NCBI GenBank assembly: GCA_011170285.1
Contig: DUEE01000023.1
Location: 7,283-71,282, forward strand
Origin: Dehalococcoidia bacterium
Lineage (GTDB): Bacteria; Chloroflexota; Dehalococcoidia; Dehalococcoidales; W498
Length of the DNA: 64,000 nucleotides
Reading direction: 5' to 3'
Shown: positions 1 to 64,000 of the stretch, one piece after another
Position numbering within the stretch: the stretch's first letter is position 1
How the letters are laid out: every line of letters starts with the position of its first letter
Position numbers and translations under genes: made by a program
The notes under the pieces: model-generated
Seen by the model: the letters and a program-made list of their open reading frames with translations, nothing else
Database searches by the model: none
What the model was told of the DNA's origin: nothing

Positions 1-680
1 AGCTCTGAGGTCAATCTTAGCCTGCTGACAGTATTATAGGCGCTATTCTGGAGTAATCGTAGTACTTTTAGACCGTTTACGGAAAGGGAATAGGTTAAAG
101 GCTGACTTTGTCCGCCTGAGGCGAGACTTTGACAGCAACTGGGGCATAGCATACCACCGGCACTGGGGCAGAATGAATTGATGATGGGCTCTAACGTTGA
201 CCGGCAAGAGACACAGTGGTGAAGCTGAGGACGGTATCCAACTTGGTTAAGGAGTTGGATTTCAAAATAACGCAAGACCAGTTCATTATCACCAGCCTGG
301 CATAGGCGATGCATTGTGTCAAGCAGTAGTTGGAACAAGGGGTAATTTTCTATATGGTCGGCGTTGAATTGATTGATTAACTCGGTGGTATAGAGGGCAT
401 ACGAGGTAAGTTGCAGGTCACTTTTTAGTGGTAGGAAGCTATTGATGGTTTGACTCCCGATTATGGTATCCAGATTCCGCCCCCGAGCTAGCGATACTTG
501 GCTATGGGTGAGAAGCTCAAGGTGGCCGGCGAGCTTACTCCTGGGGCGTCTGATTCCCTTGGCTACCGCCTGAATCTTCCCCAGGTGTGGAGTGTAGAGG
601 GTGAGGATTCTATCCGCCTCCCCCAGCTTGGTCTTCTTAATAACAATCGCCTCAGTCTGATGATTCCGCGGCTTAGACAT
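1..680 (-). CDS. recO: DNA repair protein RecO (C-terminus cut by window edge)
   Basis: Missing from the ORF track because it has no stop inside the window. My translation from ATG at 680: MSKPRNHQTEAIVIKKTKLGEADRILTLYTPHLGKIQAVAKGIRRPRSKLAGHLE...HHCVSCRSTLEPIINSFCPSAGGMLCPSCC. It shows the OB-fold N-terminus and C4 zinc motif typical of RecO. Confidence 0.8.
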   Translation of the reverse strand, partial: MSKPRNHQTEAIVIKKTKLGEADRILTLYTPHLGKIQAVAKGIRRPRSKLAGHLELLTHSQVSLARGRNLDTIIGSQTINSFLPLKSDLQLTSYALYTTELINQFNADHIENYPLFQLLLDTMHRLCQAGDNELVLRYFEIQLLNQVGYRPQLHHCVSCRSTLEPIINSFCPSAGGMLCPSCCQSLASGGQSQPLTYSLSVNGLKVLRLLQNSAYNTVSRLRLTSE

Positions 681-753
681 TTTAATTTACTTTTGCTAAA
701 CCTTTTTTAGGTTTTACGGAGCGCCCAAACACCATAATATGTCGTGCTATGCA

Positions 754-1089
754 TTATAATATTCTTTTGTCCAACGGAACATCGCCATCTGGTTGCACCA
801 ACACTACTTCGTCATTATCTAATACTACGCCTAATACTAGTACTTCAGACACAAAATCAGCAATTTGTCGTGGTGAAAAATTTACTACCGCTACAATGAG
901 CCTACCTACTAGGTCGTCTTTACAGTAAAGCTTAGTAATTTGGGCACTGGATTTCTTTACTCCAAAATTACCAAAGTCTATCCAAAGTTTGTAGGCAGGT
1001 TTTCGCGCCTTGGGGAAATACTCAACCTTAATAATCTTACCAACGCGTATATCTACCTTCTCAAAATAATCGTAAGTAATTTGCGTCAT
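754..1089 (-). CDS. tRNA-binding domain protein (CsaA/YgjH-like, EMAP fold)
   Basis: 111 aa containing FEKVDIRVGKIIKVEYFP...LIVAVVNFSPRQIA, the pattern of stand-alone tRNA-binding proteins. Confidence 0.7.
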   Translation of the reverse strand: MTQITYDYFEKVDIRVGKIIKVEYFPKARKPAYKLWIDFGNFGVKKSSAQITKLYCKDDLVGRLIVAVVNFSPRQIADFVSEVLVLGVVLDNDEVVLVQPDGDVPLDKRIL

Positions 1090-1168
1090 TCTAATGTTAC
1101 CCTTAATTTATGGACTGCGTGGTATAACAGCCAAATAGATGAACCCTGACTTTACCTTAAATATGGAG

Positions 1169-1780
1169 CTAAAACTCCTGTCTTCCCTCAATGGCTCGGG
1201 TTAGAGTAACATCATCAGCGTATTCTAGCTCAGTGCCAAAGGGTAGTCCCCGGGCGAGGCGGGTAAGCCGTATGCCCAGTGGTAAAATGAGTTTGTTTAG
1301 ATACATAGCGGTGGCTTCCCCCTCAAGATTAGGGTTGGTAGCCAAGATAACTTCATCTATTGAGCTACCCTGTAACCGCTTTAGAAGCTCCTTAATTCTT
1401 ATGTCGTCAGCTCCCACCCCCTCGGTAGGTGAGATGGCTCCGTGGAGTACATGATACAGACCATCATAAATTCGGGTATGCTCCAGAGCCAAAATATCTT
1501 GTGGCTGTTCAACGATGCAAATCTTGCTCCAGTCGCGCTGGTTACTGCGGCAGATGAGGCAGGGGTCAGATTCAGTAACATTAAAACAAATAGAGCATAG
1601 TGTAATCTTCTGTTTTACTGACAGGATGGCTTCGGCTAAGAGTCTGGCTTGCTCTTCAGGGGCACGCAACAAGTAATAGGTTAGACGCTGGGCGCTCTTG
1701 GGTCCGATACCGGGTAGTCTGTTAAACTCCTGAATGAGCTTATTTATTGCTTCAGTGGTAGGAGCGAGACCTTCATTCAA
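1169..1780 (-). CDS. recR: recombination protein RecR
   Basis: 203 aa with [24 protein letters not shown] (HhH), a C4 zinc finger (CSICFNV...CLIC) and a Toprim C-terminus. Confidence 0.95.
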
Positions 1781-1801
1781 TATTAGCTCTCCTTGACCAT
1801 A

Positions 1802-2107
1802 TTAAAATAGTCCTGGGATTTTAAGACCACCGGTTAACCCCTTTAGTTGCTTAGCAGCCAGTTTCTGAGATTTGGCGAGGGCATCTTGCACCGCTTTGAA
1901 CACCAATTCTTCTAGCTTTTCGGGCTTATCGGGGTTTATTACCTCTGGTGATATTTTTATTGACTTTATTTCTTGCTGACCGTTAACGGTAACCTTAACC
2001 GCACCTCTGCCTGAGCTTGCTTCTGCAATAGTATTCCTTAGCTCTCTCTGAGCCTTGTCTAGCTTTGATTTGAGTTCCCGAGCTTGATTTAGGTTAGATA
2101 AATTCAT
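1802..2107 (-). CDS. ybaB: nucleoid-associated protein YbaB/EbfC
   Basis: 101 aa in the conserved dnaX-ybaB-recR order. Overlaps the dnaX stop by 4 nt. Confidence 0.9.
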   Translation of the reverse strand: MNLSNLNQARELKSKLDKAQRELRNTIAEASSGRGAVKVTVNGQQEIKSIKISPEVINPDKPEKLEELVFKAVQDALAKSQKLAAKQLKGLTGGLKIPGLF

Positions 2108-3666
2108 TTCTCCTCCACATCAATAATTTGGGCACCCATTTTTAGGGCTGCCTTTACCAGGTGATTATTTTCTGGTTGGTAAACACAGCGCACATGGCAG
2201 GAATGTCCCAGGAAATTACTCACAATTTTTTCGGCAACTTGTTGATTTTCCGGTTTCTCCATATTCTCCTTGTGGAGAGGATATTTAAAGGCTAAGACTA
2301 CAGTATCGTCTTCAAATGCCACCGGTTTAACGCCAGCACTTCTAAGAATGGCAACAGCCGCGGTTCTTTTAGTATCTTGCGGAGCTTGCTCTATAACCTG
2401 CCTCCAGTTTAGTCTCAGTTGTTCAATTTCACTGCCCGGTTGTGGTGGTGTGATGGTGACCTCTGGTGCTGGTGTGGGCACATTAGCCGGCTCAGGTTTG
2501 ATCGGAATAGGTGGAGGGTCCGCTTTTGCCGGCTGACGAAATTCATATTCATTTTGTGTGATAACACCTTCCTTTTCCTCCTCAGTGGGCAGGACACAGT
2601 CAACCAGGGCTAACTCCAGGGGTAAGGTAGAGCTCGCCAAAGACGAGTTAAAACTAAGCTCAAGCTGACCAAAGAGCTTGACTGCCTTCAATATCTGAGG
2701 TAGGGAGACTTTAGTGGCTAAATCCCTCAGGTCAGCTATGTCCTCAGCAGTAAGGTCTACAGCTTCGTTGGAGCCGGTCTTTATCAGCAAAAGCTCTCTA
2801 AGGTATTCCACCAGCTCCCGATTGAATTGCTTTAAATCCAGACCGTCGCTGTTGATACTGTTTATGGTTGCAATCCCGGCGGATATATCATTGTTCATGA
2901 TGTTCTTTGCCAGTTCTTTGGCTCGCCAGTCTCCGGTAATACCCAGCATAGCCTGAATCTGGCGGAGTTCAATGTCACCGCCATAGTAAGCGGTCAACTG
3001 CTCCAGCAGGTTTTCGGCATCTCGCAGGCTACCAGTAGACACCTTAGCCATAAGCCGCAGCCCCTCTGAGTCTATGTGGATGCCTTCGGCACTACAAATA
3101 TGGCTTAGTTTTGACACTATATCTGCCTGGGAGATGCGCCGGAAGTCAAAGCGCTGGCATCGAGACAGAATTGTGGGCAGGACTTTATGGGCTTCGGTGG
3201 TGGCTAGGATGAAGATAATATAGGGTGGTGGTTCCTCAAGGGTCTTGAGCAGGGCATTGGAGGCTTCTTTAGTTAGCATATGGACTTCGTCCATTATATA
3301 GACCTTATAGCGAGCTTGACTCGGAGCATAATTGACCCTCTCGCGGAGGTCTCGGATTTCATCAATACCCCGATTGCTGGCAGCATCAATTTCTATGACA
3401 TCCAAAGCCCTGCCCTCAGTTATTGCTTGGCAAATGGAGCAGGTATTGCATGGCTCACCCTTGCCGTTGGTAACACAATTCACTGCCTTAGCCAAAATGC
3501 GCCCGGTGCTAGTCTTACCTGTTCCCCGGGGACCACAAAAAAGGTAGGCATGAGCTACACGACCAACGGTGAGGGCATTACCCAGTGTTTGTGTTACCTG
3601 CTCCTGTCCAACTACCTCAGCTAGAGTTTGGGGACGCCACTTACGATAAAAGACTTGAGGAGACAT
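2104..3666 (-). CDS. dnaX: DNA polymerase III subunit gamma/tau
   Basis: 520 aa with WRPQTLAEVVGQE, Walker A GPRGTGKTS, a zinc module CxxCxxC and SRCQRFDF. Confidence 0.95.
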   Translation of the reverse strand: MSPQVFYRKWRPQTLAEVVGQEQVTQTLGNALTVGRVAHAYLFCGPRGTGKTSTGRILAKAVNCVTNGKGEPCNTCSICQAITEGRALDVIEIDAASNRGIDEIRDLRERVNYAPSQARYKVYIMDEVHMLTKEASNALLKTLEEPPPYIIFILATTEAHKVLPTILSRCQRFDFRRISQADIVSKLSHICSAEGIHIDSEGLRLMAKVSTGSLRDAENLLEQLTAYYGGDIELRQIQAMLGITGDWRAKELAKNIMNNDISAGIATINSINSDGLDLKQFNRELVEYLRELLLIKTGSNEAVDLTAEDIADLRDLATKVSLPQILKAVKLFGQLELSFNSSLASSTLPLELALVDCVLPTEEEKEGVITQNEYEFRQPAKADPPPIPIKPEPANVPTPAPEVTITPPQPGSEIEQLRLNWRQVIEQAPQDTKRTAAVAILRSAGVKPVAFEDDTVVLAFKYPLHKENMEKPENQQVAEKIVSNFLGHSCHVRCVYQPENNHLVKAALKMGAQIIDVEEK

Positions 3667-3751
3667 CTTCGTTTACTTTCATTATACTCTTATTGTTTGT
3701 TTTCCAAAAGGGGTTGGGAGCGGATTGGTGAAGGCAACATAGGGCACGGCA

Positions 3752-3802
3752 ATAATAAATAAAAGCCAGCTTTATTCAGTTTAGCTACCTATAAAAGCTG
3801 GC
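3752..3802 (-). terminator. putative intrinsic terminator downstream of the tubulin-like gene
   Basis: 9-bp stem GCCAGCTTT (3765-3773) pairs with AAAGCTGGC (3794-3802). On the minus strand it is followed by TTTTATTTATTATT. It starts 20 nt after the stop at 3823. Confidence 0.5.
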
Positions 3803-3822
3803 AATCTAAGTTAGCTGGTTAA

Positions 3823-4995
3823 TTATAGTAGTGAGGGTAAATCCTTTGCCGACTCTTCTACTCCTTCAATTTTGCGCCCGATATCCTCTTCTCTTTCTTT
3901 AATCTCATGAAGAAAGGTGGTCGATTTAATATAGTAATTCCTGACCTTTTCCACTTCACTAAGTTCAGACAAGATTACAGTTATATCCATCAGCCCTTTT
4001 TCCCTGGGGTAATCGCCGTTCCTTATTACAGCCTCCGGAAGCACGTCTTTTAGATAGTTGCCGAGTTCCTTAACCATATCCATATTCATTTCCTTAGCTG
4101 GAGCAGAGAGAAGGTATAATGCTCTATGTGAATCCGCAGGGTTACATCTAAGTGATAGCTCACTTATAGCTTCGTCCATTGCCTGGATTCCCTTGTGGGT
4201 TTCGGTGCTTTTTCCCCTGAAATTACGTCCGCCACAGGGAAATCTAAATAATGGAAGTTGTGATTTACCATAGCCCATTACTGTCCATCCTACCAGGGTC
4301 TGTATTATGTCTCCAGCATCAAGCAACTTTGACCCAATATATTTGCGCTTTTTCTCCTCGCCAGCACAAAGTAGATTGTAGAACGGTTCAACTATTAGGG
4401 CATTGATTTGAGCCAGGTTGTTTCTAAGTGAGAAGTCCTTTCTAACATACCTTTGGTTATCAATAAGAATTACTGCATCAGCCACTGAATTGGCAGATTT
4501 AAGACATGTAGCTGAGTTATAGATGGTTCTTTCTTCTGAAGTCTCTTCATGCTCAAAGGGGAGGATAATAAGATTATATACCGGCTTATCCATATAACGC
4601 TCTTTAATGTATTGCGTCATTATTGGTATTGACCCGGAGCCAGTGCCGCCAGCGGCACCGGCAATTAGTAAGAAGGCATCTGACTCAAAGAAGTGCGGAG
4701 CAGTTCTTATAGCGTCTATAACTTTATCGGCGTCTTCCTTGGCTATTTCGGCACCCAGTTCATTTATCTTACCTACGCCATGACCACCAGTTTTTCGACC
4801 TCCGATGAGAATTCTATGCTGGTAATCAGGTTTTATATGGGATAGCCCACTTAAATCAGCAGCATCTGTGTTTATAGCAAAAGCACCAGTAGTTATCTCA
4901 ATCCTACGCGTGCTGCGCGCCCTTTTATTTAGTCGGGCAAACTCATCGGCAATCCTACTGCCGCATTGTCCAAAACCTATAACAACTAATTTCAT
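3823..4995 (-). CDS. tubulin/FtsZ-superfamily GTPase, CetZ/tubulin-like rather than FtsZ-like
   Basis: 390 aa. T1 loop IGFGQCGSRIADEF and G-box AGAAGGTGSGS are the tubulin/CetZ type (GGTGSG). The canonical FtsZ at 32797 has GGGTGTG instead. Other motifs: GHGVGKINELGAEIAKED, PVYNLIILP, LIDNQ, NGDYP. Confidence 0.8.
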   Translation of the reverse strand: MKLVVIGFGQCGSRIADEFARLNKRARSTRRIEITTGAFAINTDAADLSGLSHIKPDYQHRILIGGRKTGGHGVGKINELGAEIAKEDADKVIDAIRTAPHFFESDAFLLIAGAAGGTGSGSIPIMTQYIKERYMDKPVYNLIILPFEHEETSEERTIYNSATCLKSANSVADAVILIDNQRYVRKDFSLRNNLAQINALIVEPFYNLLCAGEEKKRKYIGSKLLDAGDIIQTLVGWTVMGYGKSQLPLFRFPCGGRNFRGKSTETHKGIQAMDEAISELSLRCNPADSHRALYLLSAPAKEMNMDMVKELGNYLKDVLPEAVIRNGDYPREKGLMDITVILSELSEVEKVRNYYIKSTTFLHEIKEREEDIGRKIEGVEESAKDLPSLL

Positions 4996-5084
4996 TTCTC
5001 ACCCCGATACTAAAATTCTAGCTATTTTAAGCATACCTATATGGTAATGTCAATCCTGATAGCAACAGGAATCCCTATTGCCAG

Positions 5085-6107
<1,023 letters not shown>

Positions 6108-6137
6108 TCACGTTTTTTCTTTAGCTTGCTCTTTCAC

Positions 6138-7442
<1,305 letters not shown>

Positions 7443-7928
7443 CTATTTGTCTATAATAAAGCTAAGAGCTTTATTCACTGCCTCAACTGCATTTTGAGCT
7501 GGGATAATTGAGTTATCCTGCTGTGCATTTCTGGATAATGACCAGGTGTTTAACCCGATAACAGGGATGCCACTTTGTAGAGCGTGGCTTATCTCAGACA
7601 GGGTACCATAGCTGCCCGCAATAGCGATAACTGCCTGGGCTGATTTGACTACGGTAATATTTCTAGCGTAGCCTAGACCAGTAACTATAGGAATTTGGAC
7701 ATAGGGATTAGCCGATTGGCGGCTATCCCCGGGTAGAATGCCGATAGTTATCCCACCCTCAGAACTAGCTCCTCGGCAGGCTGCCTCCATAACTCCACCC
7801 AGACCACCACAAAATAAGATAGCCCCTCGCCTGGCTAGCTCACGACCCACCTCTTCAGCTAGCTGGGCCTCCTGTGGCGAACATTGACTGCCCCCAATAA
7901 CGGCGATGAACCTCTTTTTTTTTGTCAT
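7443..7928 (-). CDS. TIGR00725/LOG-like Rossmann-fold protein
   Basis: 161 aa with IAVIGGS...GGLGGVMEAACRGA...GILPG, the LOG/TIGR00725 pattern. Confidence 0.65.
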   Translation of the reverse strand: MTKKKRFIAVIGGSQCSPQEAQLAEEVGRELARRGAILFCGGLGGVMEAACRGASSEGGITIGILPGDSRQSANPYVQIPIVTGLGYARNITVVKSAQAVIAIAGSYGTLSEISHALQSGIPVIGLNTWSLSRNAQQDNSIIPAQNAVEAVNKALSFIIDK

Positions 7929-8080
7929 TTAGAACATCCTTTTCTTAAATAAGTATAGGAATTATATCACCCGAGCCCAAATATTAGCAAAGAATGGTAC
8001 TCATTCAAATAATTAATGACGCACGACTCCCTTTTTGTCACCACCAAGCATACACCCTCTCGTCATTGCGAGTCCTTCGG

Positions 8081-8110
8081 TTTATCCTTCACCCTTTGGT
8101 GAAGGATAAA
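8081..8110. repeat. perfect 13-bp inverted repeat (hairpin) between pth and the TIGR00725 gene
   Basis: TTTATCCTTCACC (8081-8093), loop CTTT, GGTGAAGGATAAA (8098-8110). It lies 41 nt downstream of the pth stop. No clear U-tract follows on either strand. Confidence 0.5.
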
Positions 8111-8150
8111 AGACGAATCAATGGCTTAAAAAAACAATCCAAAGAGAGAG

Positions 8151-8732
8151 TTAATTATACTTATTCATAGCTGCCGCTAAACCTTCGGTGAGGAGGCAGA
8201 GGATGGCTTCGCTCACTTCAGGTATAACCTTAATGATGGTTTGTTTTTCATCAGGGGTGAAATCACTAAGTACATAGTTAACAATCTCACCCTCACTAAA
8301 GTCAATGAAGCCCTCGTTTTTAACAGGTCGTCCGATGCCTACCCGAAGGCGAAGGAAATCCTGGCTGCCTAGCTCAGTGATGATGGAATAAATTCCCTTG
8401 TGTCCGCCGGAGCCACTGCCGTGGCGAATACGAATTTTACCCAGGGGAAGGTCAAGGTCATCATGGATGACCAGGAGGTCATCGAGGTTGATACTAAATT
8501 TCCTTATCAGCCGTCTTACTGATTGTCCGCTTAGGTTCATATAGGTTTGGGGTTTCGCCACTACTATCTTATAGCCGGCTACCTCACCAGTGCCAATTCG
8601 GGCTTTTCCTTTCTTTTTATCAAATCGGATGCCCTGTGTGCGGGCAAAATGGTTGAGGCAAGTGAAGCCCACATTATGGCGGTTATTGGCGTAACCCCGC
8701 CCCGGGTTACCTAATCCTACAATTAACTTCAT
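8151..8732 (-). CDS. pth: peptidyl-tRNA hydrolase
   Basis: 193 aa with LIVGLGNPG..Y..NRHNVGF and GHKGI. Confidence 0.95.
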   Translation of the reverse strand: MKLIVGLGNPGRGYANNRHNVGFTCLNHFARTQGIRFDKKKGKARIGTGEVAGYKIVVAKPQTYMNLSGQSVRRLIRKFSINLDDLLVIHDDLDLPLGKIRIRHGSGSGGHKGIYSIITELGSQDFLRLRVGIGRPVKNEGFIDFSEGEIVNYVLSDFTPDEKQTIIKVIPEVSEAILCLLTEGLAAAMNKYN

Positions 8733-8733
8733 A

Positions 8734-10782
<2,049 letters not shown>

Positions 10783-10947
10783 TTAACCTTGATAATAGCC
10801 TGTTTTTACATTTATTATATCCTATATCTGGGTAAAAGATAAATTTATAATAAAATGGGACTTGCCCCATTCTGTGTCATGCGGTAAACTAGGGTAGTTA
10901 GCAATTACCTCCTTATAGATTTGTTAGACGAGGACTAGAAAGCAATC

Positions 10948-12261
10948 GTGGCTGAGCTATACCCCTTTCGTGCTGTTCACTATAACCAATCGCTGGTTAA
11001 GGACCTGTCAGCAGTAATCTGTCATCCTTATGACATTATTACCCCACAATTGCAGCAGGAGCTTTATCAGCGAAGCCCGTATAACTTTGTCCGACTGGAG
11101 TATGGTCGGGTATTGCCTCAAGATACAACTATAGACAATAAGGATACTCGTTCGGCAGCTACCCTTGAGCAATGGCTGAAGGAAGGCATCCTTGTGGCTG
11201 ATGAGGTGCCAGCTATCTATCTTCACGACCACTATTTTACTTACCAAGGGAGAGAATATAAACGCCGCGGTATGGTGGTCTGTGTTAGGTTAGAGGAATG
11301 GGATAAGATGGTTATTCGTCCCCATGAGGGCACGCTATCTGAGCCTAAGAGTGACCGACTGAGTCTGCTATGGGCATGCCAAGCCAATACCAGCCCCATT
11401 TTGGCACTGTTTGAAGACCTGGGGCAGCAGGTCTCATCGTTGTTAACCTCATCAGAGCGAGGTGAACCTATGCTCAGTTTAAGTAGTGCCGGTGGAGAAA
11501 GCCATTGTATTTGGGCTATTACTGAGCCTGGAGTTGTTAATCAGATATGTAGTAGGCTGGCCCATCAACCGCTCTACATTGCTGATGGACATCACCGCTA
11601 TGAGAGTGCTCTTATTTACCAGCGTGAGAGGCTTGCATGTTTTTCATCAGAATCAGCCAGTGCGGCATTCAATTTTGTTTTGATGGAGCTGGTAGATTTT
11701 TCCGACCCTGGGCTTATAATTCTACCTCCTCACCGTCTGGTTCGTGGCATCTCCAAATCAACCCTGGATGAGCTGATGGCTAAGTTGAGAGCATTCTTTG
11801 AAATAGAGGCTTTGCCCTTGACTATACCCGATGTTTGGCGGCAAGTTGACGATTTACTGACTGGTGAGACAAATCAGGTTCGGCTAATCCTTTTTGGGCT
11901 GGAAGCAGAGCATCTTTTTGTGCTGAGGCTGCGTGACTTGTTTGCCGCCAGTCAGATGATGCCATACTTTCATTGTGAGCTGTATAAGCAGTTAGGGGTT
12001 AGCATTATTGACCATATCATACTGGAGAAACTACTGGGAGTGGGCAGTGGCAGTGAGGATGCGCTCCTTGGCTATAGCTATGATAAGCAAGATGCGGTAA
12101 ACAAGGTATTAGACCAGGAATACCAGCTAGCCTTTTTATTAAAGCCGATTAAGCCAGAGGTGGTTAAAGCCATAGCCGATGTCGGTGACCGGATGCCCAG
12201 GAAATCAACCTACTTCTATCCCAAACTACCGGCGGGATTGGTTTTCCATCGATTACTGTAA
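10948..12261 (+). CDS. DUF1015 family protein
   Basis: 437 aa with a GTG start. N-terminal PFRAVHYN...VICHPYDIITP and ADGHHRYESA match my recollection of DUF1015. Confidence 0.75.
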   Translation: MAELYPFRAVHYNQSLVKDLSAVICHPYDIITPQLQQELYQRSPYNFVRLEYGRVLPQDTTIDNKDTRSAATLEQWLKEGILVADEVPAIYLHDHYFTYQGREYKRRGMVVCVRLEEWDKMVIRPHEGTLSEPKSDRLSLLWACQANTSPILALFEDLGQQVSSLLTSSERGEPMLSLSSAGGESHCIWAITEPGVVNQICSRLAHQPLYIADGHHRYESALIYQRERLACFSSESASAAFNFVLMELVDFSDPGLIILPPHRLVRGISKSTLDELMAKLRAFFEIEALPLTIPDVWRQVDDLLTGETNQVRLILFGLEAEHLFVLRLRDLFAASQMMPYFHCELYKQLGVSIIDHIILEKLLGVGSGSEDALLGYSYDKQDAVNKVLDQEYQLAFLLKPIKPEVVKAIADVGDRMPRKSTYFYPKLPAGLVFHRLL

Positions 12262-12433
12262 GCACCTTCAAATTGAATTTTGATAACTAAGCGCTATCTT
12301 GATGAGTGATATAGTTGTATTCAGTTCCTCCAGCTATAAGTCAAGAGCTTGAGGATTTAGAGAAAGAACTGGAGAAAACAAAGTGATGCCGAAAGTGCGA
12401 CATAAAATAGACCAAATTGTGAGTTGAAAAATT

Positions 12434-12784
12434 ATGCATCCTCTTGCCAGAAGACATTTTGAGAGAGTATTGAGGGAAGGTAAGCTTTTAGGGATTGATA
12501 AGGGTTGTCAATATCATTATTCTTGCCACGATGGTAATATAGAAGATTGCACTTTCTGCTATTGTCCCTTTTATCCCTGTGGAGATGAATCTACAGGGGG
12601 CAGGTGGATTGAAGGCGGAGTCTGGTCATGCAAAGACTGTAGTTGGATACATCGGACAGAAGTTGCCAGCAAAGTTCTGGAGGAAATGAAACATTCAGGT
12701 ATAAAAAAACCGGAAGATATTGAGAAAAGACATAACCGCCTTAAGGAAATGAGGGAGAGGATTAACACTCTCTATCCATTATGA
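12434..12784 (+). CDS. cysteine-rich small domain protein (zf-like, PF04071-type)
   Basis: 116 aa with the signature CTFCYCPFYPCGDESTGGRW plus CKDC. Confidence 0.6.
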   Translation: MHPLARRHFERVLREGKLLGIDKGCQYHYSCHDGNIEDCTFCYCPFYPCGDESTGGRWIEGGVWSCKDCSWIHRTEVASKVLEEMKHSGIKKPEDIEKRHNRLKEMRERINTLYPL

Positions 12785-12922
12785 AAGTGAATAACATTTT
12801 GGCTAGGATTGAAAAACTGGGAGTAAGGGGATAAAATGCAGTTTTGGGAAGTAAAAGGTGGAGAAGCAAAACTACTTACAGCTTGGGGTCAATAAATTAT
12901 TTAAAGAAAGGTTGGAAGTGCC

Positions 12923-13396
12923 ATGGCAATTTTACCAATTTGTCACTATCCTGATGATTCTGTACTGAGACAAAAAGCCAAGAGAGTATCCAGCATTGAT
13001 AGTTCAATCCAGCGGCTTATTAATGACATGGTGGAGACAATGCAGCAGGCGAATGGGGTAGGCTTGGCTGCTCCTCAAATAGGGGTATCTCTGAGATTGG
13101 CAGTGCTACAGATGCCAGGGGAAGAGCCTATGGCTATCATTAATCCGCAGTTTGTCAAACGCAGTGGGGAGCAGGAGGTAACCGAGGGTTGCTTAAGTAT
13201 TCCCGGTTACTTTGGGCAGATAAAACGCTCAGCTTCGGTCGTGGTTAAGGGGCTGGACAGCGAGGGCAAGGCGATTAGAATTAAAGCTAGCGGACTAATG
13301 GCCGAGGCGTTGGAGCATGAAATTGACCACCTTAATGGCATCTTATATATTGACCATATAGAGAGCCAAGATGAGTTACATGAGGTTGAGGCATAA
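12923..13396 (+). CDS. def: peptide deformylase
   Basis: 157 aa carrying the three Def motifs [16 protein letters not shown] and HEIDHLNG. Confidence 0.95.
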
Positions 13397-13398
13397 TT

Positions 13399-14055
13399 AT
13401 GGGCTCCAACAGGGTAATGAAAACAGTAGTGCAGTGCGATTTTGATGGCACAATCACTCAAGACGACCAGTCCTTCTTATTACTAGATACCTTCGCTAAG
13501 GGTAACTGGAGGCAACTGCTAGCAGAGTATAGGGAAGGCAATATTTCTGTTGGCCACTTCAATACTAAGGCTTTTGCTATGGTTAAAGAAGATAAGCAAA
13601 CCCTGCTTGATTTTATCAAGGACAAAGTTAAAATACGAGCTGGATTCAGTGAATTACTGACCTATTGCCGTAAGAACGGTTTTCAGTTCATTATTGTAAG
13701 TAATGGTTTACATTTCTATATAGACGCAATTTTAAAACACATCGGAGTGAACAATATCAAGGTATTTGCCGCGCAGGCTCATTTTAGTTCCAGAGGTATT
13801 GATGTCAAATATATGGGGCAGGATGGATCCTACTCGGAGAGTGAATTTAAAGAGACATATGTTAGGTCATTTCTGGTAAATAGTTATCGTGTAATATATG
13901 TGGGGAATGGTCTGTCTGACATTTCTCCAGCCAAACAGGCTCATCATATCTTTGCCAGGGATGAGCTACTAGCCTACTGTAAGGAGGCAAGTCTTAATTG
14001 CACGCCCTTTGTTGACCTTAATGATGTAGTTAGAGGTTTGGAACTTTTGGGATGA
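13399..14055 (+). CDS. HAD-IB phosphatase (MtnX-like)
   Basis: 218 aa with HAD motif I VQCDFDGTIT, IVSNG and a late GNGLSD motif. Confidence 0.7.
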   Translation: MGSNRVMKTVVQCDFDGTITQDDQSFLLLDTFAKGNWRQLLAEYREGNISVGHFNTKAFAMVKEDKQTLLDFIKDKVKIRAGFSELLTYCRKNGFQFIIVSNGLHFYIDAILKHIGVNNIKVFAAQAHFSSRGIDVKYMGQDGSYSESEFKETYVRSFLVNSYRVIYVGNGLSDISPAKQAHHIFARDELLAYCKEASLNCTPFVDLNDVVRGLELLG

Positions 14056-14164
14056 GTGTGATGGAGTGGTAAAGGATGATAAATAGAAAAGCGTTGAGGA
14101 GAAAGTATTTGGTGATAATTTTCTCCATAGGTACCAAAAAAAAGAATTAAGAAAGGTTGGCAAA

Positions 14165-14809
14165 ATGAAGATCACCATCGTTTATGACAATGAAGTAAAG
14201 AAGGAGGGATTAAGAGCCGGATGGGGATTCTCGGCTCTTGTCGAGAGAGAAAAATTGCCCACGATTTTATTTGACACTGGTGCCGATAGCCCTACCCTGT
14301 TACACAATATGAAGCAACTAGATATAGATCCCAAGATTATAGACATAATCGTAATATCGCATCTTCACGGAGACCACACTGGAGGGCTGGCTGATATTCT
14401 TAAACAAAATGAAACTGCTGAGCTCTATATTCCCAGCACCTTTAACAGAACGTTTCCAGGGAGAAAGGTAACCTCTGTCGGCAAAGACCCGGTTCAAGTT
14501 TGCCAGGATGCCTTCTCTACTGGTGAGCTTGAAGACATAGAACAGTCTTTGGCGCTCAAAATAGATAAAGGAATATTTGTGCTAGCCGGTTGCTCTCACC
14601 CGGCAATGAGGGGCATATTAGGAGCTGCCTCAAAGTTTGGTAAGCTATATGGCATCGCTGGCGGCTTTCATGGGTTTCATGACTTCAAGGTTTTTGAGGA
14701 CTTATCACTAATTTACCCTTGTCATTGCACCCAATATAAGAAGAAGATAATAGAGTTATTTAAGGGTAAAGCTTTAGAATGTGGAGCTGGATTAATAATT
14801 GAGGTCTAG
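14165..14809 (+). CDS. MBL-fold metallo-hydrolase (COG1237-like)
   Basis: 214 aa with WGFSALVE...LFDTG and the metal motif ISHLHGDHTGG. Confidence 0.75.
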   Translation: MKITIVYDNEVKKEGLRAGWGFSALVEREKLPTILFDTGADSPTLLHNMKQLDIDPKIIDIIVISHLHGDHTGGLADILKQNETAELYIPSTFNRTFPGRKVTSVGKDPVQVCQDAFSTGELEDIEQSLALKIDKGIFVLAGCSHPAMRGILGAASKFGKLYGIAGGFHGFHDFKVFEDLSLIYPCHCTQYKKKIIELFKGKALECGAGLIIEV

Positions 14810-14810
14810 C

Positions 14811-15491
14811 CTATGAACTTCCATAATCTCTTTCACCGAATATCTTGGTGCCTATTCTTACTATATTGGCTCCTTCCTCTATAGCAATTTTATATGAGTT
14901 TGTCATTCCCATTGAAAGATACCTCATCTCCACATTAGGCAGATTGATTTGTTTAATCTTGTCAAATATCATTCTTGTCGCTATAAAATAAGGTCTTGCC
15001 TCCTCCGGGTTTCCAAAACGAGGCCCCATGGTCATAAGTCCCATTAGTTTGATGTTGCTGAGGCCAGAGACTCCCCTTATTAACTGTTCCGCATCTTCTG
15101 GGAATATACCTGATTTTTGTTTTTCCCGACCGCTATTTATTTCAATTAGAATCGGCATTATTTTGCCAATCTGAGTGCATTTCTTATCAATTTCCCTGGC
15201 TATTTCCATAGAATCAACAGTTTCTATCATGTCAAACATTTGCACTATCTTTTTTCTTACATTATGCTTCTGAAGAGTTCCAATGAAATGCCATTTGGCT
15301 CTTTTGCCTACCACTTCATAGGCTCTTCTTGCTTCTTGGACATAATTTTCCCCGATGATTTTTACTCCTGTCTGAACCGCCTCTAGTATCTCCTCAGGAG
15401 TTCTTGTTTTTGCCGCTGCTACCAATGCAACTCCGTCAGGTAATTCAGCCAGTATCCGTTGAATGTTTTGTTTAGTTATTTCTGTCAGCAT
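14811..15491 (-). CDS. yggS: YggS-family pyridoxal-phosphate homeostasis protein
   Basis: 226 aa with LVAAAKTRT, WHFIGTLQ.NK, LSMGMT and IVRIGTKIFG. Confidence 0.9.
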   Translation of the reverse strand: MLTEITKQNIQRILAELPDGVALVAAAKTRTPEEILEAVQTGVKIIGENYVQEARRAYEVVGKRAKWHFIGTLQKHNVRKKIVQMFDMIETVDSMEIAREIDKKCTQIGKIMPILIEINSGREKQKSGIFPEDAEQLIRGVSGLSNIKLMGLMTMGPRFGNPEEARPYFIATRMIFDKIKQINLPNVEMRYLSMGMTNSYKIAIEEGANIVRIGTKIFGERDYGSS

Positions 15492-15577
15492 TTATGTTAA
15501 CTTATTATGGCGATTATGGGCACATCTTTTAACTATAGCCCATTGTAATATCAACCAGCTTCCCTTCAAATAGTGGA

Positions 15578-16354
15578 CTACGGTGTTCTAAGTATAATCC
15601 CAATAGGACAATGGTCAGAACCCGACACCTCAGGCATTATGAATGCCTTTGAAACTGACCCCAATAGATTTTCGGTCACGAAAAAGTAGTCAATTCTCCA
15701 GCCCACATTTCTGTCCCTTGCCCTTGATTTCATATCCCACCAGGTATATTGATTTGGTTCCTTGTTGAAGTGACGGAAGGTATCTATATAGCCATGAGTA
15801 ACAAATTTGTCCATCCAGGCTCTCTCAATGGGCAGAAATCCTGATATATTTTTATTCTCTTTTGGTCTAGCCAGGTCTATTTCCTTATGAGCCGTATTGA
15901 AGTCGCCACAGATGATTAGCTTTTCGCCTTTTTGCCTAAGAGGTTCTACAAAATCCAGGAAAGTGTCATAGAAATCCATCTTGTATTTCAATCGGCTCTC
16001 ACCTTTTTGCCCATTGGGGAAATATACATTAAACAGAATGAATTGAAGATAGTCCGAAATTATAACTCTTCCCTCAATATCCAAATCTTGAACACCAAAA
16101 TCATTCTGAAATCTAAGCGGCTTTTCTCTGGTGAAAGTGGCAACTCCACTATAGCCTTTCCTTTCGGGATAGTTCCAGTGGGCATGATAGCCATATGGTT
16201 CCCGTAAGTCTCGGTCAAGCTGCTCAGGGTGGGCTTTTGTTTCCTGAAGGCATAGGATATCCATGGACTCTCGGTATAGCCATTCTAGTAAGCCATGCCT
16301 CTGTGCGGCTCTAATTCCGTTAACATTCCAGCACAATATCTTCGTTTCTTTCAT
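15578..16354 (-). CDS. xth: exodeoxyribonuclease III
   Basis: 258 aa with ILCWNVNGIRA, DILCLQETK, GDFNTAH and the C-terminal SDHCP. Confidence 0.93.
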   Translation of the reverse strand: MKETKILCWNVNGIRAAQRHGLLEWLYRESMDILCLQETKAHPEQLDRDLREPYGYHAHWNYPERKGYSGVATFTREKPLRFQNDFGVQDLDIEGRVIISDYLQFILFNVYFPNGQKGESRLKYKMDFYDTFLDFVEPLRQKGEKLIICGDFNTAHKEIDLARPKENKNISGFLPIERAWMDKFVTHGYIDTFRHFNKEPNQYTWWDMKSRARDRNVGWRIDYFFVTENLLGSVSKAFIMPEVSGSDHCPIGIILRTP

Positions 16355-16707
16355 GTTGAGTCCTTGCTGACCTGCTTCTCCTATCTCTGGTTGGGGGGAG
16401 GCGGTTTAACCGCCGACCACCTGAACTCCATCCATCTTGGGTAAAAGACGGCGACCGCTTGCCTCCTTGTCTTAAGGTAAATTATAGGCGAAGTTGTAGC
16501 AGATTTCAAAGGCTTGCAGGCTCTACGCCATCCCATAAACAATCTATAAAGTCAACCGAGAAGAAATCTAATCGTGATTCACCTAACAGATAAATAGAGT
16601 GTCTAGCCTTTGTAAAATGACCATCGTTTATTATCAGTCGTATGTACCAATTATAAACGAGTTAACCGAATCTCTCAGGCTCATCTTGTATTGGAAGAGA
16701 ATAGGGG

Positions 16708-16736
16708 TTGACAAATGGCACATATATTACTATAAT
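16708..16736 (+). promoter_or_regulatory. consensus sigma-70 promoter upstream of the XRE gene
   Basis: TTGACA (16708-16713), 17-nt spacer, TATAAT (16731-16736). It sits about 50 nt upstream of the ATG at 16786. Confidence 0.6.
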
Positions 16737-16785
16737 ATATCCAATTGACATTATTGAGGGGCTACTATATTGAGGGGGTACTATT

Positions 16786-17013
16786 ATGATAGTAAAAACG
16801 AAGATTTTTGCATTGTACGATGGGAAATACAAGAACTTATCTGATTTAGCTCAAGCTATGGGAATATCGGTAAGCCAAGTTTACCGCGTGCGAGAAGGCA
16901 AGCGCAATATCAATCAAAAATTCCTCGTCGGGGCAATAAATGCCTTCCCCGGATACAAACTTGATGACCTTTTTTATCTTGCCCCTGAGTTGCCAACTGT
17001 TACTAATAACTAG
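16786..17013 (+). CDS. XRE-family helix-turn-helix protein
   Basis: 75 aa with the HTH LSDLAQAMGISVSQVYRVREGKRNI. A consensus promoter lies upstream. Confidence 0.7.
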   Translation: MIVKTKIFALYDGKYKNLSDLAQAMGISVSQVYRVREGKRNINQKFLVGAINAFPGYKLDDLFYLAPELPTVTNN

Positions 17014-17140
17014 CAGGATTTAACAGATAAGCAAACTGCAAAAGAAAAAATAAAGCAAGCAGCCAGTGTTGACAAGGATTATCTCCGCCATTGAGGAATA
17101 TAACCAGCACTTTGCCGAAATGCAGTAGTGCCATCATAAA

Positions 17141-17449
17141 CTTATCACTGGTACTGGAAAGGCTCACCTCTCAATAGCCCTGAGAATCAAGGCTTGTGCT
17201 CAGAGAAAGAGAGTGCTCTTCACCTCAGCGAGGTGATTACTCGACCAGATGGTTGCTGCCACCGTCTCTCATACTTTTGAGAAGAGAATGATAATCTTAA
17301 CTACCAATAAGCCCTTTTAACCATCGGATAGATATGTTTGGCGATGATGTTATCACCTCAGTTATCCTTAACCCCCCCACTATTACCACATCATACCTTC
17401 TGGTGGTTCTAGCTACCACATCAAGGATAAACTGGAGAGTCAAAAATAG
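17141..17449 (+). pseudogene. degraded IS21-family IstB (ATPase helper) remnant
   Basis: Fragments read in shifting frames with stops: LITGTGKAHLSIALRIKACAQRKRVLFTSAR* (Walker A region), EKRMIILTTNKPF*, DMFGDDVITSVIL and HIIPSGGSSYHIKDKLESQK* (IstB C-terminus). The Walker B region is deleted. Confidence 0.6.
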
Positions 17450-17563
17450 GTGAGGTTGAATAAATGCCTGAAGTGTATTTTTACCCGGGGTGGGTCAATT
17501 TTTAAGCGGTAATCTACAGACCGTAATACACCAGCCTTCTGAATATCAGTTAGGAGGTGCGAG

Positions 17564-19558
17564 ATGAAAAGAGACCAAGATAAGACAAAAGAGCAACTTA
17601 TAAATGAACTGGAGGAAATGCAAAAGCGAGCTGTTCAATTGGAAACACATGAATCAGAGTATAAGCGTTTGATGGAAACACTGGGAGAGAGTGAAGAAAA
17701 ATACAGAGCGCTGGTTGAAGACACTCTCATTGGCATAATGAATGTGGATATCACCGGTAAAATCACCTATGTTAACCAAACTATCCTGCAGGGCACAGGC
17801 TATTCATTAGAGGAGATGATTGACAAGAATGTGTTCAGGCTTGGTCTATTTTCTGGTGAAACCATAAGGGTCTTAAGAAAGCGAATGAAAGAAAGGCTGA
17901 TGGGACAACCGCCCGGACTTCTGGAGATACAATTCAAGCGAAAGGATGGAGAATGGATATGGCTGCACATAAGGGGTAGGGTGCTCTGGAAACACAATAT
18001 ACCTGTCGGCATCCAAATCATCGGAGATGACATCACCGAGCGCAGACAGGCTGAAGAGAAACTGTGGAAAAGTGAGGAGCGTTTCAGGACGATCTACGAA
18101 AATGCGCCGGTGCTGATCGACGCGTTCGATAAGAATGGGCGTTGCGTGCTTTGGAACAAGCAATGCCACGAGATCTTCGGCTGGACTATTGACGAGATCA
18201 ACGCACACGACGATGCGCTGGCGCTGTTCTATCCTAATCCTGCCGTGCGCGAGGAGGTAAAACAGACAGTCACTACCAAGCCGGACGGGCGTTTCAGGGA
18301 ATGGCATCCGGTAACAAAAGCCGGGAAGACGCTCACCACTATGTGGGCGAACTTCCGTCTTCCCGATGGCATGGCGTTCAACCTAGGATATGACATCACC
18401 ATGCGCAAGCAGGCGGAGGAGAAACAAATGAGAACCGAGAAATTAGAATCAATCGGTACCCTTGCCGGTGGTATCGCCCACGATTTTAACAATATTCTAA
18501 CCGGTATTATGGGCAATATTGGTCTAGCTAAGAGATATGTAGAACCAAAAAGCAAGGCCGAGGAAAGGTTGCTGGAAGCAGAGAAGGCATCCTTGCGGGC
18601 AAGAGATTTGACCCAGCAACTGCTGACCTTTGCCAGAGGTGGAGCACCGATTAAGCAAATTGCTTCTATTACAGAATTGTTAGAAGAGTCAGCTACCTTC
18701 GCCCTTAGAGGTTCCAATATCAGGTGCGAGTTTTCCCTAGCGGATAACCTCTGGTCAGTAGAAGTTGATGAAGGACAGATGAACCAGGTCATAACTAACC
18801 TGGTTATCAATGCTGACGAGGCTATGCCTGAAGAGGGAATACTCAACATAGGAGCTAGGAATAGTGTCGTTAAAACAAGCAGTACTTTACCACTGCCTGA
18901 AGGAAACTATGTGGAGATAACCATAGAAGACCACGGGATTGGCATATCAAGAGAACATCTCAGTAAGATATTTGACCCCTATTTCACCACCAAGCAGAAA
19001 GGAAGCGGACTGGGGTTGAGCACTGCTTACTCTATAGTCAAGAACCATGAAGGCTACATCACCGCCAAGTCCAAGCTGGGGGTCGGTACAACCTTCCACA
19101 TCTATCTTCCCGCTTCTGAAAAACCAATCCCAGTAGAGAAGGAAGAAGTAGCCGAAACCGCTGCTGCTGGTAAAGGCAGGATATTGGTTATGGATGATGA
19201 AGAGATTGTCAGAGCACTTCTCCATGATGAGCTGACCGATTTCGGATATGAGGTAGAACTGACTGATTATGGAGCGGAAGCCGTTGAGCGTTACAAAGAA
19301 GCTAAAAAGTCAGAAAAACCTTTTGACGCTGTTATTCTTGACCTAACCGTTCCTGGTGGGATGGGAGGTAAGGAGGTCATTAAGAAGCTGCTCGAAATAG
19401 ACCCCGATGTTAAGGCAATTGTTTCCAGCGGCTACTCCACCGACCCCATAATGTCTGACTTCAGGGAATATGGTTTCAGCGCTGTTGTTGCCAAACCCTA
19501 CACAATGGAACAGTTGGAAAGGACATTGCGTAGCATATTATTGGAGACAGGTGAGTAA
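17564..19558 (+). CDS. hybrid sensor histidine kinase/response regulator with two PAS domains
   Basis: 664 aa. N-terminal coiled coil, two PAS domains, an H-box LAGGIAHDFNN, HATPase motifs (NLVINADEAM, DHGIGI, GSGLGL) and a C-terminal receiver (ILVMDDE...DLTVPGGMGG...KP). Confidence 0.9.
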   Translation: MKRDQDKTKEQLINELEEMQKRAVQLETHESEYKRLMETLGESEEKYRALVEDTLIGIMNVDITGKITYVNQTILQGTGYSLEEMIDKNVFRLGLFSGETIRVLRKRMKERLMGQPPGLLEIQFKRKDGEWIWLHIRGRVLWKHNIPVGIQIIGDDITERRQAEEKLWKSEERFRTIYENAPVLIDAFDKNGRCVLWNKQCHEIFGWTIDEINAHDDALALFYPNPAVREEVKQTVTTKPDGRFREWHPVTKAGKTLTTMWANFRLPDGMAFNLGYDITMRKQAEEKQMRTEKLESIGTLAGGIAHDFNNILTGIMGNIGLAKRYVEPKSKAEERLLEAEKASLRARDLTQQLLTFARGGAPIKQIASITELLEESATFALRGSNIRCEFSLADNLWSVEVDEGQMNQVITNLVINADEAMPEEGILNIGARNSVVKTSSTLPLPEGNYVEITIEDHGIGISREHLSKIFDPYFTTKQKGSGLGLSTAYSIVKNHEGYITAKSKLGVGTTFHIYLPASEKPIPVEKEEVAETAAAGKGRILVMDDEEIVRALLHDELTDFGYEVELTDYGAEAVERYKEAKKSEKPFDAVILDLTVPGGMGGKEVIKKLLEIDPDVKAIVSSGYSTDPIMSDFREYGFSAVVAKPYTMEQLERTLRSILLETGE

Positions 19559-19748
19559 TAGGCTTGAAGATATGAAAATCACGAGCTTGCTTTAACAAAT
19601 CACAATGCTTGGTAGCGACAGAAGCTCGAAATGTTACCTATAATAGAACAACCTGGCGGACCACTATCTCTAACTAACATCCAAAGTCACAAGTCTTAGT
19701 TCACTCGCGGGTAGTTACGAGCCCTACTTTTTGTCTAATGGGAGGCAC

Positions 19749-19777
19749 TTGACAAGTATTTTGCAATGTGATATTAT
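19749..19777 (+). promoter_or_regulatory. putative sigma-70 promoter for the MarR-ABC operon
   Basis: TTGACA (19749-19754), 17-nt spacer ending in TGa, TATTAT (19772-19777). This is an extended -10. Confidence 0.55.
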
Positions 19778-19815
19778 TCCATAATGAAACTATTGAGAAA
19801 GGCAACTTTAGGTAA

Positions 19816-20313
19816 ATGGAACAGACCGTCTACGATAATCAAATAAGCACGATTGTCCACGGCTTCATACAGGTGTGGAATAAGTTTGAGGCTACTCTCT
19901 CCAAGGAGCTAGCTCAAATACAGGAAAATATCCGTGGTGTAGATTCTGGTAGAGAATCTCACCGCACTGCTAATTACGAACTGTTCTATCGTGTGAGCAG
20001 CACCATTTACCTTAAAGATAGTCTTACCATGGGGGAACTGAGCAATAATTTGTCGGTACCACTCAGCACAGCAACGCGCATAGTGGACTGGTTAGTGGAC
20101 AACGGATACATGGAAAGATTACCTGACCCTGAGGACAGGCGAATAGTCAGGGTAACTCTAACTGGTGTTGGTCGAGAGCTCCACAAAACCATGGATAACT
20201 ATGTTCGGCAGCGAGTTCAGAATATTTTGTCCTGCCTTTCTGAGGAGGACCGGTCGATGTTGATTGGACTAATCAATAAAGTAGTCTCTGCTTTGAGAGA
20301 AGCAACTAGGTAA
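19816..20313 (+). CDS. MarR-family transcriptional regulator
   Basis: 165 aa with a winged helix: LTMGELSNNLSVPLSTATRIVDWLVDNGYMERLPDPEDRRIVRVTLT. Confidence 0.85.
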   Translation: MEQTVYDNQISTIVHGFIQVWNKFEATLSKELAQIQENIRGVDSGRESHRTANYELFYRVSSTIYLKDSLTMGELSNNLSVPLSTATRIVDWLVDNGYMERLPDPEDRRIVRVTLTGVGRELHKTMDNYVRQRVQNILSCLSEEDRSMLIGLINKVVSALREATR

Positions 20314-20393
20314 ATTTTTTTGAGAACATATTTCCATTTTGTAATAATGCTATGAATGAACTTTTTCTTTATGGAATGAAATAGAGAACTAGT

Positions 20394-21638
20394 ATGGGGA
20401 ATGTGAAGCTGGCTTTATTTTTGGCTTACAAGTCTATAATCAAAGGAAATCGATGGGCACTGACCTTGATTATCCTGGTGATGTCCCTCAGTTTTGCTAA
20501 CTTGCTTCTTACGCCTTCTATCTTGTCTGGTGTAACCAATACCTTAGATGAGCAACAGGTCAATACCCTATATGCCAACATAGTTATTGACCCGAGTGAA
20601 GATAAGTACTATCTTGACCGCTCTTCACTAATAGAGGAGAAGGTGGAGCATATTCCCGGAATAGTCGGCGTTTCGGCCCACTTGGATACCAGCGCCTGCA
20701 TCGAGTATGAGTGGCTCGAAAAGGAATCATCATCAGACAAGGGTAAAGGCGGCACCTGGTCTATAGTTGGCATTGACCCCTTACGAGAAGTCAATGTTAC
20801 CACGATTCATGAGCACATTATTCAGGGTAGTTATCTTGACCCCGGTGACCGCGACGAGATTGTGTTGGGCGTAGAGGTTGCCGGAGGTGACCGGGCAGAA
20901 ACGGCATCATTCCTCACCCTACAAGGAGCACAGGTTGGCGACAAGGTGCGGCTGACCTATCCCAACGGTGTACAACGAGAGTACCACGTGAAGGGAATTT
21001 TCCAAGCTCGGGAGATGACGAGGGCAGATCGTTTAGCATTTGTCACCAGAAAAGAAATGGCTTCAGTCTTGGGCAGGACAATTTTTACAGACCGCGCCAG
21101 CCAGATCCTGGTCAGGATAGAGCAGCCGGGTGAAGAAAATCGGTTCATTAAAGAATTTGAGGCTCTGGGCATTGATGGTGAAATCAGAAGCTGGCGGGAA
21201 TACGGTGGTGCCACCAGCGGTATAGTGTCAAGTTTTGATGTAATTGCTTCCCTCATTAATAGTATTGGGTTGGTAGTGGCTGCCGTTGTCATGTTTATCG
21301 TGATTTACATCAATGTCATAAACAAGAAACGGCAGATCGGCATACTTAGAGCTATTGGTATTAAGAGAAATGTCGTCCTTTGTTCCTACCTTATTCAGGC
21401 ATTATTCTACGCTGCCTTTGGTGTTATCTTCGGTGGACTGGTATTCGGCTACGGGATTCAGCCATATTTTGCTCTTCACCCTCTTACCCTGCCTATAGGA
21501 CTGGTGAGTTTTGCCGTCAAGCCAGCAACGATACAGATTGCAGTGTTGGGGCTGCTTTTAGCGGCGGCCTTTGCCGGATTTATTCCTGTGCTGAGTATTA
21601 CCAGGCAGAGCATTATTAAAGCTATCTGGGGGAATTAG
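20394..21638 (+). CDS. ABC transporter permease, FtsX/MacB type
   Basis: 414 aa. One N-terminal TM helix, a large extracytoplasmic domain and a C-terminal FtsX-type helix bundle (IGILRAIG). Confidence 0.85.
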   Translation: MGNVKLALFLAYKSIIKGNRWALTLIILVMSLSFANLLLTPSILSGVTNTLDEQQVNTLYANIVIDPSEDKYYLDRSSLIEEKVEHIPGIVGVSAHLDTSACIEYEWLEKESSSDKGKGGTWSIVGIDPLREVNVTTIHEHIIQGSYLDPGDRDEIVLGVEVAGGDRAETASFLTLQGAQVGDKVRLTYPNGVQREYHVKGIFQAREMTRADRLAFVTRKEMASVLGRTIFTDRASQILVRIEQPGEENRFIKEFEALGIDGEIRSWREYGGATSGIVSSFDVIASLINSIGLVVAAVVMFIVIYINVINKKRQIGILRAIGIKRNVVLCSYLIQALFYAAFGVIFGGLVFGYGIQPYFALHPLTLPIGLVSFAVKPATIQIAVLGLLLAAAFAGFIPVLSITRQSIIKAIWGN

Positions 21639-21643
21639 CGTGT

Positions 21644-22348
21644 ATGATTAAAGTTAAAAACTTACGAAAGGTTTATGGGCATGGTCTCACAGCAACTCAG
21701 GCACTGAGAGGCGTCGATATAGAAGTTAAGCCAGGCGAATTTGTAGCTGTTATGGGCAGGAGTGGCTCCGGTAAGTCCACTCTGCTGCATATGTTAGGGC
21801 TTCTAGATATCCCAACAGATGGGGAAATCCTGATTGAGAATAGAAATGTATTGAGGCTCTCCGATGGCAAAAAAGCGAACTTCAGGTTGGAAAAGTTGGG
21901 ATATGTTTTTCAGGAATACTCGCTCCTTCCCGAGATGACTGTCTTGGAGAATGTTTATGTGCCAGCCCTTTGTCTGGGTAAGGAAAACAGCCACAAAAAA
22001 CGAGCGGCAGAATTGCTAGAAACAGTCGGCTTAGGAGAGCGATTGAATCACTATCCGAATGAGGTATCTGGCGGTGAGCAGCAGAGAGCAGCTATTGCCC
22101 GGGCTCTCATTAATCAACCAAAGATTCTATTCGCAGATGAACCGACAGCGAACTTAGACTTCGCCTCAGCTAAGCTCATCCTTGAGCTATTCAGGAAGCT
22201 AAATAGGGAGCTTGGGCAGACGATTGTTATGGTGACACATGAGCCCGAGGATGAGAAATATGTAGACAGGGTAATCTGGCTGAAAGACGGGCTCGTTGAG
22301 CAGTGGAGCACGCCACTTCCCATCAGCAAAGTGGGCATAAGCAATTAA
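21644..22348 (+). CDS. ABC transporter ATP-binding protein (MacB/LolD-like)
   Basis: 234 aa with Walker A GRSGSGKST, signature SGGEQQR and Walker B ILFADEPT. Confidence 0.93.
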   Translation: MIKVKNLRKVYGHGLTATQALRGVDIEVKPGEFVAVMGRSGSGKSTLLHMLGLLDIPTDGEILIENRNVLRLSDGKKANFRLEKLGYVFQEYSLLPEMTVLENVYVPALCLGKENSHKKRAAELLETVGLGERLNHYPNEVSGGEQQRAAIARALINQPKILFADEPTANLDFASAKLILELFRKLNRELGQTIVMVTHEPEDEKYVDRVIWLKDGLVEQWSTPLPISKVGISN

Positions 22349-22496
22349 ACCTGGCAAGGAGTGGTTAGCAGTGAATGTTGAGGCGTCTTGCAACATTTCG
22401 GCGACAGCGCACAAGATTGAGTCCTATGTCCTTCTCCGAGTCTCTACTGGCTCTGAAAACTAATGGGTGACCAGCTCAACATCCTTTTTGGCTATC

Positions 22497-25400
22497 TTAA
22501 TTTGTCGTGTTCAACGGAGACAAATTCTCAGCAATGATTGAAAGCGCTTTAGGGCCTCTTCTTTGTATCTTCCCATCAACTACTAGCCAACCTTCGCGGA
22601 ACAAGACTTGCCCACATTTTTCCTGAACATTAGCAAATACGGTTACATCAGCTATTCCGGTACCATCCTCCATAATCACATACACTACCCTATTCCCATT
22701 TCTTGTAGGAGGTGTCTGGTAGCGAATTACTGAGCCAGCAATTCTAACAGTCTTGCCGGTAGCTACTGAGGGCAGGTCTTTCATCCGAGTGAATCCATTG
22801 TCAAAGGGTAAGAAATCTAATGGATGCGCTGATAAATCTAGAGACAGAAGCTCTCTTTCAATTAGCATCTTTGTCTTAACATCGCTTCTTACTGCCTCTT
22901 TTATTATCCCTGGTTCCAGCCTTTCGTCTTCAAAAAAGGCTCTGGCTCCCCGACCTACTATGCGTTTCAGTTTCATCAGTTCGGGAAGCTGTGAGAGCAA
23001 TTCACTTCTATCATCGAGAGAATCGAAGGCGTTGACCTTGAGCAAGTTCTCTACAATAGGCTGACTGGTGTTTGTTCTCAAGACAAAGTCCCTCAGTGAA
23101 GTGAATTTGCCATTGGCTCTTTCCGATAATATAGATTCCATTACCTCTTTTGACATTCCTTTTAGTTGCCTGAGACTAACTCTTATTGCTCCATTTTCTA
23201 CAGTATAGTGGTCAGTGGAGTAGTTGATATCGAGGGGTAATATTTTAACTCCGAACCTCTTGGCATCGGCTATCAGGACTCGCGGTGGGTAATACCCCAT
23301 AGGCTGGTTTGACAGTACCGCGGCGAAGAACTCGGCAGGATAATGGCATTTTAGCCAGAGAGTCTGGTAGGCAATGACAGCGTAGGCAGCGGCATGGGCT
23401 TCGCAAAATCCATATGCAGCAAAGGAAGCTAGCTGCTCAAAGACCTTCGATGCGAGAGCCCGATCCACACCACCGCCGACAGCACTGGAAATAAAGAAGC
23501 CCCGCATCTTTTCCATTTCCTCTTGGGTACGGTCATGGGTCATAGCTCTTCTGAAACCATCAGCCCCGGCATAGCTCATGCCAGCCAGGTCATGTGCCAC
23601 TTTCAATACCTGTTCCTGGTAGAGTATCACTCCCAGTGTTTCACCCAGGGCATTCTTTAACCTTGGGTGAAGATAGGTTACTGGTTCTTTACCGTGTCTT
23701 CTAGGCAGGTAAAGCTTGTCCATGTTTGACTTGAGAGGTCCCGGTCTGACCAGGGAAATTGAAACTATTATGTCTTCAAAGCGGTTGGGCAACAGTCTCC
23801 CTGCCATCTCCCTCTGTGCTGGTGACTCCAGTTGGAAGGTGCCAATTGATTTACCGTCACAGAGCATGGCGAAGGATTCAGGGTCATTTCGGTCTATCCT
23901 GTCCAGATCAATATCAATGTCTCTGGCCTTCTTTATATTGGACAGCGTATCCTCGATGACAGTTAAGGTAGGCAGTGCCAGGATGTCCATCTTGACAATG
24001 CCCAACTTCTCAATATCATTTTTATCATACTGGCTGATGATGTCACCACCGCTGGACCATTCCAGAGGAACTAGGTCTGAGAGCCTGCCATCTCCAATCA
24101 GCAATCCCCCCAGGTGAACTGACATGTGCTTGGGGAACCCATCAATGGCAGCACACATCTTGAAGAACTTGGCAAGCTCAGGTCGTTTATAGATATCGCT
24201 CTTCTTTAACTCGGGATAGGAATCTGCGTATTCCAGGAGTTGAGATGCCGACAGGTAATGAATGCCCTTACAGGCTTCGCCAATTAGCTCTTGAGGTATT
24301 TGCAGGGCTTTACCTACATCCCGGATAGCTCCCCTAGCCATATAGGTGTTAATGGTGCCGACACAGGCAACATTTTCGGCCCCATATTTTTGATAGATAT
24401 AGTCTCTCACTTCATCTCGGCGCCGGCGGTCGATGTCCAGATCAATATCGGGCGGCTCATACCGTAGAGGATGCATAAAGCGTTCAAAGAGCAGGTCATG
24501 CTCGATAGGGTCAACATTGCTGATATCCAGGGCATAGACGACCAGGCTGTCTACGGAACTGCCTCTTGCCTGGCACCTTATACCGTGTTCCCTTGCCCAA
24601 CGGACAATATCCCCGACGACGAGGAAATAGCCACAGAAGCCGAGTCTGCTTATTATGTCAAGCTCATACTCCAGGCGATTTCCGATTTTCGGTGTTAATG
24701 AGCTATACTTCCTTAAAGCTCCGGCCCGGGCTATCTTTGATAGATAACTGCAGTCGTTTTCGCCTCTGGGAGTATCAAATCTGGGGAAATGCAGTTTTCC
24801 TGTTTCCAGTTCCAGGCTACATCTCGAAGCTATCTCCTCTGTCATAGTTATTGCTTCAGGTAGATCTCTAAAGAGCTTGGACATCTCTTGCGACGACTTC
24901 AGGTATTGCTCCACAGTGCGGCAGCTCGGTAACTGAGACACCGGGATATTCAGGTCAATAGCATTGAGCAGTTCCTTGACTCTGTATTCCTCCATTTCAG
25001 CATAGTGGACATTGTTGGTGGCCACTATGGGTATGCCTTCTTCTTCAGCAAAGCTGGCAAGTTGGTGGCTGCTGCTCATTCCCTCTCTGGATGGATAGCG
25101 GATGAGTTCCACGAAGAAGTCACTTCCGTAGATTTCCCGGTAGAAACGAGCTGCTTCCTTGGCTTGCTCCACTCTACCTTTCTCAATCAGGGATGGCAGT
25201 TTACCTCTGCTACAGCCAGACAGGGCTATCAAGCCAGCATTAAACTTGCTTAGCATCTCCCCAGTGGCGACAGGCTGTCTACCTCGGTTTGCCAAGTGAG
25301 CTTCGGTGAGCAGCCGGCACAGATTAGAGTAGCCCTTTTTATTCTTGCAGAGCAGGGTGAGATGGTAGTTATCTTCCAGGCTGATTTCTACACCTACGAT

Positions 25401-25583
25401 GGGCTTTATGCCCAGAGCCTTAGCCTTCTCATAAAACCTAATGGCTCCTGTTAGCCGGTTATGGTCGGTTAGAGCCAGAGCGGGCATTTCTAGTGCCTTT
25501 ACCTTCTCCAAAAGTTTGTCCAGAGAAGAGGCACCGTCAAGAAAGCTATATTGGGAGTGGACATGAAGGTGAATAAAACCCAT
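22497..25583 (-). CDS. dnaE: DNA polymerase III alpha-family (C-family) polymerase with DnaE2-like architecture
   Basis: The start is re-set to ATG at 25583 (MGFIHLHVHSQYSFLDGAS, PHP domain), with GAGG 8 nt upstream. The track ORF instead extends upstream to 25748. About 1028 aa. The protein ends right after the OB fold (TVRIAGSVIRYQTPPTRNGNRVVYVIMEDGTG...), so no tau-binding C-terminal domain is visible. Confidence 0.88.
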   Translation of the reverse strand: MGFIHLHVHSQYSFLDGASSLDKLLEKVKALEMPALALTDHNRLTGAIRFYEKAKALGIKPIVGVEISLEDNYHLTLLCKNKKGYSNLCRLLTEAHLANRGRQPVATGEMLSKFNAGLIALSGCSRGKLPSLIEKGRVEQAKEAARFYREIYGSDFFVELIRYPSREGMSSSHQLASFAEEEGIPIVATNNVHYAEMEEYRVKELLNAIDLNIPVSQLPSCRTVEQYLKSSQEMSKLFRDLPEAITMTEEIASRCSLELETGKLHFPRFDTPRGENDCSYLSKIARAGALRKYSSLTPKIGNRLEYELDIISRLGFCGYFLVVGDIVRWAREHGIRCQARGSSVDSLVVYALDISNVDPIEHDLLFERFMHPLRYEPPDIDLDIDRRRRDEVRDYIYQKYGAENVACVGTINTYMARGAIRDVGKALQIPQELIGEACKGIHYLSASQLLEYADSYPELKKSDIYKRPELAKFFKMCAAIDGFPKHMSVHLGGLLIGDGRLSDLVPLEWSSGGDIISQYDKNDIEKLGIVKMDILALPTLTVIEDTLSNIKKARDIDIDLDRIDRNDPESFAMLCDGKSIGTFQLESPAQREMAGRLLPNRFEDIIVSISLVRPGPLKSNMDKLYLPRRHGKEPVTYLHPRLKNALGETLGVILYQEQVLKVAHDLAGMSYAGADGFRRAMTHDRTQEEMEKMRGFFISSAVGGGVDRALASKVFEQLASFAAYGFCEAHAAAYAVIAYQTLWLKCHYPAEFFAAVLSNQPMGYYPPRVLIADAKRFGVKILPLDINYSTDHYTVENGAIRVSLRQLKGMSKEVMESILSERANGKFTSLRDFVLRTNTSQPIVENLLKVNAFDSLDDRSELLSQLPELMKLKRIVGRGARAFFEDERLEPGIIKEAVRSDVKTKMLIERELLSLDLSAHPLDFLPFDNGFTRMKDLPSVATGKTVRIAGSVIRYQTPPTRNGNRVVYVIMEDGTGIADVTVFANVQEKCGQVLFREGWLVVDGKIQRRGPKALSIIAENLSPLNTTN

Positions 25584-25593
25584 AGCTGCTACC

Positions 25594-25842
25594 TCAATCG
25601 AGAATCCTGGAAAGAAACCAACTCTCACCAAGCTTATAAAGCTCATAGGTACCTTTGCTTGAATTGCTAGCGTTAACGCGAACAAAAAGGCGTATTGCTT
25701 TTCCGTTCCACCACTCGGATGGTTCCCGCCACCAGCCGATAACCTCATTAACCCGGTAGAGTCGTTTCCTCCAGATAAAGGCGGTTATCAAGGAATCTTC
25801 TTTCCTGTGTACTTTTATTGGTTCACCAATAAGCTTCGACAT
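25594..25842 (-). CDS. 82-aa Trp-rich protein co-transcribed with the DnaE2-like gene
   Basis: GGAG lies 8 nt upstream of the ATG. The stop is 10 nt before the dnaE ATG. Sequence: IWRKRLYRVNEVIGWWREPSEWWNGKAIRLFVRVNAS...YELYKLGESWFLSRILD. Confidence 0.6.
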   Translation of the reverse strand: MSKLIGEPIKVHRKEDSLITAFIWRKRLYRVNEVIGWWREPSEWWNGKAIRLFVRVNASNSSKGTYELYKLGESWFLSRILD

Positions 25843-25873
25843 CGCATTGGCTCCGGAGGGAAAGGGAATTACT

Positions 25874-25903
25874 ATTATATTAGAACATATGTTTCATTGT
25901 CAA
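25874..25903 (-). promoter_or_regulatory. strong sigma-70 promoter for the orf82-dnaE operon
   Basis: Read on the minus strand: TTGACA (25903-25898), 18-nt spacer, TATAAT (25879-25874). It sits 31 nt upstream of the ATG at 25842. Confidence 0.6.
25882..25895. promoter_or_regulatory. LexA (Cheo/SOS) box-like palindrome inside the promoter spacer
   Basis: AGAACATATGTTTC fits GAAC-N4-GTTY of the Gram-positive-type consensus CGAACRNRYGTTYC. It lies wholly between the -35 and -10 elements. Confidence 0.55.
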
Positions 25904-26048
25904 GGGTTTTTGGCACGAAATCTGGGTGTTGTTGTATAATCACTTCAGGAGAAGTAAAGGAAATGTCGGCTTCTTGGAGTTAACCGCCTTGAATTTGCTA
26001 CCATCTTATCAGCTACCGTTATAGCTAACCAAAGCTAAAATGTAAACC

Positions 26049-28493
26049 TTATTTTAGCCCCACGGGGTTAATATCCACAATCCAGCCCTGAGGGACAGGT
26101 ATTGGCGATAGAAAAGCAGAAAGTTCAGCGCCACGAACTATTATTTGCCACCGATACCTTCCCCGCAGCCTATGAATAAAGGCTGGGGCGGGACCAATTA
26201 GACTAAGGTTAGCTATCCCCCTTGAGTCTCTTTCTTCAATGAGCAAGCGCTTCATTCTCTCTGCTTCCCGCTGGCAAAGAGCCTCATTAGCATGACTATA
26301 AACAAGGCTAGCTAGTTGACTGAAAGGAGGATTATAAAGCTGGCGGCGATAGTTGATTTCCTGGTTATAGAAAAGGGCATAGTCGTGTTTAGCTGCCGCC
26401 TTGATAGCATAATGCTCAGGGGAATAGGTTTGAAGGATAACCTGCCCTCCTAAGCTGCCGCGACCTGCCCTCCCTGCCACCTGACTCATAAGCTGAAAAG
26501 TATTCTCCCCGGCCCGGAAGTCAGGTAGATTTAAAGCAGTATCGGCACAAACTACTCCCACCAGAGTAACCAGGGGTAAATCCAATCCCTTGGCAATCAT
26601 TTGCGTGCCAATAAGAATATCAGCCTCATGGGCACGCAACTTGCCTAATATTTCCCTATGCGAATACTTCCCCCGGGCAACATCACTATCCCAACGCAGC
26701 AGCCTGGCTTGGGGAAAAGTAAAACTCGTTTCTTGCTCCAACTTCTGGGTGCCAATACCTAGAAACTTTATTCGGCGACTTAAGCACTGGGGGCAAATCT
26801 GAGGCACTGATGTTCTATAGTTACACTGATGGCAGACTAAAACATCTTGAGTAAGGTGATAGGTAAGGGTAACATCACAGCGCTTACAGCGAAGGACAAA
26901 GCCACAACTCCGACATTGAATGAAGGTAGCTGCTCCTCGTCGATTAAGAAATAGAATCACCTGCTCGCCATTGGTAACTGCTTTAGCCGTAGCCCGTGAC
27001 AAAGAGCGACTAAAGAGGCTTCTATTTCCCGCCTTCAGCTCTTGCCTTAAATCTACTACTTTGACCTGGGGGAGGGGTGAACCCTCGCCGGGGGTAACTC
27101 TCTCCGAAAGCTCAAGGAGGCGATAGTCTCCTATTTGAGCGTGGTAAAAAGTCTCCACATCAGGGGTAGCACTACCCAGAATAACCACCGCCCCGGTTAA
27201 CTCAGCCAGCTTCATAGCCACATCACGGGCGTGGTAGCCAGGCGATTTATCGTGCTGTTTATAGGTCCATTCATGCTCTTCATCAATAACAATGATACCC
27301 AGGTCAGGTTGAGGAGCAAAAATGGCACTCCTGGAACCAATAACCACATCAAATTCTCCATCTCTTATTCGCTGCCACTCATCAAATTGTTCACCCAAGG
27401 AGAGCTTACTGTGAAGGACAGCCACTTTATGGGGAAAGCGCGAGGCAAATCGCTCTATGGTTTGGGCAGTAAGAGCAATCTCTGGAACTAAAACAATGCC
27501 TCGCTTACCCAGCCTCACTGCCTCAGCCAGAGCCTGGAGATAAATTTCCGTCTTGCCACTTCCAGTAACCCCGCGAAGCAAAAAAACATTTGGTTGTGGA
27601 TTACCCTTCGCCGCCGACATTAGGCTTGACTTAATAGAGTTGAATGCTGACTTTTGGGTTTTGGTAAGGGTCAGCGGATAAGATAAAGCAATGCTCTCAT
27701 AGGAAATTGGCTCGCGTTTTACTTCAATTGGCTCAATCTTGGCTAAACCCTTGCTGACTAAGGCGTCAGCTACCGCTTTATCACAGCTGACTCTCTGCCT
27801 GACTTCTGCTAAAGGCACTGCTTCAGACTGATGAGCCAAAAAGTCGAGAAGAGCCGCCTGTCTAATAGCCCTTTTCCCACGCAGTCTAGCTGCCTCCTGC
27901 CTAGCTTCACTAGCCTTCACCACCAGACGCAGGTAACGCACCTTCTTTGGTTTTACCTTAACTCTCTCCAGTTCATAGCTCTTGACCACCAAACCCTGAG
28001 CAATTAATTTAGAGGTGATAATCCTAGCCTGTCTCGCCCCCAATTTTCTCTCCAGTTCCCTGAGACTAATTTTGCCCTGTCTCCCAACTAATTCGAAAAC
28101 ATCCTCCTGTCTAGGGGTAAGAGAGGACGTATCTTGTTCATGGGGAATTGAGGAACTAGATACAAAAGTAACTACCTTCCGCTCAAATCCTGGCGGTAGC
28201 ATTAGCGCCACCGCATTAAAGAGTGGTGATAGGTAATACTCGCTGAGCCAGCGAGCCAGTGATACCTGGAAGGAAGATATTAGAGGGCGGGTCTCAATAA
28301 CATCAGCTATTTCCCTGGTTTCCTCTACCAATGGGTAATGGCTTAGTTCCAAGACAATACCCTGGAGGAGCTTATCACCGAAGGGAACCAACACCGCCTG
28401 CCCCACATCAATGGTTAAACCAGAGGGTATAGTATAGCTAAACATCCGGCGCTGGGCTACCGGCGAATTAACACTAACCTCGGCATACTCCAC
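26049..28493 (-). CDS. priA: primosomal protein N' (replication restart helicase PriA)
   Basis: 814 aa with Walker A GVTGSGKTE, DEEH and a cysteine-rich zinc region (CRSCGFVLRCKRCDV...CHQCNY...CPQC). Confidence 0.95.
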   Translation of the reverse strand: MEYAEVSVNSPVAQRRMFSYTIPSGLTIDVGQAVLVPFGDKLLQGIVLELSHYPLVEETREIADVIETRPLISSFQVSLARWLSEYYLSPLFNAVALMLPPGFERKVVTFVSSSSIPHEQDTSSLTPRQEDVFELVGRQGKISLRELERKLGARQARIITSKLIAQGLVVKSYELERVKVKPKKVRYLRLVVKASEARQEAARLRGKRAIRQAALLDFLAHQSEAVPLAEVRQRVSCDKAVADALVSKGLAKIEPIEVKREPISYESIALSYPLTLTKTQKSAFNSIKSSLMSAAKGNPQPNVFLLRGVTGSGKTEIYLQALAEAVRLGKRGIVLVPEIALTAQTIERFASRFPHKVAVLHSKLSLGEQFDEWQRIRDGEFDVVIGSRSAIFAPQPDLGIIVIDEEHEWTYKQHDKSPGYHARDVAMKLAELTGAVVILGSATPDVETFYHAQIGDYRLLELSERVTPGEGSPLPQVKVVDLRQELKAGNRSLFSRSLSRATAKAVTNGEQVILFLNRRGAATFIQCRSCGFVLRCKRCDVTLTYHLTQDVLVCHQCNYRTSVPQICPQCLSRRIKFLGIGTQKLEQETSFTFPQARLLRWDSDVARGKYSHREILGKLRAHEADILIGTQMIAKGLDLPLVTLVGVVCADTALNLPDFRAGENTFQLMSQVAGRAGRGSLGGQVILQTYSPEHYAIKAAAKHDYALFYNQEINYRRQLYNPPFSQLASLVYSHANEALCQREAERMKRLLIEERDSRGIANLSLIGPAPAFIHRLRGRYRWQIIVRGAELSAFLSPIPVPQGWIVDINPVGLK

Positions 28494-28559
28494 CTGTTAA
28501 ACTCCAACAATAACCGGTTCTCAGAAAAATGTTAGGTTTTCCGGGTGTTTAAGGTAGCT

Positions 28560-28934
28560 CTAGTCTGACTTCTGCTCCTGTTTCTTTTTCTTGCTTACTG
28601 GCTTTTCCTTGATACGAGACGCCTTGGCACTTAGCCCACGCAAGTAATGAAGCTTAGCCCGGCGTACCTTCCCATGGCGTACTACTTCCACTCTGTCTAC
28701 CAGTGGTGAGTATAGAGGAAAGGTACGCTCAACACCAACACCATAAGCAACACGCCTCACGGTAAAGCTAGCACCGACCCCACCGTGCCGAACCTTGATT
28801 ACTACCCCCTTAAATAACTGGGGGCGCTCCCTTTCCCCTTCCACAATCTTAGCCGTGACCTTTATTGTGTCACCAGGGGCAATATCAGGAATATTAGGAT
28901 TGGGTTTGATTTCAATTAGTGATTCCATATTCAT
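28560..28934 (-). CDS. rplS: 50S ribosomal protein L19
   Basis: The start is re-set to ATG at 28934 (MNMESLIEI...). It contains PGDTIKV...[16 protein letters not shown]...[14 protein letters not shown]...RRAKLHYLR. Confidence 0.93.
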
Positions 28935-28951
28935 TTTATTAGACTCCCATA

Positions 28952-29737
28952 TTATATTGTATTTGTCAGGGACAAGTTTGAAGGGGGTGGGGTTGGCAAG
29001 CAATTTCTTAACCCATCTACTAGCTGTCTCTCCCCCAAACTTAGACTAGCCTTATCTATTAGTTCTGGGCGGCGCTCTAGAGTGCGCTTAATAGCCTGCT
29101 CACGGCGCCAGTTAGTGATTTGGGCATGATTTCCTAAAAGTAAAACCTGAGGCACCGACCATCCTCTAAATACCGCAGGACGAGTGTATTGGGGGTATTC
29201 TAATAGCCCAGCGGCATAAGAATCATCCATGGATGAAGCCTTTGAGCCAAGAACCCCTGGCAGTAGCCTGACTACAGCATCTACCACCACCATAGCCGCT
29301 AGGTCACCACCGCTAAGCACATAATCACCAATACTGATCTCATCGGTAACCAGGTGCTCACGAACCCGCTCATCAACCCCTTCATAGCGACCACAGATAA
29401 GAATCATATATCTATAGCTTGATAGCTCGTTAGCAATCTCCTGTGAAAAGGGGCGACCCTGTGGAGTAAGTAGAATAATTGGTAATATATCAACCCCTTC
29501 TTTTATGTCCGGTTTAATTGACTCTACCGTCTCAAAAATAGGTTCGGGCTTGAGTACCATGCCGGCTCCACCACCATAAGTATAATCATCAACGATATGA
29601 TGTTTATCGTGAGTGCAGTCACGAATATTATGAATATTAATCCTGACCAGCCCTTGGTCAATAGCCCGATTGAGGATTCCAGTGCTAAATGGGCTTTGGA
29701 ACATCTGAGGAAATAAAGTCAAAATATCAATTTGCAC
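28952..29737 (-). CDS. trmD: tRNA (guanine37-N1)-methyltransferase
   Basis: Likely GTG start at 29737 ([13 protein letters not shown]) with GGAAGGA upstream. It contains [12 protein letters not shown] and [10 protein letters not shown]. Confidence 0.92.
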
Positions 29738-29863
29738 TGACCTAATCCTTCCCGCTATTCCGAGTGTTCTCAATTGCCTCCTCTTCAATAGCAGTTTCTA
29801 TTCTACCATATACAAAGCATATATCAAAATCATTGAATTTGATAAATTTAACCACAAAAAGAC

Positions 29864-29894
29864 TTGACAAATGGGGGCAGATGTGTAGTAGAAT
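29864..29894 (+). promoter_or_regulatory. putative mraZ promoter
   Basis: TTGACA at 29864-29869. The -10 is ambiguous: TAGTAG with a 16-nt spacer or TAGAAT with a 19-nt spacer. Confidence 0.4.
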
Positions 29895-29917
29895 GGTGGA
29901 AAGTGGGAGAAAGTGGT
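29893..29917 (+). promoter_or_regulatory. three phased TGG(G/T) boxes, candidate MraZ operator
   Basis: aTGGTg (29893), gTGGGa (29903) and gTGGTa (29913) have exact 10-bp periodicity. Two boxes read AAAGTGG. They lie between the promoter and the mraZ ATG at 29947. Confidence 0.5.
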
Positions 29918-29946
29918 AAAATAAGGGGACGAGTGAAGGACTAACA

Positions 29947-30372
29947 ATGTTTTTTGGTGAATTTGAATATAAGATTGATGAAAAGGGGAGAGTGCCTATC
30001 CCCCCCAGGTTCAGAAGAGAATTAAAAGAGGGAGTGATATTAACTCCGGGGATGGAGAACTGTATCTCCGTCTATCCACTATCTGAGTGGAGAAAGTTGG
30101 CGACCGCACTTACCACCGGTTCAGTTACACGCAGTAAGCTGAGGAAGCTAAATCGGGCTATTTTTGCCACTGCCTTTAGTATCAGCATAGATGGGCAGGG
30201 AAGAATAGCTCTGCCGATTTCGCTAAGGCAGTATGCTGAGATTGTAGATGATGTAATTATAGCTGGCGCTAATACTTATCTTGAACTGTGGAATAAAGAG
30301 CAGTGGGAATCAGAAAAGTCTATTAGCCAAGAGCAATCCTGGCAGATTATAGAAAGCTTAGAAAGGCACTAA
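29947..30372 (+). CDS. mraZ: transcriptional regulator MraZ
   Basis: 141 aa with two SpoVT/AbrB-like halves ([13 protein letters not shown] and DGQGRIALP). Confidence 0.93.
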
Positions 30373-31436
30373 TGAATCTAACAATGTTAATCCCCACTCA
30401 TATCCCGGTTCTAGTGAACGAGATACTGGAGGCACTAGCTGTTCAGCCTGGGGGTCGCTATATAGATTGCACCCTCGGTGCTGGCGGGCATGCTGCTGCC
30501 ATTTTAGAGCGCAGTTCTCCCGGTGGGCAACTACTGGGTATTGACGCTGACCCTGAAGCCATAAAAATAGCCAGGGCAAGACTTGAAGCCTATAGTGGTT
30601 CAAGTCTTCTCATTAACGAAAACTTCGCTAATTTACAGACTATCTGCATTAAATATGACTTCTTCCCGGTGCACGGTATCTTGTTAGACCTGGGGCTATC
30701 CTCTCTTCAGCTCAATGGGAGTGGTCGTGGTTTCAGTTTCCAGCACGATGCACCTCTTGACATGCGGTTGAGTCCCAATCAGGAGGTTACTGCCGCCGAT
30801 ATCATTAATACAGTCTCCGAGGCTGAACTAGCTCACCTTATAAGGGAATATGGTGAGGAAGGCCATAGCTGGCAAATAGCTCACCACATTGTTAACCAAC
30901 GCCCTATAAAAACTACCCTTCAACTGGCTCAGACGATAGAGCAAGCTACTGGTGGGAGACGGGGTAGACTCCACCCTGCCACTAAAACTTTTCAGGCACT
31001 AAGAATAGCGGTTAACCATGAACTTGAGCATCTAGAAGCAGCCCTCAAGCAGACAATCGACCTCCTTGGCTTTGAAGGTAGATTGGTGGTCATTAGCTAT
31101 CACTCCCTTGAAGACCGGATAGTGAAACAATTTATGCGACAGGAATCAAGAAATTGTATTTGTCCCCCAGGTACACCAACCTGTGTTTGCCGACATACCG
31201 CCAGTTTAAGATTAATCAATAAGAAGGTTACTAGTCCTTCCCTAACGGAGATTCAACTTAATCCGCGCAGCCGCAGTGCCAAATTGAGAGCGGCTGAGCG
31301 CATTGCTAATCAGGATGAGCTCCATATCACCGTTGAAGAATTGGGGGGTTCTACGGAGATTAAAGACAATGGATGGAGGAGACCAGCTTTACTAAAGAAG
31401 CTCCGAAGGACATTCTTATCCGCTCAGTTTGGATAA
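30372..31436 (+). CDS. rsmH: 16S rRNA (cytosine1402-N4)-methyltransferase
   Basis: 354 aa with [35 protein letters not shown] and [10 protein letters not shown]. About 45 aa of C-terminal extension. Confidence 0.95.
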
Positions 31437-31529
31437 ATCATTGAGACTAAGAAAAAGAGGAGGTTGCGAAAAAAATGTAAAAGGTAAATTCAAAAGGGAG
31501 CATAAACCTAGCTAAAAAGGAGGGAGAAG

Positions 31530-32747
31530 ATGAAAAAGCGAACCACCGTAGCTTCTATTGATGTTGGCACCACGAAGATATGCACCACCATAGCTGATGT
31601 AAGTGATGGAGGTAGCATCCGGATTGTAGGAGTGGGTATTACCCCATCCAGAGGGTTACATAAAGGACTAGTAGTCAACATCAACGATGCCAGAGAGGCA
31701 ATACACCAGTCAGTGAAAAAAGCGGAACAAGCCAGCAACTATAAAATAGAATCTTCCTATATCGGCGTCACTGGGAGACATGTCAGCTCACTCAATAACC
31801 GAGGGGTGGTAGCCATCACTCGCAATGATAGATTGGTACGTCCAGATGACTTAAGGCGAGTACTTCAATCTGCCCAAAACATCAAAGTTCCTAATGACAG
31901 AAAGCTGCTTCATATTATTCCTCGGGGTTATGCTGTTGATGGTCAGGTAGGAGTCAAGAACCCAGTAGGGATGCACGGCTTCCGGCTAGATGTGGAGACG
32001 CACATCATTACTGCAGCAGTAACTTCCGTCCAAAATCTAATAAAGTGTATTCGCAGTATAGGCATAGATATTGATGACCTCGTCCTCGAACCTTTAGCTG
32101 CCAGCGAGTCAGTATTGACTGAAGATGAGAAGCAAATAGGTGTCATACTAGCTGACATCGGCGGTGGTACTACAGATGTCGCTGTCTTCAGAGAGGGAAG
32201 CATTTGGCATACCTCTATTCTCCCTGTAGCTGGTTATCAAATCACCAGAGATATTGCTATTGGTTTGGGGTTACCATTTGATGTAGCTGAGGAGATGAAA
32301 AAACGGTATGGCAGCGTTATGCCAGTTTACGAAAGCAAGGCAGAAACTAGCAACACAATATCAGAAGACGGACACGGTGTCTCCTATCAAGACCTATGCG
32401 ACATCGTCAGGGCTCGGGTTGAGGAAATCGTAAGACTTATATTGCTAGAGCTACCACGCTCTGAATACGAGACATTAGTCCCGGCCGGGCTGGTGCTTAC
32501 TGGCGGCAGCTCTAACCTTTCTGGCATAGAATCCCTGGGACGCGATATACTTCGACTCCCGGTAAGAGTAGGCGTTCCTACCAATATGTATGGTATCACC
32601 GATGCTCTCCGCGATCCTGCATACGCCACAAGCGTTGGGCTCCTACTGTGGGGAGCAAAACATGACAGCGCACAGACCCGGCGACCCCGCGGACTGGGCG
32701 CAGTTTTAAGGCATTTAACTTTTCGAATTAGGAACCTGTTCCGCTAG
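31530..32747 (+). CDS. ftsA: cell division protein FtsA
   Basis: 405 aa with an actin-like fold (IDVGTTKI, DIGGGTTD, LTGGSS) and a C-terminal amphipathic helix. Confidence 0.93.
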   Translation: MKKRTTVASIDVGTTKICTTIADVSDGGSIRIVGVGITPSRGLHKGLVVNINDAREAIHQSVKKAEQASNYKIESSYIGVTGRHVSSLNNRGVVAITRNDRLVRPDDLRRVLQSAQNIKVPNDRKLLHIIPRGYAVDGQVGVKNPVGMHGFRLDVETHIITAAVTSVQNLIKCIRSIGIDIDDLVLEPLAASESVLTEDEKQIGVILADIGGGTTDVAVFREGSIWHTSILPVAGYQITRDIAIGLGLPFDVAEEMKKRYGSVMPVYESKAETSNTISEDGHGVSYQDLCDIVRARVEEIVRLILLELPRSEYETLVPAGLVLTGGSSNLSGIESLGRDILRLPVRVGVPTNMYGITDALRDPAYATSVGLLLWGAKHDSAQTRRPRGLGAVLRHLTFRIRNLFR

Positions 32748-32796
32748 CTGTCCCAGGAAAGAATACTTTTTAAATATAGACAAGAAAGGAGGAGAG

Positions 32797-33927
32797 ATGG
32801 CAAAAACGAGCTTTGTTTCTAACCCAGCCAACATTAAGGTAATCGGTCTAGGTGGTGGTGGCTGCAATGCTGTAACCCGCATGGTCAGGGAGGAGATTCA
32901 AGGTGTAGAGTTCATCGCCGTGAATACCGATGCCCAAGCGCTGGCCATTACCGAAGCCCCAACCCGTATCCAACTTGGAGAGAAGCTTACCAAAGGATTA
33001 GGCGTAGGTGGTGACCATACATTGGGTCAGAAAGCAGCCGAAGAAAGCAGCGACGAGCTTAGGCAAGTCGTCTCTGGGGCTGATATGGTATTTATCACCT
33101 GCGGTATGGGTGGTGGTACTGGCACCGGGGCGGCACCTGTTATTGCTGAAACAGCTAAGCAAAGTGGAGCCCTCACTATTGCCGTAGTTACCAAACCATT
33201 CACCTTTGAAGGTGTCCGCCGCTGTCAAGTATCAGATGAAGGCATTACCCGCCTGTTAGGCAAGATTGATACCCTTATTATTATCCCTAATGACCGCTTG
33301 CTCGACCTCTGTGACCAGAAGACACCGGTGGATAATGCTTTTAAGCTAGCCGACGATGTTCTGCGCCATGGTGTTCAGGCTATCGCTGAAGTTATCACTG
33401 TCCCTGGGATGATTAACCTTGACTTTGCCGATGTAAAGACAGTAATGAAGGATGCTGGTCCGGCTTGGATGTCCATAGGTACCGGCTCGGGTAAAGACCG
33501 GGCGGTAAATGCAGCCAAAGAAGCCTTAGCTAGCCCCCTGCTCGATGTCTCCATAGACGGGTCAAAGGGCGTGTTGTTCAATGTCATCGGTGGTAGCAGT
33601 CTCACCCTGTTTGAAGTTAATGAAGCGGCTGAGGTAATCAAGCAAGCGGTGGACCCTGATGCCAACATCATTTTCGGGGTGGCTCATGACCCTACTATGG
33701 ATAACGAGATAAAGATTACCCTGATTGCCACTGGATTTACTTCCAAGATAGGGATGCCCGGTGCTAACCAAGAAGAGGAGCTTACCCAAATGCTTCAGGG
33801 CTTAAAGAGTGAAGAGGAACTAGATGTTCCCTCTTTCCTGCGCCGCCCATTATTCAGCCATCGGCGCCAAGCAGTACCTCCCAATACCAAACAGGTGAAG
33901 ACACCGTTACGCACTCTGACCCCTTAA
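32797..33927 (+). CDS. ftsZ: cell division protein FtsZ
   Basis: 376 aa with [29 protein letters not shown] and NLDFADV. Confidence 0.97.
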
Positions 33928-33981
33928 AGCTCTCGGGTACCTTCCCCATTAACTGAGGGAAGCCCCCGAGACCAGCGCAAA

Positions 33982-34021
33982 GGCTGTAAGTGCTAATGCA
34001 CTACAGCCTTCTTGTTTGTTT
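33982..34021 (+). terminator. intrinsic terminator after ftsZ
   Basis: Stem GGCTGTAAGTGC / GCACTACAGCC with one bulge, followed by TTCTTGTTTGTTT. Confidence 0.65.
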
Positions 34022-34058
34022 ACCATCTTATGATAAACCTCAATAGCCCCTATAACCC

Positions 34059-34087
34059 TTGACAAATACTACATATTGTGGTATTCT
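34059..34087 (+). promoter_or_regulatory. sigma-70 promoter of the nrdR operon
   Basis: TTGACA (34059-34064), 17-nt spacer ending in TGg, TATTCT (34082-34087). Confidence 0.6.
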
Positions 34088-34112
34088 AGTTTTAATATCC
34101 TATATAATGTGG
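34066..34112 (+). promoter_or_regulatory. tandem NrdR boxes
   Basis: ATACTACATATTGTGG (34066-34081) matches 13/16 and ATCCTATATAATGTGG (34097-34112) matches 12/16 of the recalled consensus acaCwAtATaTwGtgt. The boxes are 31 bp apart and overlap the -10 element and the TSS region. Confidence 0.6.
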
Positions 34113-34121
34113 AATATTGCT

Positions 34122-34667
34122 ATGAATTGCCCTTATTGTAGTTACCATGATTCTAAGGTTGTTGATTCTCGCGATGTAAATGATGGCATACGCCGCCGAC
34201 GTCAATGCTTAAGGTGCGGCTCCAGGTTCACTACCTATGAGCGACTACAACCGGCTAGTCTCTTTGTTATTAAGAAAGACGAGAGGCGTGAGGAATTTAA
34301 CCGAAATAAACTGCTAACCGGTATTCACAAGGCATGTGAAAAACGACCATTGCCTATGGGCACCGTTGATAAGCTTGCCGATGAAATAGAAGCTGAGCTT
34401 TGCCGCCTGGGTAAGGTTGAGATACCCAGTGCTGTCATCGGTAACATGGTAATGGAAAGGTTAAAGAGCCTAGATTATATTGCCTATATCCGTTTTGCCA
34501 GCGTCTACCGTGAGTTTACTGACATCACGGCCCTAAAACAAGAGGTAGACACCCTGGTTAGCAGCGAAGCTGAAACACCTGCGCCCACTAGCCAGCTCCC
34601 CTTACTTCCCAGTGAGCAAGTAGGGAGACCCCTTACGAGACAAGGACGAGTCAGAAGAAGTAAATAA
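34122..34667 (+). CDS. nrdR: transcriptional repressor NrdR
   Basis: The start is re-set to ATG at 34122 (MNCPYCSYHDSKVVDSRD...RRRRQCLRCGSRFTTYE, zinc ribbon). An ATP-cone follows. Confidence 0.93.
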   Translation: MNCPYCSYHDSKVVDSRDVNDGIRRRRQCLRCGSRFTTYERLQPASLFVIKKDERREEFNRNKLLTGIHKACEKRPLPMGTVDKLADEIEAELCRLGKVEIPSAVIGNMVMERLKSLDYIAYIRFASVYREFTDITALKQEVDTLVSSEAETPAPTSQLPLLPSEQVGRPLTRQGRVRRSK

Positions 34668-34715
34668 AATTAACCTAAACCAGGAGCCAGAAACGAAAAC
34701 ATTAGGAGGAGGAAA

Positions 34716-35054
34716 ATGAGAATAACGCCTAGCCAAAAAGACATCAATGAGAGAAAGGACATTTGGAAAGCAATATGCTGGCGGATGAACGAGAGAAGGA
34801 TCATGCCACAGGAACTTGCTCGTCTGACAGGATACTCGAAAAACCTTATCGAGAAAGGAATAGGCGGCGATTCTGTACCAGTAACAGAGGATTTTTTGCA
34901 GAATTGCGTTACAGCCTTCGGTCTAACAAATGCCAGGGCAAGGTTTTTTGAAGATACGCCTGATATTCTATCACACGACGAGCTGGTGGAACTCATCAAG
35001 CCACCACCGGCAATGCCTCCTCGGCAGGGTAACTTTTGGGACTATAATGATTAG
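34716..35054 (+). CDS. XRE-family HTH protein
   Basis: 112 aa with AGGAGGAGG upstream and the HTH IMPQELARLTGYSKNLIEKGIGG. The stop is 9 nt before the ImmA-like gene. Confidence 0.7.
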   Translation: MRITPSQKDINERKDIWKAICWRMNERRIMPQELARLTGYSKNLIEKGIGGDSVPVTEDFLQNCVTAFGLTNARARFFEDTPDILSHDELVELIKPPPAMPPRQGNFWDYND

Positions 35055-35063
35055 GAGTTATTA

Positions 35064-35945
35064 ATGGGTATAGACTACTTAATCGGTAACAGCTTCACTA
35101 CCCAGGTAGTACCACTATCCGTCAATTTGGATCAAGCTACCAGTCTTATTGTTGAACGAGCCAGACAGTTGTTGAACCAATTGATTAAGGACAGGGGACA
35201 TGATAAACCGCCGTTTTTGCCCGAAGAATTTGCTCGCTTGCAGGGTATCAAGAAATTTGTTAAAGCTGACCTCGGAAAAGTGAGCGGTGTCCTACTCAGA
35301 TTTCATGACGGTTATGTGATTAAGGTTAACCAAAACCACAACCCGGCTAGACAAAACTTCTCCTGTGCTCACGAGATTGGGCACACTTTACTTAGTGAGC
35401 TGAAGCTAGAACTCAACACAGAGAATATTGAGTTCCGAACTTTCAATCCACAAGCTCATGCAATAGCTCATTCAAAAACTAGAGAACGCCTATGTGATGT
35501 CGCTGCTACCGAACTACTCATGCCAGAGTTGGTTTTTAGAGAATATTTGTCAGGTTTTGGTTTGTCCGTACAATCGATTGAGCGATTGGCAAACGTCTTT
35601 AAAGTTTCCATTCGTGCCGCCGCCTGGCGGATTGCTGAAGTTAGTACGGAACCTTGCATTGCCCTTCTGTGGAAGCCGCACCGAAGCGCCAAGCCTAAAA
35701 CGCTTCGGCTAGCCTGGCGTGCAGGCCCAGGGGGAAAATCGAGAGGCAAAGCTAACTATATGCCAGTGCATACACTTGTTAGATACCCCTCCAAATTGCA
35801 TCAAGCTTATGAAAATGATACCCCTGTTGAGTCTTTTAAACTTTTTAAGCTCAATACTGTTACCAAGCGTTGCCCTATGGAATCCAGAGGTTTTGGACGC
35901 AAGGAAACGAGATACGTTATCTCTCTAGCCTTCCTTGATAGATGA
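35064..35945 (+). CDS. ImmA/IrrE-family (COG2856) zinc metallopeptidase
   Basis: 293 aa with the HEXXH motif CAHEIGHTLL and a downstream ATELLMP motif. An extra C-terminal domain of about 110 aa is present. Confidence 0.8.
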   Translation: MGIDYLIGNSFTTQVVPLSVNLDQATSLIVERARQLLNQLIKDRGHDKPPFLPEEFARLQGIKKFVKADLGKVSGVLLRFHDGYVIKVNQNHNPARQNFSCAHEIGHTLLSELKLELNTENIEFRTFNPQAHAIAHSKTRERLCDVAATELLMPELVFREYLSGFGLSVQSIERLANVFKVSIRAAAWRIAEVSTEPCIALLWKPHRSAKPKTLRLAWRAGPGGKSRGKANYMPVHTLVRYPSKLHQAYENDTPVESFKLFKLNTVTKRCPMESRGFGRKETRYVISLAFLDR

Positions 35946-35980
35946 ACTGAGGGAAAGAAATACTAGATTCGGGGGATACC

Positions 35981-38590
35981 ATGTCAAGTAATAGTAATAA
36001 GTATAACAACGGTGAAGGATTTATTAATCGTACCGAAATTCTCAGGGCTGTTGTTGCTGATGCTGAGTCAATCGGTATACGTGATAGAAATAAGATAGAG
36101 CAACTCACCGCTCAGGTGATTGAACGCCTAGAACAGCAGCAAACCCTGCCCGGAATGGAACACCTGGTGCCCAAGCCTCGCCTTCTTCAGAAACACCTGC
36201 CCACAGATTCTGAAATCCGGGCTGCAGTGAAGGAAATCTTAGCTGCTGAAGAACCGGCTAAGCCGGAGGAGGTTAAACCTAAAATGAAAACCCAAATTAA
36301 AGAGATGCCTATTATCCCCACCAAGCCAAAGGTTCAACTGACTCCTGGCATTAATCTTACTGAAAATGCCAGCCGAGTTCTGGAGAGAAGATACCTGAAG
36401 AAAGACAAAACGGGGCAAGTTATTGAGAAGGTAGAGGAGATGTTCCGCCGTGTAGCACAGACTATCGCCTCAGCTGAGCTCATCTACGACCCTAAGGCAG
36501 ATGTCAAGGCAAGGGAGGAGGAGTTCTACCAGTTGATGGCTAATCTAGAGTTCCTGCCTAACTCGCCTACTCTGATGAATGCGGGGAGGGAATTAGGGCA
36601 ACTGTCAGCCTGCTTTGTCCTTCCCATTTACGACTCAATGGAATCCATCTTTGATGCAGTAAAGAATACGGCGCTCATCCACAAAAGTGGCGGCGGGACA
36701 GGGTTTTCCTTCTCCAGTCTAAGACCAGAAACAGATAGAGTAGGCTCCACCGGTGGTGTCGCCAGTGGCCCTGTATCCTTTATGCGAGCCTTTGACGTTG
36801 CCACTGATGTCATTAAACAGGGTGGAATGCGCCGTGGGGCAAATATGGCTATTCTTAACATTGACCACCCCGACATTATGAAATTCATCGGCGCCAAAGA
36901 AGACCCTGCCGCCTTTACCAACTTTAATCTCTCGGTAGCTGTAACCACAGCGTTTATGGAAGCAGTCAGGTCTGACACCGACTATAACCTGATAAATCCA
37001 CGCACTAATGAAATAGCGGGCAAGCTAAATGCCATGGAGGTATTCTATAAGATAGTGGATATGGCATGGAAAACAGGCGACCCCGGTATTGTCTTCCTTG
37101 ACCGGATAAATAAGGATAACCCCGTTAAGCATTTGGGCGAAATTGAAAGCACCAATCCCTGCGGGGAGCAGCCGTTACTCCCCTACGAATCGTGTAATCT
37201 GGGCTCCATCAATCTAGCCAGGATGCTGCGAACGACAAACGGAACCACCGATATTGATTATCCCAAGCTAGCTGAGACGGTAAGGATTGCTATCAGGTTT
37301 CTAGATAATGTCATCGGTGTTAATAAGTTCCCCCTCCCGGAAATAAAGGACAAGACCAATAAGACGAGAAAGATTGGTCTCGGAGTGATGGGGTTTGCTG
37401 ATATGTTAATCCAGATGGGCATCCCCTACGACTCAGAGGAGGCGCTAAAAGTAGCAGAGAAGGTAATGGCCGATATACAACACTATGCGACTGAAGCTTC
37501 TAAAGAAATAGCACAAGAAAGAGGTGTATTTCCCGCTTTTGAGGGAAGCATCTATGACTGCCCCGATGGTATCAGAGTGAGAAATGCCACCAGAACTACT
37601 ATTGCTCCCACCGGTACCCTGAGCATAATAGCTGGCTGCTCCAGCGGTATTGAGCCTCTCTTTGCCCTGAGCTATACCAGAAACATACTGGATAGTGACC
37701 AGCTTATCGAGGTTAATCCCTATTTCGAGCAAGTAGCCAGGAGCGAGGGCTTTTACTCCGAGGAGCTTATGCGACAGCTAGCCGCAGGGGCTAAACTCCA
37801 AGATACAGACGGAGTTCCTGACGATATCAAACTACTATTTGTCACTGCCCACGAAATAACACCTGAAGGGCATGTCAAGATGCAAGCCGCCTTTCAGAAG
37901 TCTACCCACAACGCCGTCTCTAAAACAGTCAACTTCCCCCAGGATGCTACCAAGGAAGACATAGCCAAAGTGTATATGATGGCTTATGAAGAGGGATTAA
38001 AGGGAATAACTATCTACCGGGATAGAAGCCGTGAAGCTCAGGTTTTAACCACGGGCAAGGTAGAAAAGGTTGAGAGTGCCGGGCTTACCCCCAGGGGGAG
38101 AGCTAAAACTACCACAGGGATTACCGAAAGGGTAACCACCGGTTGTGGCTATATCTATGTAACCGTGAACTCTGATGAGCAAGGAATATGCGAGGTCTTC
38201 TCCACACTGGGCAAAGCTGGAGGCTGTGCCTCTGCCCAACTGGAAGCCATCTGCCGACTCATCTCCCTGGCATTGAGGTCTGGCATAGATGTCGCCTCAG
38301 TGGTAAGGCAGCTTCGTGGCATCCGCTGTCCATCTATTGCCTGGGAAGAGGGTAAGTCTATCCTGTCCTGCGCTGATGCCATTGCCAGCGTTCTGGAAAA
38401 ACACATAAGCGGTGATAGTGGCAACGGGAAAGAAAGCTCAAAAGTTGAGGATGCTCTAAACAGTAAGGATAGTGGTCATGAGGTAGATATAGCCCGGAAC
38501 ATAGCCGGGCAGTGCCCCGACTGTGGCAACCTTCTAGTATATCAGGAGGGCTGCTTCATCTGCCCCACCTGCGGCTATACGAAGTGTTAA
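35981..38590 (+). CDS. nrdJ: adenosylcobalamin-dependent (class II) ribonucleotide reductase
   Basis: 869 aa with [22 protein letters not shown], a thiyl-radical loop region and a C-terminal zinc ribbon CPDCGN...CPTCGYTKC. About 115 aa of N-terminal extension. Confidence 0.93.
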
Positions 38591-38634
38591 ACAGAAACAG
38601 TTATCAAGAATTCAGAGTATAAAGGAGGAAAATA

Positions 38635-39303
38635 ATGAAAAACCATCAAGAGCTAGCTAGGGAGTTCGAGGAGACTCTCAAGCTAGGGAGTTGTCTAATA
38701 GGGGTTAGGTATAGCGATAAGCCAGACTCCAGGGTAGACACAGAGAGAAAGCTTGCTGCTTGTGAAGCTATCGATATTGTCAGAAGAGAAAAAGCAATGG
38801 TTAATCTTTCATCGGAAACTTGCAGTTGCATAGGCGGAAAATACTACCTTGGCTTAGACCCTGTTCCTAAAGAGCAAATCATCAAGGTGGTCATGGATGT
38901 TCACAAAATGTTCGCCTCGGAACAACTGGCACGGCAATTCTTAGACAATGTACCACCGCCGAGTGGTCGGGGCAACTTTGTGGTCATAGCGCCCCTCACA
39001 GAGGTGACCGTAGAGCCTGACCTGGTCCTTTCTGTCTGTACTGCCGAGCAAGCGAATAGAATAGTTAGCCTTCTAATGTACTCAGGGTTGAAACCTTTTA
39101 CCTATAATCTGGTCAGTGCTGGATGCACCTCCCTGGCAAATCCTATGGTAACTGGTGAAATAGACATAAATTTAATAACTGACCATGCCAGAAGAAGGGT
39201 GCCGAATTTCGCAAGTAATGAACTTATTGTAGCTATGCCCTTTGAGAAATTTAAGGAAGCGTCGGCTAACATACCATATGCTGGTGCAGTAATAAAATGT
39301 TAG
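38635..39303 (+). CDS. DUF169 domain protein
   Basis: 222 aa. The pattern LKLGSCLIGVRY...CEAIDIVRREKAM...CSCIGGKYYLG matches my recollection of DUF169 (COG2043). Confidence 0.6.
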   Translation: MKNHQELAREFEETLKLGSCLIGVRYSDKPDSRVDTERKLAACEAIDIVRREKAMVNLSSETCSCIGGKYYLGLDPVPKEQIIKVVMDVHKMFASEQLARQFLDNVPPPSGRGNFVVIAPLTEVTVEPDLVLSVCTAEQANRIVSLLMYSGLKPFTYNLVSAGCTSLANPMVTGEIDINLITDHARRRVPNFASNELIVAMPFEKFKEASANIPYAGAVIKC

Positions 39304-39316
39304 ACCCGTTACTTCA

Positions 39317-39412
39317 CGAAACCTAGCTGGGCAGTGCCCTGACTGTGGCAACCTACTCGTCTATTAAGAGGGATGCTTCATCTGCCCCACCTGTGGCTAT
39401 ACCAAGTGCTGA
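39317..39412 (+). pseudogene. displaced duplicate of the nrdJ 3' end (zinc-ribbon tail) with an internal stop
   Basis: 39323-39412 aligns with 38501-38590 at 77/90 nt by manual alignment. It reads [28 protein letters not shown]. Confidence 0.8.
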
Positions 39413-39421
39413 ATAAAACCC

Positions 39422-39450
39422 TTGACAAAATACACGGAAGCGTGTGTAAT
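39422..39450 (+). promoter_or_regulatory. putative sigma-70 promoter in the nrd/acs intergenic region
   Basis: TTGACA (39422-39427), 17-nt spacer, TGTAAT (39445-39450). It lies about 260 nt upstream of cooC. Confidence 0.4.
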
Positions 39451-39581
39451 CAGACTGACTACCATAGTGGGAAAGTAGAGACGCGGCAGACAAGACCAGA
39501 GAGATTATTGCCTAACCTTTAAAGCTTGCTTTGTTGTCAGCTTCCTATTTGACAATATTAATATTAGATAAGTAAAATGGC

Positions 39582-39610
39582 TTGACTTTTTGCTCAGCAC
39601 AGGATAAACT
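39582..39610 (+). promoter_or_regulatory. putative sigma-70 promoter proximal to the Wood-Ljungdahl cluster
   Basis: TTGACT (39582-39587), 17-nt spacer, TAAACT (39605-39610). It lies about 100 nt upstream of the cooC ATG. Confidence 0.4.
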
Positions 39611-39710
39611 ACAAAATCGGTGTAGCAGAAAAACAATAGGTAACAGAGGTTGATAAGGCTGGGTACTTTTCCCAAAAGACTCAGCTTTATTATGAAAAGA
39701 ATAAATCAAG

Positions 39711-40499
39711 ATGAAGATTGCTGTCACTGGTAAAGGCGGAGTAGGGAAGACCTTATTAACGGCTCTCCTTGCTAAGGTATTTTCTGAAGCTGGCTATTCT
39801 GTTCTAGCTATAGATGCTGACCCCGATGCCAATCTAGCTGCCACCCTTGGTTTTCCCGACAGTGACAAGATGGTCCCTATATCTGAGATGAGCGCTCTTA
39901 TTGAAGAAAGGACAGGAGCACGCCCGGGTCAAATTGCACCCTACTATAGGCTGAACCCCAAAGTTGATGACTTACCAGAGAAGTATTCTATAATATACGA
40001 TGGAATTCGGTTAATGGCAATGGGGCGAATTAAACGAGGTGGAACTGGTTGTTATTGCCCTGAGGGTGCTTTGCTACAAGCTTTGCTTATCCATTTGCTG
40101 GTAGTAAGGGATGAGGTGGTTATTTTAGATATGGAAGCCGGGATAGAACATTTGGCACGAGGAACAGCAAAGGCGGTAGATAAACTGATTGTAGTAGTGG
40201 AACCAGGCAGACGGAGCATTGAAACAGCCTACAGGATTGATGAACTGGCACAGGATATTGGTCTACTGAATGTCGCCGTGGTAGCCAACAAGGTCAGAAA
40301 CCAATCAGACAGGAAATTCCTGCTTTCTAACCTTCCCGACTTCAAAATTCTTGGCTTTATCCCCTATGACCAAGCAATAGTGGAAGCTGACCTGGCTAAT
40401 CTTCCCTTGCTTGATTCCAGCCAGCAGATTATCAATGAAATAAGAAATATTTATCAGGCTTTGCTATCACCGGCTAAAGTACAAAGCCTGATAAATTAG
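39711..40499 (+). CDS. cooC: CooC/AcsF-type Ni-insertion ATPase (paralogue 1)
   Basis: 262 aa with a deviant Walker A GKGGVGKT, DADPDANL and the metal motif CYCPEG. Confidence 0.88.
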   Translation: MKIAVTGKGGVGKTLLTALLAKVFSEAGYSVLAIDADPDANLAATLGFPDSDKMVPISEMSALIEERTGARPGQIAPYYRLNPKVDDLPEKYSIIYDGIRLMAMGRIKRGGTGCYCPEGALLQALLIHLLVVRDEVVILDMEAGIEHLARGTAKAVDKLIVVVEPGRRSIETAYRIDELAQDIGLLNVAVVANKVRNQSDRKFLLSNLPDFKILGFIPYDQAIVEADLANLPLLDSSQQIINEIRNIYQALLSPAKVQSLIN

Positions 40500-40565
40500 T
40501 AAGAAGCATAACTGCATTTTAATAGGCATCAATTATCAGCAAAATTTTAATAAAGGAGGTTTTCT

Positions 40566-42329
40566 GTGGCTTACGATGCAGTAAAAATGAAGGATTGGCA
40601 GATTGCAGAAGCGGCTGAAGTCAACATGCCAACCCCAGACGAGTGGAGGGAGAGACTAAACCTGGAAAAGGATGAGATGATTCCTTTCGGGAAACTATGC
40701 CGGCTTGATTTCACGAAAATCATTGACCGCCTCAAGGACAAGCCGGATGGTAAGTATATTGAGGTAACTGCTATAACCCCGACGCCGCTGGGTGAGGGGA
40801 AAACAACAACGACAATGGGTATTTTGGAAGGCATGGGCAAGCGTGGATTGAATGTAGGCGGCTGTATCCGCCAGCCCTCAGGTGGTCCGACAATGAATAT
40901 CAAGGGAACGGCTGCCGGTGGTGGCAATGCGCTGCTTATTCCCATGACCGAATTCTCTATGGGTCTTACCGGGGACATCAACGACATCATGAATGCCCAT
41001 AATCTAGCCATGGTGGCGCTTACGTCTAGAATGCAGCATGAGCGCAATTACGATGACGAACAACTGGCTAGACTCACCAAGATGCGCCGCCTGGACATCG
41101 ACCCCACTAGGGTGGAGATGGGCTGGATTATGGATTTTTGCGCTCAAAGCCTGCGCAATATCGTCATCGGTCTCGGTGGGCGTATGGATGGCTTCGCCAT
41201 GCAGTCCAAGTTCGGCATCGCCGTCGGTTCTGAGCTTATGGCTATCCTATCCATTGTCAAGGATTTAGCTGACCTGCGGGAAAAACTAGATAATATAACG
41301 GTAGCCTTTGATAAGAAGGGCAATGTCATTACCACTGGTGACCTTGAGGTAGGAGGCGCCATGACCGCCTGGATGCGCAACACAATTAACCCCACCCTGA
41401 TGTCAACAGTGGAGTACCAGCCTTGCATGGTTCATGCCGGACCCTTTGCCAATATTGCTGTAGGGCAGTCATCAATAACAGCCGACCGTGTCGGGCTGAA
41501 GCTGTTTGACTATCATGTTACCGAGAGCGGCTTCGGTGCCGACATCGGCTTTGAGAAATTCTGGAATGTTAAGTGCCGCTATAGTGGGCTCAAGCCGCAT
41601 GTGTCAGTACTTACCACCACCATCCGGGCACTGAAGATGCATGGCGGAGGACCTAAAGTAGTAGCCGGTCTGCCCCTGCCTGACTCTTACGCTAAAGAGG
41701 ACCTGGGACTGCTGGAGAAGGGTATCTCTAACATGATACATCACATCAACATCATCAAGACATCTGGTATCAAACCGGTGGTTTGTATCAACAGCTTTCA
41801 CACCGATACCAAGGATGAAATAGCTATGGTGAGAAAGGCAGCCGAGGCAGCCGGGGCGTTTTGCGCCTTGTCCAGCCACTGGGCTAACGGCGGCGACGGT
41901 GCCCTAGAACTAGCTGATACGGTCAAGGAAGCCTGTAAAGTTGAGAATGAGTTCAATTTCCTTTATCCTGTGGAAATGAAACTACGGGAGCGGGTGGAAA
42001 AGATTGCCAAAGTGGTCTATGGTGCTAATGGTGTATCCTGGACCCCTGATGCCGAAGCCAAGGCCAAGAAACTTGAGTCCGATGCTAAATATGATGATTA
42101 CGCCACCATGATGGTAAAGACTCATCTAAGCCTCACCCACGACCCGGCAGTTAAAGGCGTCCCCAAGGATTGGGCTCTACCCATCCGCGATGTATTGATT
42201 TACTCCGGGGCGAAATTCCTCTGTCCTTGCGCCGGGGCTATCAGCCTGATGCCAGGAACCTCATCTAACCCTGCCTTTAGACGGGTCGATGTTGATGTAA
42301 ACACGGGAAAGGTTACAGGGCTGTTTTAG
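40566..42329 (+). CDS. fhs: formate-tetrahydrofolate ligase
   Basis: 587 aa with a GTG start after AGGAGG. It contains [13 protein letters not shown] and the EFSMGLTGD region. Confidence 0.96.
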
Positions 42330-42343
42330 CGGAGGAAAACTGC

Positions 42344-43093
42344 TTGAGCTTTAATATTGCTGTAGCTGGAAAGGGTGGTACTGGGAAAACATCTGTAGCT
42401 AGTCTCGTCATTCGCTACCTGAAAAAGAATAGCTCGGGACCAATTCTGGCAATTGATGCTGACCCCAATGCCAATCTAGGGGAGAGCCTGGGACTTAGTG
42501 TTAATAAGACGATTGGCTTGATGCTCGATGAATTCCAAAAGGACAAGATAAATATACCTTCTGGAATGACCAAGGAGACTTATCTGCAGTATAAACTAAA
42601 CGAGATTATCGTGGAAGGTAAAGACATTGACCTGATAACGATGGGGAGGGGTGAGGGTCCAGAGTGCTACTGTTACCCTAATCTTATCCTGAGGAAATTC
42701 GCCGATTCCCTGGCTGAAAACTATGCCTATACGGTTATGGACAATGAGGCTGGGATGGAGCATCTGAACCGAAGAACCACTCAGAATATTGACCTGCTTC
42801 TTATAATCTCCGACCATTCAGTGAAGGGGGTACGAACTGTTGCTCGAATAAGAGACCTGGTCGCCGAGCTAAAACTGGTGGTGAAAAAGCAATCGGTGAT
42901 AATCAATTTCGCCCCGACCAATCTGGACCCTCTCGTTGTTGACGCACTAGATAGGCTGGGAATTGAGCCTACAGCTATAATTCCTGAAGACAGGGAGGTA
43001 TATGAGTATGATCTCAAGCTAAAGCCACTGCTTGACCTACCTGATACCTCACAAGCAGTGAAGGTAATTAGTGATTTGATGGCTAATTTGTAA
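42344..43093 (+). CDS. cooC: CooC/AcsF-type Ni-insertion ATPase (paralogue 2)
   Basis: 249 aa with a TTG start, GKGGTGKTS, DADPNANL and CYCYPN. Confidence 0.85.
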   Translation: MSFNIAVAGKGGTGKTSVASLVIRYLKKNSSGPILAIDADPNANLGESLGLSVNKTIGLMLDEFQKDKINIPSGMTKETYLQYKLNEIIVEGKDIDLITMGRGEGPECYCYPNLILRKFADSLAENYAYTVMDNEAGMEHLNRRTTQNIDLLLIISDHSVKGVRTVARIRDLVAELKLVVKKQSVIINFAPTNLDPLVVDALDRLGIEPTAIIPEDREVYEYDLKLKPLLDLPDTSQAVKVISDLMANL

Positions 43094-43136
43094 AGGATTA
43101 GCTTATTGTGTCATAATATTAAAAAAGGAGGCGAAA

Positions 43137-44024
43137 ATGCCAGCACAAATTATTAGCGGAACCGAGATTGCTAAACAGATTCGCCAGGAGCTAAAGCAGG
43201 AAATTACTGAGCTCAAAGATAAGCACAATCTCATACCAGGACTAGTCACTGTCTTGGTGGGCGAGGACCCGGCGTCCCAAGTTTATGTGGGGTCAAAGGT
43301 GAAAACATGTGATGCTTTGGGTGTCTATTCAGAAAGATATGACCTGCCGGCTGAGACCAGTCAGGAAGAACTACTCACCCTGATTGACAAGCTAAATAAA
43401 GACCGAAAGATTCATGGTATTTTAGTCCAGCTACCCCTGCCCAAGCATATCAATGAAACTGAAGTTCTTTATGCCATTGACCCTAAAAAGGATGTTGATG
43501 GCTTTCATCCAGTGAATGTAGGCAAACTAATGATAGGCGAGCCTGACTATTTACCCTGCACTCCTCACGGGATACAGCAGCTTCTAATCCGGTCCGGGGT
43601 TAAGATTGAAGGGGCAGAGGTAGTAGTCGTCGGCAGGAGTAATATCGTGGGCAAACCTATAGCCAATATCCTTATCCAGAAGAAAGAGGGAGCCAATGCC
43701 ACGGTGACTATATGCCACACCCGAACTAAGGATATGGCTTTCCATACCAAGAGGGCTGATATACTAATTGTAGCTGCAGGAAAACCCAAGGCTATTACTG
43801 CCGATATGGTTAAAGAGGGAGTAGTGGTGATTGATGTTGGTGTTAATCGAATAGGAAAGACCCCAGAAGGTAAGGCTATACTGTGCGGAGATGTTGACTT
43901 TGATACAGTTAAGGAGAAGGCTAAAGCCATTAGTCCGGTTCCTGGCGGGGTTGGACCGATGACTATAACTATGCTTATGTTAAACACCGTAAAAGCAGCA
44001 AAAGTATCTGCTGGTCTAGCCTAG
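43137..44024 (+). CDS. folD: bifunctional methylene-THF dehydrogenase/methenyl-THF cyclohydrolase
   Basis: 295 aa with GEDPASQVYV, ILVQLPLP, GRSNIVGKP and PGGVGPMT. Confidence 0.96.
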   Translation: MPAQIISGTEIAKQIRQELKQEITELKDKHNLIPGLVTVLVGEDPASQVYVGSKVKTCDALGVYSERYDLPAETSQEELLTLIDKLNKDRKIHGILVQLPLPKHINETEVLYAIDPKKDVDGFHPVNVGKLMIGEPDYLPCTPHGIQQLLIRSGVKIEGAEVVVVGRSNIVGKPIANILIQKKEGANATVTICHTRTKDMAFHTKRADILIVAAGKPKAITADMVKEGVVVIDVGVNRIGKTPEGKAILCGDVDFDTVKEKAKAISPVPGGVGPMTITMLMLNTVKAAKVSAGLA

Positions 44025-44036
44025 GGAGTGAACAAA

Positions 44037-44258
44037 ATGATGGAATATAAAATTGAAAAAAAGAGTGCACCCAGTGGGGAAGATATAGAAGTGCTGGGAG
44101 CAACCTTTGAGGAGGGTAAACCCGAGGGTGAGGAACCTGGAAAATGGAGACAAAAGCTAGGCGGCAGGAAAGAGAAGCTCAAATATTTGCAAACTGCCGA
44201 GAGATATTGGTATGGAGAAGATTGGTATGGTAGTGAGAAAAGGAGGAACCCAGCTTAG
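44037..44258 (+). CDS. hypothetical small charged protein (about 73 aa)
   Basis: AGGGAG lies 8 nt upstream of the ATG at 44037. Sequence MMEYKIEKKSAPSGEDIEVLGATFEEGKPEGEEPGKWRQKLGG...YWYGEDWYG. I recognise no family, so coding status is uncertain. Confidence 0.35.
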   Translation: MMEYKIEKKSAPSGEDIEVLGATFEEGKPEGEEPGKWRQKLGGRKEKLKYLQTAERYWYGEDWYGSEKRRNPA

Positions 44259-44284
44259 ATAAAGAAGTAAAAAATATCGTTTAA

Positions 44285-44322
44285 AATTCCTAGCTTTGCA
44301 GCTAGGAATTGTTGCTTTTGTT
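44285..44322 (+). terminator. intrinsic terminator/attenuator inside the Wood-Ljungdahl cluster
   Basis: Perfect 11-bp stem AATTCCTAGCT / AGCTAGGAATT, loop TTGC, followed by GTTGCTTTTGTT. Confidence 0.6.
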
Positions 44323-44330
44323 ATGTAAAA

Positions 44331-45302
44331 TTGATAGTGGAGAGGGAGGAAAAATTGGAATTGGAAATTCCAAAGACATTATACAGCGGCAAAATCAAAG
44401 AGATAAAACTGGGTAAGGGGGATAAAGCAGTAACTATTGGCGGAGAGAGCGCTTATCCCTTCTACCTTTTTGAAGGCGAGATGCCAAATCTACCTAAGAT
44501 AGCCATGGAGGTCTGGGACTGTGCCCCTGAGGAGTGGGCTGAAGCCGCTTTAGAGCCTTTTGACGGTGTAACTGATGACCCTGTTGCCTGGGCAAAGAAA
44601 TGTATTAAAGATTATGGAGCAGAGATGATCGCCCTACAACTAATAAGCACCGACCCCAATGGACTTAATCGAGCAGCCGATGAAGCCGCCGAGGTGGTCA
44701 AAAGGGTAGCCGAGGCTATTGATGTTCCCTTAATCGTTTGGGGAACAGCTAATCATGACAAAGATACTGAGGTTCTAAAAAAAGTCTGTGAGAATTGCCA
44801 GGAGAAGAAGCTGATTATCGGACCAGTTGAGGAAGGAGACCACAAAAAGATTGGTGCCGCCGCACTTGCTTATCACCATACAGTGATTTCGTCAACGCCT
44901 ATAGACATAAACCTGGCTAAACAACTAAATATTCTGTTGGGCAATCTTGGTATCCCTGATGAGCTGATTGTGATGGATCCTACCGTCAGCAGCATAGGCT
45001 ATGGTATTGAGTATTGCTACTCAGTAATGGAGAGGGATAGGATGGCAGCATTAACCCAGCAGGATGAAAAGCTCCAGTTCCCTATTATTTGCAATCTGGC
45101 TAAAGAGGTATGGAAGACCAAGGAAGTGCATATTTTAATGGAGGAAGACCCCAAGCTTGGAGACGCCAAGAAGAGGGGTATTTTAATGGAGGCTATGACA
45201 GCTATGGTACTGCTCCTAGGCGGGGCTGATATACTAATCATGAGACACCCTAAAGCAATAGAATTGGCTCGAGAGATGATAACTGAATTAACAGCTTCCT
45301 AG
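44331..45302 (+). CDS. acsD: corrinoid iron-sulfur protein small subunit (AcsD/CdhD)
   Basis: 323 aa from the TTG at 44331. The TTG at 44355, after GGAGAGGGAGG, is an alternative start. It contains YSGKIKEIKLG...VTIGGESAYPFY, the delta-subunit TIM-barrel pattern. Confidence 0.85.
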   Translation: MIVEREEKLELEIPKTLYSGKIKEIKLGKGDKAVTIGGESAYPFYLFEGEMPNLPKIAMEVWDCAPEEWAEAALEPFDGVTDDPVAWAKKCIKDYGAEMIALQLISTDPNGLNRAADEAAEVVKRVAEAIDVPLIVWGTANHDKDTEVLKKVCENCQEKKLIIGPVEEGDHKKIGAAALAYHHTVISSTPIDINLAKQLNILLGNLGIPDELIVMDPTVSSIGYGIEYCYSVMERDRMAALTQQDEKLQFPIICNLAKEVWKTKEVHILMEEDPKLGDAKKRGILMEAMTAMVLLLGGADILIMRHPKAIELAREMITELTAS

Positions 45303-45329
45303 AATAAACATGGAAGGGGTGATAGTAAG

Positions 45330-47297
45330 ATGGAAGAAGCAGAAACCAAGAGTATTGATAAAGCTAGTATTAAGATGATAGATAAAGCGGCCAATGATGG
45401 GGTTAACACCGTCTTTGATAGGGCTGAAGCAATGAAACCCTGCCCCATAGGGATGGTTGGCAGTTGCTGTAAGCACTGCGGGATGGGACCTTGCCGCGTG
45501 CCCCTACCCAAAGGAAAAGTGGAAACCCCAGAGGAGAAACAAAAGAGGAGAGGCATATGCGGGGCAACTAGTGAGACCATCGCCGCTCGTAATTTTATAC
45601 GGATGGTGGCCGGTGGAGCAGCGGCTCACTCTGACCATGGTCGGGGGGTAGCTGAAGTCTTCCTAGCAGTAGCTAAAGGTGAGGCTCCAGGCTACGAGAT
45701 TATAGACGAGCAGAAATTACTGCAACTGGCTCTGGACTGGGGTATTGAAATCAGTGAGCGCAGCAACCAGGAAATAGCCGTTGATATTGGTGCAAAGGCT
45801 TTGAATGAATTTGGCAAGCAGGAGGGCGAGATTTTGTTCCTACGAAGGGCACCGCTGAAACGCCAAGAATTATGGCGGCGGGAGGGGGTTGCCCCTAGGG
45901 GTATAGATAGAGAAATTGTAGAGATAATGCACCGCACCCATATTGGGGTTGACCAGGACTACCAAAATCTGCTTCGCCAGGGAGTCAGGGCATCTATAGC
46001 TGATGGCTGGGGTGGTAGCATGATTGCTACCGAACTACAAGACATCCTTTTTGGTACTCCAGAACCGGTGCTAGGCAGGATAAACCTAGGGGTGCTTAAT
46101 CGGGACGAGGTAAACCTTATCATTCACGGTCACGAGCCACTACTTTCTGAGATGATTGTAGTTACTGCTCAAGAACCTGAGATGGTAGAGCTGGCTAAAT
46201 CTAAGGGGGCTAAAGGAATAAACATAGCTGGTATGTGTTGCACCGCCAATGAAATATTAATGCGCCACGGCATCCCTATAGCTGGGAACTTCCTGCAACA
46301 GGAGCTAGCTATAGTTACCGGGGCAGTGGATGCTATGATAGTAGATGTTCAGTGTATTATGCAATCCTTAACCACTGTAGCTGAGTGTTACCATACTAAG
46401 ATTATCACCACCTCACCCAAGGCTAAGATTCCCGGTGCTACCCATATTGAGTTTGATGAGCACAATGCTATGGAGTCGGCTAGAGCTATAGTCAAGATGG
46501 CTATTAATAATTTCCCCAATAGAGGAAGTAATGTTGATATCCCTGAAGAGCAGACTGACCTCATCGCTGGATTCAGCCATGAGACCATTAACTACCTACT
46601 GGGCGGTCTGTTCCGGGCTTCCTACCGACCATTAAATGATAATATCATCAATGGTAGGATTAGAGGGGTAGCTGGTGTCGTCGGCTGCAATAATGCCCGA
46701 GTTAAACACAACTACGCTCACATTACCATGATTAAGGAACTTATCAAGAATGATGTATTGGTGCTTCAAACTGGTTGTAGTGCCATAGCCTCTGCTGAAG
46801 CTGGGCTAATGACTCCCGAGGCAGCATCAAAATATGCTGGTGAGGGGCTGGCTTCAGTGTGCGAAACAGTCGGTATTCCGCCAGTATTACACATGGGTTC
46901 CTGTGTTGATAACAGCCGAATCTTAATGGCAGCGACCGCCATGGTAAAGGATGGTGGCTTGGGTGATGACATCAGTGACCTGCCTGTAGCCGGGGCTGCC
47001 CCTGAATGGATGAGCGAGAAGGCAATTTCTATTGGTCAATACTTTGTTGGATCAGGAGTATTTACCGTGTTTGGCGTCAACTGGCCTACCCTAGGCAGTA
47101 ACGAAGTAAGTAAATTTTTATTCCAGGATTTTGAAGCTATGTATGGTGGAATGTGGGCATTTGAACCTGACCCGCTTAAAGCCGCCAACCTTATGATTGA
47201 ACACATCGACCAGAAGCGTAAGGCCTTAGGTATTGATAAGGCTAGAGAGAGAATACTCTACGATATGACAATGAGAAGAGAGCTGGAAGCAGTGTAA
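45330..47297 (+). CDS. acsA: anaerobic carbon-monoxide dehydrogenase catalytic subunit
   Basis: 655 aa with N-terminal cluster cysteines CPIGMVGSCCKHCGMGPCRV and downstream GHEP, GMCCTANE and GSCVDN motifs. Confidence 0.93.
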   Translation: MEEAETKSIDKASIKMIDKAANDGVNTVFDRAEAMKPCPIGMVGSCCKHCGMGPCRVPLPKGKVETPEEKQKRRGICGATSETIAARNFIRMVAGGAAAHSDHGRGVAEVFLAVAKGEAPGYEIIDEQKLLQLALDWGIEISERSNQEIAVDIGAKALNEFGKQEGEILFLRRAPLKRQELWRREGVAPRGIDREIVEIMHRTHIGVDQDYQNLLRQGVRASIADGWGGSMIATELQDILFGTPEPVLGRINLGVLNRDEVNLIIHGHEPLLSEMIVVTAQEPEMVELAKSKGAKGINIAGMCCTANEILMRHGIPIAGNFLQQELAIVTGAVDAMIVDVQCIMQSLTTVAECYHTKIITTSPKAKIPGATHIEFDEHNAMESARAIVKMAINNFPNRGSNVDIPEEQTDLIAGFSHETINYLLGGLFRASYRPLNDNIINGRIRGVAGVVGCNNARVKHNYAHITMIKELIKNDVLVLQTGCSAIASAEAGLMTPEAASKYAGEGLASVCETVGIPPVLHMGSCVDNSRILMAATAMVKDGGLGDDISDLPVAGAAPEWMSEKAISIGQYFVGSGVFTVFGVNWPTLGSNEVSKFLFQDFEAMYGGMWAFEPDPLKAANLMIEHIDQKRKALGIDKARERILYDMTMRRELEAV

Positions 47298-47333
47298 TTA
47301 CCAAGATAATAAAAAGAAAACGAGGATTGAAAT

Positions 47334-49541
47334 ATGTCTAAAATTATTGCATCAGCAGCTATCAGAGGGGCTGATAAAATTGTAAACCGAGCTGAGGAGA
47401 AGTGGCAGCAGGCAATGGATAGGTGGGGAATGAATGAACAGGTGGGCTTTCCTAACACTGCCTATTATCTACCAGTAATTTATGGGATTTTAGGTATTAA
47501 GGTGGAAAAGCTAGGTGATATGGAACAGATACTAAAAAAGTGTAAATCCCTGCTACCTCCTCCAGTAAGGGGACAATGCCCTTTGCCCTATCTAGCACCA
47601 GCCCTTGATGCCGGAATGGCAACCTTCTTTGCCGATGAGATTATTGAAGCCATAAGATACCTAGAGGAACCTGATTTCTATAATAAGCAGGAAGACCCTA
47701 CTGATACTAACATCTGGTTAGGTGCCGCCGATGATGTAATCCTCAGAAAGAGGGGGATTGAATTCGTTGATGGCACTGCTCCAGGCTTTGCTGCTGTCCT
47801 GGGTGCGGTCCCAACTAATGAAATAGCTGTCAAAATTGCCAACGAACTTCAGCAGAAGAACCTATATGTCTTTATGTGCGCCGAGTATAACGGGAAGAGG
47901 TTCTCTGAGCAGCTTGTGGAGGCAGGAGTACAGATTGGGTGGTCAGTTAGGTTGGTACCCTTTGGTCCTGATGTTACCGCCGCTGTATTTGCCGCTGGCT
48001 TTGCCACCAGGGCAGCTCTTTCCTTCGGCGGCATTGAGCCTGGCGATTTCAGAAAAATCCTTATCTACAATAAAGATCGTATCTTCGCTTTCGCTCTACC
48101 TCTGGGTTTTGTTACCGATGAGTGGTACGCCCAGGCGTTGGGCTGTGTCAACTATGGCTTTCCCATTATCGCCGATACTCCGATACCTGAGATTTTGCCT
48201 ACCGGGGTGTGTACCTACGAGCATGTTGTCTCCAATATTCCCTACGATAAGATAGTGTCTAAGGCAGTAGAGGTAAGAGGAGTGAAGATTATTGTGGCTG
48301 AGGTGCCGATCCCAGTAGCCTTCGGCCCCGCCTTTGAGGGTGAGAGGGTTCGGAAGGGGGAATGGTATCTGGAGTGTGGCGGCGGCAGAACACCTATGGT
48401 TGAGTGGGTTACCAGCAAGCGGATGGAAGAGATAGAGGATGGGAAGATTGAAGTGCTCGGTCCTGAGATAGCTGATATCCCTGATGAGTCCCGTTTACCT
48501 TTAGCTATAGTTGTTGAGGTTGCCGGTAGAGAGATGGAGGAAGACTACGAACCTATCTTGGAACGACAGGTTCACCATTCTATAAACTACGCCCAAGGGA
48601 TATGGCATATAGGTCAGAGGGATATTGCCTGGCTTAGAATCACTAAATCGGCGAAGGAAAAAGGGTTCAGGCTATATCATATTGGCACTCTTCTCCATGC
48701 CAAACTGCATCAGGACTTTGGTCGGATATTTGATAAGATGCAGGTAAAACTCTACACCGAGGAGGACAAGGTAAAGGAGATAATAGAACGAGCCAAGGCA
48801 ACTTATGCGCTCCGAGATGCCCGCATCGAAGGGATGACCGATGAAAGTACTGATACATATTACTCATGCACCCTATGTCAGTCATTTGCCCCCAACCATG
48901 TATGTGTCATTACGCCAGAAAAAACTGGGCTTTGTGGTTCCTATAACTGGATGGACTGTAAGGCTGCTTACGAGATTAATCCTACCGGACCTAATCAACC
49001 GGTGCCCAAGGGGGAAACCATTGATGCCAAGCTTGGACAATGGAAAGGGGTAAATGAGTTTATTTATAAGGCTTCTCGTGGAAACCTAGACCACTATAAC
49101 ATGTATAGCATAGTATATGATCCGTGGACTACCTGCGGCTGCTGCGAGTGTGTTGCCGCTGTCCTTCCTCTGTGCAATGGGGTGATGACGGTTAATCGGG
49201 AGTATAATGGGGAAACCCCTTGCGGGATGAAGTTCACCACTCTCGCCGGCACTATCGGTGGCGGAGTTAGCACTCCCGGCTTTGTTGGTCACGGCAAGTA
49301 TAATACCTGCCAGAGGAAATTCCTTATAGCTGACGGTGGCTTATTAAGAATGGTCTGGATGCCCAAGATGCTGAAGGAGGAGATTGCTGAGCGGCTTAAA
49401 GCCAGGTCTGAGGAGCTAGGTGTCCCTGACCTACTTGATATGATTGCTGACGAGACGATAGGCACCACCGAAGAGGAGATTCTACCCTTCTTGCAAGAGA
49501 AAGGGCACCCAGCACTTACTATGGACCCCATACTAGGCTAA
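47334..49541 (+). CDS. acsB: acetyl-CoA synthase (CO-methylating), ACS alpha subunit
   Basis: 735 aa with the A-cluster region CTLCQSFAPNHVCVITPE...GLCG and WTTCGCCECV. Confidence 0.95.
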   Translation: MSKIIASAAIRGADKIVNRAEEKWQQAMDRWGMNEQVGFPNTAYYLPVIYGILGIKVEKLGDMEQILKKCKSLLPPPVRGQCPLPYLAPALDAGMATFFADEIIEAIRYLEEPDFYNKQEDPTDTNIWLGAADDVILRKRGIEFVDGTAPGFAAVLGAVPTNEIAVKIANELQQKNLYVFMCAEYNGKRFSEQLVEAGVQIGWSVRLVPFGPDVTAAVFAAGFATRAALSFGGIEPGDFRKILIYNKDRIFAFALPLGFVTDEWYAQALGCVNYGFPIIADTPIPEILPTGVCTYEHVVSNIPYDKIVSKAVEVRGVKIIVAEVPIPVAFGPAFEGERVRKGEWYLECGGGRTPMVEWVTSKRMEEIEDGKIEVLGPEIADIPDESRLPLAIVVEVAGREMEEDYEPILERQVHHSINYAQGIWHIGQRDIAWLRITKSAKEKGFRLYHIGTLLHAKLHQDFGRIFDKMQVKLYTEEDKVKEIIERAKATYALRDARIEGMTDESTDTYYSCTLCQSFAPNHVCVITPEKTGLCGSYNWMDCKAAYEINPTGPNQPVPKGETIDAKLGQWKGVNEFIYKASRGNLDHYNMYSIVYDPWTTCGCCECVAAVLPLCNGVMTVNREYNGETPCGMKFTTLAGTIGGGVSTPGFVGHGKYNTCQRKFLIADGGLLRMVWMPKMLKEEIAERLKARSEELGVPDLLDMIADETIGTTEEEILPFLQEKGHPALTMDPILG

Positions 49542-49556
49542 GAAAGGAGTTTAACG

Positions 49557-50903
49557 GTGCCCCTTACAGGAATAGAGATATTCAAGTTACTCCCCAAGAC
49601 GAACTGTAAGGAATGCGGAGAGCCTACTTGTCTCGCTTTCGCTATGAAATTAGCTGCGGGTAAGGCAGAGTTAAATGCCTGTCCCTATGTCTCTGAGGAG
49701 GCAAAAGTTAAACTAGCCGAGGCATCGGCACCTCCTATTCTACCGGTTACTATCGGAGTCGGGGACAGGGCACTAAAGATTGGCAGCGAGACAGTTATGT
49801 TTCGCCACGAAAAAAGGTTTGAGAACCCTCCCGGCTTTGCCATCCTTATCACTGATACTATGGAGGAGGCCGAGGTCAATGCCAGATTGGAGAGGTTCAG
49901 CCAACTCCAATATAAGAGGGTTGGACTCACTCTCCGTCCGGAACTGGTAGCAGCAAAGGATGAATCGGGAGATGCCAGTAAATTTGAGGCTTTAGTTAAT
50001 AAAGTAAAGCAAAATAGTAGCAGCGGCATTATCCTGATGAGCAGTAATCCAGATATTCTGGCTGCTGGTTTAAAGGCTTGCGCTGATTGGAAACCACTAA
50101 TATACGCCGCTACTGAAGATAATATGGCTAGGGTAGTCGATTTAGCTAAGGAGCATTCGTGCCCGGTAGCAGCCAAAGCCTCAAGCTTGGAGAAACTCGC
50201 CCAACTGACTGCTAAATTGACCGAGGCGGGGGCTAAAGATATCATTCTTGATTCCGGGGCAAGGACTGTTCGCCGCGCATTTGAGGAACAGTTAATCATC
50301 AGAAACGCCGCCTTAAATAAAAAGTTTCGCCCCCTGGGTTTTCCTACCATCGTTTTTCCCTGCGAGATGACTGGTGACCCGATGAAGGAGGCGGTAATTG
50401 CCTCTATGTTTGTGGCTAAATATGGGGGTATTATCGTTCTTTCTGATTTTCAGGGAGAAAGCCTGTTCCCCCTGCTCGTAGAAAGGATGAACATCTATAC
50501 TGATCCCCAACGACCACTGGCGACCACAGAGGGCATATATGAGATTGGCAGTCCTGATGAAAAGTCACCGGTGCTTATTACCACCAACTTTTCGCTTACC
50601 TACTTTATTGTCTCCGGCGAAATAGAAACGAGCAAGGTTCACAGTTACCTCCTGGTAAAAGACACCGAAGGTCTTTCGGTTATGACCGCCTGGGCAGCAG
50701 GGAAATTTGTGTCTGATACTATTGCCCCTTTTGTTAAGAAATGTGGTATTGGAGATAAGGTTAAACACCGTAAGTTAATAATCCCGGGATATGCTGCCGC
50801 TGAAAGTGGCGGTTTGGAAGAAGAATTATCCGGCTGGGAGATTCTAATTGGTCCCAGAAATGCGGCTCATATCCCAGCCTACCTCAAGACATGGAAGCCA
50901 TAA
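49557..50903 (+). CDS. acsC: corrinoid iron-sulfur protein large subunit (AcsC/CdhE)
   Basis: 448 aa with a GTG start after AAGGAG and the N-terminal 4Fe-4S motif CKECGEPTCLAFAMKLA...C. Confidence 0.93.
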   Translation: MPLTGIEIFKLLPKTNCKECGEPTCLAFAMKLAAGKAELNACPYVSEEAKVKLAEASAPPILPVTIGVGDRALKIGSETVMFRHEKRFENPPGFAILITDTMEEAEVNARLERFSQLQYKRVGLTLRPELVAAKDESGDASKFEALVNKVKQNSSSGIILMSSNPDILAAGLKACADWKPLIYAATEDNMARVVDLAKEHSCPVAAKASSLEKLAQLTAKLTEAGAKDIILDSGARTVRRAFEEQLIIRNAALNKKFRPLGFPTIVFPCEMTGDPMKEAVIASMFVAKYGGIIVLSDFQGESLFPLLVERMNIYTDPQRPLATTEGIYEIGSPDEKSPVLITTNFSLTYFIVSGEIETSKVHSYLLVKDTEGLSVMTAWAAGKFVSDTIAPFVKKCGIGDKVKHRKLIIPGYAAAESGGLEEELSGWEILIGPRNAAHIPAYLKTWKP

Positions 50904-50914
50904 GGAGAGGGAAG

Positions 50915-51790
50915 ATGATCCTTATCGGGGAAAATATAAATATTATGTCAAATATTATTGGCCCTGCACTGAGGGAGAGAAACCCCAAACCTATTCAGGA
51001 ACTAGCCAAGGCTGAGACTAAGACTGGGGTGAATTATCTCAACCTCAGTATTGGTCCGGCGCGCAAGGCAGGGGATGAGTTGATGGAATGGGTGGTAAAG
51101 ACAGTGCAAGAGGTTACCAATTTGCCCCTATCCCTGGATACGACAAATCCAGTAGCTATGGAAGCTGGACTAAGGGTGCGCCAAGGCAGGGCATTGATTA
51201 ATTCTATCTCCCTAACCAGGATGGAGGAGGAACTTCCTCTGGTCAAGAAATATAACGCTGACATGGTTGGGCTGCTGTGGGGAAGAGAGGGAATGCCTCG
51301 GGATGCCGCTGAGAGAGGGGTTATAGCCGTTGAGCTTGCCTATAGAGCCAATGAAATGGGTATTCCTAATGAGGGCATCTGGTTCGACCCTATAGTAACC
51401 CCGGTGGTTAATGTGGATACAAACCAGGTGAAACCCTGCCTAGAATTTATGAATATGCTGCAAGATATTGCCCCCGGGTGCAAATCTACCGTGGGCTTAT
51501 CTAATATATCCAATGGCACTCCTACCCACCTCCGACCCTATCTTAACCAGACTTATTTGATGATACTTATGAAGTATGGACTTTATTCAGCTATAGTTGA
51601 TGCCTTTGACTCTGAACTGATAAAGATAGCCAAAGGCGAGAAGCCTGAACTTGTTGACCTGGTTAATCGGGTAATGGATGGTGAGAAACCTGACCTCTCG
51701 TCTCTAACCGAGGAAGAGGTAAGATATGTGAAAACGGTCAGGGTTCTGACTGGGGAATCACTCTACTCCCACTCCTGGCTTGAGATATAG
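50915..51790 (+). CDS. acsE: methyltetrahydrofolate:corrinoid/Fe-S protein methyltransferase
   Basis: The start is re-set to ATG at 50915 after AAGGAGAGGG (MILIGENINI...). Pterin-binding TIM-barrel pattern with LSLDTTN and GLSNIS.G. Confidence 0.9.
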   Translation: MILIGENINIMSNIIGPALRERNPKPIQELAKAETKTGVNYLNLSIGPARKAGDELMEWVVKTVQEVTNLPLSLDTTNPVAMEAGLRVRQGRALINSISLTRMEEELPLVKKYNADMVGLLWGREGMPRDAAERGVIAVELAYRANEMGIPNEGIWFDPIVTPVVNVDTNQVKPCLEFMNMLQDIAPGCKSTVGLSNISNGTPTHLRPYLNQTYLMILMKYGLYSAIVDAFDSELIKIAKGEKPELVDLVNRVMDGEKPDLSSLTEEEVRYVKTVRVLTGESLYSHSWLEI

Positions 51791-51827
51791 TGTCAACCGG
51801 CTAAATAAAGTTTACGGTGACCACTGA

Positions 51828-52490
51828 ATGGAAAGCAGACATTTGTCATTACCAAAGCAGCGAAATTATGAATATGGTTATCAGCATGCTTATAAGCTTG
51901 CTTGTGACCAACTAACCAAGATTGGTGCTATAGACCAGTTATGCCTCAGAAGCGGTACCCAATACCAGGTAATAGATTCCCAGAAGATAATGTTACTAAA
52001 ATATCTAAATCAAACCTACCAAATTACTCTTTCTAATATGGACATTTCATTCACAGATAGCAAACAGGAAGTACCGATAAGCGACAAGATATTAATGCTC
52101 CACTATTTGACCTCAGCCAAAGGCACCCCTATCAGCAATAAATTGATTGCCTATAAAGAATTGCCAGAAGGGGCTAATTATTTTCCAACATTCGCCAAGA
52201 GAGCAATAAAGCCACTTTTAGACCACTTTGGCAAAGAGCCTCATCTCCTGTTGGATGTTGCCCATAAGCTTGGAGGGGATAAAGCTGAGTATGGCGATGT
52301 AGCGGTAACCATCAATGCTTTTACCTATGTACCTATAACCCTTGTCATGTGGCGAGGTGATGAGGAGTTTGCTCCTGAGGGTAGCATCCTTTTTGATAGC
52401 ACTATCTCTGACTATTTGTCTGCTTATGATATAAATGTGCTTTGTGAAACCATAGCCTGGAGATTGGTCAAGTTTTCAAAAGGAGCCTAA
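51828..52490 (+). CDS. DUF3786 domain protein
   Basis: 220 aa, the last gene of the acs cluster. The pattern (KELPEGANYFPTF...FDSTISDYLSAYDI) matches my recollection of DUF3786. Confidence 0.6.
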   Translation: MESRHLSLPKQRNYEYGYQHAYKLACDQLTKIGAIDQLCLRSGTQYQVIDSQKIMLLKYLNQTYQITLSNMDISFTDSKQEVPISDKILMLHYLTSAKGTPISNKLIAYKELPEGANYFPTFAKRAIKPLLDHFGKEPHLLLDVAHKLGGDKAEYGDVAVTINAFTYVPITLVMWRGDEEFAPEGSILFDSTISDYLSAYDINVLCETIAWRLVKFSKGA

Positions 52491-52666
52491 AACCCTTCAC
52501 CTCAGTTTGAGAGTGGTATCTCAGACCAACACTCTCTCAATATCAGCCCTGATTTACTCGGCGGTGAAGTGCCTGCCAGGTTCCAAGGACATCTACCACA
52601 CATATACCAATCGTGGAGCCTCATTAGAATATGTCACTAGGGAGAATAATTGCTACCGGCAACAGT

Positions 52667-53266
52667 TTATTTTGAGGTAATACAAGGACTATTTAACCCA
52701 ATCGAACTAATTCGACTGTAAATAGCTCCTTCCCTGGTTAACTGGCTCCTCATCAGGTTAATAGCACCTACTTCAATGGCATAAACTGCCTCAAGTTGAG
52801 TACCGGCAATAAGCTGTCCAAACCTTTCCCGCTCATCCAACGGTGCCCGGTCACGAAGACGAGCCAGGGTTAAATGGGGAGTAAATGGGCGCGACTCAGG
52901 GACAAAACCAATATGAGCCAGGTTAGATTCAATGCCTTGCTGAAGCTGACCTAGCTTATCCACATCCCCACTTATCCCTACCCATGCTACTTGGACTCGC
53001 CTCACATTAGGGAAAACTCCCAGGTCCTTGACCTCCAGATGGAAAGGGGGTATCCCCTGAGCCGACTCCTCCATTGCCTTGGTTATTTCACTAATCCTAG
53101 CTACAGCAACACTGCCCAGGAATTTTAGTGTTAGGTGAATGCTATATGGGTCAACCCACTTTACCCACGGCTGCTTGTCTAATTTGAGGCGAGACTGCAA
53201 TTGAGCAAGCCCCTGTTTTAGCTCATCAGGTAGCTCAATAGCAATAAAAGAGCGAACTTGCTCCAT
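52667..53266 (-). CDS. thpR: RNA 2',3'-cyclic phosphodiesterase (2H family, ThpR/LigT)
   Basis: 199 aa with two HxT motifs (HLTLKFLG and HLTLARL). Confidence 0.88.
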   Translation of the reverse strand: MEQVRSFIAIELPDELKQGLAQLQSRLKLDKQPWVKWVDPYSIHLTLKFLGSVAVARISEITKAMEESAQGIPPFHLEVKDLGVFPNVRRVQVAWVGISGDVDKLGQLQQGIESNLAHIGFVPESRPFTPHLTLARLRDRAPLDERERFGQLIAGTQLEAVYAIEVGAINLMRSQLTREGAIYSRISSIGLNSPCITSK

Positions 53267-53311
53267 AGCCTTGCATCCCCCACAAACCGTTTACCAACCT
53301 CCGCCCCTTTA

Positions 53312-54166
53312 CTAAACAACCTCACGATTAATACCTAGCAGTCTCTGGGCATTGCCTGATAGAATCAGGGTTTTGTCTGCCTCAGGTAAATCCAGAGAGT
53401 TAATTTCTTTTAAATACCTGCCCTGTGCTATTAGTGGGTAATCACTACCGAAAAGAATCTTATCAGCACCGACAAGTTGGATAACCTGATTATATATCTG
53501 TGGAGAATAAAGATAAGGCGAAGCTGCCGTATCAAAAAAGACATTGCCCATAGCCTGTTTTACCTCAGGCATTAAAGCATAGAAGGGTAAGCCACCACCC
53601 CAATGGGCACAAACTATGGTTAAATCAGGGAAGCTGGTAATAAGGGGGTAGAGTATATCCGGGGTAACGCTCCCCTTGCCCGGATAGATATGACCTACTG
53701 GCTCAGAGGAATGAGTAAGCAGAATTAGTTTATGCTTCCTCATTACCTCAACAAAGGGCTCCATCACTTCTTTATCCATTAGGTCAAATAATTGCAAATC
53801 TGGCCTCATTTCACCAACCCCCCTTATCCCTCCTTTAGCACAGCGCTCAATTTCAGCTATAGCAGCTTCACATGATTGCGGTTGAACAGCACAGAAGCCT
53901 ATAAGCCTCTGGGGATAGCGAGCTACTGACTCCAAGATGTAGTCGTTAATTTCAACGCACAACTCATGAGTAGTCCAGCCGTAATTGACAATAACTGAAA
54001 TATCAACTCCATCCTTATCCATACTGGCGATGAGTTCATCAGCAGTAGCCAGCTTAGCTTTAGGATTGGAGTAGAGGATAGCGAAACAGGGGTCACTATC
54101 AATATACTTACTGCGGTTTTTCTTTATCTGGGGTGGAAATACATGGCTGTGAAAGTCAATAATCAT
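53312..54166 (-). CDS. amidohydrolase-2 family metal-dependent hydrolase
   Basis: 284 aa with MIIDFHSHVFP at the N-terminus and late HWGGG and GSDYP motifs. Confidence 0.8.
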   Translation of the reverse strand: MIIDFHSHVFPPQIKKNRSKYIDSDPCFAILYSNPKAKLATADELIASMDKDGVDISVIVNYGWTTHELCVEINDYILESVARYPQRLIGFCAVQPQSCEAAIAEIERCAKGGIRGVGEMRPDLQLFDLMDKEVMEPFVEVMRKHKLILLTHSSEPVGHIYPGKGSVTPDILYPLITSFPDLTIVCAHWGGGLPFYALMPEVKQAMGNVFFDTAASPYLYSPQIYNQVIQLVGADKILFGSDYPLIAQGRYLKEINSLDLPEADKTLILSGNAQRLLGINREVV

Positions 54167-54235
54167 AATGCCAGATTATAACAGAACACCCTCAATAACT
54201 TCAAGCCAGGTGTCAGTTCTAAGTTAACAGCCTGA

Positions 54236-55465
54236 CTATGCCTCCCGTAAACACCTGATGATTTCTCCCAGTCTGGGTCGCTTACCATACATCAACACGA
54301 AGGTTCGGAATACCTTGGCTGCCAGTACCAGGCCACCGATTATTCCTGCTATTAGTACACTTATGCTCAGAACCAACTCCCAAGTCGGAATCCCAGATGT
54401 GCCGAGCCGTACGAAAACCATCAGCGGGGCAGTGACGGGAATCATCGTAAAGATTCTACTGACAACATGGTCAGGGTTGTTTAGGAAGAAGAAAAGCCCC
54501 CAAAGGGGTATCCACGCAGGCAGAATTAAAAGCATTGACAATTGCTGACTATCTCTGGCGTTGGCGCCAATAGCACCGATGCTAGCCATTAGCACTGCAA
54601 AGAACAGATAGACAAGAACAAAATAGACTATACCCAGGACTAGGAAGTTGTCTGGTATCTGGATTGTACTGATGAAACCTCCTATCGTGGTTGAGATCCA
54701 TCGCACCAGAAACACAGCCGATAGCAGCCAGATAACTACCTGTACCAATCCGGCAGCGCCAAGCCCAAGCACCTTCCCGGTTATTAGCTGTCGGGCTGAG
54801 ACAGAGGATAGCAGTATTTCCATTACCCGGTTCTCCTTCTCCTCACCCAGCCCCTGAAGCAGAGAACCAGAAGAAGAAAAGATAGATATAATAAGTAGAA
54901 AGCCAACCACTAAGGGAACCATAAGAGCCCCAAATCCGCCCTGGTCAGTAGCTACTTGCCCTGTTTCATCTAGTCTTATGCTAACTAGTCCCATCGGAGC
55001 CTTGGTTCGCTCTATTACCTCCGGGCTGGTTTGCCCTTCAAGAAGGTTGCTTAATAAAAAGCTTTTTAGTGCCCACTGGATTTTTCCTGGCGGCTCTAGC
55101 TCTCTTTCCAGGGTGTATCTGATGATTTCGCCTGTAGCAACATAATCCGAGGGGATGATGAAATACTGGCTAATCTCTCCCGCCAGCAGTGCACTGGTGG
55201 CTTCTTCAGGTGTATTGTAGCCCATAAGAGTAACAGTGGGTTCACCAGGCTGCTCGGTGTAGCCGCTGAAGCCTCCCACTTCATCTATATAGCCAATGGA
55301 TATTACATCACTAGGAACCAGCGGTTTTTCTATCCCCTGAATAAAGCTAAGTATCGCCATGGCGATAAGGACAAGCACAGGCAAGGCGAGGGTCATTATA
55401 ATAAACGATTTCGTCTTTACCATGTGCAGGAACTCATGTTTCAATATCAGAATCGTCTTATTCAT
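54236..55465 (-). CDS. ABC-2 type transporter permease (NatB-like)
   Basis: 409 aa. One N-terminal TM helix, an extracytoplasmic domain and a C-terminal bundle of about 5 TM helices. Overlaps the ATPase gene by 4 nt. Confidence 0.8.
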   Translation of the reverse strand: MNKTILILKHEFLHMVKTKSFIIMTLALPVLVLIAMAILSFIQGIEKPLVPSDVISIGYIDEVGGFSGYTEQPGEPTVTLMGYNTPEEATSALLAGEISQYFIIPSDYVATGEIIRYTLERELEPPGKIQWALKSFLLSNLLEGQTSPEVIERTKAPMGLVSIRLDETGQVATDQGGFGALMVPLVVGFLLIISIFSSSGSLLQGLGEEKENRVMEILLSSVSARQLITGKVLGLGAAGLVQVVIWLLSAVFLVRWISTTIGGFISTIQIPDNFLVLGIVYFVLVYLFFAVLMASIGAIGANARDSQQLSMLLILPAWIPLWGLFFFLNNPDHVVSRIFTMIPVTAPLMVFVRLGTSGIPTWELVLSISVLIAGIIGGLVLAAKVFRTFVLMYGKRPRLGEIIRCLREA

Positions 55466-56355
55466 CGCCCCTTCTCTACCACTTGAAGGAATATTTCATT
55501 CAAAGAAGGAGTGGAGACCTCAAAACGATTAACGCTGACTCCCCGGCTTGCCAACTGCCTCAAAATCTTCTGGGGTGGGGTTTCTTTATCCAGAAATAGC
55601 TCCACATAGTCTCCGTGCTCCTTCTTCCCCACCACCCCCCCTATATCACCGAGCACACCACCAAACTCAAGGAATACAGAATTATTCCTGTATCTCGATT
55701 TAATTTCAGCTAGTTCCCCATAGAGAACAGTGCACCCCTTATTTATCATCAAAATCCGATCACAAAGCGCCTCCACTTCATTCATCATATGCGTACTCAG
55801 GATGATTGCCTTACCCTGATTTCTTAACTCCAGAATCATTTCCTTAAGCAGTTTAGTGTTAACCGGGTCCAGCCCGGCGAAGGGTTCATCCAGAACCAAT
55901 AGCTGGGGGTCATGAATAAGAGTGACAAGAAATTGGATAATCTGCCCCATACCACGGCTCAGTTCCTCTACCTTCTTCTCCTTATGAGGCAGCATATCCA
56001 CCCGCTTAAGCAGCTCTTCAGCTCTGCTTCTTGCTGCCCGGACCCCCAAACCTTTCAACGAGGCTAAATAAACAAGCGTCTCGAGAACTCTAACCTTGCG
56101 GTATAATCCCCTCTCCTCAGGCAGATAGCCAACTCTGTTTTTGGTAGCCTCATTCAGACTCTCTCCCAGGATGCTTATCCCTCCTGAATCTGGCTTGGTG
56201 ATGTCCATCATCATTCTAATAGTAGTTGTCTTGCCGGCGCCATTGGGACCGATTAATCCAAATATCTCACCCTGGGCTACGGTGAAGGAAACATTATTAA
56301 CTACCAAGTTATCATTGTAGGACTTGCATATATTATTTAGCTCAACCGCGGGCAT
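55462..56355 (-). CDS. ABC transporter ATP-binding protein (NatA-like)
   Basis: 297 aa with Walker A GPNGAGKTT, signature LSRGMGQ and Walker B LLVLDEPF. Confidence 0.92.
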   Translation of the reverse strand: MPAVELNNICKSYNDNLVVNNVSFTVAQGEIFGLIGPNGAGKTTTIRMMMDITKPDSGGISILGESLNEATKNRVGYLPEERGLYRKVRVLETLVYLASLKGLGVRAARSRAEELLKRVDMLPHKEKKVEELSRGMGQIIQFLVTLIHDPQLLVLDEPFAGLDPVNTKLLKEMILELRNQGKAIILSTHMMNEVEALCDRILMINKGCTVLYGELAEIKSRYRNNSVFLEFGGVLGDIGGVVGKKEHGDYVELFLDKETPPQKILRQLASRGVSVNRFEVSTPSLNEIFLQVVEKGR

Positions 56356-56400
56356 AATTCATCCTTTTCCTGCTTAATAGACCTGATTAAGAAGTCAGAG

Positions 56401-57039
56401 CTATTGTTCTGGCTTTTCCTCAGCCTTCTCTTCAGCCTCCTCTGGTGCTTCAGCCTCAACCTCCTCAACTACCTTCTCTTCAGCCACTTTACTGACCTTC
56501 ACAACCATTCGGTCGGAGTCAGTAATGACCATAATGTCGGGGCTAAGGGCAATGTCGTTAACATAGATTGCCTGTTCTACCTTCTCCAGCGGGCTTAGTT
56601 CAACCTCTATTTGATGAGGAAGTCTATCCGGCAGGCATTCAACACTCAGGCTGGTGAGACTGTGAATCAGGACGCACCCCTTCTCTTTCAATGCCGGGGC
56701 TTCGCCGACCAAGACAATAGGAACATCTGCCTTCATTCTTTCCCCCTTTAGCACCTGGTAGAAGTCAACATGAAGTAGGGCAGCAGTGCAGACATCTCTC
56801 TGAATTTCACGGATGAATACACTTCTGGTGTGCTTATCCCCTTCAATCTCCAGGGTAATAAGTCTGGTGGCTCCTGCCTGAGCTATAATCCGCTGCAGCC
56901 TGGCGGTATCAACCTGCAAAGAAATTGAGTCCAGACCATGTCCAAAAAGATGAACCGGGGTGATACCCTGACGGCGCAAGAACCTAGTCTTCTTACCTAA
57001 GATGTTTCTTTTACTGACTGGTAGTGCTAAACCGTTCAT
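56401..57039 (-). CDS. rplY: 50S ribosomal protein L25/general stress protein Ctc
   Basis: 212 aa with RRQGITPVHLFGHG, HVDFYQV and an acidic C-terminal tail. Confidence 0.9.
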   Translation of the reverse strand: MNGLALPVSKRNILGKKTRFLRRQGITPVHLFGHGLDSISLQVDTARLQRIIAQAGATRLITLEIEGDKHTRSVFIREIQRDVCTAALLHVDFYQVLKGERMKADVPIVLVGEAPALKEKGCVLIHSLTSLSVECLPDRLPHQIEVELSPLEKVEQAIYVNDIALSPDIMVITDSDRMVVKVSKVAEEKVVEEVEAEAPEEAEEKAEEKPEQ

Positions 57040-57204
57040 CTATCTCCTCCTTCTATACCCACCAATTTAAGCAGAGACAGACATAAAATTCAAATCCGCC
57101 AGGCTAGTGGTCAACTGAAGAGGGGAGGGACAAGGGAGAATCGCTAAAATTATGTAGACTTAGGTTTACGACTATAGTATAATTAAACCAGTATCGGAGG
57201 GTTA

Positions 57205-58089
57205 ATGTCATTGCCTAAATTAGGTAATTCATCATCAACGACCTCGGCAGATAATGTGAAAGCCGAGGTTTTTTCATCATTATCAATAAAGGAAATGGAG
57301 GAGATAGCTAAAAGGCTGCGCCGACACATCATCACTATGACCGGAAAGGCGGGTAGTGGTCACCCCGGTGGCTCCCTGTCAGCAGTGGAGATTGTGACCG
57401 TCGTCTACTGTAGATTATTGCGACATAAGCCATCAGACCCTCAATGGTCTGACAGGGATAGGTTCGTCCTGAGTAAGGGGCATGCTGCCCCTTTGCTCTA
57501 CGCCGCTCTGGCTGAGTGCGGCTATTTCCCGGTAGATGAGCTACTTACATTAAGGCAGATGGATAGTCGCCTTCAGGGTCATACTGATCGGGCAGTTACT
57601 CCAGGGGTGGAGATGTCAGCCGGCGCCCTGGGACAAGGATTATCCTTCACTATTGGTATTACCCTGGCTGGTCGGCTCAACTCACAGGACTATAGAGCAT
57701 ATGTTTTGCTGGGAGATGGTGAGTGCGATGAGGGGCAAATATGGGAAGGGGCTATGGCTGCCGCCCACTTTAAGGTGGATAACCTGACAGCTATAGTAGA
57801 TAATAATAGACAGCAGATTGATGGCTGGAACCGTGATGTTATGAATCTTGACCCCTTTAATAGTAAGTGGCTAGCCTTTGGCTGGCATGTGATTGAGGTT
57901 GACGGTCACGACTTCACCCAGCTTATCGACGCCTTTAACCAGGCGAAAATGGTTAAGGGGCAACCCACAGTCATCATCGCCCACACTATTAAGGGCAAAG
58001 GGGTCAGCTTTATGGAAAATAATCCCTATTTTCACGGTAAAGCTCCCAATGCTGAAGAAGTGGAAATAGCATTAAAGGAATTGGAGTAA
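57205..58089 (+). CDS. transketolase, N-terminal (TPP-binding) subunit
   Basis: 294 aa with GSGHPGGSLS, SKGHAAP and GDGECDEGQIWE. Confidence 0.93.
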   Translation: MSLPKLGNSSSTTSADNVKAEVFSSLSIKEMEEIAKRLRRHIITMTGKAGSGHPGGSLSAVEIVTVVYCRLLRHKPSDPQWSDRDRFVLSKGHAAPLLYAALAECGYFPVDELLTLRQMDSRLQGHTDRAVTPGVEMSAGALGQGLSFTIGITLAGRLNSQDYRAYVLLGDGECDEGQIWEGAMAAAHFKVDNLTAIVDNNRQQIDGWNRDVMNLDPFNSKWLAFGWHVIEVDGHDFTQLIDAFNQAKMVKGQPTVIIAHTIKGKGVSFMENNPYFHGKAPNAEEVEIALKELE

Positions 58090-58111
58090 AAAGTTACCTC
58101 AAGAGGTTTCT

Positions 58112-59038
58112 ATGAGACAGTCCTATGGCAAAACACTGGTTGAGCTGGGTAATGAGAACCCGGATATCGTGGTACTAGATGCTGACCTATCGCGGTCAAC
58201 TATGACCCAACTTTTTGCTGGTGAGTTCCCCAACCGTTTCTTTGACTGTGGTATCGCCGAGCAAAACATGGTAGGAATTGCCGCCGGGTTGGCAGCCTCA
58301 GGCAAGATACCTTTTGCCAGTACCTTTGCCGTTTTCGCCCCTGGTCGTTGCTTTGACCAAATTCGAATGTCTATTGCTCAGCCCAAGCTCAATGTGAAGC
58401 TAGTTACTACTCACGGTGGTATTAGTGTCGGTGAGGATGGCACCTCACACCACTCTATTGAAGACCTATCTCTGATTTGCTCTCTCCCTGGCTTTACTGT
58501 TATCGTCCCTGCTGATGCTATTGAAACCGCCCAGGCAGTAAGAGTGGCTGCTACCAGCTACGGACCTTTCTATGTCAGACTGTGCCGTCCTAAAGTTCCA
58601 TTGGTCTATGACCAGGACTATCGCTTTAATCTGGGTAAGGCGGTAACGATGAGACAGGGCAAGGATGTAACCATTATCGCTATGGGACTTATGGTTTCAG
58701 CGGCGCTGGAAGCGGCTGACGACCTGATGCGAGAAGACATAGATTGCCATATATTAAATATATCTACCCTCAAGCCCATTGATAAGGTAGCTATTATTAG
58801 TGCGGCAGCTGAAACGGGGGCTATCGTTACTGCCGAAGAGCACCTGGAGCATGGCGGTCTGGGGAGTATTATAGCTCAGGTAATAGCCAGACATTATCCG
58901 GTGCCTATAGAGTTTGTAGCTATTAAAGACACCTATGCCCAATCAGGCGAGTCTGCCGAGCTCCTGCAGAGGTATGGATTAACGGCTAAAGATATTAAGC
59001 AAGCAGTAAGGTCAGTTATAAAAAGAAAGGGCGGATAG
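58112..59038 (+). CDS. transketolase, C-terminal (pyrimidine-binding) subunit
   Basis: 308 aa with DCGIAEQNMVG and EDGTSHHSIEDL. Confidence 0.93.
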   Translation: MRQSYGKTLVELGNENPDIVVLDADLSRSTMTQLFAGEFPNRFFDCGIAEQNMVGIAAGLAASGKIPFASTFAVFAPGRCFDQIRMSIAQPKLNVKLVTTHGGISVGEDGTSHHSIEDLSLICSLPGFTVIVPADAIETAQAVRVAATSYGPFYVRLCRPKVPLVYDQDYRFNLGKAVTMRQGKDVTIIAMGLMVSAALEAADDLMREDIDCHILNISTLKPIDKVAIISAAAETGAIVTAEEHLEHGGLGSIIAQVIARHYPVPIEFVAIKDTYAQSGESAELLQRYGLTAKDIKQAVRSVIKRKGG

Positions 59039-59105
59039 GAAGATTTTGCGCAAGGTTAGATATTATGCCCACAAGATATCCCGCCTTTTTGTTAATTGTA
59101 CCCTC

Positions 59106-59807
59106 TCATTGAGATACGGTTCCGGTTGCCTCTTTCAGGGCAGCCATTGCCAGTAACCTTGTAGAATCCAATGTTGGTAAGGGTGAACTTTCCTGGAATA
59201 CTAGCAGCGGTATCTCGGTACAGCCCAGGACAACGGCATCGCAGCCTTGGTTTTTTAATCGGCCGATTACCTCGTTAAAATAGTCACGAGCCGCTAAAGA
59301 AAAACGACCATAAACCAGTTCATGAAAAATAATATCATTAATGCACTCTCGGTCCTTCACTTCAGGAATCCTGTAGTCAATACCCATAGCAGTGAGCTTG
59401 GCAGGATAAACAGGAGACTCCATCAAAAAGCGTGTGCCCAAAACTCCAAGATACTTATAGTTTTGACGCTTTGCCTCAGCAGCAACTTCTTCAGCAATAT
59501 GAAGCCACGGAATTGGTGATTTCTTAACGACAATGTCAAATGCCTGGTGGATGGTATTATCGGGGCATATAGCAAAATCTGCTCCCACCTTTGCTACCTT
59601 GTCTACTGAAGATAACATTAAACTAGCTATAGCTTCCCAATCGCCTGTTTCAATGTATCGTATATATTGGCTAAGAGGAAAGGTGTGCATGGTGACCTCA
59701 GGATGAGCGTATCTCCCCATGAAATTCACCCCTTCTATGCAGATTGTGCGATAACAAAGGGCTGCCCCCTCGGCGCTACAGGCAACTATACCGATGTGTT
59801 TAGTCAT
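59106..59807 (-). CDS. aspartate/glutamate racemase family protein
   Basis: 233 aa with IGIVACSAEGA and a late VLGCTEIPLL (second catalytic Cys region). Confidence 0.8.
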   Translation of the reverse strand: MTKHIGIVACSAEGAALCYRTICIEGVNFMGRYAHPEVTMHTFPLSQYIRYIETGDWEAIASLMLSSVDKVAKVGADFAICPDNTIHQAFDIVVKKSPIPWLHIAEEVAAEAKRQNYKYLGVLGTRFLMESPVYPAKLTAMGIDYRIPEVKDRECINDIIFHELVYGRFSLAARDYFNEVIGRLKNQGCDAVVLGCTEIPLLVFQESSPLPTLDSTRLLAMAALKEATGTVSQ

Positions 59808-60435
59808 GCTCTTTCTCCTCGCCTGTGTTACTCCTAACTTCAGTGCCTCCGAAATACCTCGGTAACACCTCCGCTTGGCGCATTACCATATGCCTTCGCT
59901 TTACGAAATCGGTAATGCCTATCAGACAAGGCAAGGCAATACTGTAACCAATAAGCGCCCCGGGAAGCCCCAGCCACCATCCCACCAGTGGTAGTGGAAT
60001 AAACAGCACGCAACTGGCTTTAATTACATTTCTTTTAATTAAGAGTGTGGCTAATGCAGGTCCAGCCAAAATCAGCATTGGCTGAGTAATTATAGTCAGC
60101 AGGACACCAATAGCAGTGCTCTCTCCCCGTCCACCCCTGAAGCCAATAAAGACCGACCAATTATGACCAATAACTGTTGCGGCTCCAGTAAGCAGGATTG
60201 CTACCAGAGGCAGACTGGCTGCCTGAGCGATAAGAATAGCCAGTGCTCCTTTACCGGCATCAACAAAAAACACCCCTACCCCGGCTTTAGTCCCTAGCTG
60301 TCGAAAAGCATTGGCGGTACCCACATTAGCATCCCCCATCTGCCGAATATCCTTGCCTTTAAGTAGACGCCCGGCAATGTAGGCAGCGGGGATGGAGCCC
60401 AAGAAGTAACCCAATAATACTATTAGCCAGTACAT
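59800..60435 (-). CDS. plsY: glycerol-3-phosphate acyltransferase PlsY
   Basis: 211 aa membrane protein with LGYFLGSIPAAYI and GDANVGTANAFR. Overlaps the racemase gene by 8 nt. Confidence 0.88.
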   Translation of the reverse strand: MYWLIVLLGYFLGSIPAAYIAGRLLKGKDIRQMGDANVGTANAFRQLGTKAGVGVFFVDAGKGALAILIAQAASLPLVAILLTGAATVIGHNWSVFIGFRGGRGESTAIGVLLTIITQPMLILAGPALATLLIKRNVIKASCVLFIPLPLVGWWLGLPGALIGYSIALPCLIGITDFVKRRHMVMRQAEVLPRYFGGTEVRSNTGEEKEHD

Positions 60436-60443
60436 ATTCTAAA

Positions 60444-60528
60444 TGGTGCCGAGGGTGGGACTCGAACCCACAAGGATTGCTCCGGCGGATTTTAAGTCCG
60501 CTGCGTCTGCCTATTCCGCCACCCCGGC
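60444..60528 (-). tRNA. tRNA-Leu (anticodon TAA), type II with long variable arm, CCA encoded
   Basis: Minus strand: GCCGGGGTGGCGGAATAGG...GGACTTAAAATCC...GGGTTCGAGTCCCACCCTCGGCACCA. The 7-bp acceptor stem has one G-U pair. T-arm is GTGGG/CCCAC. Confidence 0.9.
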
Positions 60529-60536
60529 AAAAGCAG

Positions 60537-60599
60537 TGGAGGCGACAAGCTGATTCGAACCGCTGAATACGGTTTTGCAGGCCACAGTAGGTCGTCACC
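60537..60599 (-). pseudogene. truncated tRNA-Cys(GCA)-like element lacking a D-arm
   Basis: The 63-nt minus-strand sequence is GGTGACGACCTACTGTGGCCTGCAAAACCGTATTCAGCGGTTCGAATCAGCTTGTCGCCTCCA. The 3' part, about 45 nt from the anticodon loop CTGCAAA to CCA, looks tRNA-like. Only 7 nt stand where the D-arm should be. The T stem has a G-A mismatch and the anticodon stem has a C-A mismatch. Confidence 0.45.
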
Positions 60600-60659
60600 C
60601 CTAGTGTTTTGTTTCACATAGCCTTGTTATATATTTGATGCAGAATATCCCTGTGAGTT

Positions 60660-60689
60660 ATTATACCATCTGGTGATACCCCACGTCAC
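60660..60689 (-). promoter_or_regulatory. putative extended -10 promoter upstream of the tRNA pair
   Basis: Read on the minus strand: TGgTATAAT (60668-60660), with GTGACG/TGACGT 17-18 nt upstream. It lies about 60 nt upstream of the tRNA-Cys-like 5' end. Confidence 0.45.
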
Positions 60690-61194
60690 CCAATCCGTTA
60701 GCAAAAATAGGTGCTCTTTCTCACCTGTCATAGGCTGCCAGCGGTGAGACTGAAAGCGGGTAATACCTCCTAGTTCATTCGGGGTAGTGGATAACCTGTT
60801 TGCTCGTCTAAAAGGTTAGGATTGCCGCCGACACTCCTATCCATATCAGCCAGCATCTCCCCAAGCTGGAGCGTAAGCCCTAGAACCAAATTTTAGCCCC
60901 CCTTCCCGGGGCTTCTGAATGAGGCGGCGGGATACCTTTATGTTTAGAGAGGCGGCATTCCTCTGAGGGAGGAGGTTGATAAACGACTGGCTAACTGTTA
61001 GGCTGAGGGACTAGTAAACACTGGTATTTGGAGACTTCTATTATTATTCAGTAGAGTCGACTATATAGTACACAGAAGATGGGATAGGCCGACAGACCTC
61101 TATCAAATATTGAAGTTGGCGTGAAATTAAGAGAAGTAAATAAGAAACGACCATAGTCTTTAATGAACCTTAAGCTTTAACCTTGTCAATTTTC

Positions 61195-61224
61195 TTGACA
61201 GCGTCTCATAGCAGTTATTATAAT
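61195..61224 (+). promoter_or_regulatory. sigma-70 promoter of the rpoN-like gene, probably giving a near-leaderless mRNA
   Basis: TTGACA (61195-61200), 18-nt spacer, TATAAT (61219-61224). The first ATG (61235) is 10 nt after the -10 element, and no SD sequence precedes 61235 or 61250. Confidence 0.5.
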
Positions 61225-61234
61225 ATTTATACAA

Positions 61235-62347
61235 ATGACAGGCTTACTTATGGAACAAACGCAACATATGCAGATGCGGCAGGAACTAAGACAATTCCTC
61301 CGAATGGAACAGGCTAACCTGCTGGAGATGCCTGAGGAAGAGTTTAATCGGCTCATCACTGAGATAGAGCAGAGTCCCCTTTTCAGAAGGCTTTACCGGA
61401 AGGAAGAGCTAATCCGCTACCAGAGATTTCCTAGAACTGACATTTCCTCTAGCTTCTATCAACTAAAGGAAGAGATGGTAGCTGATAGAAGTTCTCCTGA
61501 TATTGAATCCCTTATATTAAATAAGGAGCATATCATTCATCAAATACAGAAGCTGGGGCTGGAGAAATTCAAACGGTATTTCTTATTCCCTGAATCAGGG
61601 ATGGCCCCTGAAGAAATCGCCAGAGAGTGTGACTTGGAGGTCTCGGAGGTTCAGAAGATAAATAACCTTATTGATGAAGTCTCTATTATGAGTGAGTTTT
61701 ATCATCCCTCCAATGTCACCTCAGGCGGCATTCACTACTCCAAGGTCGCCTCAGTGGAGGAGGGCGAGAAGGGTTTTGTTATTGGCTACTATTCGGCTTC
61801 TTTCGCCCGGGGTCAGTATTCGATTGATTATGAGAGGTTTGAAGAGTTAAAGGTGGCTGGTGTCCTCACCGAAGCTGAGGTCAAGGAAGCTAGGCAGTTA
61901 TTCAAGAGGCTGGAACTAATTAATAGCCGCAAGGACACGCTAAGTCAAATACTGCAAAATATTATTGACAAGCAGGCACTCTATCTAGACTCTGGTGATT
62001 TGAAGACTCTTTTACCCTTCAGTCAAAAGGAGCTAGCCGAAAAGATTGGACTTGCTCCCAGCTCGGTCAGTCGCGCTATTAGTGGTAAAAGTATAGACAC
62101 CCCTTCGGGTCAAGAAGTCCCCCTTAAACACTTCTTCCCCAGACCAAAGAGATTTAGGCAGGAACTGCTCAGGCAGCTTCTTGAAACTGATAAGGAGCTT
62201 TCCTCAGACGAGGCAATCCGGAACAAGCTCTGGGAGAAATTTGGCGTAGCCATCTCCCGACGCTCGGTAGCCAACCTGAGGAAAGAACTTAAAATTCCGG
62301 CAGCTCAGGGAAAACGACGTTCTGTCCGGGGTAAGGAGACAAGATGA
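61235..62347 (+). CDS. rpoN: RNA polymerase sigma-54 factor, compact form
   Basis: 370 aa. Region I-like N-terminus MQMRQELRQFLRMEQANLLEM...EIEQSPLF. The C-terminal HTH is QKELAEKIGLAPSSVSRAISGKSIDTPSG..PLKHFF. The RpoN box-like sequence is VAISRRSVANLRKELKIP. Confidence 0.75.
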   Translation: MTGLLMEQTQHMQMRQELRQFLRMEQANLLEMPEEEFNRLITEIEQSPLFRRLYRKEELIRYQRFPRTDISSSFYQLKEEMVADRSSPDIESLILNKEHIIHQIQKLGLEKFKRYFLFPESGMAPEEIARECDLEVSEVQKINNLIDEVSIMSEFYHPSNVTSGGIHYSKVASVEEGEKGFVIGYYSASFARGQYSIDYERFEELKVAGVLTEAEVKEARQLFKRLELINSRKDTLSQILQNIIDKQALYLDSGDLKTLLPFSQKELAEKIGLAPSSVSRAISGKSIDTPSGQEVPLKHFFPRPKRFRQELLRQLLETDKELSSDEAIRNKLWEKFGVAISRRSVANLRKELKIPAAQGKRRSVRGKETR

Positions 62348-64000
62348 GTATTGTTTACACTGAGAGAGAAAAGTGTAAAGGCTGCTATGCCTGTATCCGT
62401 AACTGCCCTGCCCAGGCAATCAGGGGTAGAGAGGGCTTGGCTGAGGTAATAAAGGAACGCTGTATTGACTGCGGAACCTGTGTTCAGCTCTGCATGGCTA
62501 AGGCAAATCAGGCAGAGAGCGACATAGGTGTAGTCTGGCAGCTATTGGGACAGCGTCAACCCATAATTGCTATGCTTTCCGCCCCATTTCCTGCCGCTTT
62601 TCCTCAAATTAAGCCGGGACAGCTAGTAACCTCCCTCAAGAAGCTGGGGTTTAGTGAAGTTATGGAGGACTCCTTCGGTGCCGAGCTAGTCTGCCGCGAG
62701 TATGCTCACCTCCTACGCGAAAATAAAGGTAAACCAATCCTCTCATCTACCTGTCCAGTTATAGTATCCTACATTGAGAAATATTATCCCCAGCTAATTG
62801 ACAACCTAGCCCCTATCGTCTCGCCTATGATAGCCATGGCTAGAGTGATTAAGCAGCGGTATAATCCACAGGCCAAGGTAGTCTTCATTGGTTCTTGTAT
62901 AGCCAAGAAAGCTGAAGCTAAAGATGAGAAGGTTACCGGGATAGTCGACGCTGTTCTGACCTTTGCTGAGATGAAGGAGATGTTCGCGACTAGAGGGATT
63001 ACTCCTGAGACTGAGGAGGAGGGGCAATCGTCGGGTCCCAAGCCCAATCTGGGCCGCCTTTTTGCCATATCGGGGGGATTGCTGAAAGTAGCGGGACTCT
63101 CAGATGACATGCTGACAAATGAAATTATCAATGCCTGTGGCCGGGAATATACGCCCAATATCCTTCATGAATTTGCCGAAGGCAATATTACGGCTAGGCT
63201 CATCAGCCTATGTTTCTGCGAGGGCTGTATTGACGGGCCAGTTATTGATAATAACCTAAGCATTTTTAAGCGAAGGGAAATAATCAGCAATTATACCATT
63301 AGCCAGTCAGACCCGGCTCAAACTGAGCAGGACATTCAGCAGTATGCCGGTATTGACCTTAGCCGGAAATTTACCAATCGAGGTGTCGTCCTGCCTATGC
63401 CAAGTGAGGAAGATGTTCAAGGAGTTTTAGAGAAGATTGGTAGAGTGGACCCCGGCTACCGGATGAACTGTGGTGCCTGCGGCTATAGCGGCTGCCGAGA
63501 ACTGGCAATAGCCGTCTGCCAAGGTCTGGCTGAGACTGAGATGTGCTGGCCATACGTACTTAAGACGTTAAGGACTACCCAAGAAGAGCTAATTCAGGCA
63601 GAGAAGCTGACCTCCCTAGGTCAACTGGCAGCATCTATAGCTCATGAGGTAAATAATCCCCTGGCTGGTGTGTTAATTTATACCCAATTATTGGCAAAGA
63701 AAATAGCTGGAGACGGTCTTCCCAAAGAAAAAACCTTGGACTATTTGTCAAAAATGGAATCGGAGCTTCAGCGCAGCACCGGGTTGATTCGAAACCTTCT
63801 TAACTTTGCCCGAGAATCACCACCAACCTTTAGGGAGGTGAACCTTAATGATGTCGTTAACCGAGCCCTCGACCTGACTGCCCATTCGGCTGAGCTACAG
63901 CGCGTCCAGGTGATAAAAGAGCTTACCCCTTCCCCACCTAATTTAACGGCCGATTTTGACCAGCTTCAGCAGGTTAGCACCAATCTCATTATGAATGCCA
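62344..64000 (+). CDS. [FeFe]-hydrogenase-like Fe-S sensor domain fused to a histidine kinase (3' end outside window)
   Basis: Missing from the ORF track because it has no stop in the window. The ATG at 62344 overlaps the rpoN stop (ATGA). My translation gives MSIVYTEREKCKGCYACIRNCPAQAI...CIDCGTCVQLC (2x4Fe-4S). Hydrogenase large-subunit-like motifs follow: SSTCPV, GSCIAKKAE and LCFCEGCIDGP. Next come a CGACGYSGC Fe-S domain and an H-box LGQLAASIAHEVNNPL. Confidence 0.85.
   Translation, partial: MSIVYTEREKCKGCYACIRNCPAQAIRGREGLAEVIKERCIDCGTCVQLCMAKANQAESDIGVVWQLLGQRQPIIAMLSAPFPAAFPQIKPGQLVTSLKKLGFSEVMEDSFGAELVCREYAHLLRENKGKPILSSTCPVIVSYIEKYYPQLIDNLAPIVSPMIAMARVIKQRYNPQAKVVFIGSCIAKKAEAKDEKVTGIVDAVLTFAEMKEMFATRGITPETEEEGQSSGPKPNLGRLFAISGGLLKVAGLSDDMLTNEIINACGREYTPNILHEFAEGNITARLISLCFCEGCIDGPVIDNNLSIFKRREIISNYTISQSDPAQTEQDIQQYAGIDLSRKFTNRGVVLPMPSEEDVQGVLEKIGRVDPGYRMNCGACGYSGCRELAIAVCQGLAETEMCWPYVLKTLRTTQEELIQAEKLTSLGQLAASIAHEVNNPLAGVLIYTQLLAKKIAGDGLPKEKTLDYLSKMESELQRSTGLIRNLLNFARESPPTFREVNLNDVVNRALDLTAHSAELQRVQVIKELTPSPPNLTADFDQLQQVSTNLIMNA

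Follow-up and report, generated by a model that had tools for sequence, protein, structure and literature searches.

A CetZ-like protein of the tubulin superfamily encoded in a Dehalococcoidales chromosome

CetZ ranks as the third main branch within the tubulin/FtsZ superfamily. Specialists still call it archaea-specific (PMC9856176; PMC11621097), and a gene with its signature in a bacterial genome raises the questions of whether the gene belongs there, to which family its product should be assigned, and what it might do. The gene considered here lies in a stretch of 64,000 nucleotides (the window) from a Dehalococcoidales bacterium (Chloroflexota), and its product is the second tubulin-superfamily member beside FtsZ in a lineage reported to be without peptidoglycan. 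A preliminary description, made from the sequence alone, had proposed a laterally acquired or ancient CetZ-like protein with a part in cell shape or membrane remodelling. The matter is of wider interest since a sister lineage of CetZ belongs to the conserved gene core of a large and ecologically important bacterial class, with Dehalococcoidales of the subsurface, organohalide respirers and SAR202 of the sea, in which the murein wall has reportedly given way to an S-layer. This provides a natural experiment on whether filaments of tubulin type assume roles in shape or constriction upon wall loss, with an archaeal parallel in the link of FtsZ2 to S-layer-only envelopes, and because Dehalococcoides mccartyi and Dehalogenimonas are cultured hosts the question is directly testable. 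The gene also documents the repeated exchange of cytoskeletal genes between archaea and Chloroflexota. The existence of the family is already known.

The gene, its signals and its conserved residues

The gene is an open reading frame of 390 amino acids that runs from ATG to stop without interruption on the minus strand (Table 1); a plus-strand reading of the same interval was ruled out, its translation being riddled with stops. The two motifs on which the preliminary description was founded, GQCGSR and GGTGSG, are found at aa 9–14 and aa 116–121, and by sequence the GTP-binding site (T1–T6) is complete, and both acidic residues of T7 are there. The colinearity with archaeal CetZ1 given in the preliminary description reappears in the phmmer alignment to the solved structure (PDB 4B46), where MKLvvIGFGQ, GHGVGkiNELGAEIAkED, DAFLliaGaaGGTGSG, PVYnLiILP, DN and GDYP are all present. 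One label had to be corrected, as the “DN” taken for T7 is D179-N180 in the T6/H7 region, and T7 itself is L-D226-A-G-D229, which aligns with D-S-S-E of CetZ1, whose catalytic residue in T7 is E218 (bioRxiv 10.1101/2024.04.08.588506).

Table 1. Features of the CetZ-like gene and of the division cluster, in window coordinates
Feature	Position	Strand	Basis or remark
CetZ-like tubulin-superfamily GTPase gene	3823..4995	-	390 aa + stop codon; Pfam, PDB and fold matches
N-terminal GTP-binding domain, aa 3-182	4450..4989	-	Pfam PF00091 match
T1 GQCGSR, aa 9-14	4954-4971	-	
T4 signature GGTGSG, aa 116-121	4633-4650	-	
T7 (synergy) loop acidic residues D226-A-G-D229	4309..4320	-	alignment to CetZ1 D-S-S-E and FtsZ D-F-A-D
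CetZ-type C-terminal domain, aa 189-353, GDYP block included	3937..4431	-	Pfam PF21011
Extreme C-terminal tail K-D-L-P-S-L-L, aa 384-390	3826..3846	-	conserved; follows long helix aa 349-383
Sigma-70-type promoter-like site TTGACA-18-TAAAAT	5024..5053	-	consensus scan, 11/12 matches; consensus match only
Purine-rich SD-like GGGGTGAG	4998-5005	-	read from sequence
Terminator-like hairpin, 9-bp stem GCCAGCUUU/AAAGCUGGC, then UUUUAUUUAU (U-run)	3755..3802	-	RNA fold
Reduced division cluster mraZ-rsmH-ftsA-ftsZ (then nrdR)	29947..33927	+	
FtsA	31530-32747	+	amphipathic C-terminal end, membrane-targeting helix
Canonical FtsZ	32797-33927	+	GGGTGTG; TIGR00065 417 bits, cut-off 295

The gene is monocistronic, with promoter-like and terminator-like signals of its own. 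The terminator claimed earlier corresponds to the hairpin on its 3′ side (−17.2 kcal/mol; z = −2.0 vs shuffles), which a simple terminator scan overlooks because the loop is long. A search with Rfam for structured RNAs near the gene gave only one tRNA, at 60447–60528.

Residues G7, G9, Q10, G12, G116–G121, N160, D179, N180, N198, D226 and D229 are invariant in an alignment of 53 sequences spanning 38–94% identity (alignment A3), and among 228 sequences 49% of positions reach at least 90% conservation. The M-loop (about aa 246–258) is long and variable, and poorly conserved over the same 228 sequences. In CetZ1 a long M-loop carries a conserved hydrophobic or amphipathic tip, LLSRL in Haloferax volcanii (bioRxiv 10.1101/2024.04.08.588506), but this hallmark is not conserved at positions 246–258 of the 228 sequences. 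A variable M-loop, and the low confidence of the AlphaFold2 (AF2) model at aa 60–76 and aa 212–225, might be read as signs of decay, in a paralogue that neither polymerises nor hydrolyses GTP any longer and has a role outside the cytoskeleton or no role at all. We consider such decay very unlikely, as the nucleotide-contacting loops and the T7 acidic residues stay invariant over the whole range of identity, conservation is strong over the full length up to the extreme C-terminus, and multiple paralogues have been retained.

Assignment to the CetZ-like proteins

Two Pfam domains are recognised in the protein: Tubulin (PF00091) with 115 bits against a cut-off of 33 (5e-33), and CetZ_C (PF21011) at aa 189–353 with 51.6 bits against 21.6 (1e-13), the latter being present in 240 of the 240 homologues listed. 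The Pfam search gave no match to FtsZ_C (PF12327) or Tubulin_C; Tubulin_2 (PF13809) reached 16.7 bits, below its cut-off of 27, and the ftsZ equivalog TIGR00065 reached 66 bits, below 295. When the sequence was compared with the PDB by phmmer, the best three matches were CetZ1 (4B46; 2e-44, full length), CetZ2 (4B45; 2e-28) and the CetZ of Methanosaeta (Methanothrix) thermophila (3ZID; 4e-14), followed by FtsZs at about 1e-8 to 1e-10 (best about 5e-10) and tubulins at about 1e-6; no TubZ or PhuZ chain occurs among the best 60 PDB matches listed. The AF2 model is of moderate confidence (pTM 0.79, mean pLDDT 72), and Foldseek places the same three structures, 4B46, 4B45 and 3ZID, at its top with target-normalised TM of 0.86, 0.83 and 0.75, so that sequence and predicted fold name the same CetZ structures.

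The likeness to H. volcanii CetZ1 (HVO_2204) extends over the full length at 31.5% identity, and includes the fold, the CetZ_C domain, GGTGSG, a T7 acidic residue at the place of E218 and a long C-terminal helix that ends in a short hydrophobic tail. Both proteins also operate in cells that have an S-layer as their boundary and no wall of murein type. They differ in the host, archaeal for CetZ1 and bacterial here, and in T1, which reads GQAG in CetZ1 but GQCG in our protein, as in tubulin and 3ZID. The protein of M. thermophila, which represents the Methanosarcinia group, shares this GQCG together with GGTGS and belongs to the same supergroup in the published tree (UFBoot 90); its identity of about 28% covers the N-terminal domain only, and the sequences of the C-terminal regions cannot be aligned.

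From the profile scores, sequence matches and modelled fold, the window protein is assigned to the CetZ-like proteins in a broad sense, and not to FtsZ, TubZ or FtsZl. The CetZ-type identity first proposed thus holds as far as the C-terminal domain above threshold, the structural matches and the supergroup are concerned, and falls short of canonical CetZ, from which it is set apart by its identity to CetZ1 of only 31.5% and by a clade lying outside the supported canonical-CetZ node. For these two reasons the function of CetZ1 may not transfer to it. The label “tubulin-like protein CetZ” is already used for such proteins by some annotation pipelines.

Chromosomal residence, distribution and phylogeny

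The closest characterised relatives are archaeal, and GC (0.425) and GC3 (0.373) of the gene are 1.3 and 1.7 SD below the means of the window ORFs, so one could think of archaeal DNA introduced through mis-assembly, mis-binning or a very recent private transfer. Compositional foreignness was rejected, both values being less than 2 SD from the window ORFs. The flanks, described from the outset as plainly bacterial, are indeed the bacterial housekeeping genes dnaX, ybaB, recR, gap, eno, pth and NAD-dependent ligA, the remaining annotated genes are all typically bacterial, and GC is uniform along the 64-kb window. The identical protein was found with unchanged neighbours on nine contigs of independent ENA and JGI assemblies, and a relative of 99% identity on one further contig. 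A scan of GTDB species genomes with alignment A2 gave relatives in at least 558 of them, the best 80 all from Dehalococcoidia, and the order ligA-pth-SLOG-eno-gap-X-dnaX-ybaB-recR (X being the CetZ-like gene) is kept across dozens of Dehalococcoidia species. Distribution, synteny and the nine contigs refute mis-assembly or a private recent transfer, for which we see next to no chance: the contig is no chimera, and the gene is resident in a Dehalococcoidales chromosome.

The same gene order bears on another proposal, namely that the protein is a TubZ/PhuZ-type tubulin for DNA segregation or of a mobile element, carried by an integrated plasmid or prophage. Extra tubulin-superfamily proteins of bacteria are often TubZ-like, and a monocistronic gene with its own signals would suit such an origin. 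The neighbours are, however, housekeeping genes in a conserved order, they include nothing like tubR and no gene of a mobile element, and the Tubulin_2 score and the best PDB matches given above point away from TubZ, which the published tree sets apart as a Firmicutes clade of its own. Synteny and family assignment effectively refute this proposal, which we hold to be extremely improbable.

Paralogues of the CetZ-like gene are frequent in the genomes of the relatives; tblastn found no second copy in the 64-kb window. In nearly all genomes the gene stands between gap and dnaX, outside the division cluster, and in one genome (L034) a paralogue lies inside that cluster, directly between ftsZ and nrdR.

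The supposition that the relatives of CetZ are archaeal only is outdated, as Santana-Molina et al. (2023; PMC9871819) report CetZ-like proteins in Chloroflexota-Dehalococcoidia, including D. mccartyi, treating them in one sentence as “sparse paraphyletic groups.” In their maximum likelihood tree (Figs. 4–5) a clade with UFBoot 100 contains proteins of D. mccartyi (WP_041331079.1, WP_010936748.1, WP_011309486.1), Dehalogenimonas sp. (AKG53714, AKG53596, AKG53580), D. formicexedens (WP_083635354.1) and GIF9 MAGs, as well as two sequences of Patescibacteria, and the CetZ C-terminal HMM of that study scores the clade proteins at about 1e-14 to 1e-21. The published AKG53714.1 finds its best match in our protein (54% along the trimmed alignment), and the two have the conserved blocks and the DIP tail in common. 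This Dehalococcoidales/GIF9 clade lies within the CetZ/CetZ-like supergroup (UFBoot 90), with the 3ZID group and the canonical CetZs, which speaks against a branch inside FtsZl or TubZ; it stands outside the node that unites the CetZs of Hydrothermarchaeota, Syntrophoarchaeia, Archaeoglobi, Methanomicrobia and Halobacteria, a placement with UFBoot 14–16 amid backbone supports of 14–35.

Our own neighbor-joining tree comprises 73 sequences with the window FtsZ as sole outgroup. It gathers the window protein in a clade with bootstrap 91 from which CetZ1 and CetZ2 are excluded, and is compatible with the published placement. Taxon labels were taken from cluster look-ups, most clusters being without a name; the named members of the clade are all Dehalococcoidales or SAR202, and the deep branches P0133, P0139, P0140, P0141 and P0150 carry no label. 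With backbone bootstraps of at most 15, the tree is not taken to point to any donor lineage.

The family was known before (PMC9871819), and the window gene is another orthologue, of the same family and host class as the published clade and different from it in nothing essential. What is added here is the breadth of distribution, the synteny, the paralogy, the conserved tail and the coincidence with wall loss. Probably it either passed from archaea to an ancestor shared by the Dehalococcoidia without peptidoglycan or represents an ancient sister branch of the archaeal CetZs. Of the lateral or ancient origin suggested at first, it is an ancient one, and not a recent transfer, that fits the wide and syntenic distribution.

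Division genes, the C-terminal tail and a possible role

The FtsZ noted earlier in the same window is canonical by motif and profile, and its cluster was rightly described as lacking genes of wall synthesis: mraZ-rsmH-ftsA-ftsZ-nrdR has no mur, ftsW or ftsI. Roughly 50 annotated ORFs of the window include neither SepF nor other obvious partners. The same arrangement of division genes has been described for Dehalococcoidales and SAR202 (PMC10608941), and for both groups loss of peptidoglycan and S-layers have been reported (PMC10608941; PMC11994032). The coincidence of the CetZ-like clade with this loss is a coarse correlation, the files of PMC9871819 being without Tepidiformales or UBA6077, the wall-bearing basal Dehalococcoidia.

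Bacterial FtsZ, including that of the window, shares with the CetZ-like protein the superfamily fold, presumably the chemistry of GTP-dependent polymerisation, a motif of docking-peptide type and, here, the genome. Identity between the two window proteins is only 31% over 94 residues, and they differ in the signature (GGGTGTG vs GGTGSG), in FtsZ_C, which the CetZ-like protein is missing, and in the position of the gene with respect to the division cluster.

The AF2 model has a helix at aa 349–383 and then a disordered tail, and K-D-[IL]-P-S-L-L, at the C-terminus or at most two residues from it, is nearly invariant (228/229). In the more general form [DEN][ILV]P[ST]xx, the motif occurs in the last residues of 228 of the 229 unique Dehalococcoidales-type sequences and is exactly C-terminal in 217. 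The corresponding tail of CetZ1, LESLF (DLPSLL in our protein), is needed for function in rod formation (bioRxiv 10.1101/2024.04.08.588506). Within the 50 window proteins, D[ILV]P[ST][LF]L is found only in the C-terminal peptide of FtsZ (D-V-P-S-F-L) and at the C-terminus of the CetZ-like protein (D-L-P-S-L-L). Judged by sequence, the tail resembles both the functional tail of CetZ1 and the FtsA-binding peptide of FtsZ, and unlike CetZ1 it has a Pro where bacterial FtsZ peptides have theirs. A further difference from CetZ1 is that the protein coexists with FtsA, which archaea are not known to possess. Because the tail mimics the FtsZ peptide, FtsA would be its most likely partner, a docking suggested by a likeness of six residues whose pattern was set post hoc. 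A related D-[IL]-x-x-L-[LF] is also seen in the tails of archaeal CetZs, and the tail of the CetZ-like protein may thus simply be ancestral.

With these observations in mind, we think it probable that the gene is inherited vertically and codes for a functional CetZ-like protein, which would form GTP-dependent filaments, dock through its tail on FtsA, and act in shape and/or constriction under the S-layer. The subunits would polymerise head to tail into GTP-dependent protofilaments, in the manner of CetZ1 and FtsZ, and GTP would be hydrolysed once a T7 loop has entered the nucleotide pocket of the neighbouring subunit. At the C-terminus the long helix would offer the tail K-D-[IL]-P-S-L-L to a membrane partner, most likely FtsA. 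Beneath the S-layer envelope such filaments could set cell shape and/or help constriction, and in this way replace mechanical roles otherwise played by a murein wall. The literature holds no report of GTP-dependent polymerisation or cell-shape control for any bacterial member, and the part proposed for the protein in shaping the envelope and/or supporting division is deduced from homology.

A more far-reaching version of this scheme, which we regard as rather improbable, supposes that the common ancestor of Dehalococcoidales and SAR202 took up or kept a cytoskeleton of CetZ type as part of its conversion to an archaeon-like S-layer envelope, that this cytoskeleton was then tied into the bacterial divisome by docking on FtsA, and that in many species it works as a module of two paralogues with coiled-coil proteins. 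The large coiled-coil proteins would be those encoded between CetZ-like copies in many species, and since the tail copies the C-terminal peptide of FtsZ, an archaeal-type filament would be docking on a bacterial FtsA.

It is also conceivable, if on balance doubtful, that the protein is chiefly a division protein, a partner of FtsZ comparable to FtsZ2 that serves constriction without ingrowth of a septal wall, and not a determinant of shape. Archaeal FtsZ2 is tied to S-layer-only envelopes and is missing from pseudomurein-walled lineages (bioRxiv 10.1101/2020.06.04.133736), and in the Dehalococcoidia without peptidoglycan, too, a second protein of the superfamily is present; the L034 paralogue between ftsZ and nrdR would agree with such a role, and the FtsZ-like tail would lead to the same FtsA anchor. 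The parallel is a functional one only, that of a second superfamily protein in S-layer-only organisms, as FtsZ2 is a true FtsZ paralogue and by sequence of another family, whereas our protein is CetZ-like and not FtsZ1/2-like in sequence and fold, with FtsZs far behind CetZ1 in the PDB comparison. The usual place of the gene between gap and dnaX also speaks against a role chiefly in division, as does the finding that the CetZs of H. volcanii are individually dispensable for division. A division protein of this kind and the filament-forming CetZ-like protein that we favour overlap as explanations, the cellular role being the sole difference between them.

Identity and fold of the CetZ-like protein

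The preliminary description proposed a CetZ/tubulin-type cytoskeletal GTPase in this bacterial genome. The finding is real and was correctly read in its essentials, yet it reveals nothing new in kind, since the family is already found in public genomes of cultured Dehalococcoides, is matched by Pfam CetZ_C, is sometimes annotated as CetZ and has figured in a published tree since 2023 (PMC9871819). Reviews of CetZ still term the family archaea-specific (PMC9856176, PMC11621097) and our literature search found no paper studying any bacterial member, thus the Dehalococcoidia family is under-appreciated. The paralogy, conserved tail and M-loop difference of these proteins reported here go beyond the published description.

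The product starts MKLVVIGFGQCGSR, and the plus-strand frame of the same interval is not open, being interrupted by many stops. GC and GC3 of the gene lie less than 2 SD from those of the remaining ORFs in the window. Both GTPase motifs are present as described, the gene has its own terminator-like hairpin, and every block named as colinear with CetZ1 is seen in the alignment to PDB 4B46 (H. volcanii CetZ1). One label has to be corrected: the "DN" assigned to the T7 region is D179-N180, which sits in T6/H7.

Pfam matches Tubulin at 115 bits and CetZ_C at 51.6 bits (cut-off 21.6), with no FtsZ_C match and Tubulin_2 sub-threshold; the NCBIfam FtsZ equivalog reaches 66 bits of the 295 required. 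Against all PDB sequences, the top three matches are the only CetZ structures solved, namely CetZ1 (2e-44, full length), CetZ2 (2e-28) and M. thermophila CetZ (4e-14), followed by FtsZs from ~5e-10 and tubulins from ~1e-6. A TubZ-like segregation protein is an unlikely reading, TubZ being absent among the best 60 PDB matches listed. BLASTP identity is 31.5% to CetZ1 and 28% to CetZ2; to the window's own FtsZ it is 31%, across just 94 residues. An AlphaFold2 model (53-sequence alignment; mean pLDDT 72, pTM 0.79) ranks 4B46, 4B45 (CetZ2) and 3ZID (M. thermophila CetZ) as its three best folds, with target-normalised TM of 0.86, 0.83 and 0.75, ahead of FtsZ structures, and places a long C-terminal helix at aa 349-383 before a disordered tail. 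In an alignment of sequences with 38-94% identity, no variation occurs in the nucleotide-binding loops or at either T7 acidic residue, so the protein looks catalytically competent, and a degenerate paralogue is unlikely. By profile, alignment and predicted fold, the product is an intact tubulin-superfamily GTPase of the CetZ type.

Features of the window and of related loci (positions are of the window unless a locus from the genome scan, L, is named)
Feature	Position	Strand	Remarks
CetZ-like gene	3823-4995	minus	single uninterrupted ORF, 390 codons
GQCGSR	aa 9-14		read in protein sequence
GGTGSG	aa 116-121		read in protein sequence
T7 loop	L-D226-A-G-D229		aligned with CetZ1 D-S-S-E
Promoter-like site	5053-5024		TTGACA-18-TAAAAT, good match, upstream of CetZ-like gene
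SD-like sequence			GGGGTGAG, of CetZ-like gene
Hairpin + U-run	3755-3802		downstream of CetZ-like gene; -17.2 kcal/mol, z = -2.0
Lower-GC stretch	12001-18000		down to 0.40-0.42 vs ~0.46; def, HAD, MBL, YggS, exonuclease III
YggS-like Ala_racemase_N gene	14811-15491
ORF-poor stretch	16354-17564		~1.2 kb, no ORF >=150 aa; directly before PAS hybrid histidine kinase (17564-19558)
Minimal division cluster	29947-34667		mraZ-rsmH-ftsA-ftsZ, then directly nrdR
FtsZ	32797-33927	plus	GGGTGTG; TIGR00065 417 bits, cut-off 295
ParA/MinD/CooC-like ATPase	39711-40499		a further ATPase of this type
Wood-Ljungdahl / CODH-ACS cluster	40566-52490		complete-looking; formate-THF ligase, CooC-like ATPase, FolD, AcsD/CdhD, CODH, ACS, AcsC, pterin-binding methyltransferase, DUF3786
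Asp/Glu-racemase-family gene	59106-59807
tRNA gene	60447-60528	minus	sole Rfam match in window
Intergenic pair (744-aa + 173-aa)	L004 6925-9740	minus	likewise in 25 other loci, e.g. L007, L011, L012, L014, L017
Division-cluster paralogue	L034 5811-11986		isolate ARS1330, contig NZBQ01000018.1
Divergent tandem paralogues	L036 8764-9939; L046 8764-9933; L059 3076-4245

Host genome and phylogenetic placement

The flanking genes had been called plainly bacterial, and this extends to all other annotated genes of the 64-kb window, which are typically bacterial; they include replication and repair genes (dnaX-ybaB-recR, NAD-dependent ligA, dnaE, priA), translation and RNA genes (pth, trmD, def, ribosomal protein L25/TL5), nrdR, plsY, sigma-54 and a Wood-Ljungdahl cluster. 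GC is uniform along the window. Independent ENA and JGI assemblies supply 9 contigs that encode the exact protein, all with the same neighbours, and one more contig encodes a relative with 99% identity. A word-indexed search returned 7541 cluster representatives at E <=1e-5, of which the best 120 share >=76% identity with the protein, one being already annotated "Tubulin-like protein CetZ" and the named ones being Dehalococcoidia, Dehalococcoidales or Chloroflexi MAGs. When each GTDB species was represented by a single genome, at least 558 genomes held a relative; the best 80 (68-84% identity) are Dehalococcoidia except for three MAGs with doubtful labels, and the gene order ligA-pth-SLOG-eno-gap-[CetZ-like]-dnaX-ybaB-recR recurs many times among their loci. 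Uniform GC, bacterial neighbours, independent contigs, wide distribution and recurrent synteny together exclude a chimera, contamination or a recent private transfer, and an artefact is unlikely. This is a conserved gene of the chromosome, passed on by vertical inheritance.

HMMER, run exhaustively against 1.84 billion representatives, gave 1252 clusters at E <=1e-3. Neighbour-joining of 73 full-length representatives puts the protein inside a clade (bootstrap 91) whose every named member is Dehalococcoidia, including a deep 418-aa subclade of SAR202 and marine Chloroflexi on contigs of up to 4.7 Mb; its nearest named outgroups are archaeal (Nitrososphaerales, Bathyarchaeia), and the deeper nodes of this tree have little support. 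Santana-Molina et al. note CetZ-like proteins of Dehalococcoidia among sparse paraphyletic groups (PMC9871819). We also parsed the published maximum-likelihood tree, where GIF9 and Dehalococcoidales sequences form a UFBoot-100 clade with Dehalococcoides mccartyi, three paralogues of one Dehalogenimonas genome, D. formicexedens and two Patescibacteria (PMC9871819); D. mccartyi strains 195 and CBDB1 are also in its hit list. Since the best match of Dehalogenimonas AKG53714.1 from that study is the window protein, the latter is a member of this clade. The clade is nested in a UFBoot-90 node that also holds every canonical CetZ and the Methanosarcinia/Methanothrix (3ZID) group, and lies outside the canonical-CetZ node, with supports of just 14-35 in between (PMC9871819). 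The proposed grouping with CetZ thus stands for the CetZ/CetZ-like supergroup and not for canonical CetZ. A marine Dehalococcoidia UBA3495 sequence, MAX59202.1, is of a separate, canonical-like type (32% identity to CetZ1), closest to the P0217/P0246 branch of our tree, and P0191 ("Chloroflexota bacterium") has P0209 (Bathyarchaeia) as its sister (bootstrap 82), none of these being in the window; CetZ-type genes have thus passed between archaea and Chloroflexota on more than one occasion.

Cell envelope, C-terminal tail and proposed role

The division cluster had been said to lack wall-synthesis genes, and it indeed holds no mur, ftsW, ftsI or ftsQ gene; its FtsZ, recognized earlier by GGGTGTG, is bona fide. 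D. mccartyi, Dehalococcoidales and the SAR202 cluster reportedly share this arrangement, which was ascribed to a common-ancestor loss of dcw/peptidoglycan genes, basal Tepidiformales and UBA6077 keeping them (PMC10608941), and SAR202 are described as peptidoglycan-free with an S-layer and, in some lineages, archaellum genes (PMC11994032). In a lineage that reportedly lacks peptidoglycan, the CetZ-like GTPase occurs side by side with FtsZ and FtsA. Named members of the bootstrap-91 clade come from Dehalococcoidales and SAR202, both reported without peptidoglycan; this coincidence is suggestive but coarse, the published dataset containing no sequence of the wall-bearing basal orders (Tepidiformales, UBA6077; PMC9871819). 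In archaea, FtsZ2, a second superfamily member, is tied to S-layer-only envelopes and missing from pseudomurein-walled lineages (bioRxiv 10.1101/2020.06.04.133736), which gives a precedent for supposing that a cell losing its rigid wall needs additional tubulin-like machinery. The window also carries two racemase-family genes (59106-59807 and 14811-15491), presumably unrelated to wall synthesis.

The motif [DEN]-[ILV]-P-[ST]-x-x is found among the last residues in 228 of 229 unique Dehalococcoidales-type sequences (exactly C-terminal in 217), with the consensus K-D-I-P-S-L-L. The tail of H. volcanii CetZ1 is LESLF, and its mutation abolishes rod formation (bioRxiv 10.1101/2024.04.08.588506). 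In many archaeal representatives the C-terminus reads D-[IL]-x-x-L-[LF]. The C-terminal peptide of bacterial FtsZ, including that of the window, is very close to the Dehalococcoidia tail, and among 50 window proteins D[ILV]P[ST][LF]L occurs solely in these two. The FtsZ peptide binds FtsA, and the C-terminus of the window FtsA is an amphipathic segment that targets the membrane; from the likeness of the peptides, we infer that the CetZ-like tail may bind FtsA in the same way. The hydrophobic M-loop tip characteristic of CetZ1 is not conserved in the Dehalococcoidia proteins.

We propose that the protein would polymerise head to tail in a GTP-dependent manner with hydrolysis activated by T7, that the invariant tail would recruit it to the membrane or to a partner, with FtsA as the leading candidate, and that it would shape the S-layer-bounded cell and/or assist constriction. 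This yields a testable hypothesis linking wall loss to an archaeal-type cytoskeleton with an FtsZ-like docking tail.

Paralogues and candidate partner proteins

The main rival is a role in division rather than in shape. One Dehalococcoidales genome (isolate ARS1330) carries a paralogue within the division cluster itself, in the order mraZ-rsmH-ftsA-ftsZ-CetZ-like-nrdR, and keeps its usual copy, linked to gap/dnaX, on a different contig (L047). The present data do not separate the two roles, and we keep both.

In about 35 of the 80 best loci, a second copy (62-72% identity) sits upstream at a distance of 3-4 kb. Between the copies, 26 loci encode a 744-aa Ala/Glu/Lys-rich repeat protein, with a weak Phasin_2 match, and a 173-aa coiled-coil protein on the opposite strand; the arrangement may be a conserved cytoskeletal module. 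The window has one CetZ-like copy only and encodes neither of these two proteins. Three loci, from MAGs labelled Deltaproteobacteria or Dehalococcoidales (labels that look unreliable), have a divergent tandem copy of ~45% identity directly upstream of the main one, with the tail E-L-P-T-L-D, GQCGCN as T1 and a CetZ_C match of 72 bits.

Follow-up and report, generated by a model that had tools for sequence, protein, structure and literature searches.

What brings a small helix-turn-helix (HTH) protein and a COG2856 metallopeptidase between the gene of the repressor NrdR and that of the class II ribonucleotide reductase (RNR) NrdJ? Such protease/HTH pairs are usually met on mobile elements, beside phage-defence genes, or in control of the radiation response of Deinococcus, and the coupling of DNA-damage or replication-stress sensing to bacterial dNTP supply is only partly understood. 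We analyzed the pair in its genomic context, a window of 64,000 nucleotides (the whole stretch of DNA under study) from a Dehalococcoidia bacterium. A first-pass annotation had described a 112-aa XRE protein and a 293-aa protease tightly packed between nrdR and nrdJ. Both reading frames were verified at exactly the coordinates given in Table 1, each with a good Shine–Dalgarno sequence ahead of it, and the intergenic gaps amount to 48 nt (nrdR/small gene), 9 nt (small gene/protease) and 35 nt (protease/nrdJ). The product of nrdR matched TIGR00244 (E = 1.7e-54) as well as the Pfam domains Zn_ribbon_NrdR and ATP-cone, and its residues 1–145 could be aligned with solved NrdR structures. NrdJ scored 1220 bits against PRK08665 and matched Pfam Ribonuc_red_lgN/lgC and TSCPD; its N-terminal extension (~120 aa) matched no known domain, and the first 125 aa found no sequence match in the PDB. 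A co-directional DUF169 gene (Pfam DUF169, E = 1e-31) follows 44 nt downstream of nrdJ. It was not seen beside nrdJ in related loci and probably closes the transcription unit in the present lineage alone; the following strong promoter-like site lies at 39549.

Table 1 Features of the nrd locus (positions within the 64,000-nt window)
Feature	Position	Strand	Description
Putative intrinsic terminator	33980..34021	+	hairpin AAGGCTGTA...TACAGCCTT, then T-run CTTGTTTGTTT; read from sequence
Sigma-70-type promoter	34059..34087	+	TTGACA, 17 nt, TATTCT, extended TG; score 10/12
NrdR box 1	34068..34082	+	ACTACATATTGTGGT; between -35 and -10 hexamers; position conserved in related loci
NrdR box 2	34099..34113	+	CCTATATAATGTGGA; 31 nt 3' of box 1, shortly before nrdR start codon
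nrdR	34122..34667	+	Zn-ribbon and ATP-cone repressor, 181 aa, C-terminal tail of 36 aa
Small partner ("type A")	34716..35054	+	112 aa
IrrE/PprI/CapP-type M78 metallopeptidase	35064..35945	+	293 aa
nrdJ	35981..38590	+	B12-dependent class II ribonucleotide reductase, 869 aa
DUF169 gene	38635..39303	+	

The features that the first-pass annotation had ascribed to the protease, namely HEIGH, an ELLMP motif and an extra C-terminal domain, were all recovered. HEIGH corresponds to H103–H107 and ELLMPE to residues 150–155, while the additional domain (~196–293) is predicted to form a GAF/PAS-like β-sheet domain that follows the peptidase domain (~20–165) and a helical linker (~166–195). Pfam Peptidase_M78 (PF06114) matched with E = 3.1e-16 (59.7 bits, cutoff 22). 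The M78 zinc site is represented by H103-E104-x-x-H107 and E141, which align with H82/E83/H86/E113 of IrrE (numbering from PMC12828697), and these four residues are invariant in an alignment of 24 sequences. By its sequence, the 293-aa protein is a predicted zinc peptidase with intact catalytic residues. The AlphaFold model (pLDDT 79.8) was aligned by Foldseek over 272–283 columns, nearly the whole model, to 8slm, 3dte and 8sln (E ~1e-11), its targets including PprI, both apo and ssDNA-bound, and IrrE; CapP (7t5t, E = 2.5e-7) and Mtb PrpR were matched as well. A PDB sequence search retrieved PprI/IrrE at ~1e-8, and the PADLOC capP model matched with E = 1.1e-29. Profile matches and predicted structure agree in assigning the protease to the three-domain IrrE/PprI/CapP subtype (peptidase, HTH-like linker, GAF-like domain).

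We also compared the residues of the ssDNA groove, i.e., patch 1 of PprI (R85, R207, R267) plus F88, and R90, W196, Y264 and W280 of CapP. R96 and F99 of the protease, invariant in the 24 sequences, aligned with PprI R85 and F88. In PprI, R85 is one of the residues of ssDNA patch 1, which is essential, and the PprI–ssDNA structure shows F88 stacked on a base (PMC10904395); R90 of CapP is the counterpart of R85 (PMC13228613). For R207 and R267 the profile alignment, which stops at the start of the GAF-like domain, yielded no counterparts; the invariant residues W203 and R283 are candidates only. The family alignment contains no Cys in residues 108–140 after H107 that could mark a Cys-switch loop. 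This loop occludes the zinc site; it occurs in ~33% of CapP proteins, is absent from IrrE, and is optional rather than defining (bioRxiv 10.1101/2022.04.27.489752).

These data bear on the idea that the protease acts without proteolysis, as an anti-repressor of the Rir/Crh type that binds its partner and blocks oligomerisation. We regard this as quite improbable. The HExxH...E site is fully invariant, the protease is under purifying selection (dN/dS 0.17–0.26), and characterised members with the extended IrrE/CapP architecture cleave (PMC10904395, PMC13228613). Moreover, Rir is devoid of the GAF domain and of part of the extended metallopeptidase signature (PMC6868357, PMC12828697). The anti-repressor mechanism has been documented for one COG2856/XRE pair (PMC6868357), and the minimal C-terminal region of the partner discussed below might be masked rather than cut.

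The view that the 112-aa partner is an XRE HTH protein agrees with the predicted fold, while the sequence match stayed below threshold (HTH_31, E = 0.0077, 17 bits, cutoff 27). HTH_31 was matched by 11/23 members of the type A family to which this partner belongs, with a best E of 1.5e-5. The AlphaFold model (pLDDT 74.6) displayed an XRE-type helical domain, and all top Foldseek matches were XRE proteins (C.BclI, HipB, ClgR, CapH NTD, DdrO NTD) with TM ~0.7 and an rmsd of 1.1–1.5 Å over ~60 residues, yet with E values of only 0.09–0.6. A PDB sequence search with the partner alone gave chance matches only, and the family profile weakly matched a designed HTH protein. The XRE identity is thus weakly supported by sequence, and the fold is a predicted one. 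The family is small, being represented by no more than 78 clusters in a set of 1.84 billion representative proteins.

According to the model, the XRE-fold HTH domain (~1–68) is followed by a disordered linker (~69–86) with low model confidence at residues 73–82, a short helix (87–94) and a Pro-rich conserved tail, PPPAMPPRQGNFWDY. The most conserved segment of the partner is not the recognition helix; it is the C-terminal stretch DE(E/C)xxLLxP...AMP...FW[DE]. A near-invariant Trp of helix 1 and a conserved amphipathic helix at the C-terminus are reminiscent of the elements by which CapH contacts CapP (PMC13228613). A three-helix dimerisation domain as in DdrO is absent. Known cleavage sites lie at the bonds between L106/R107 (DdrO), F82/R83 (CapH) and F95/M96 (ImmR). 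No hydrophobic/Arg cleavage motif could be identified in the partner; among type A partners, and these alone, R74 is almost invariant.

If the pair is more than a passing guest, its position should recur in relatives; the first-pass annotation had asked about the order nrdR–xre–immA–nrdJ and had named a recent mobile insertion as the outcome that would speak against domestication. We found 32 relatives from Dehalococcoidia/Chloroflexota with a protease at least ~40% identical (28 Chloroflexota species loci and 4 further metagenomic loci); cultured Dehalococcoides and Dehalogenimonas were not recovered by the pattern scan. All 32 are nrd-linked. The order is nrdR–small gene–protease–nrdJ, except in five, where it is nrdR–nrdJ–HTH–protease, and nrdR and nrdJ are the only constant neighbours of the pair across both gene orders. 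The linkage spans a divergence at which FtsZ is merely 67–87% identical. Across many Dehalococcoidia species, the pair is a fixed component of the nrd operon, conserved by vertical descent. Relatives with at most 33% identity were found without nrd linkage, either stand-alone, paired with DdrO, or in a recombinase/restriction-modification island. One of them, with a type-A-like partner, has a tRNA-like sequence, a serine recombinase and a restriction-modification system as its neighbours. The most distant relatives found in Planctomycetota (L039, L042) have true DdrO-like partners. Because the distant relatives reside in mobile or defence contexts or are DdrO-paired, "domesticated" is a fair description of the nrd-linked pair. 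We found no description of this nrdR–XRE–protease–nrdJ arrangement in the literature, in keeping with the earlier impression that the operon position was new.

A recent prophage or ICE insertion that left the pair as a scar between nrdR and nrdJ is excluded by the conserved synteny, the matching base composition and the core-gene neighbours. Synteny had in fact already refuted it, the order being conserved in dozens of species; we assign this origin a probability close to nil. The GC content of the pair (0.44–0.47) matches that of its flanks, and the neighbours in the annotated part of the window are core genes (the part from 42 to 64 kb was covered as an ORF list without annotation). In line with the first reading, which saw none nearby, phage, ICE and integrase genes are absent within ±10 kb of the pair and over the window's first 30 kb; across the annotated 0–50 kb there were no integrase or phage genes, and only core genes. 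In PHROGs the protease matched generic M78 or regulator families, nothing more specific. In favour of a scar one can cite only that ImmA/ImmR pairs are, as a rule, associated with mobile elements.

How, then, is the pair expressed? The promoter upstream of nrdR carries two copies of a palindrome known as the NrdR box (Rodionov and Gelfand, cited in PMC4409342). The boxes overlap the promoter and lie about three helical turns apart, as in members of the NrdR regulon. This is the single tandem pair in the 64-kb window, in which four further matches occur at chance level. In an alignment of the 170 nt that precede nrdR in the window and in 26 related loci, the box layout and the NrdR-box promoter recurred in the latter, with a -35 hexamer that was mostly TTGACA and of the TTGC type in one subgroup. 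Apart from the -35 and -10 hexamers and the NrdR boxes, nothing was conserved in these regions. Within the operon no convincing internal promoters or terminators were detected, the matches being at chance level only. The operon has a single conserved promoter, that upstream of nrdR with its two NrdR boxes, and the unit is tightly packed; the pair would therefore be made together with the reductase whenever NrdR is derepressed. Repression by NrdR is lifted at low dNTP/dATP. On the upstream side, the hairpin after ftsZ looks like a terminator that would insulate the nrd operon from the mraZ–rsmH–ftsA–ftsZ cluster; its loop is longer than 8 nt, hence it was not called by the terminator scan and was recognized by eye. 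An Rfam search of the locus returned no RNA element; a B12 riboswitch or other leader ahead of nrdJ was ruled out by the 35-nt gap together with this result.

The search for palindromic operators of the partner that had been suggested with the first-pass annotation came out negative. In 22 loci, the region from -200 to +30 relative to the small ORF contained no palindromes of at least 7 + 7 nt, and none recurred in the 34 intergenic regions of the window, a search of low power for sites elsewhere in the genome. An inverted-repeat scan of positions 33900–36100 gave nothing convincing, and the upstream regions of relatives outside nrd loci provided no convincing transferable motif.

The partner itself proved to be hypervariable. 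Its sequences fall into two types, A and B, which are exchanged as a cassette of ~590 bp among loci otherwise 97–100% identical, and the cassette also takes in the NrdR tail and the N-terminus of the protease. Type B partners show no HTH match by sequence, yet are homologous to type A (hhalign 93%, E = 2.4e-7). The gene evolves fast, and the putative recognition helix varies among partners. In the order with the pair downstream of nrdJ, partners of a type C were found, of which L037 matches HTH_3 (23.5 bits, cutoff 23) and L044 has HTH_19/31/3 on record, while L045 gave a weak HTH_3 match only and L035 and L036 none. The promoter is the same in type A and type B loci (window and 26 related loci). 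We saw no co-variation of partner type with protease residues, and the NrdR tails are not sorted by partner type. Neither the variability of the partner nor the alternative order nrdR–nrdJ–HTH–protease had figured in the first-pass annotation. Near-identical loci with different partner types are hard to square with a fixed operator set, and the NrdR-box-only promoter and the A/B cassette cut against a simple ImmR/DdrO-like autorepressor acting at its own promoter.

Fast evolution and cassette exchange of the partner would be expected of conflict-driven genes, and might hint at an autonomous toxin–antitoxin, addiction or defence-regulator module that is simply carried along by an essential, highly expressed operon, with no functional tie to ribonucleotide reduction. 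COG2856/XRE pairs have been proposed to be toxin–antitoxin-like mobile stress modules (PMC2701414, cited in PMC6868357), a weak NCBIfam match to the spr1629 repressor/antitoxin family was obtained, and one distant relative resides in a restriction-modification/recombinase island. We give this explanation little credence nonetheless, as the nrd linkage of 32/32 relatives of at least ~40% identity, in two independent gene orders, is a distribution neither sporadic nor mobile-like; in addition, the pair lacks a promoter of its own and has no mobile genes nearby.

The interpretation given in the first-pass annotation is partly supported. We tentatively propose, as a reading whose chances we put somewhat short of even, that an IrrE/CapP-type switch has been domesticated as part of the NrdR-controlled operon, and that its ssDNA-activated protease cleaves the partner. 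The pair would be expressed together with the reductase upon derepression of NrdR. By analogy to PprI/DdrO and CapP/CapH, ssDNA from damaged or stalled forks would bind in the groove between the peptidase and GAF-like domains, and the ssDNA-bound protease would cut the linker of the partner (~residues 69–86) ahead of the last helix and so inactivate it. On this reading, the intact partner would be a negative regulator, whose removal would add a DNA-damage or replication-stress input atop the nucleotide sensing by NrdR. The analogy has its bounds: on the distant homologue ImmA, ssDNA had no stimulating effect (PMC12828697), which shows that activation by ssDNA is not universal in the family.

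The role of the intact partner is the least certain step of this explanation. Most probably, it represses transcription by binding DNA at sites that the nrd operon does not reveal. However, the absence of an operator in cis and the swap of types without a change of promoter make a protein-level target, NrdR or NrdJ, a serious alternative. In such a switch, the partner would retain its XRE fold yet act mainly through its C-terminal helix and tail, binding to NrdR as a co- or anti-repressor, or to NrdJ (e.g., to the ~120-aa extension); the protease would remove it on stress, and dNTP synthesis would be adjusted with no need of an operator of its own. Several of the above observations would fit: A and B partners are interchangeable before the same promoter, NrdR core and protease, the C-terminal segment and not the recognition helix is best conserved, nrdR and nrdJ are the sole constant neighbours over two gene orders, and the cassette spans the NrdR tail and the protease N-terminus. 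We still judge a protein-level switch to be rather unlikely, since the NrdR tails are independent of partner type, type A and type C partners seem to have kept a canonical HTH, and the characterised partners of COG2856 proteases (ImmR, DdrO, CapH, Crh) are all DNA-binding repressors (PMC6868357, PMC13228613). A bolder version, which we hold to be unlikely, combines an ssDNA-sensing protease with a fast-diversifying XRE-derived adaptor that, instead of switching transcription, has NrdR or the class II reductase as its direct target, the A/B polymorphism being kept by conflict. If true, this would be a post-translational control of dNTP synthesis by DNA damage (or phage infection), and the conflict might be one with, e.g., phage proteins aimed at this control point of dNTP supply.

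Under the proposed cleavage of the partner by an ssDNA-activated protease, the locus points to an undescribed extra layer of control on dNTP supply. NrdR is a nucleotide sensor and not a damage sensor. The pair would provide a second input on an NrdR-controlled RNR operon in Dehalococcoidia, an environmentally abundant and mostly uncultured class, and would clearly exemplify the recruitment into core metabolism of a module otherwise typical of mobile elements and defence. Four genes and one promoter make up a defined system in which ssDNA-activated COG2856 proteases could be studied in housekeeping outside Deinococcus, and the interchangeability of two partner types offers a natural experiment in substrate recognition by such proteases.

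Among known systems, PprI (IrrE)/DdrO of Deinococcus resembles the pair in its three-domain protease, PprI/IrrE being the best structural and sequence matches, in the catalytic residues and the conserved counterparts of PprI R85 and F88, in a partner whose N-terminal XRE domain is joined by a flexible linker to a C-terminal part, and in the chromosomal, non-mobile locus. In contrast to DdrO with its three-helix dimerisation domain of ~57 aa, the 112-aa partner has one short C-terminal helix; furthermore, no RDRM-like palindrome was found at the locus, and the pair lies inside an NrdR-regulated RNR operon. DdrO is highly conserved, whereas the partner described here is hypervariable.

CapP/CapH is likewise close. 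PADLOC capP was the strongest profile match and CapP 7t5t a near-full-length structural match, the CapH NTD was among the fold matches of the partner, and the partner is approximately of CapH size, with an HTH and a short C-terminal region. It also shares the conserved Trp in the HTH domain and the C-terminal hydrophobic helix that serve in CapH recognition (PMC13228613), and the distant relative with a type-A-like partner adjoins a restriction-modification system. CapH/CapP, however, lie ahead of the operon under their control and are read divergently from it, the operator being situated in the promoter common to both (bioRxiv 10.1101/2022.04.27.489752), whereas the nrd-linked pair is co-directional and internal or terminal in its operon (nrdR–nrdJ–X–protease), with no operator found. 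It is further set apart by the lack of a Cys-switch loop and by its company of housekeeping genes of dNTP synthesis instead of defence genes.

With ImmA/ImmR of ICEBs1 and temperate phages, the pair has in common an M78/COG2856 peptidase gene directly after a small XRE-family gene and the general logic of a repressor inactivated by a protease. ImmA comprises 169 aa without a GAF-like domain and is unstimulated by ssDNA (PMC12828697). ImmA/ImmR is located on a mobile element and controls its excision and transfer, neither of which is true of the nrd-operon pair. Finally, the nrdR–nrdJ operon of Streptomyces shares its outer genes and its type of promoter with the Dehalococcoidia locus, the difference being that the latter has partner and protease in addition, placed either between nrdR and nrdJ or behind nrdJ. 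In actinobacteria, lexA adjoins nrdR–nrdJ, which would represent a parallel instance of a DNA-damage regulator next to these genes.

The two ORFs of the pair were intact and tightly packed between nrdR and nrdJ, as the first-pass annotation had described, with spacers of 48, 9 and 35 nt from nrdR to nrdJ and a GC content equal to that of the flanks. Precomputed Pfam annotation of a contig with identical genes, covering about the first 50 kb of the window, revealed core genes only and no integrase or phage genes, in line with the earlier remark that phage, ICE and integrase genes were missing nearby. An identical protease was present on 15 contigs from several metagenomes. The window also harbors a second tubulin-family gene in addition to canonical ftsZ.

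Features of the nrd locus and its surroundings in the window
Feature	Position	Strand	Remarks
ligA, dnaX, recR, recO	~first 50 kb		core genes (Pfam annotation)
dnaE-like gene, priA	~first 50 kb		core genes (Pfam annotation)
trmD, rplS	~first 50 kb		core genes (Pfam annotation)
Second tubulin-family gene	3823-4995	-	390 aa; Pfam Tubulin + CetZ_C
DnaE-like gene next to DUF6504	22497-25748	-	
Perfect palindrome TTATTGGTTCACCAATAA	25815-25832		
LexA-box-like AGAACATATGTTTC	~25881		
mraZ-rsmH-ftsA-ftsZ	upstream of locus		Pfam annotation
ftsZ (canonical)	32797-33927		
Terminator-like hairpin	33980-34021		3' of ftsZ; read from sequence
Promoter-like site TTGACA-17-TATTCT	34059-34087		only strong one
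NrdR-box palindromes	34068-34082, 34099-34113		31 nt apart, overlapped by promoter
nrdR	34122-34667	+	TIGR00244, E=1.7e-54
NrdR tail	34557-34667		residues 146-181, after ATP-cone
QLPLLP motif	~34593-34610		in NrdR tail
Small partner ORF	34716-35054	+	112 aa; Shine-Dalgarno upstream
Protease ORF	35064-35945	+	293 aa; Shine-Dalgarno upstream
nrdJ	35981-38590	+	PRK08665, 1220 bits
NrdJ N-terminal extension	35981-36343		~120 aa, ahead of RNR all-alpha domain
DUF169 + Wood-Ljungdahl genes	downstream of locus		Pfam annotation

With one genome scanned per GTDB species, 32 loci were retrieved. In all 28 from Chloroflexota/Dehalococcoidia the protease adjoined nrdR and/or nrdJ: 24 exhibited the order (ftsZ)-nrdR-small ORF-protease-nrdJ, three were nrdJ-first (nrdR-nrdJ-small ORF-protease), and one contig ended directly after the protease. 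Wherever enough sequence was available, an ORF of about 100 aa occupied the gap. Identities across these loci were 32-72% for the protease, 67-87% for FtsZ and 46-79% for NrdJ. A second homology search, seeded with a divergent subtype, added two loci with the main order nrdR-small ORF-protease-nrdJ (L047, L050) and two with the order nrdR-nrdJ-HTH-protease, whose partners gave clear Pfam HTH matches (L044) or a weak HTH_3 match only (L045). The gene order singled out in the first-pass annotation extends well beyond the window. Since genes outside the operon varied from locus to locus, nrdR and nrdJ were the only conserved neighbours. This conserved position led us to reject the idea that the pair is the scar of a recent insertion, whose probability we regard as negligible. 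Some loci showed peculiarities. In one metagenome-assembled genome (CSMAG_2455, JAUWOR01), two protease-nrdJ loci, L013 and L019, carried different partner types (A and B, see below), so that either the genome has two nrdJ operons or the bin mixes strains. A 2.1-kb contig binned as 'Candidatus Altiarchaeota archaeon' (L027, JBDRCA010000053.1) held a complete nrdR-small ORF-protease-nrdJ start and is almost certainly a mis-binned Chloroflexota fragment. In L038 (6001-6849, MFD03726.bin.2.26) the protease lay in four reading-frame pieces and the partner was cut to 82 aa, which indicates either a pseudogenised copy or assembly frameshift errors. The NrdJ extension had no Pfam, NCBIfam or PDB sequence match; most related loci, the nrdJ-first L035 and L037 included, aligned from residue 1-4.

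Relatives with at most 33% identity were not nrd-linked. They comprised a stand-alone pair, a protease paired with a 407-aa HTH protein, and a pair that neighbours a tRNA-like sequence together with genes for a serine recombinase, an N6/N4 methyltransferase and a ResIII endonuclease, with a partner clearly resembling that of the window (type A); the Planctomycetota loci encoded a true DdrO-like partner of 135 aa. The pair beside the recombinase (L048, ~4650-10857 of SDBT01009110.1; protease 30% identical to an L037-type query, partner 100 aa) lies upstream of the methyltransferase and ResIII/RE_endonuc gene in the same direction, next to an apparent reverse-strand tRNA gene judged from the sequence, and probably regulates a mobile restriction-modification island. 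The overall distribution is the pattern expected if a module of mobile or defence elements had entered the nrd operon in a single recruitment event, with vertical inheritance thereafter. Both the conserved nrd position and the distant relatives outside nrd loci fit the domestication proposed in the first-pass annotation; the cleavable switch proposed along with it is suggested by analogy. That the pair is a TA or defence passenger functionally unrelated to its nrd neighbours seems rather improbable to us.

The 293-aa protein matched Pfam Peptidase_M78 with 59.7 bits (cutoff 22), and the HEIGH and ELLMP motifs reported earlier were located at residues 103-107 and 150-155 (ELLMPE). PDB sequence searches retrieved D. 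geothermalis PprI (8slm, E=1e-8), D. deserti IrrE (3dte) and, weakly, CapP (7t5t), while the PADLOC capP model matched with E=1.1e-29. An AlphaFold model built from 24 family members (pLDDT 79.8) was aligned by Foldseek with PprI (apo and ssDNA-bound) and IrrE over 272-283 columns (E about 1e-11), with CapP (E about 2e-7) and likewise with 6cz6/6cyy, which we take to be M. tuberculosis PrpR. The extra C-terminal domain noted previously thus corresponds, as judged from these model alignments, to the GAF-like domain of the IrrE/PprI/CapP subfamily, and we assign the protease to this subtype rather than to the short ImmA subtype. The zinc ligands and catalytic Glu (H103, E104, H107, E141) were invariant in the family alignment, as were R96 and F99, which the PDB sequence-search alignment placed at R85 and F88 of PprI. 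R85 is part of the essential ssDNA-binding patch 1, and the crystal structure of PprI with ssDNA shows F88 stacked on a base (PMC10904395); the position equivalent to R85 is R90 in CapP (PMC13228613). The sequence alignments with PprI end at the GAF domain boundary, so counterparts of the contacts R207 and R267 are not assignable, and the CapP-type cysteine-switch loop is absent. In silico, the protein thus appears to be an intact IrrE/CapP-type peptidase with a partly conserved ssDNA-binding patch. A non-proteolytic, Rir-like inhibition of the partner by the protease is a doubtful alternative to which we assign little weight.

By itself, the small protein of the window remained under every Pfam HTH threshold and found no PDB sequence relative; HTH_31 was matched by 11 of 23 family members. 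Its AlphaFold model (pLDDT 74.6) showed helices at 7-27, 31-38, 42-49 and 58-67, followed by a low-confidence linker, a short helix (87-94) and a tail. The leading Foldseek matches were all XRE proteins (among them R-M controller proteins, HipB, ClgR, and the N-terminal domains of CapH and DdrO), with TM about 0.7 and rmsd 1.1-1.5 Å, but E values of only 0.09-0.6. The model thus points to an XRE-type fold in an unusual, narrow family: when 1.84 billion representative proteins were searched exhaustively with its profile, just 78 clusters emerged, nearly all of 80-125 aa. The best-conserved feature was not the recognition helix but a C-terminal segment, DE(E/C)xxLLxP..AMP...FW[D/E].

Small ORFs fell into type A (13 loci, window counted) and type B (12 loci), with a third form bearing a more canonical HTH at nrdJ-first loci. 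Types A and B could not be aligned by BLAST, yet were collinear by profile-profile comparison (93% probability, E=2.4e-7), and one database member of the family is an A/B hybrid. Loci L015 (type A) and L018 (type B) shared 97-100% DNA identity over the promoter and nrdR codons 1-131 and 80-100% identity in the protease from about codon 20 on, but only about 35-45% over the intervening ~590 bp (NrdR tail, small ORF and protease N-terminus); as these loci are metagenome-assembled contigs, single mosaics could be assembly chimeras, but both partner types recur in many independent assemblies. Protease similarity was not sorted by partner type (A-A 0.58, B-B 0.52, A-B 0.55), and the protease alignment contained no type-specific columns. 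Estimates of dN/dS were 0.3-1.0 (small ORF), 0.17-0.26 (protease) and 0.09-0.20 (NrdR core). Between L013 and L017 the small ORF had a dS of 0.17, compared to 0.6-1.4 in the flanks, another sign of recent exchange. Sequence comparison thus portrays the partner gene as a hypervariable, exchangeable cassette.

The NrdR-box tandem (34068-34113) was the only one in the window. From nrdR to the end of DUF169 we found no convincing internal promoter, terminator or RNA element. Given this single strong promoter and the lack of internal signals, the pair is expected to be co-transcribed with nrdR and nrdJ under NrdR control. Across the window and 26 related loci, only the -35 hexamer, NrdR box 1, the -10 hexamer and NrdR box 2 were conserved upstream of nrdR, and type A and type B loci were indistinguishable in this region. 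The palindromic operator envisaged in the first-pass annotation did not emerge: palindromes of at least 7+7 nt were missing at -200 to +30 of the small ORF in 22 loci, none recurred among the window's 34 intergenic regions, although these include the upstream regions of many replication and repair genes, and the sequences preceding the non-nrd relatives yielded no transferable motif. This argues against ImmR/DdrO/CapH-style autoregulation at the pair's own promoter; partner sites may lie elsewhere in the genome. By eye, we noticed a conserved mini-ORF of 10-17 codons (MN(T/A)A(N/K)H...), opened by an ATG overlapping the nrdR stop (ATGA) and running to the ribosome-binding site of the small ORF, in loci L011-L013, L015-L018, L020, L023, L032 and L034, but not in that of the window; its role could lie in translational coupling, or it could encode a leader peptide. 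In locus L022 (3347-3549), the protease-nrdJ gap measured ~200 nt instead of the usual ~35 nt and held a perfect hairpin, ATGATGCTGG...CCAGCATCAT, possibly a terminator or regulatory element gained in that lineage.

The NrdR of the window shares its tail with that of all 26 related loci in which nrdR was matched; in this tail, a conserved QLPLLP, QLSLF or QLPLF motif precedes acidic residues and then basic ones. E. coli NrdR stops at the cone. The beta-sliding-clamp-binding consensus is QL[SD]LF, with QLSLPL in Hda, and the tail motif resembles it. If it binds the clamp, NrdR would be tied to the replisome. The LexA box noted previously at 25882 was recovered as the LexA-box-like AGAACATATGTTTC, which together with the palindrome TTATTGGTTCACCAATAA lies at the 5' end of the minus-strand DUF6504/DnaE-like cassette. 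The arrangement resembles an SOS-controlled mutagenesis cassette, and a LexA system is therefore likely to exist alongside the IrrE-like pair.

Taken together, the in silico data point to one NrdR-controlled transcription unit, strictly linked to the nrd genes, and to a partner predicted to combine an XRE fold with a flexible linker and, at the C-terminus, a conserved helix and tail. By analogy, ssDNA from damaged or stalled forks would activate the protease, the partner would be cut in the linker ahead of its last helix, and its loss would lift negative control (PMC10904395, PMC13228613, PMC6868357, PMC12828697). Being itself under NrdR control, the module would be produced at low dNTP levels and triggered once ssDNA accumulates; nucleotide sensing would thereby be supplemented by an input from damage or replication stress. 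We tentatively prefer such a protease-cleavable regulator with a DNA-binding partner acting at unseen sites, at a likelihood slightly short of even; the target of the partner is its weak link. That the switch instead targets NrdR or NrdJ at the protein level appears unlikely.

Operons of nrdR and nrdJ have been described in Streptomyces (PMC4409342, PMC9739823). Our literature search found no report of a COG2856/XRE pair in an operon of this kind, in agreement with the earlier impression that this position was undescribed. The locus is of interest as a defence- or mobile-type sensor recruited into a housekeeping operon, for the DNA-damage input that it may provide to the control of RNR in a major lineage of uncultured bacteria, and for its exchangeable partner cassette. 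Compared with known systems, it lacks the divergent arrangement and promoter operator of CapH/CapP, the three-helix dimerisation domain and RDRM-type sites of DdrO, and the residence on a mobile element of ImmR/ImmA. Sequence and model place the protease in the IrrE/CapP branch of the M78/COG2856 family, and by analogy the pair most probably works like PprI/DdrO or CapP/CapH.

Follow-up and report, generated by a model that had tools for sequence, protein, structure and literature searches.

In the 64,000-nucleotide stretch of a Dehalococcoidia genome analysed here (the window), the 3' end of nrdJ, which encodes the class II (B12-dependent) ribonucleotide reductase (RNR), is present twice, as direct repeats that bracket a single DUF169 gene. 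The upstream copy (copy A) is the live end of an intact nrdJ, and the downstream copy (copy B) is a pseudogene fragment. On balance, we favour a history in which two diverged nrdJ alleles recombined at their conserved tail without a dedicated recombinase, an event that brought in DUF169 and left an orphan tail, with most of copy B being the tail of the recipient. The event is ordinary recombination and not a new system.

A direct repeat of the nrdJ 3' end brackets DUF169

The features of the locus, all on the + strand, are as follows.

35981–38590, +: nrdJ, class II (B12-dependent) RNR, intact, 869 aa (Pfam Ribonuc_red_lgN, Ribonuc_red_lgC, TSCPD)
38495–38596 (coding 38501–38590), +: repeat copy A, the live C-terminal six-Cys zinc tail of nrdJ, from the repeat alignment
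38591–38634, +: truncated DUF169 leader with the RBS AAGGAGG (38622–38628); the family promoter and the 5' half of the UTR are missing
38635–39303 (stop codon 39301–39303), +: DUF169 (PF02596) gene, intact, 222 aa (Pfam E = 1e-31)
39304–39316, +: filler between the DUF169 stop and the tail fragment, common to the relative L090 and recognisable in L094
39317–39418 (pseudo-coding 39323–39412), +: repeat copy B, orphan nrdJ tail with an in-frame TAA at 39365–39367
39422–39450, +: promoter-like element TTGACA-17 nt-TGTAAT with the spacer palindrome ACACGGAAGCGTGT (39432–39445), conserved in relatives and orphaned here
39451–39532, +: what is left of the 5' portion of a downstream cassette that has been lost, at the end of a variable slot; it aligns with the L007 methylase 5'UTR and the L002 nrdJ–cooC spacer

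A first-pass annotation had reported that the last 90 nt of nrdJ (38501–38590) recur at 39323–39412 with 77 matches. Our ungapped pairwise alignment returned exactly 77/90, and a much lower similarity, which would have counted against that report, was not found. A repeat search extended the match to 102 nt (84% identity, 38495–38596 and 39317–39418, spacing 822), and blastn within the window aligned copy A with copy B at E = 5e-28 and detected no third copy. Copy B lies 732 nt 3' of the nrdJ stop. It had been described as immediately following the DUF169 stop; we find unrelated filler in between, 13 nt long if measured to 39317 and 19 nt long if measured to 39323. The structure is not an assembly chimera or artefact, since it recurs with 0 mismatches to the window, from nrdJ through DUF169 and copy B to cooC, in six contigs that differ in sample and assembler (ENA, three JGI, two Logan). 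The strain is present in the samples JGI 3300005823, 3300008517 and 3300005782, ENA ERZ25073496, and SRR3089827 and SRR3095939.

The 13 differences between the copies comprise nine synonymous third-position changes, one first-position change (ATA to CTA, Ile to Leu), two changes within one codon (CAG to TAA), and one in the stop codon (TAA to TGA). All entries in the earlier list of differences were recovered, as was the translation given for copy B; the stop-codon change had been left out.

Across 80 Dehalococcoidia nrdJ loci, amino-acid identity to the window NrdJ is 66–81%; at the nucleotide level, nrdJ is ~95% identical to that of L114 and L116, and 92% to that of L113. Copy A, which shares 87/90 nt with the tails of its closest relatives (L114/L116/L117), carries the functional-tail motif CxxC-x9-CxxCxxC-x4-C in frame at the C-terminus of the intact 869-aa protein, with Cys spacing 3,10,3,3,5. 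In a characterised class II RNR, the Cys-rich domain has spacing 3,10,3,3,6, and all six Cys are required for turnover (Loderer et al. 2017, PMC5704485). Copy A thus resembles that domain in its six Cys, their nearly equal spacing and its position at the extreme C-terminus after the TSCPD domain. In contrast, copy B retains the six Cys codons but has an internal TAA (codon 15), lacks any in-frame ATG, GTG or TTG upstream, does not share the frame of DUF169, and is separated from the enzyme. We conclude that it is a pseudogene of the last ~32 nrdJ codons (the six-Cys zinc domain), predicted to be dead and untranslated. We detected no further orphan tails in 80 relatives, where secondary matches were due to chance or lay in or around nrdR upstream of nrdJ.

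The DUF169 junction and the nrdJ–cooC slot

The DUF169 protein is a full-length member of its family (110.9 bits against a cutoff of 27, profile positions 2–206 of 209) and carries invariant cysteines. Its dN/dS is ~0.1 relative to L094 and L087, and 0.36 relative to L090. An AF2 model (pLDDT 88) gave no fold match in the PDB. The GC content (0.45) and GC3 (0.44) are similar to those of neighbouring genes; a codon-usage or GC breakpoint within the nrdJ 3' region, proposed earlier as a sign to look for, was not found at the locus.

Homology of the DUF169 leader to DUF169 5'UTRs elsewhere starts at AACAG, exactly at the nrdJ stop codon, and nrdJ sequence stands in the place of the family promoter (TTGACA-N17/18-TAAAGT). 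DUF169 adjoins nrdJ at 44 nt without a promoter of its own. We detected no promoter-like or terminator-like site on the + strand of this gap, and DUF169 is most likely transcribed by read-through from nrdJ. On the other side of the gene, the filler differs from that of L090 at 1 position in 19 nt. It does not match the conserved DYGLAKN pre-tail of nrdJ relatives, and we rejected the idea that it is an nrdJ linker extending copy B. A +1 frameshift fusing DUF169 to copy B was also dropped, since a stop comes early in the L094 relic and nothing speaks in favour of such a fusion.

The window, L090 (JGI 3300061472) and L094 (GCA_964597725.1) form one DUF169 clade in which the filler is shared and homology to nrdJ begins alike at the R-N codons. 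Because all three have the same filler and 'RN' boundary, the DUF169-filler-'RN' junction appears to predate the event in the window. Both sister lineages hold decayed copies of the tail fragment at this junction: the L090 relic has five missense changes and has lost one Cys, and the L094 relic is ~50% decayed, with indels and an early stop. This suggests that a dead tail fragment, rather than the RNR, travels with DUF169 in a small sub-clade. L094 has kept the family promoter and has no nrdJ nearby, and the 1.1-kb non-coding stretch upstream of its DUF169 gene contains no nrdJ remnants at E below 0.01. The L090 contig begins at the DUF169 start codon.

Downstream of copy B, the promoter-like element occurs once in the window. 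The same element is found directly 3' of the nrdJ stop in L003, L007, L014, L020, L056, L058, L060, L064 and L114/L116/L117, and in relatives it precedes N6_N4 DNA methylase or restriction-modification (R-M) genes. We detected no methylase in the window. Homology to all close relatives resumes at 39533, where L116, L118 and L120 reach ~90% identity with the window, beginning at 39533 or 39579. The gap between nrdJ and cooC is a variable slot with different cargo in each close relative: a promoter, methylase and EcoO109I-type REase in L116/L117, a 112-aa REase-like gene in L113 and L120-122, DUF3467 in L001 and L115, and nothing in L002. The other cargo in relatives is not accompanied by a tail duplication. 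The nrdJ 3' end and the nrdJ–cooC gap form a hotspot for recombination and cargo, in which relatives hold R-M systems and nucleases. In the 120 nt upstream of cooC, L090 and L116 appear to resemble each other more than either resembles the window. Hence, the distribution of DUF169 disagrees with the local tree, which complicates any single-event history.

Searches for other elements gave little. Rfam returned no credible match in 33.5-41 kb or in conserved DUF169 5'UTRs; the sole match in the window was an Avalong thermometer at 40440-40538, with 22 bits against a threshold of 154. Between 39300 and 39450 we found no attC-like inverted repeat except the 5-bp arms of the promoter palindrome. 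An integron gene cassette was rejected, with neither an attC imperfect inverted repeat nor an integrase found.

Proposed recombination between diverged nrdJ alleles

The differences between the two tails are strongly biased towards synonymous sites: 10 of 13 fall at third codon positions (binomial P = 0.0016), and dS is 0.77 against a dN of 0.015. Identity between the copies (75/87) is no higher than that of either to orthologous tails of other species. Because the differences are almost only synonymous, and the two copies are no closer than tails of different species, the alignment supports derivation of copy B from another functional nrdJ allele, as the first-pass annotation had proposed on the grounds that copy B diverged under coding selection. 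Apart from the stop, the protein sequence of copy B equals the clade consensus, with zero missense. On the copy B branch we counted 0 missense, 1 nonsense and 4–6 synonymous changes (P for no missense = 0.0002–0.0025), a polarisation that draws on few sites in a 90-nt segment. Copy B thus looks as if it was functional until recently. We did not find its donor allele, the best matches being 80/90.

The surroundings of copy B point in the same direction as the outline drawn in the first-pass annotation, in which recombination at the nrdJ 3' end brought DUF169 and left an orphan tail. The promoter behind copy B is the one that at least nine relatives have after the live nrdJ stop. Over 132–137 nt, copy B together with the promoter shares 88–89% identity with the end of nrdJ and its promoter in L007, L003 and L114, and the stretch from copy B through the promoter to the remnant is collinear with the L002 spacer that runs from the tail to cooC. 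Copy B therefore occupies the place that the live tail has in relatives, directly before the conserved promoter. The locus also has the marks of an orphaned 3' end: the orphan is start-less, L114/L116/L117 have empty sites, and nrdJ is mosaic. Within nrdJ, a 300-nt tract is 100% identical to L113 amid a background of ~93% identity. Against species representatives no breakpoint was resolved, the best neighbour shifting along the gene at only ~80% identity. In L120, nrdJ has a four-fold divergence of 0.47, compared with 0.18–0.25 for cooC, fhs and folD; hence, divergent nrdJ alleles within similar flanks exist today.

We propose that two diverged nrdJ alleles underwent general recombination, without a dedicated recombinase, at the strongly conserved sequence of their tails. 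On the first allele, nrdJ with tail A would have been followed by a promoter-less DUF169 and, behind it, an older tail relic. The second would have carried the functional tail of a different lineage before the promoter. With a right-hand crossover near the 5' edge of the tail, most of the present copy B would be the once-functional tail of the recipient chromosome, which would explain why it has only synonymous differences and no missense. A single C-to-T nonsense mutation, from CAA to TAA, would then have silenced it. The DUF169-filler-'RN' junction would have been inherited from the DUF169-linked relic. The insertion site would be the nrdJ–cooC slot, and DUF169 would have lost its own promoter.

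The assignment of the two tails to resident and newcomer may be the other way round. Tail A would then be resident, and an 822-bp block (truncated leader, DUF169, filler and tail B) would have been gained within the tail, either through one Campbell-type crossover with a circularised fragment or through two crossovers, with copy B as the relic of the donor; alternatively, the occupied state would be ancestral, and the L114/L116 lineage would have lost the block by recombination between A and B. We consider this possible but clearly the less probable account. L114/L116/L117 match the window on both flanks at equal divergence (four-fold 0.12–0.26 on each side), and their tail, directly abutting the promoter, shares 87/90 nt with A and 78/90 with B. 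Because these closest both-flank relatives carry an A-type tail directly before the promoter, a resident tail A with an incoming leader-DUF169-filler-B block is the simpler reading of L114/L116/L117. The L116 tail matches A at variable sites 1–72, B at 81 and 87, and A at 89, a pattern that fits a crossover between positions 72 and 81, and the DUF169-filler-relic unit is common to L090 and L094. However, a resident tail A leaves the zero missense of copy B unexplained while the sister relics decayed, and after the −10 box the window matches L007 and L002, not L116. The two tails are nearly equal in their mean similarity to 74 relatives (69.8 and 68.4 of 87). Thus, of the earlier claim that the downstream copy is the displaced original tail, the synonymous-only changes on copy B speak for it and the A-type tail of the nearest matching-flank relatives against it; the comparison with relatives suggested earlier for finding the native tail divides along the same line.

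Mobility of DUF169 and comparison with known systems

Direct repeats of the 3' end of a gene that flank foreign DNA, with the upstream copy keeping nrdJ intact and the slot cargo differing among relatives, could reflect a site-specific integrative element that targets and restores the nrdJ 3' end, with A and B as attL and attR. We regard this as very unlikely, since neither the insert nor the ORFs scanned ~10 kb either side (at least 150 aa, ~26.0-49.5 kb, Pfam) contain an integrase or recombinase. The scanned ORFs are housekeeping genes (priA, trmD, rsmH, ftsA, ftsZ, nrdR, cooC, fhs, folD, CODH/ACS). Moreover, the insert is a single 0.7-kb gene, other slot cargo lacks the tail duplication, and the repeats are 85% identical over ~100 nt rather than a short identical core.

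The position of a promoter-less DUF169 44 nt behind nrdJ, its invariant cysteines, and a report that the native reductant of NrdJ enzymes with a Cys-rich tail is unknown (PMC5704485) would fit a functional module in which DUF169 acts together with the class II RNR, for instance by reducing its Cys-rich tail. We give this very little credence. DUF169 is downstream of nrdJ at 0 of 80 species-representative nrdJ loci, and beside it in none of the closer metagenomic relatives L113-L117 and L120-L122, making 0 of ~90 other nrdJ loci altogether. Meanwhile, ~25 DUF169 loci sit elsewhere with their own promoter, and homologues of 73–80% identity, which have a promoter and 5'UTR of their own, occur in at least eight unrelated contexts. 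Only one lineage, or possibly two, has DUF169 next to nrdJ. Hence, the suggestion in the first-pass annotation that DUF169 and the B12-dependent RNR move as a unit did not hold, and the adjacency, which it had asked about, is not widespread. The locus cautions against inferring a functional link between DUF169 and RNR from a single adjacency. ORFs upstream of DUF169 homologues, considered as stand-alone TSCPD/zinc-ribbon genes, proved unrelated to nrdJ.

In-place (target-site or tandem) duplication upon DUF169 insertion, with copy B then drifting as a pseudogene, would account for direct repeats that exactly flank the insert, but it is scarcely credible, as had been argued from the outset: neutral decay predicts that ~64% of the changes are non-synonymous, whereas no more than 2 of 12 are (P = 0.0012), A shares 87/90 nt with the L114 tail but 77/90 with B, the dS of 0.77 is far above the 0.12–0.16 between the window and its closest relatives, and A and B are no more alike than orthologues of different species.

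With recombination between diverged nrdJ alleles as the favoured reading, the locus is a clean, datable case of the entry of a single gene into a core-genome operon without mobile-element machinery, in a streamlined uncultured member of the Dehalococcoidia. A further idea, rather unlikely in our estimation, is that the dead tail fragment acts as a portable homology arm, such that a DUF169 gene with a copy of the ultra-conserved nrdJ tail on its 3' side could move behind nrdJ of any related genome by plain homologous recombination, with the fragment renewed from the live tail at each move. If so, this would work regardless of what lies downstream of the recipient nrdJ, and would represent an unrecognised, recombinase-free route of gene spread, in which a single gene hitch-hikes on the conserved end of an essential gene.

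Some integrative islands and prophages, for example the islands that target tmRNA or tRNA genes, insert at the 3' end of a gene and carry a replacement 3' end, leaving attL/attR direct repeats. As in those systems, direct repeats of the target 3' end bracket the insert here, and the upstream copy keeps the gene functional. However, at this locus we found no integrase, the insert is a single gene, and the repeats are long, diverged and synonymous-biased rather than a short identical core.

[quoted passage not shown] 2017, PMC5361080). The locus described here differs in that its anchor is the duplicated tail itself and not a core located 5' of a variable tip, the gene encodes an essential housekeeping enzyme and not a toxin, the cargo is DUF169 and not an immunity gene, and there is one orphan and no array. 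What the two have in common is that the incoming module uses a conserved stretch of the resident gene for recombination, that this gene acquires a new 3' end and remains intact while its former end lies downstream without a start, and that the locus varies among close strains with no dedicated recombinase.

Two copies of the nrdJ zinc-binding tail

Database names and 80 related loci place this region of the window in uncultured Dehalococcoidia. Its features are:

34059-34667, nrdR
34716-35945, HTH-like ORF followed by a Peptidase_M78 gene, between nrdR and nrdJ
35981-38590, nrdJ
38501-38590, copy A, the 3' tail of nrdJ
38635-39303, DUF169 gene
39323-39412, copy B, the second tail
39422-39450, promoter-like element (TTGACA, 17-nt spacer containing the palindrome ACACGGAAGCGTGT, TATAAT-like)
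39711-40499, cooC
3' of this cooC, fhs, cooC, folD and CODH/ACS genes

Ungapped alignment of 38501-38590 with 39323-39412 gave 77/90 identical nucleotides, as the first-pass annotation had reported. Its count of 13 differences was also correct: nine are synonymous third-position changes, one is an Ile/Leu first-position change and two lie within a CAG to TAA change, but its list omitted the change of the stop codon from TAA to TGA. The repeat reaches 102 nt (38495-38596 and 39317-39418; 84% identity, spacing 822), with a blastn E value of 5e-28 for the pair within the window, and blastn of the window against itself detected no third copy. Copy B had been described as immediately following the DUF169 stop; it begins 13-19 nt past it. 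Six contigs of independent origin, in both sample and assembler, carry nrdJ, DUF169, copy B and cooC with zero mismatches, so the structure is real.

Copy A encodes the module with six cysteines at the C-terminus of a class II ribonucleotide reductase (RNR); their spacing is 3,10,3,3,5. The domain of Loderer et al., with a spacing of 3,10,3,3,6, binds zinc, and all six cysteines are required for turnover (PMC5704485). All six Cys codons are present in copy B, whose peptide is the clade consensus except for the stop. Copy B is nevertheless an orphan fragment: its codon 15 is a TAA, no start codon lies in frame with it, and its frame is not the one used by DUF169. Between the TSCPD domain and the Cys-rich tail, nrdJ has a hypervariable linker (38405-38500), with indels even relative to ~95% identical relatives (L113, L114); the 90-nt tail that follows ranks with the best-conserved parts of the gene.

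Origin of the two tails

Third codon positions hold 10 of the 13 differences between A and B (P = 0.0016), giving dS = 0.77 and dN = 0.015 (Nei-Gojobori). A and B are no more similar to each other (75/87) than either is to orthologous tails from other species, the best matches being 78/87 for B (locus L007) and 76/87 for A (several loci). Their synonymous distance is far above the four-fold divergence of the closest relatives of the window (0.12-0.16), and is similar to that of diverged nrdJ alleles (0.47 raw for L120). Local duplication followed by neutral drift of B, with A constrained, predicts that ~64% of differences are non-synonymous, and is strongly disfavoured by the synonymous bias (P = 0.0012 for two or fewer non-synonymous among 12) and by an A-B distance at the inter-species level. 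Because of this bias, and a distance like that between diverged alleles, A and B must derive from two nrdJ alleles, each of which stayed functional through most of the time since they diverged. This upholds the central proposal of the first-pass annotation that B came from a different allele and not from a recent duplication in place.

The same annotation tied DUF169 to the RNR as a mobile unit. Neither DUF169 nor a second tail was found 3' of nrdJ in any of 80 species-representative loci, and L113-L117 and L120-L122, metagenomic relatives that are closer, lacked both, so such a unit is not supported. It is the dead tail, not the RNR, that moves together with DUF169. At L090, the DUF169 gene (87% amino acid and 91% nucleotide identity to that of the window) is followed by the same short filler, a tail relic and the cooC-upstream region; the relic has five missense changes, one losing a zinc-ligand Cys, and no stop codon. 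In the L094 group (80% amino acid identity), the order is family promoter, UTR, DUF169, filler and a strongly decayed relic, NLAGQ*WHCGNLSIYGTGCLISSPGNMPGER, with no nrdJ near DUF169. Since nrdJ homology starts at the same R-N codons in the window, L090 and L094, the three lineages form one clade in a DUF169 tree, and dS between the window and L094 is about 1, the DUF169-tail junction is old and shared by descent.

Directly 3' of B, ATAAAACCCTTGACAAAATACACGGAAGCGTGTGTAAT forms a -35/-10 pair with the palindrome (39432-39445) in its 17-nt spacer, the only occurrence of the motif in the window. This element follows the live nrdJ stop in L003 (8516-8545), L007 (4400-4429), L014 (from 8618), L020, L056, L058 (from 8644), L060, L064 (from 3283) and L114/L116/L117 (~490-520 in L116), and is also found in L001 (from 9227). 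The stretch made up of B, the promoter and ~80 nt beyond it is collinear with the nrdJ 3' end of L007 and the nrdJ-cooC spacer of L002; because of this collinearity, and of the promoter lying 3' as in relatives, B occupies the usual place of the functional tail. In relatives the element precedes N6_N4 DNA methylase genes, which are not the same from case to case, or a methylase with an EcoO109I-type restriction system. The window has no methylase gene, and its promoter is therefore orphaned. The element could be an operator of a restriction-modification controller or of another repressor. At L113 (1869-1895), TGCTGAATAAAA after the TAA stop equals the last 6 nt of copy B plus the following 6 nt, and may reflect either tandem duplication of 6 nt or a miniature scar left when a tail was displaced earlier.

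On the branch leading to B, 4-6 changes are synonymous, one is nonsense and none is missense (P of no missense, 0.0002-0.0025). Were B the same old relic, it would be as decayed as its L090 and L094 sisters; judged by these substitutions, a functional tail must have served to renew it. nrdJ itself is a strong mosaic whose best neighbour shifts along the gene: L113 is 100% identical over a 300-nt tract (37344-37650) against a background of ~93%, and past about 38300 the linker, tail and downstream gene of L113 are all different. For L120, four-fold divergence is 0.47 in nrdJ (L120 2852-5530) and 0.18-0.25 in the flanking cooC, fhs and folD. Such comparisons indicate that close lineages have replaced one nrdJ allele by another, and show that exchange at this locus is common.

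Homologous recombination between two alleles is the simplest account. An occupied allele would have carried nrdJ, copy A, DUF169 and a relic, and the other a functional tail before the promoter. With the right-hand crossover inside the tail, the sequence 3' of it (the greater part of B, followed by the promoter and by the remnant at 39451-39532) would be the recipient's own and recently functional, and the filler and R-N junction would come from the DUF169-linked relic. A later C-to-T change, which turned the CAA still found in L090 and L113 into TAA, would mark B as dead. The recombination proposed in the first-pass annotation largely stands in this refined form; a functional unit of DUF169 with the RNR finds no support.

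The evidence on which tail is native is divided; we lean, by a modest degree, towards most of B being the recipient's own tail. That A is the resident is the less likely alternative. In its favour, L114/L116/L117 share both window flanks, with equal synonymous divergence on the two sides (nrdJ 0.125-0.135; cooC, fhs and folD 0.12-0.26), and their tail, directly before the promoter, matches A at 87/90 and B at 78/90. In favour of B as resident are its pristine coding state and its contiguity with a promoter and remnant whose sequence past the -10 box matches L007 and L002, not L116. At the variable sites, the L116 tail agrees with A from 1 to 72, with B at 81 and 87, and with A at 89; a crossover within positions 73-80 (integration or deletion) could give this pattern, and so could ordinary divergence. 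Upstream of cooC, L090 and L116 are each about 77-78% identical to the window and seem, by eye, nearer each other; since L090 has DUF169 and L116 lacks it, DUF169 presence is not in step with the local tree.

DUF169 and the variable nrdJ-cooC slot

DUF169 is an intact, full-length PF02596 member under purifying selection (dN/dS ~0.1 against L094 and L087), with a composition matching neighbouring genes. It has 43 close homologues; ~25 fetched homologue loci represent at least eight unrelated contexts, such as beside PAC2, HicA, PAS kinase, AAA_21 or MatE. Elsewhere, homologues have their own conserved promoter (TTGACA-N17/18-TAAAGT) and a ~90-105-nt 5'UTR (L097 ~1470-1580, L103 ~3890-4000, L094 ~4000-4144; also L106, L107, L110, L102, L088, L087 and L101). 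No Rfam family matched this UTR, which could be an undescribed cis-regulatory leader. The window retains only its last ~45 nt, with homology from AACAG, at the nrdJ stop codon. nrdJ and DUF169 are likely co-transcribed, because no promoter-like or terminator-like site was found between them. A motif, GAATTCCAGGGACACCAT(A/C)CC..., lies within ~130 nt after the DUF169 stop in L088, L102, L103, L106, L108 and L110, in differing contexts and with two copies each in L108 and L110; it resembles a dispersed, REP/MITE-like repeat of those genomes.

We found no DUF169 function reported in the literature. The AF2 model is confident (pLDDT 88), but gave no match by fold in the PDB (best E 0.14), and the protein gave none by sequence. 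The native reductant of NrdJ enzymes with Cys-rich tails was reported as unknown (PMC5704485). DUF169 might conceivably have a role with NrdJ, for example as that reductant, but the comparative data speak against it.

We defined the slot as the interval from the nrdJ stop to window position 39533, where all close relatives return to ~90% identity. Its content is lineage-specific, and tail duplication is confined to the DUF169 cargo.

Content of the nrdJ-cooC slot
Window: DUF169, copy B, orphan promoter, remnant
L116/L117: promoter, 113-aa ORF, methylase, EcoO109I-type REase, 69-aa ORF
L113 and L120-122: 112-aa protein, weak REase-like match
L002: decayed promoter only
L001, L004, L009, L115: DUF3467-like gene

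The 112-aa protein, which is basic (MPKSQYE.GR.KE.KVA..LRG.GA.V...), lies 3' of nrdJ at L120 5549-5887, L113 1902-2240 and in L013; its only match, to the PIWI-associated REase domain PF18154, is sub-threshold (22.6 bits against a cutoff of 26.1). On the other side of nrdJ, nrdR is directly upstream in most relatives. The window insert here, a 112-aa HTH-like ORF with no Pfam match and an ImmA/IrrE-type Peptidase_M78 gene, also occurs in L008, L009, L015, L071, L073, L079 and L120, and may encode a repressor and an anti-repressor for the nrd operon.

Comparison with known systems

The window repeats resemble the attL/attR of islands that target gene 3' ends, but the recombinase that defines such islands was not found; the ORFs scanned, roughly 10 kb on each side, included no integrase or recombinase. 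[quoted passage not shown] What the locus shows is an ordinary product of recombination; only its setting is unusual, as the tail affected is the zinc tail of an essential RNR and the host a streamlined anaerobe.

Follow-up and report, generated by a model that had tools for sequence, protein, structure and literature searches.

At the end of a 64,000-nucleotide stretch of DNA from a Dehalococcoidia bacterium (hereinafter, the window), and continuing beyond it on the same contig, lies what is probably a self-contained sigma-54 regulatory cassette of the Dehalococcoidia chromosome. In the proposed circuit, a sigma-70-type promoter would express three tightly packed genes, encoding a compact sigma-54, a soluble HydS-type sensor histidine kinase and an NtrC-type AAA+ activator, on a nearly leaderless mRNA. 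The activity of the kinase would be set by the redox or ligand state of its [FeFe]-hydrogenase H-domain, for which H2 is the most likely ligand, and of three accessory [4Fe-4S] clusters. The kinase would phosphorylate the receiver domain of the activator which, with ATP, would open the complex of RNA polymerase and the cassette sigma-54 at a -24/-12 promoter located directly after the operon terminator. This promoter is predicted to drive a receiver-domain gene (hereinafter, REC1), with further receiver or redox genes after it in some genomes; the product of REC1 probably acts as an output of a second tier or in feedback. The gene order, the domain composition, the ligand cysteines and both the promoter and the terminator are conserved across many genomes. 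Within the window, the cassette includes the following features:

61195-61224, plus strand: sigma-70-type promoter, TTGACA-18-TATAAT, with a 12/12 match to the consensus
61235-62347, plus strand: compact sigma-54-family gene encoding 370 aa (Pfam Sigma54_DBD, 80.2 bits)
62021-62083, plus strand: helix-turn-helix (HTH) for the -12 element, SQKELAEKIGLAPSSVSRAIS, residues 263-283, aligned to the sigma-54 HTH of PDB chains
62252-62290, plus strand: RpoN box for the -24 element, ISRRSVANLRKEL, residues 340-352, aligned to ARRTVAKYR of Klebsiella sigma-54
62344-64000, plus strand: sensor histidine kinase gene with a HydS-like sensor, 552 of its 648 codons inside the window
62353-62505, plus strand: two ferredoxin-type [4Fe-4S] motifs, C11/14/17/21 and C40/43/46/50 (Pfam Fer4 families)
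62566-63240, plus strand: [FeFe]-hydrogenase H-domain (PF02906, Fe_hyd_lg_C, 1e-48), aligned residue by residue to solved hydrogenases
63463-63549, plus strand: C-terminal Fe-S domain (PF04060), C376-x2-C379-x4-C384-x16-C401
63616-63816, plus strand: HisKA dimerisation and phospho-acceptor domain (Pfam HisKA, 49.6 bits), H-box SIAHEVNNPL

The end of the cassette promoter is separated from the ATG of the sigma gene by 10 nt, with no Shine-Dalgarno sequence in between, so that the mRNA leader is predicted to span only about 3-5 nt, in accord with the near-leaderless transcript from a consensus promoter that had been proposed in an earlier note on this DNA. Of 38 related loci, roughly 24 keep the layout TTGACA, 17-18 nt, TA(A/T)AAT, about 10 nt, ATG, and given that residue 6 is not Met in many loci with this layout, M1 is the start codon. 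Public gene callers begin the sigma gene at M24, which corresponds to a 347-aa form. The stop of the sigma gene (TGA, 62345-62347) overlaps the start of the kinase gene (ATG, 62344-62346) in an ATGA at 62344-62347, exactly as the earlier note had read it, and the extension of the kinase gene past the window end is the sole reason for its absence from the ORF track. Rfam models matched a single tRNA in the window, and the 600-bp gap 5' of the cassette promoter was devoid of matches.

The complete kinase gene (648 aa) occupies positions 11041-12987 of locus L001, which follows the same contig beyond the window, and includes a HATPase_c domain (105.8 bits) past the window end. The NtrC-type partner activator that was expected beyond the window is encoded there, its gene starting 17 nt before the kinase stop. 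This protein consists of REC, Sigma54_activat (248 bits) and HTH_8 domains and carries a GSFTGA loop. The activator and kinase genes are close or overlapping in most loci and jointly encode an NtrC-type pair, that is, a kinase with HisKA and HATPase_c and a regulator with REC, AAA+ and Fis-type HTH domains, the likely partners in phosphotransfer.

The cassette is not confined to this assembly: about 30 species-level Dehalococcoidia bins contain it, with sigma identity of 50-83%, and nearly all of 39 Dehalococcoidia loci of sufficient length preserve the order sigma-54, kinase, activator, REC1. A membrane kinase, with a transmitter near-identical to that of the hydrogenase-like kinase, replaces the latter in 6 loci and accompanies it in 3; one locus has no kinase at this position. 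Since the membrane kinase can stand in, the cassette can do without the hydrogenase-like sensor, and the invariant partnership is that of sigma-54, the activator and the promoter.

The -24/-12 promoter, TGGCAAGACAATTGCA, is found at L001 14541, 26 nt before the REC1 ATG, and is preceded by a hairpin plus a T-run. The hairpin stems vary among loci with compensating changes (GGCTATC/GATAGCC vs GCTACCC/GGGTAGC), as expected of a terminator. In 33 loci, the motif TGGCA-N6-TTGC[A/G/C], usually with A, is located 5' of REC1 or of a receiver gene closely resembling it, so that the -24/-12 promoters sought after the earlier note are represented by a conserved site, of predicted promoter activity, with a GSFTGA activator encoded next to it. 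An activator-binding site 5' of this promoter could not be separated from the conservation of the coding sequence. A matrix built for the -24/-12 site yields no hits of at least 12 bits in the 64-kb window. A loose scan of the window for TGGCAC-N5-TTGC was uninformative (63 hits with at most two mismatches vs 55 expected), and its best hit (37020-37034, minus strand) was rejected as antisense within a ribonucleotide-reductase gene. A second -24/-12-like site is present at L003 10303, among repeat elements and with no ORF downstream.

REC1 is a receiver-domain protein with a Cys-rich C-terminal domain that matches no Pfam or NCBIfam family. The genes past REC1 in various loci encode an HdrBC-like protein, HdrA2, MvhD and NuoE/NuoF-like hydrogenase modules; a HycI gene is found there in L029 and L031, and L034 carries convergently oriented HycI and a [NiFe]-hydrogenase cluster. 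These neighbors tie the module to H2 and electron-bifurcation metabolism.

The domain architecture of the kinase, outlined in the earlier note, holds in all its parts. Both ferredoxin motifs follow the pattern CxxCxxCxxxCP, match Fer4 families and keep 8 of 8 cysteines in 27-28 of 28 family members; the H-domain, supported by the PF02906 match and the alignment to solved hydrogenases, has a degenerate TSCCP motif and retains SCIAKK and CFCEGC; the Fe-S domain with CGACGYSGC is followed by HisKA within the window and HATPase_c beyond it. In the H-domain, SSTCP stands for TSCCP, GSCIAKKAE for MPCxxKxxE and CFCEGC for CxxGC, and the H-cluster cysteines are C137 in SSTCP, C185 in GSCIAKKAE and C292/C295 in FCEGC. 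Cysteines occupy all four H-cluster ligand positions (C300, C355, C499 and C503 of CpI) in 27-28 of 28 members, the equivalents of Lys358 and Glu361 (AKKAE) are conserved across the 28, and the C376/379/384/401 signature is kept throughout the family. The position of the proton-relay Cys299 is taken by T, N or, occasionally, other residues in the 28 members. No PAS domain was matched in the kinase, where HisKA starts 23 residues past the Fe-S domain.

Two N-terminal [4Fe-4S] motifs, the H-domain and the C-terminal Cx2Cx4Cx16C signature, which has been reported for group C/D HydS (PMC8163306), are shared by the cassette kinase with TmHydS (group C, M2f), TamHydS (group D, M2e) and the C1 proteins. 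HydDB group C1, an already named, putative class, comprises hydrogenase-like proteins linked to histidine kinases. As in HydS, the proton-path residue Cys299 is missing from the cassette kinase, which has Gly in place of Met353. Unlike HydS, it lacks PAS, a feature of group C, with HisKA/HATPase_c following directly, and the third motif is FCxGC (Cx2C) instead of CxxxC. No signalling output has been established for the characterised HydS, whereas the pathway of the cassette is readable in full.

The Cx2C spacing of the last H-cluster Cys pair throughout the kinase family, in place of the canonical Cx3C in this third motif, fits an alternative that we consider somewhat unlikely, in which the circuit is unchanged except that H2 is not what the kinase senses: the H-domain would hold Fe-S clusters only, as in proteins of the Nar1/IOP type, or else an H-cluster that senses O2, CO or redox poise, and the cassette would report cellular redox or oxidant stress. 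Compatible with this possibility are the lack of visible hydE, hydF or hydG maturase genes around the locus and across the annotated portion of the window (approximately 12.5-64 kb), the gene for a CoA-disulfide-reductase/NADH-oxidase-like flavoprotein that ends the operon after the -24/-12 promoter on this contig, the interchangeability of the membrane kinase with the hydrogenase-like kinase, and a report of group C1 proteins without recognisable H-cluster motifs in another phylum (PMC11406978). The conservation of the four Cys ligand positions together with Lys358 and Glu361 in the 28 members argues for an H-cluster, as does the common architecture with HydS enzymes, which bind one (PMC8163306), and hydrogenase and Hdr/Mvh modules are among the neighboring genes. 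The earlier proposal of a dedicated pathway for sensing H2, CO or redox state, wired to sigma-54, is supported by the activator, the -24/-12 promoter and the recurrence of the cassette; the signal would be H2, redox state, CO or O2.

The cassette sigma-54 seems to serve mainly its own cassette. A matrix scan of both strands of 610 kb placed nearly all hits of at least 12 bits in the regions upstream of REC1 or its closely similar counterparts, with one other weak hit. It is unlikely that the 370-aa protein is instead the general sigma-54 of the organism, working with many promoters and activators and encoded by chance beside one two-component system. Its presumed promoter follows the standard -24/-12 consensus, the 610 kb scanned are flanking sequence, and rpoN is mostly single-copy in bacteria and serves several activators (PMC3162934), all in line with a general role; against it, a second strong site is absent from these 610 kb, and the AGAAAA spacer of the promoter is conserved far beyond the needs of a shared consensus. 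Relatives with 31-40% sigma identity further weaken the case for a general factor: of seven such distant relatives tested, P0190, P0258 and P0204 have an activator gene as direct neighbor and P0129 has one at a distance of two genes, with different targets, and in a fifth, P0145, the next ORF is truncated and starts with a receiver domain. The P0190 (L043) and P0129 (L052) loci have their own -24/-12 promoter ahead of a different target operon. From the constancy with which the compact sigma is paired with an activator, it seems that sigma-54 can act as a dedicated factor carried on a cassette.

Membership of the 370-aa protein in the sigma-54 family is supported, at the level of profiles and a structural model, by the DNA-binding domain HMM, the RpoN box and the AlphaFold prediction, and binding to the RNA polymerase core is part of the proposed circuit. 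Sigma54_DBD (PF04552) matches residues 214-362 with 80.2 bits (cutoff 22.8) and is recognised in all 63 compact-sigma family members; the C-terminal residue alignment with sigma-54 structures in the PDB has E = 5e-12. The HTH, SQKELAEKIGLAPSSVSRAI, has invariant S276, S277, S279 and R280 in an alignment of 23 close homologues, as are R342, R343, V345 and R349 of the RpoN box, with R343 and R349 nearly invariant throughout the broad family. The AlphaFold model obtained from 63 diverse sequences (pLDDT 90.2; a model from the 23 close homologues, with pLDDT 54, was discarded) has sigma-54 as all of its top 28 PDB matches, so the call of a 370-aa sigma-54 with HTH and RpoN box in the earlier note stands. 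The protein consists of a region I-like N-terminus (residues 1-56), a shortened, divergent core-binding region (approximately 57-160), a beta-hairpin (165-197), a long helix plus HTH (199-300) and the RpoN domain (304-352); region II is absent. The region I-like assignment, also made earlier, holds in part: the N-terminus, LQMRQELRQILRMEQANLLEM, is Gln/Leu-rich, strongly conserved among close homologues and aligned without gaps to region I of Klebsiella sigma-54, but with a score of -0.7 bits that is not significant alone. The outcome of the sigma-54 HMM check is likewise divided, with the Pfam DNA-binding domain passing and the NCBIfam rpoN equivalog TIGR02395 aligning over residues 127-359 but, at 88.2 bits, below its cutoff of 277.35; PF04963 (core-binding) and PF00309 (activator-interacting) match neither this protein nor 62 relatives.

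It is highly improbable that the protein is a sigma-54-derived DNA-binder without core binding, such as a repressor, an anti-activator or a promoter-occupying factor: the core-binding HMM is silent in 63 of 63 family members, the profile-profile alignment with E. coli RpoN is limited to residues 175-361 (hhalign probability 98.5) and reuse of the DNA-binding domain is possible, judging from its fusion to a GIY-YIG-like domain in a neighboring gene of one locus, but the region I-like N-terminus is highly conserved, the TIGR02395 alignment, from residue 127, takes in the last helices of the core-binding domain, Foldseek alignments of the model to holoenzyme sigma-54 reach 430 columns (TM-scores with bound sigma-54 are low, about 0.36), a canonical rpoN was seen in none of the loci, and the GSFTGA loop retained by the activator contacts region I of sigma-54.

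Proteins of this compact family, 350-390 aa in length, fall into 248 clusters when those with E below 1e-30 are grouped at 50% identity. Surveys such as PMC12316311 define sigma-54 by three Pfam domains and are likely to have missed the family because only one of the three is matched. We tentatively suggest, as a possibility short of an even chance, that these proteins are an unrecognised branch of sigma-54, 'private' factors carried in portable cassettes with their own activator, often a kinase, and a terminator-insulated downstream -24/-12 promoter. Were this so, such a cassette would resemble an ECF-sigma module, albeit an enhancer-dependent, zero-leak one; in the Dehalococcoidia version, the output pathway of a sensory [FeFe]-hydrogenase could for the first time be read completely from the genes, and it would offer a ready-made, orthogonal switch for expression in response to H2 or redox. 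The sensor-fused kinase, the activator, the sigma factor and the target promoter are all found, conserved, within about 5 kb, so that the whole pathway would lend itself to reconstitution, either in vitro or inside a heterologous host, and to challenge with H2, CO, O2 or redox poise. For the Dehalococcoidia, which are H2-dependent and hard to culture, the cassette is a candidate master switch beside hydrogenase and Hdr/Mvh genes.

A close functional parallel is the regulatory [NiFe]-hydrogenase pathway of Cupriavidus necator, with the HoxBC sensor, the HoxJ kinase, the NtrC-type activator HoxA and sigma-54 promoters. The chain is the same, from a hydrogenase-type sensor through a kinase and an NtrC-family activator to sigma-54 transcription, but in the cassette the sensor is of the [FeFe] type and fused to the kinase, the sigma-54 gene belongs to the same operon, and a receiver-domain protein takes the place of hydrogenase structural genes as the immediate target. 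The C. necator-type regulatory hydrogenase is included in HydDB group 2b, 'histidine kinase-linked' (PMC5037454). Our literature search retrieved no paper that combined Dehalococcoidia, sigma-54 and hydrogenase, and no description of an operon of rpoN and a hydrogenase-like kinase. In the rpoN2-vemR-fleQ operon of Xanthomonas, the sigma-54 gene is likewise co-transcribed with a receiver-domain regulator and an enhancer-binding activator, an arrangement that dedicates the RpoN2 copy to one regulon (PMC6637908, PMC12271599). However, RpoN2 is a full-length paralogue beside RpoN1 that controls flagellar genes, unlike the compact cassette sigma, and the Xanthomonas operon includes neither a kinase nor a hydrogenase-like sensor, nor a promoter right after the operon terminator. 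With canonical sigma-54 (RpoN of E. coli and Klebsiella, 477 aa; Aquifex aeolicus, 398 aa), the cassette protein has in common the long helix, the HTH and the RpoN box, as well as the -24/-12 type of promoter and a predicted reliance on an AAA+ activator whose loop is of the GAFTGA type. By comparison with these proteins, it is reduced to 370 aa, lacks region II and has a core-binding region shorter by about one-third to one-half; and whereas canonical rpoN is found in the context of lptB, hpf and ptsN, the gene for the cassette sigma lies beside those for an activator and a kinase.

The compact sigma-54-type gene (ORF1) and the elements in front of it lie in the window as follows.

60447-60528, minus strand: tRNA gene upstream of the cassette promoter
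61195-61224, plus strand: promoter of ORF1, a perfect TTGACA-18-TATAAT match ending 10 nt before the ATG
61235-62347, plus strand: ORF1, 370 aa, sigma-54-type

No ribosome-binding site was found between this promoter and the ATG, and neither a notable ORF nor an Rfam match lies in the ~660 bp from the tRNA gene to the promoter (60529-61194). The sigma-70-type promoter with a short gap to the ATG is kept in about 24 of 38 related loci; because residue 6 is not Met in many of these, the start of ORF1 is fixed at M1; the public gene call begins at Met24 (347-aa product). In 4 loci, where another gene precedes the sigma gene, a Shine-Dalgarno sequence is present instead.

We conclude that ORF1 is a divergent, compact sigma-54. 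The earlier note had named it a compact sigma-54 and proposed sigma-54 HMMs as a check, and here the identification holds for the DNA-binding domain: Sigma54_DBD (80.2 bits, residues 214-362) is the sole sigma-factor-specific Pfam match above the curated cutoff, with weaker, generic helix-turn-helix families overlapping the same region. The NCBIfam rpoN models, in contrast, align with the C-terminal 150-230 residues at scores far under their cutoffs (for TIGR02395, 88 bits against 277, residues 127-359), and no member of the ORF1 family matches the Pfam models for the core-binding or activator-interacting domains. The HTH and the RpoN box align residue by residue to a solved sigma-54 (E = 5e-12), and hhalign against an E. 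coli RpoN sequence whose C-terminal half closely agrees with the PDB alignment gives a probability of 98.5 across residues 175-361. The N-terminus is strongly conserved and Gln/Leu-rich like region I; according to the alignments, region II is missing, the core-binding domain has its last helices at residues 127-160 (TIGR02395 alignment), and the remainder of that domain is squeezed into ~70 residues. When an AlphaFold model derived from an alignment of 63 diverse relatives (pLDDT 90.2, pTM 0.76) was compared to the PDB with Foldseek, the first 28 matches were exclusively sigma-54 chains, several of them in alignments of over 400 columns; the TM-scores are only ~0.36, which would be expected for a free model compared with polymerase-bound chains, though this is no proof. 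A cognate activator and a cognate -24/-12 promoter adjoin ORF1, and the protein presumably binds core RNA polymerase.

The stop of ORF1 overlaps the start of ORF2, the HydS-like sensor histidine kinase (caagATGAgt; ATG at 62344), which was missing from the ORF track because it runs to the window end. ORF2 encodes two ferredoxin-type cluster motifs, Fe_hyd_lg_C (1e-48), a PF04060 Fe-S domain and HisKA; every sequence feature named in the earlier note was found in its place. The 347-aa ORF1 product led to L001, a JGI metagenome contig of 77 kb with a sequence identical to that of the window, which supplies the rest of the kinase sought past the window end (648 aa in full, with HATPase_c at the end). 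Alignment of the sensor to solved [FeFe]-hydrogenases, also proposed earlier, places SSTCP on TSCCP, GSCIAKKAE on MPCxxKxxE and, with a one-residue deletion, FCEGC on CxxGC; all four H-cluster ligand positions are kept, the last pair as Cx2C, and given this spacing, a [2Fe] subcluster is only putative. The four H-cluster positions are conserved across 28 kinases, as are the eight ferredoxin cysteines and C376-x2-C379-x4-C384-x16-C401. In the same 28 kinases, the proton-relay Cys299 is replaced, mostly by Thr or Asn, the Met353 position is Gly, and the Met497 position is variable, as has been described for HydS enzymes of groups C and D (PMC8163306). HydDB has a putative 'histidine kinase-linked' group C1 of undetermined role (PMC5037454), and Hydrogenedentota group C1 proteins have been reported to lack recognisable H-cluster motifs (PMC11406978).

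The NtrC-type partner predicted to lie past the window is indeed encoded on L001, by a 453-aa activator gene that begins 17 nt before the kinase stop. Its product consists of a receiver domain, Sigma54_activat (248 bits), an AAA lid and a Fis-type HTH, with GSFTGA as the sigma-54-contacting loop. The 253-bp spacer after this gene, ~2.4 kb past the window end, contains two hairpin-plus-T-run elements with a -24/-12 element behind each.

L001 14381-14432: tandem unit 1 (hairpin, T-run, -24/-12), the -24/-12 element being TGGCATGGAAATTGCG at 14418
L001 14505-14556: tandem unit 2 (hairpin, T-run, -24/-12), the -24/-12 element being TGGCAAGACAATTGCA at 14541

The TGGCAAGACAATTGCA element sits 26 nt before the ATG of the gene for REC1, a receiver-domain protein with a Cys-rich C-terminal domain. 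In 33 loci, TGGCA-N6-TTGC[A/G/C], usually TTTTGGCAAGAAAATTGCA, is present upstream of REC1 or of a receiver gene that closely resembles it. These sites were used to build a weight matrix, which was run over 610 kb on both strands; nearly all of its matches of at least 12 bits are in the same upstream regions (training sites and tandem copies), with one other weak match outside them; elsewhere in the 64-kb window there are no matches at this threshold on either strand. The hairpin before the promoter shifts in sequence between lineages, with pairing kept and a T-run after it; in our reading, the three-gene operon terminates at this hairpin, which abuts the -24 element. Tandem hairpin/T-run/-24/-12 copies are also present in L020, L027, L031, L033 and L035. 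A separate intergenic region, L003 10200-10500, carries repeated CCCCTCTCC...GGAGAGGGG palindromic elements and, at 10303, a -24/-12-like site, TGGCAATAAGGTTGCT, which has ATAGGGTGG, as downstream of the REC1 promoter, with no ORF after it.

A scan that took one genome per species yielded 39 loci with 50-83% identity to ORF1, and nearly all of them carry the label of a Dehalococcoidales or Dehalococcoidia bin. In tblastn with the L001 proteins, almost every locus that is long enough has sigma, kinase, activator and REC1 in this order. The rpoN-kinase pairing, the conservation of which the earlier note had proposed to check, is retained as a gene order, but the kinase position itself varies: in 6 loci, a ~415-aa membrane kinase with a near-identical transmitter replaces the hydrogenase-like kinase, 3 loci hold both, and in one, sigma and activator have no kinase gene between them. 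Accordingly, the invariant core comprises the sigma-54, the activator, the promoter and REC1, and the hydrogenase-like sensor is the commonest input of the cassette.

L005 9107-11065 and 11082-12338: paired hydrogenase-like and membrane kinases
L008 9107-11062 and 11089-12357: paired hydrogenase-like and membrane kinases

The transmitter-coding parts of these pairs are 98.7-98.9% identical (DNA, ~700 bp), compared to 88% for the pair in L013, a similarity that far exceeds that between species. This suggests that the two kinases are kept in step with a single activator by gene conversion or recent duplication; the identity may also stem from an assembly artefact.

An exhaustive profile search for the wider compact sigma-54 family produced 248 clusters (50% identity) at E < 1e-30. 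Of the 150 entries listed, the full-length ones measure ~330-420 aa, and most can be aligned over their entire length. Among seven members (31-45% identity) taken for neighbourhood look-up, the same hydrogenase-like kinase follows the sigma gene in one, an NtrC-type or GAF-type activator is directly downstream in two, and the activator is directly upstream in one and two genes downstream in another; a truncated ORF starting with a receiver domain follows in one, and one contig is too short to tell.

L043 8001-16409: distant compact sigma-54 relative with adjacent activator
L052 7001-15125: distant compact sigma-54 relative with adjacent activator
L051 14-2722: distant compact sigma-54 relative with adjacent activator

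These relatives are 33-40% identical. Behind the activator there is a -24/-12 element in two of them, TGGCAGTAATATTGC in L043 and, after a hairpin and T-run, TGGCATACTATTTGCA in L052, in both cases ahead of a different target operon (ketoacyl synthase, two B12-binding radical SAM enzymes and a PEMT/ICMT-like methyltransferase). Because these distant loci show the cassette layout, it is a property of the family rather than of this locus alone. Divergent from the compact sigma-54 gene of L003, there is a 449-aa ORF (1056-2402, minus strand) without region I, in which a sigma-54 DNA-binding-domain-like region (Pfam, 36 bits) is joined to a C-terminal stretch with GIY-YIG-like motifs (GIYELRL...YIGSGGNLRKRL). 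The sigma-54-like region shows 28-36% identity to the compact sigmas of the various loci, and 32% to that of the window.

Under the proposed mechanism, the operon would be transcribed from the sigma-70-type promoter as a near-leaderless mRNA, and the kinase, sensing H2 or the redox state of its own clusters, would phosphorylate the activator, which would remodel the closed complex of the cassette's sigma-54 at the promoter directly downstream, leading to production of REC1. With a receiver domain of its own, REC1 may in turn be a phosphorylation target of this kinase, as a feed-forward output, or drain phosphoryl groups, providing negative feedback. We infer the steps by which the signal sets kinase activity and REC1 acts on physiology. 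The cassette is not categorically new. Its logic runs parallel to that of the regulatory [NiFe]-hydrogenase pathway of Cupriavidus necator (sensor, HoxJ, HoxA and sigma-54); for a sigma-54 gene that shares an operon with a receiver protein and its activator, the nearest example described is Xanthomonas rpoN2-vemR-fleQ. What is new is the compact sigma-54 itself, its union in one operon with a HydS-type kinase and an activator, the terminator-insulated promoter directly downstream, and the generality of the cassette across a large, unannotated family. The earlier note knew of no described rpoN/hydrogenase-like kinase operon, and our literature searches likewise found no description of such a cassette; a recent sigma-54 survey required all three Pfam domains and would therefore miss compact sigmas. 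With this cassette, what a sensory [FeFe]-hydrogenase controls can be tested directly.

On L001, REC1 (358 aa) combines the receiver domain with a weak TPR-like stretch and two Cx5-6Cx2C motifs, and is followed by a shorter relative, REC2, and a CoA-disulfide-reductase/NADH-oxidase-like flavoprotein. The Cys-rich domain has no match in Pfam or NCBIfam, and its homologues are confined to Dehalococcoidia/Chloroflexota. Many ~205-aa Dehalococcoidia proteins (P0393-P0463) have the TPR-like stretch and the Cys-rich domain without the receiver; full-length REC1 orthologues were absent from the search that gave them. The genes found after REC1 differ between loci and encode an HdrBC-like CCG protein (6 loci), HdrA2 (2), MvhD (3), NuoE/NuoF-like modules (3) and HycI (3, with convergent [NiFe]-hydrogenase subunits beside HycI in L034), which suggests that the physiological theme is H2 and electron-bifurcation metabolism. 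Behind the sigma-54 promoter, L028 (3002-5242) encodes a fusion of REC with a GltD-like flavoprotein and 4Fe-4S, and L018 (7480-8499) a fusion of REC with a 2Fe-2S/4Fe-4S (NuoG/HydA N-terminal-like) module, a hint that phosphorylation may act directly on electron-transfer complexes. Upstream of the cassette, at a distance of 9 kb and with housekeeping genes of opposite orientation in between, there is a Wood-Ljungdahl gene cluster (window 39711-52490); it includes two CooC-like ATPases, formate-tetrahydrofolate ligase, FolD, a CdhD-like protein, CODH, acetyl-CoA synthase, corrinoid Fe-S protein, a pterin-binding methyltransferase and DUF3786.
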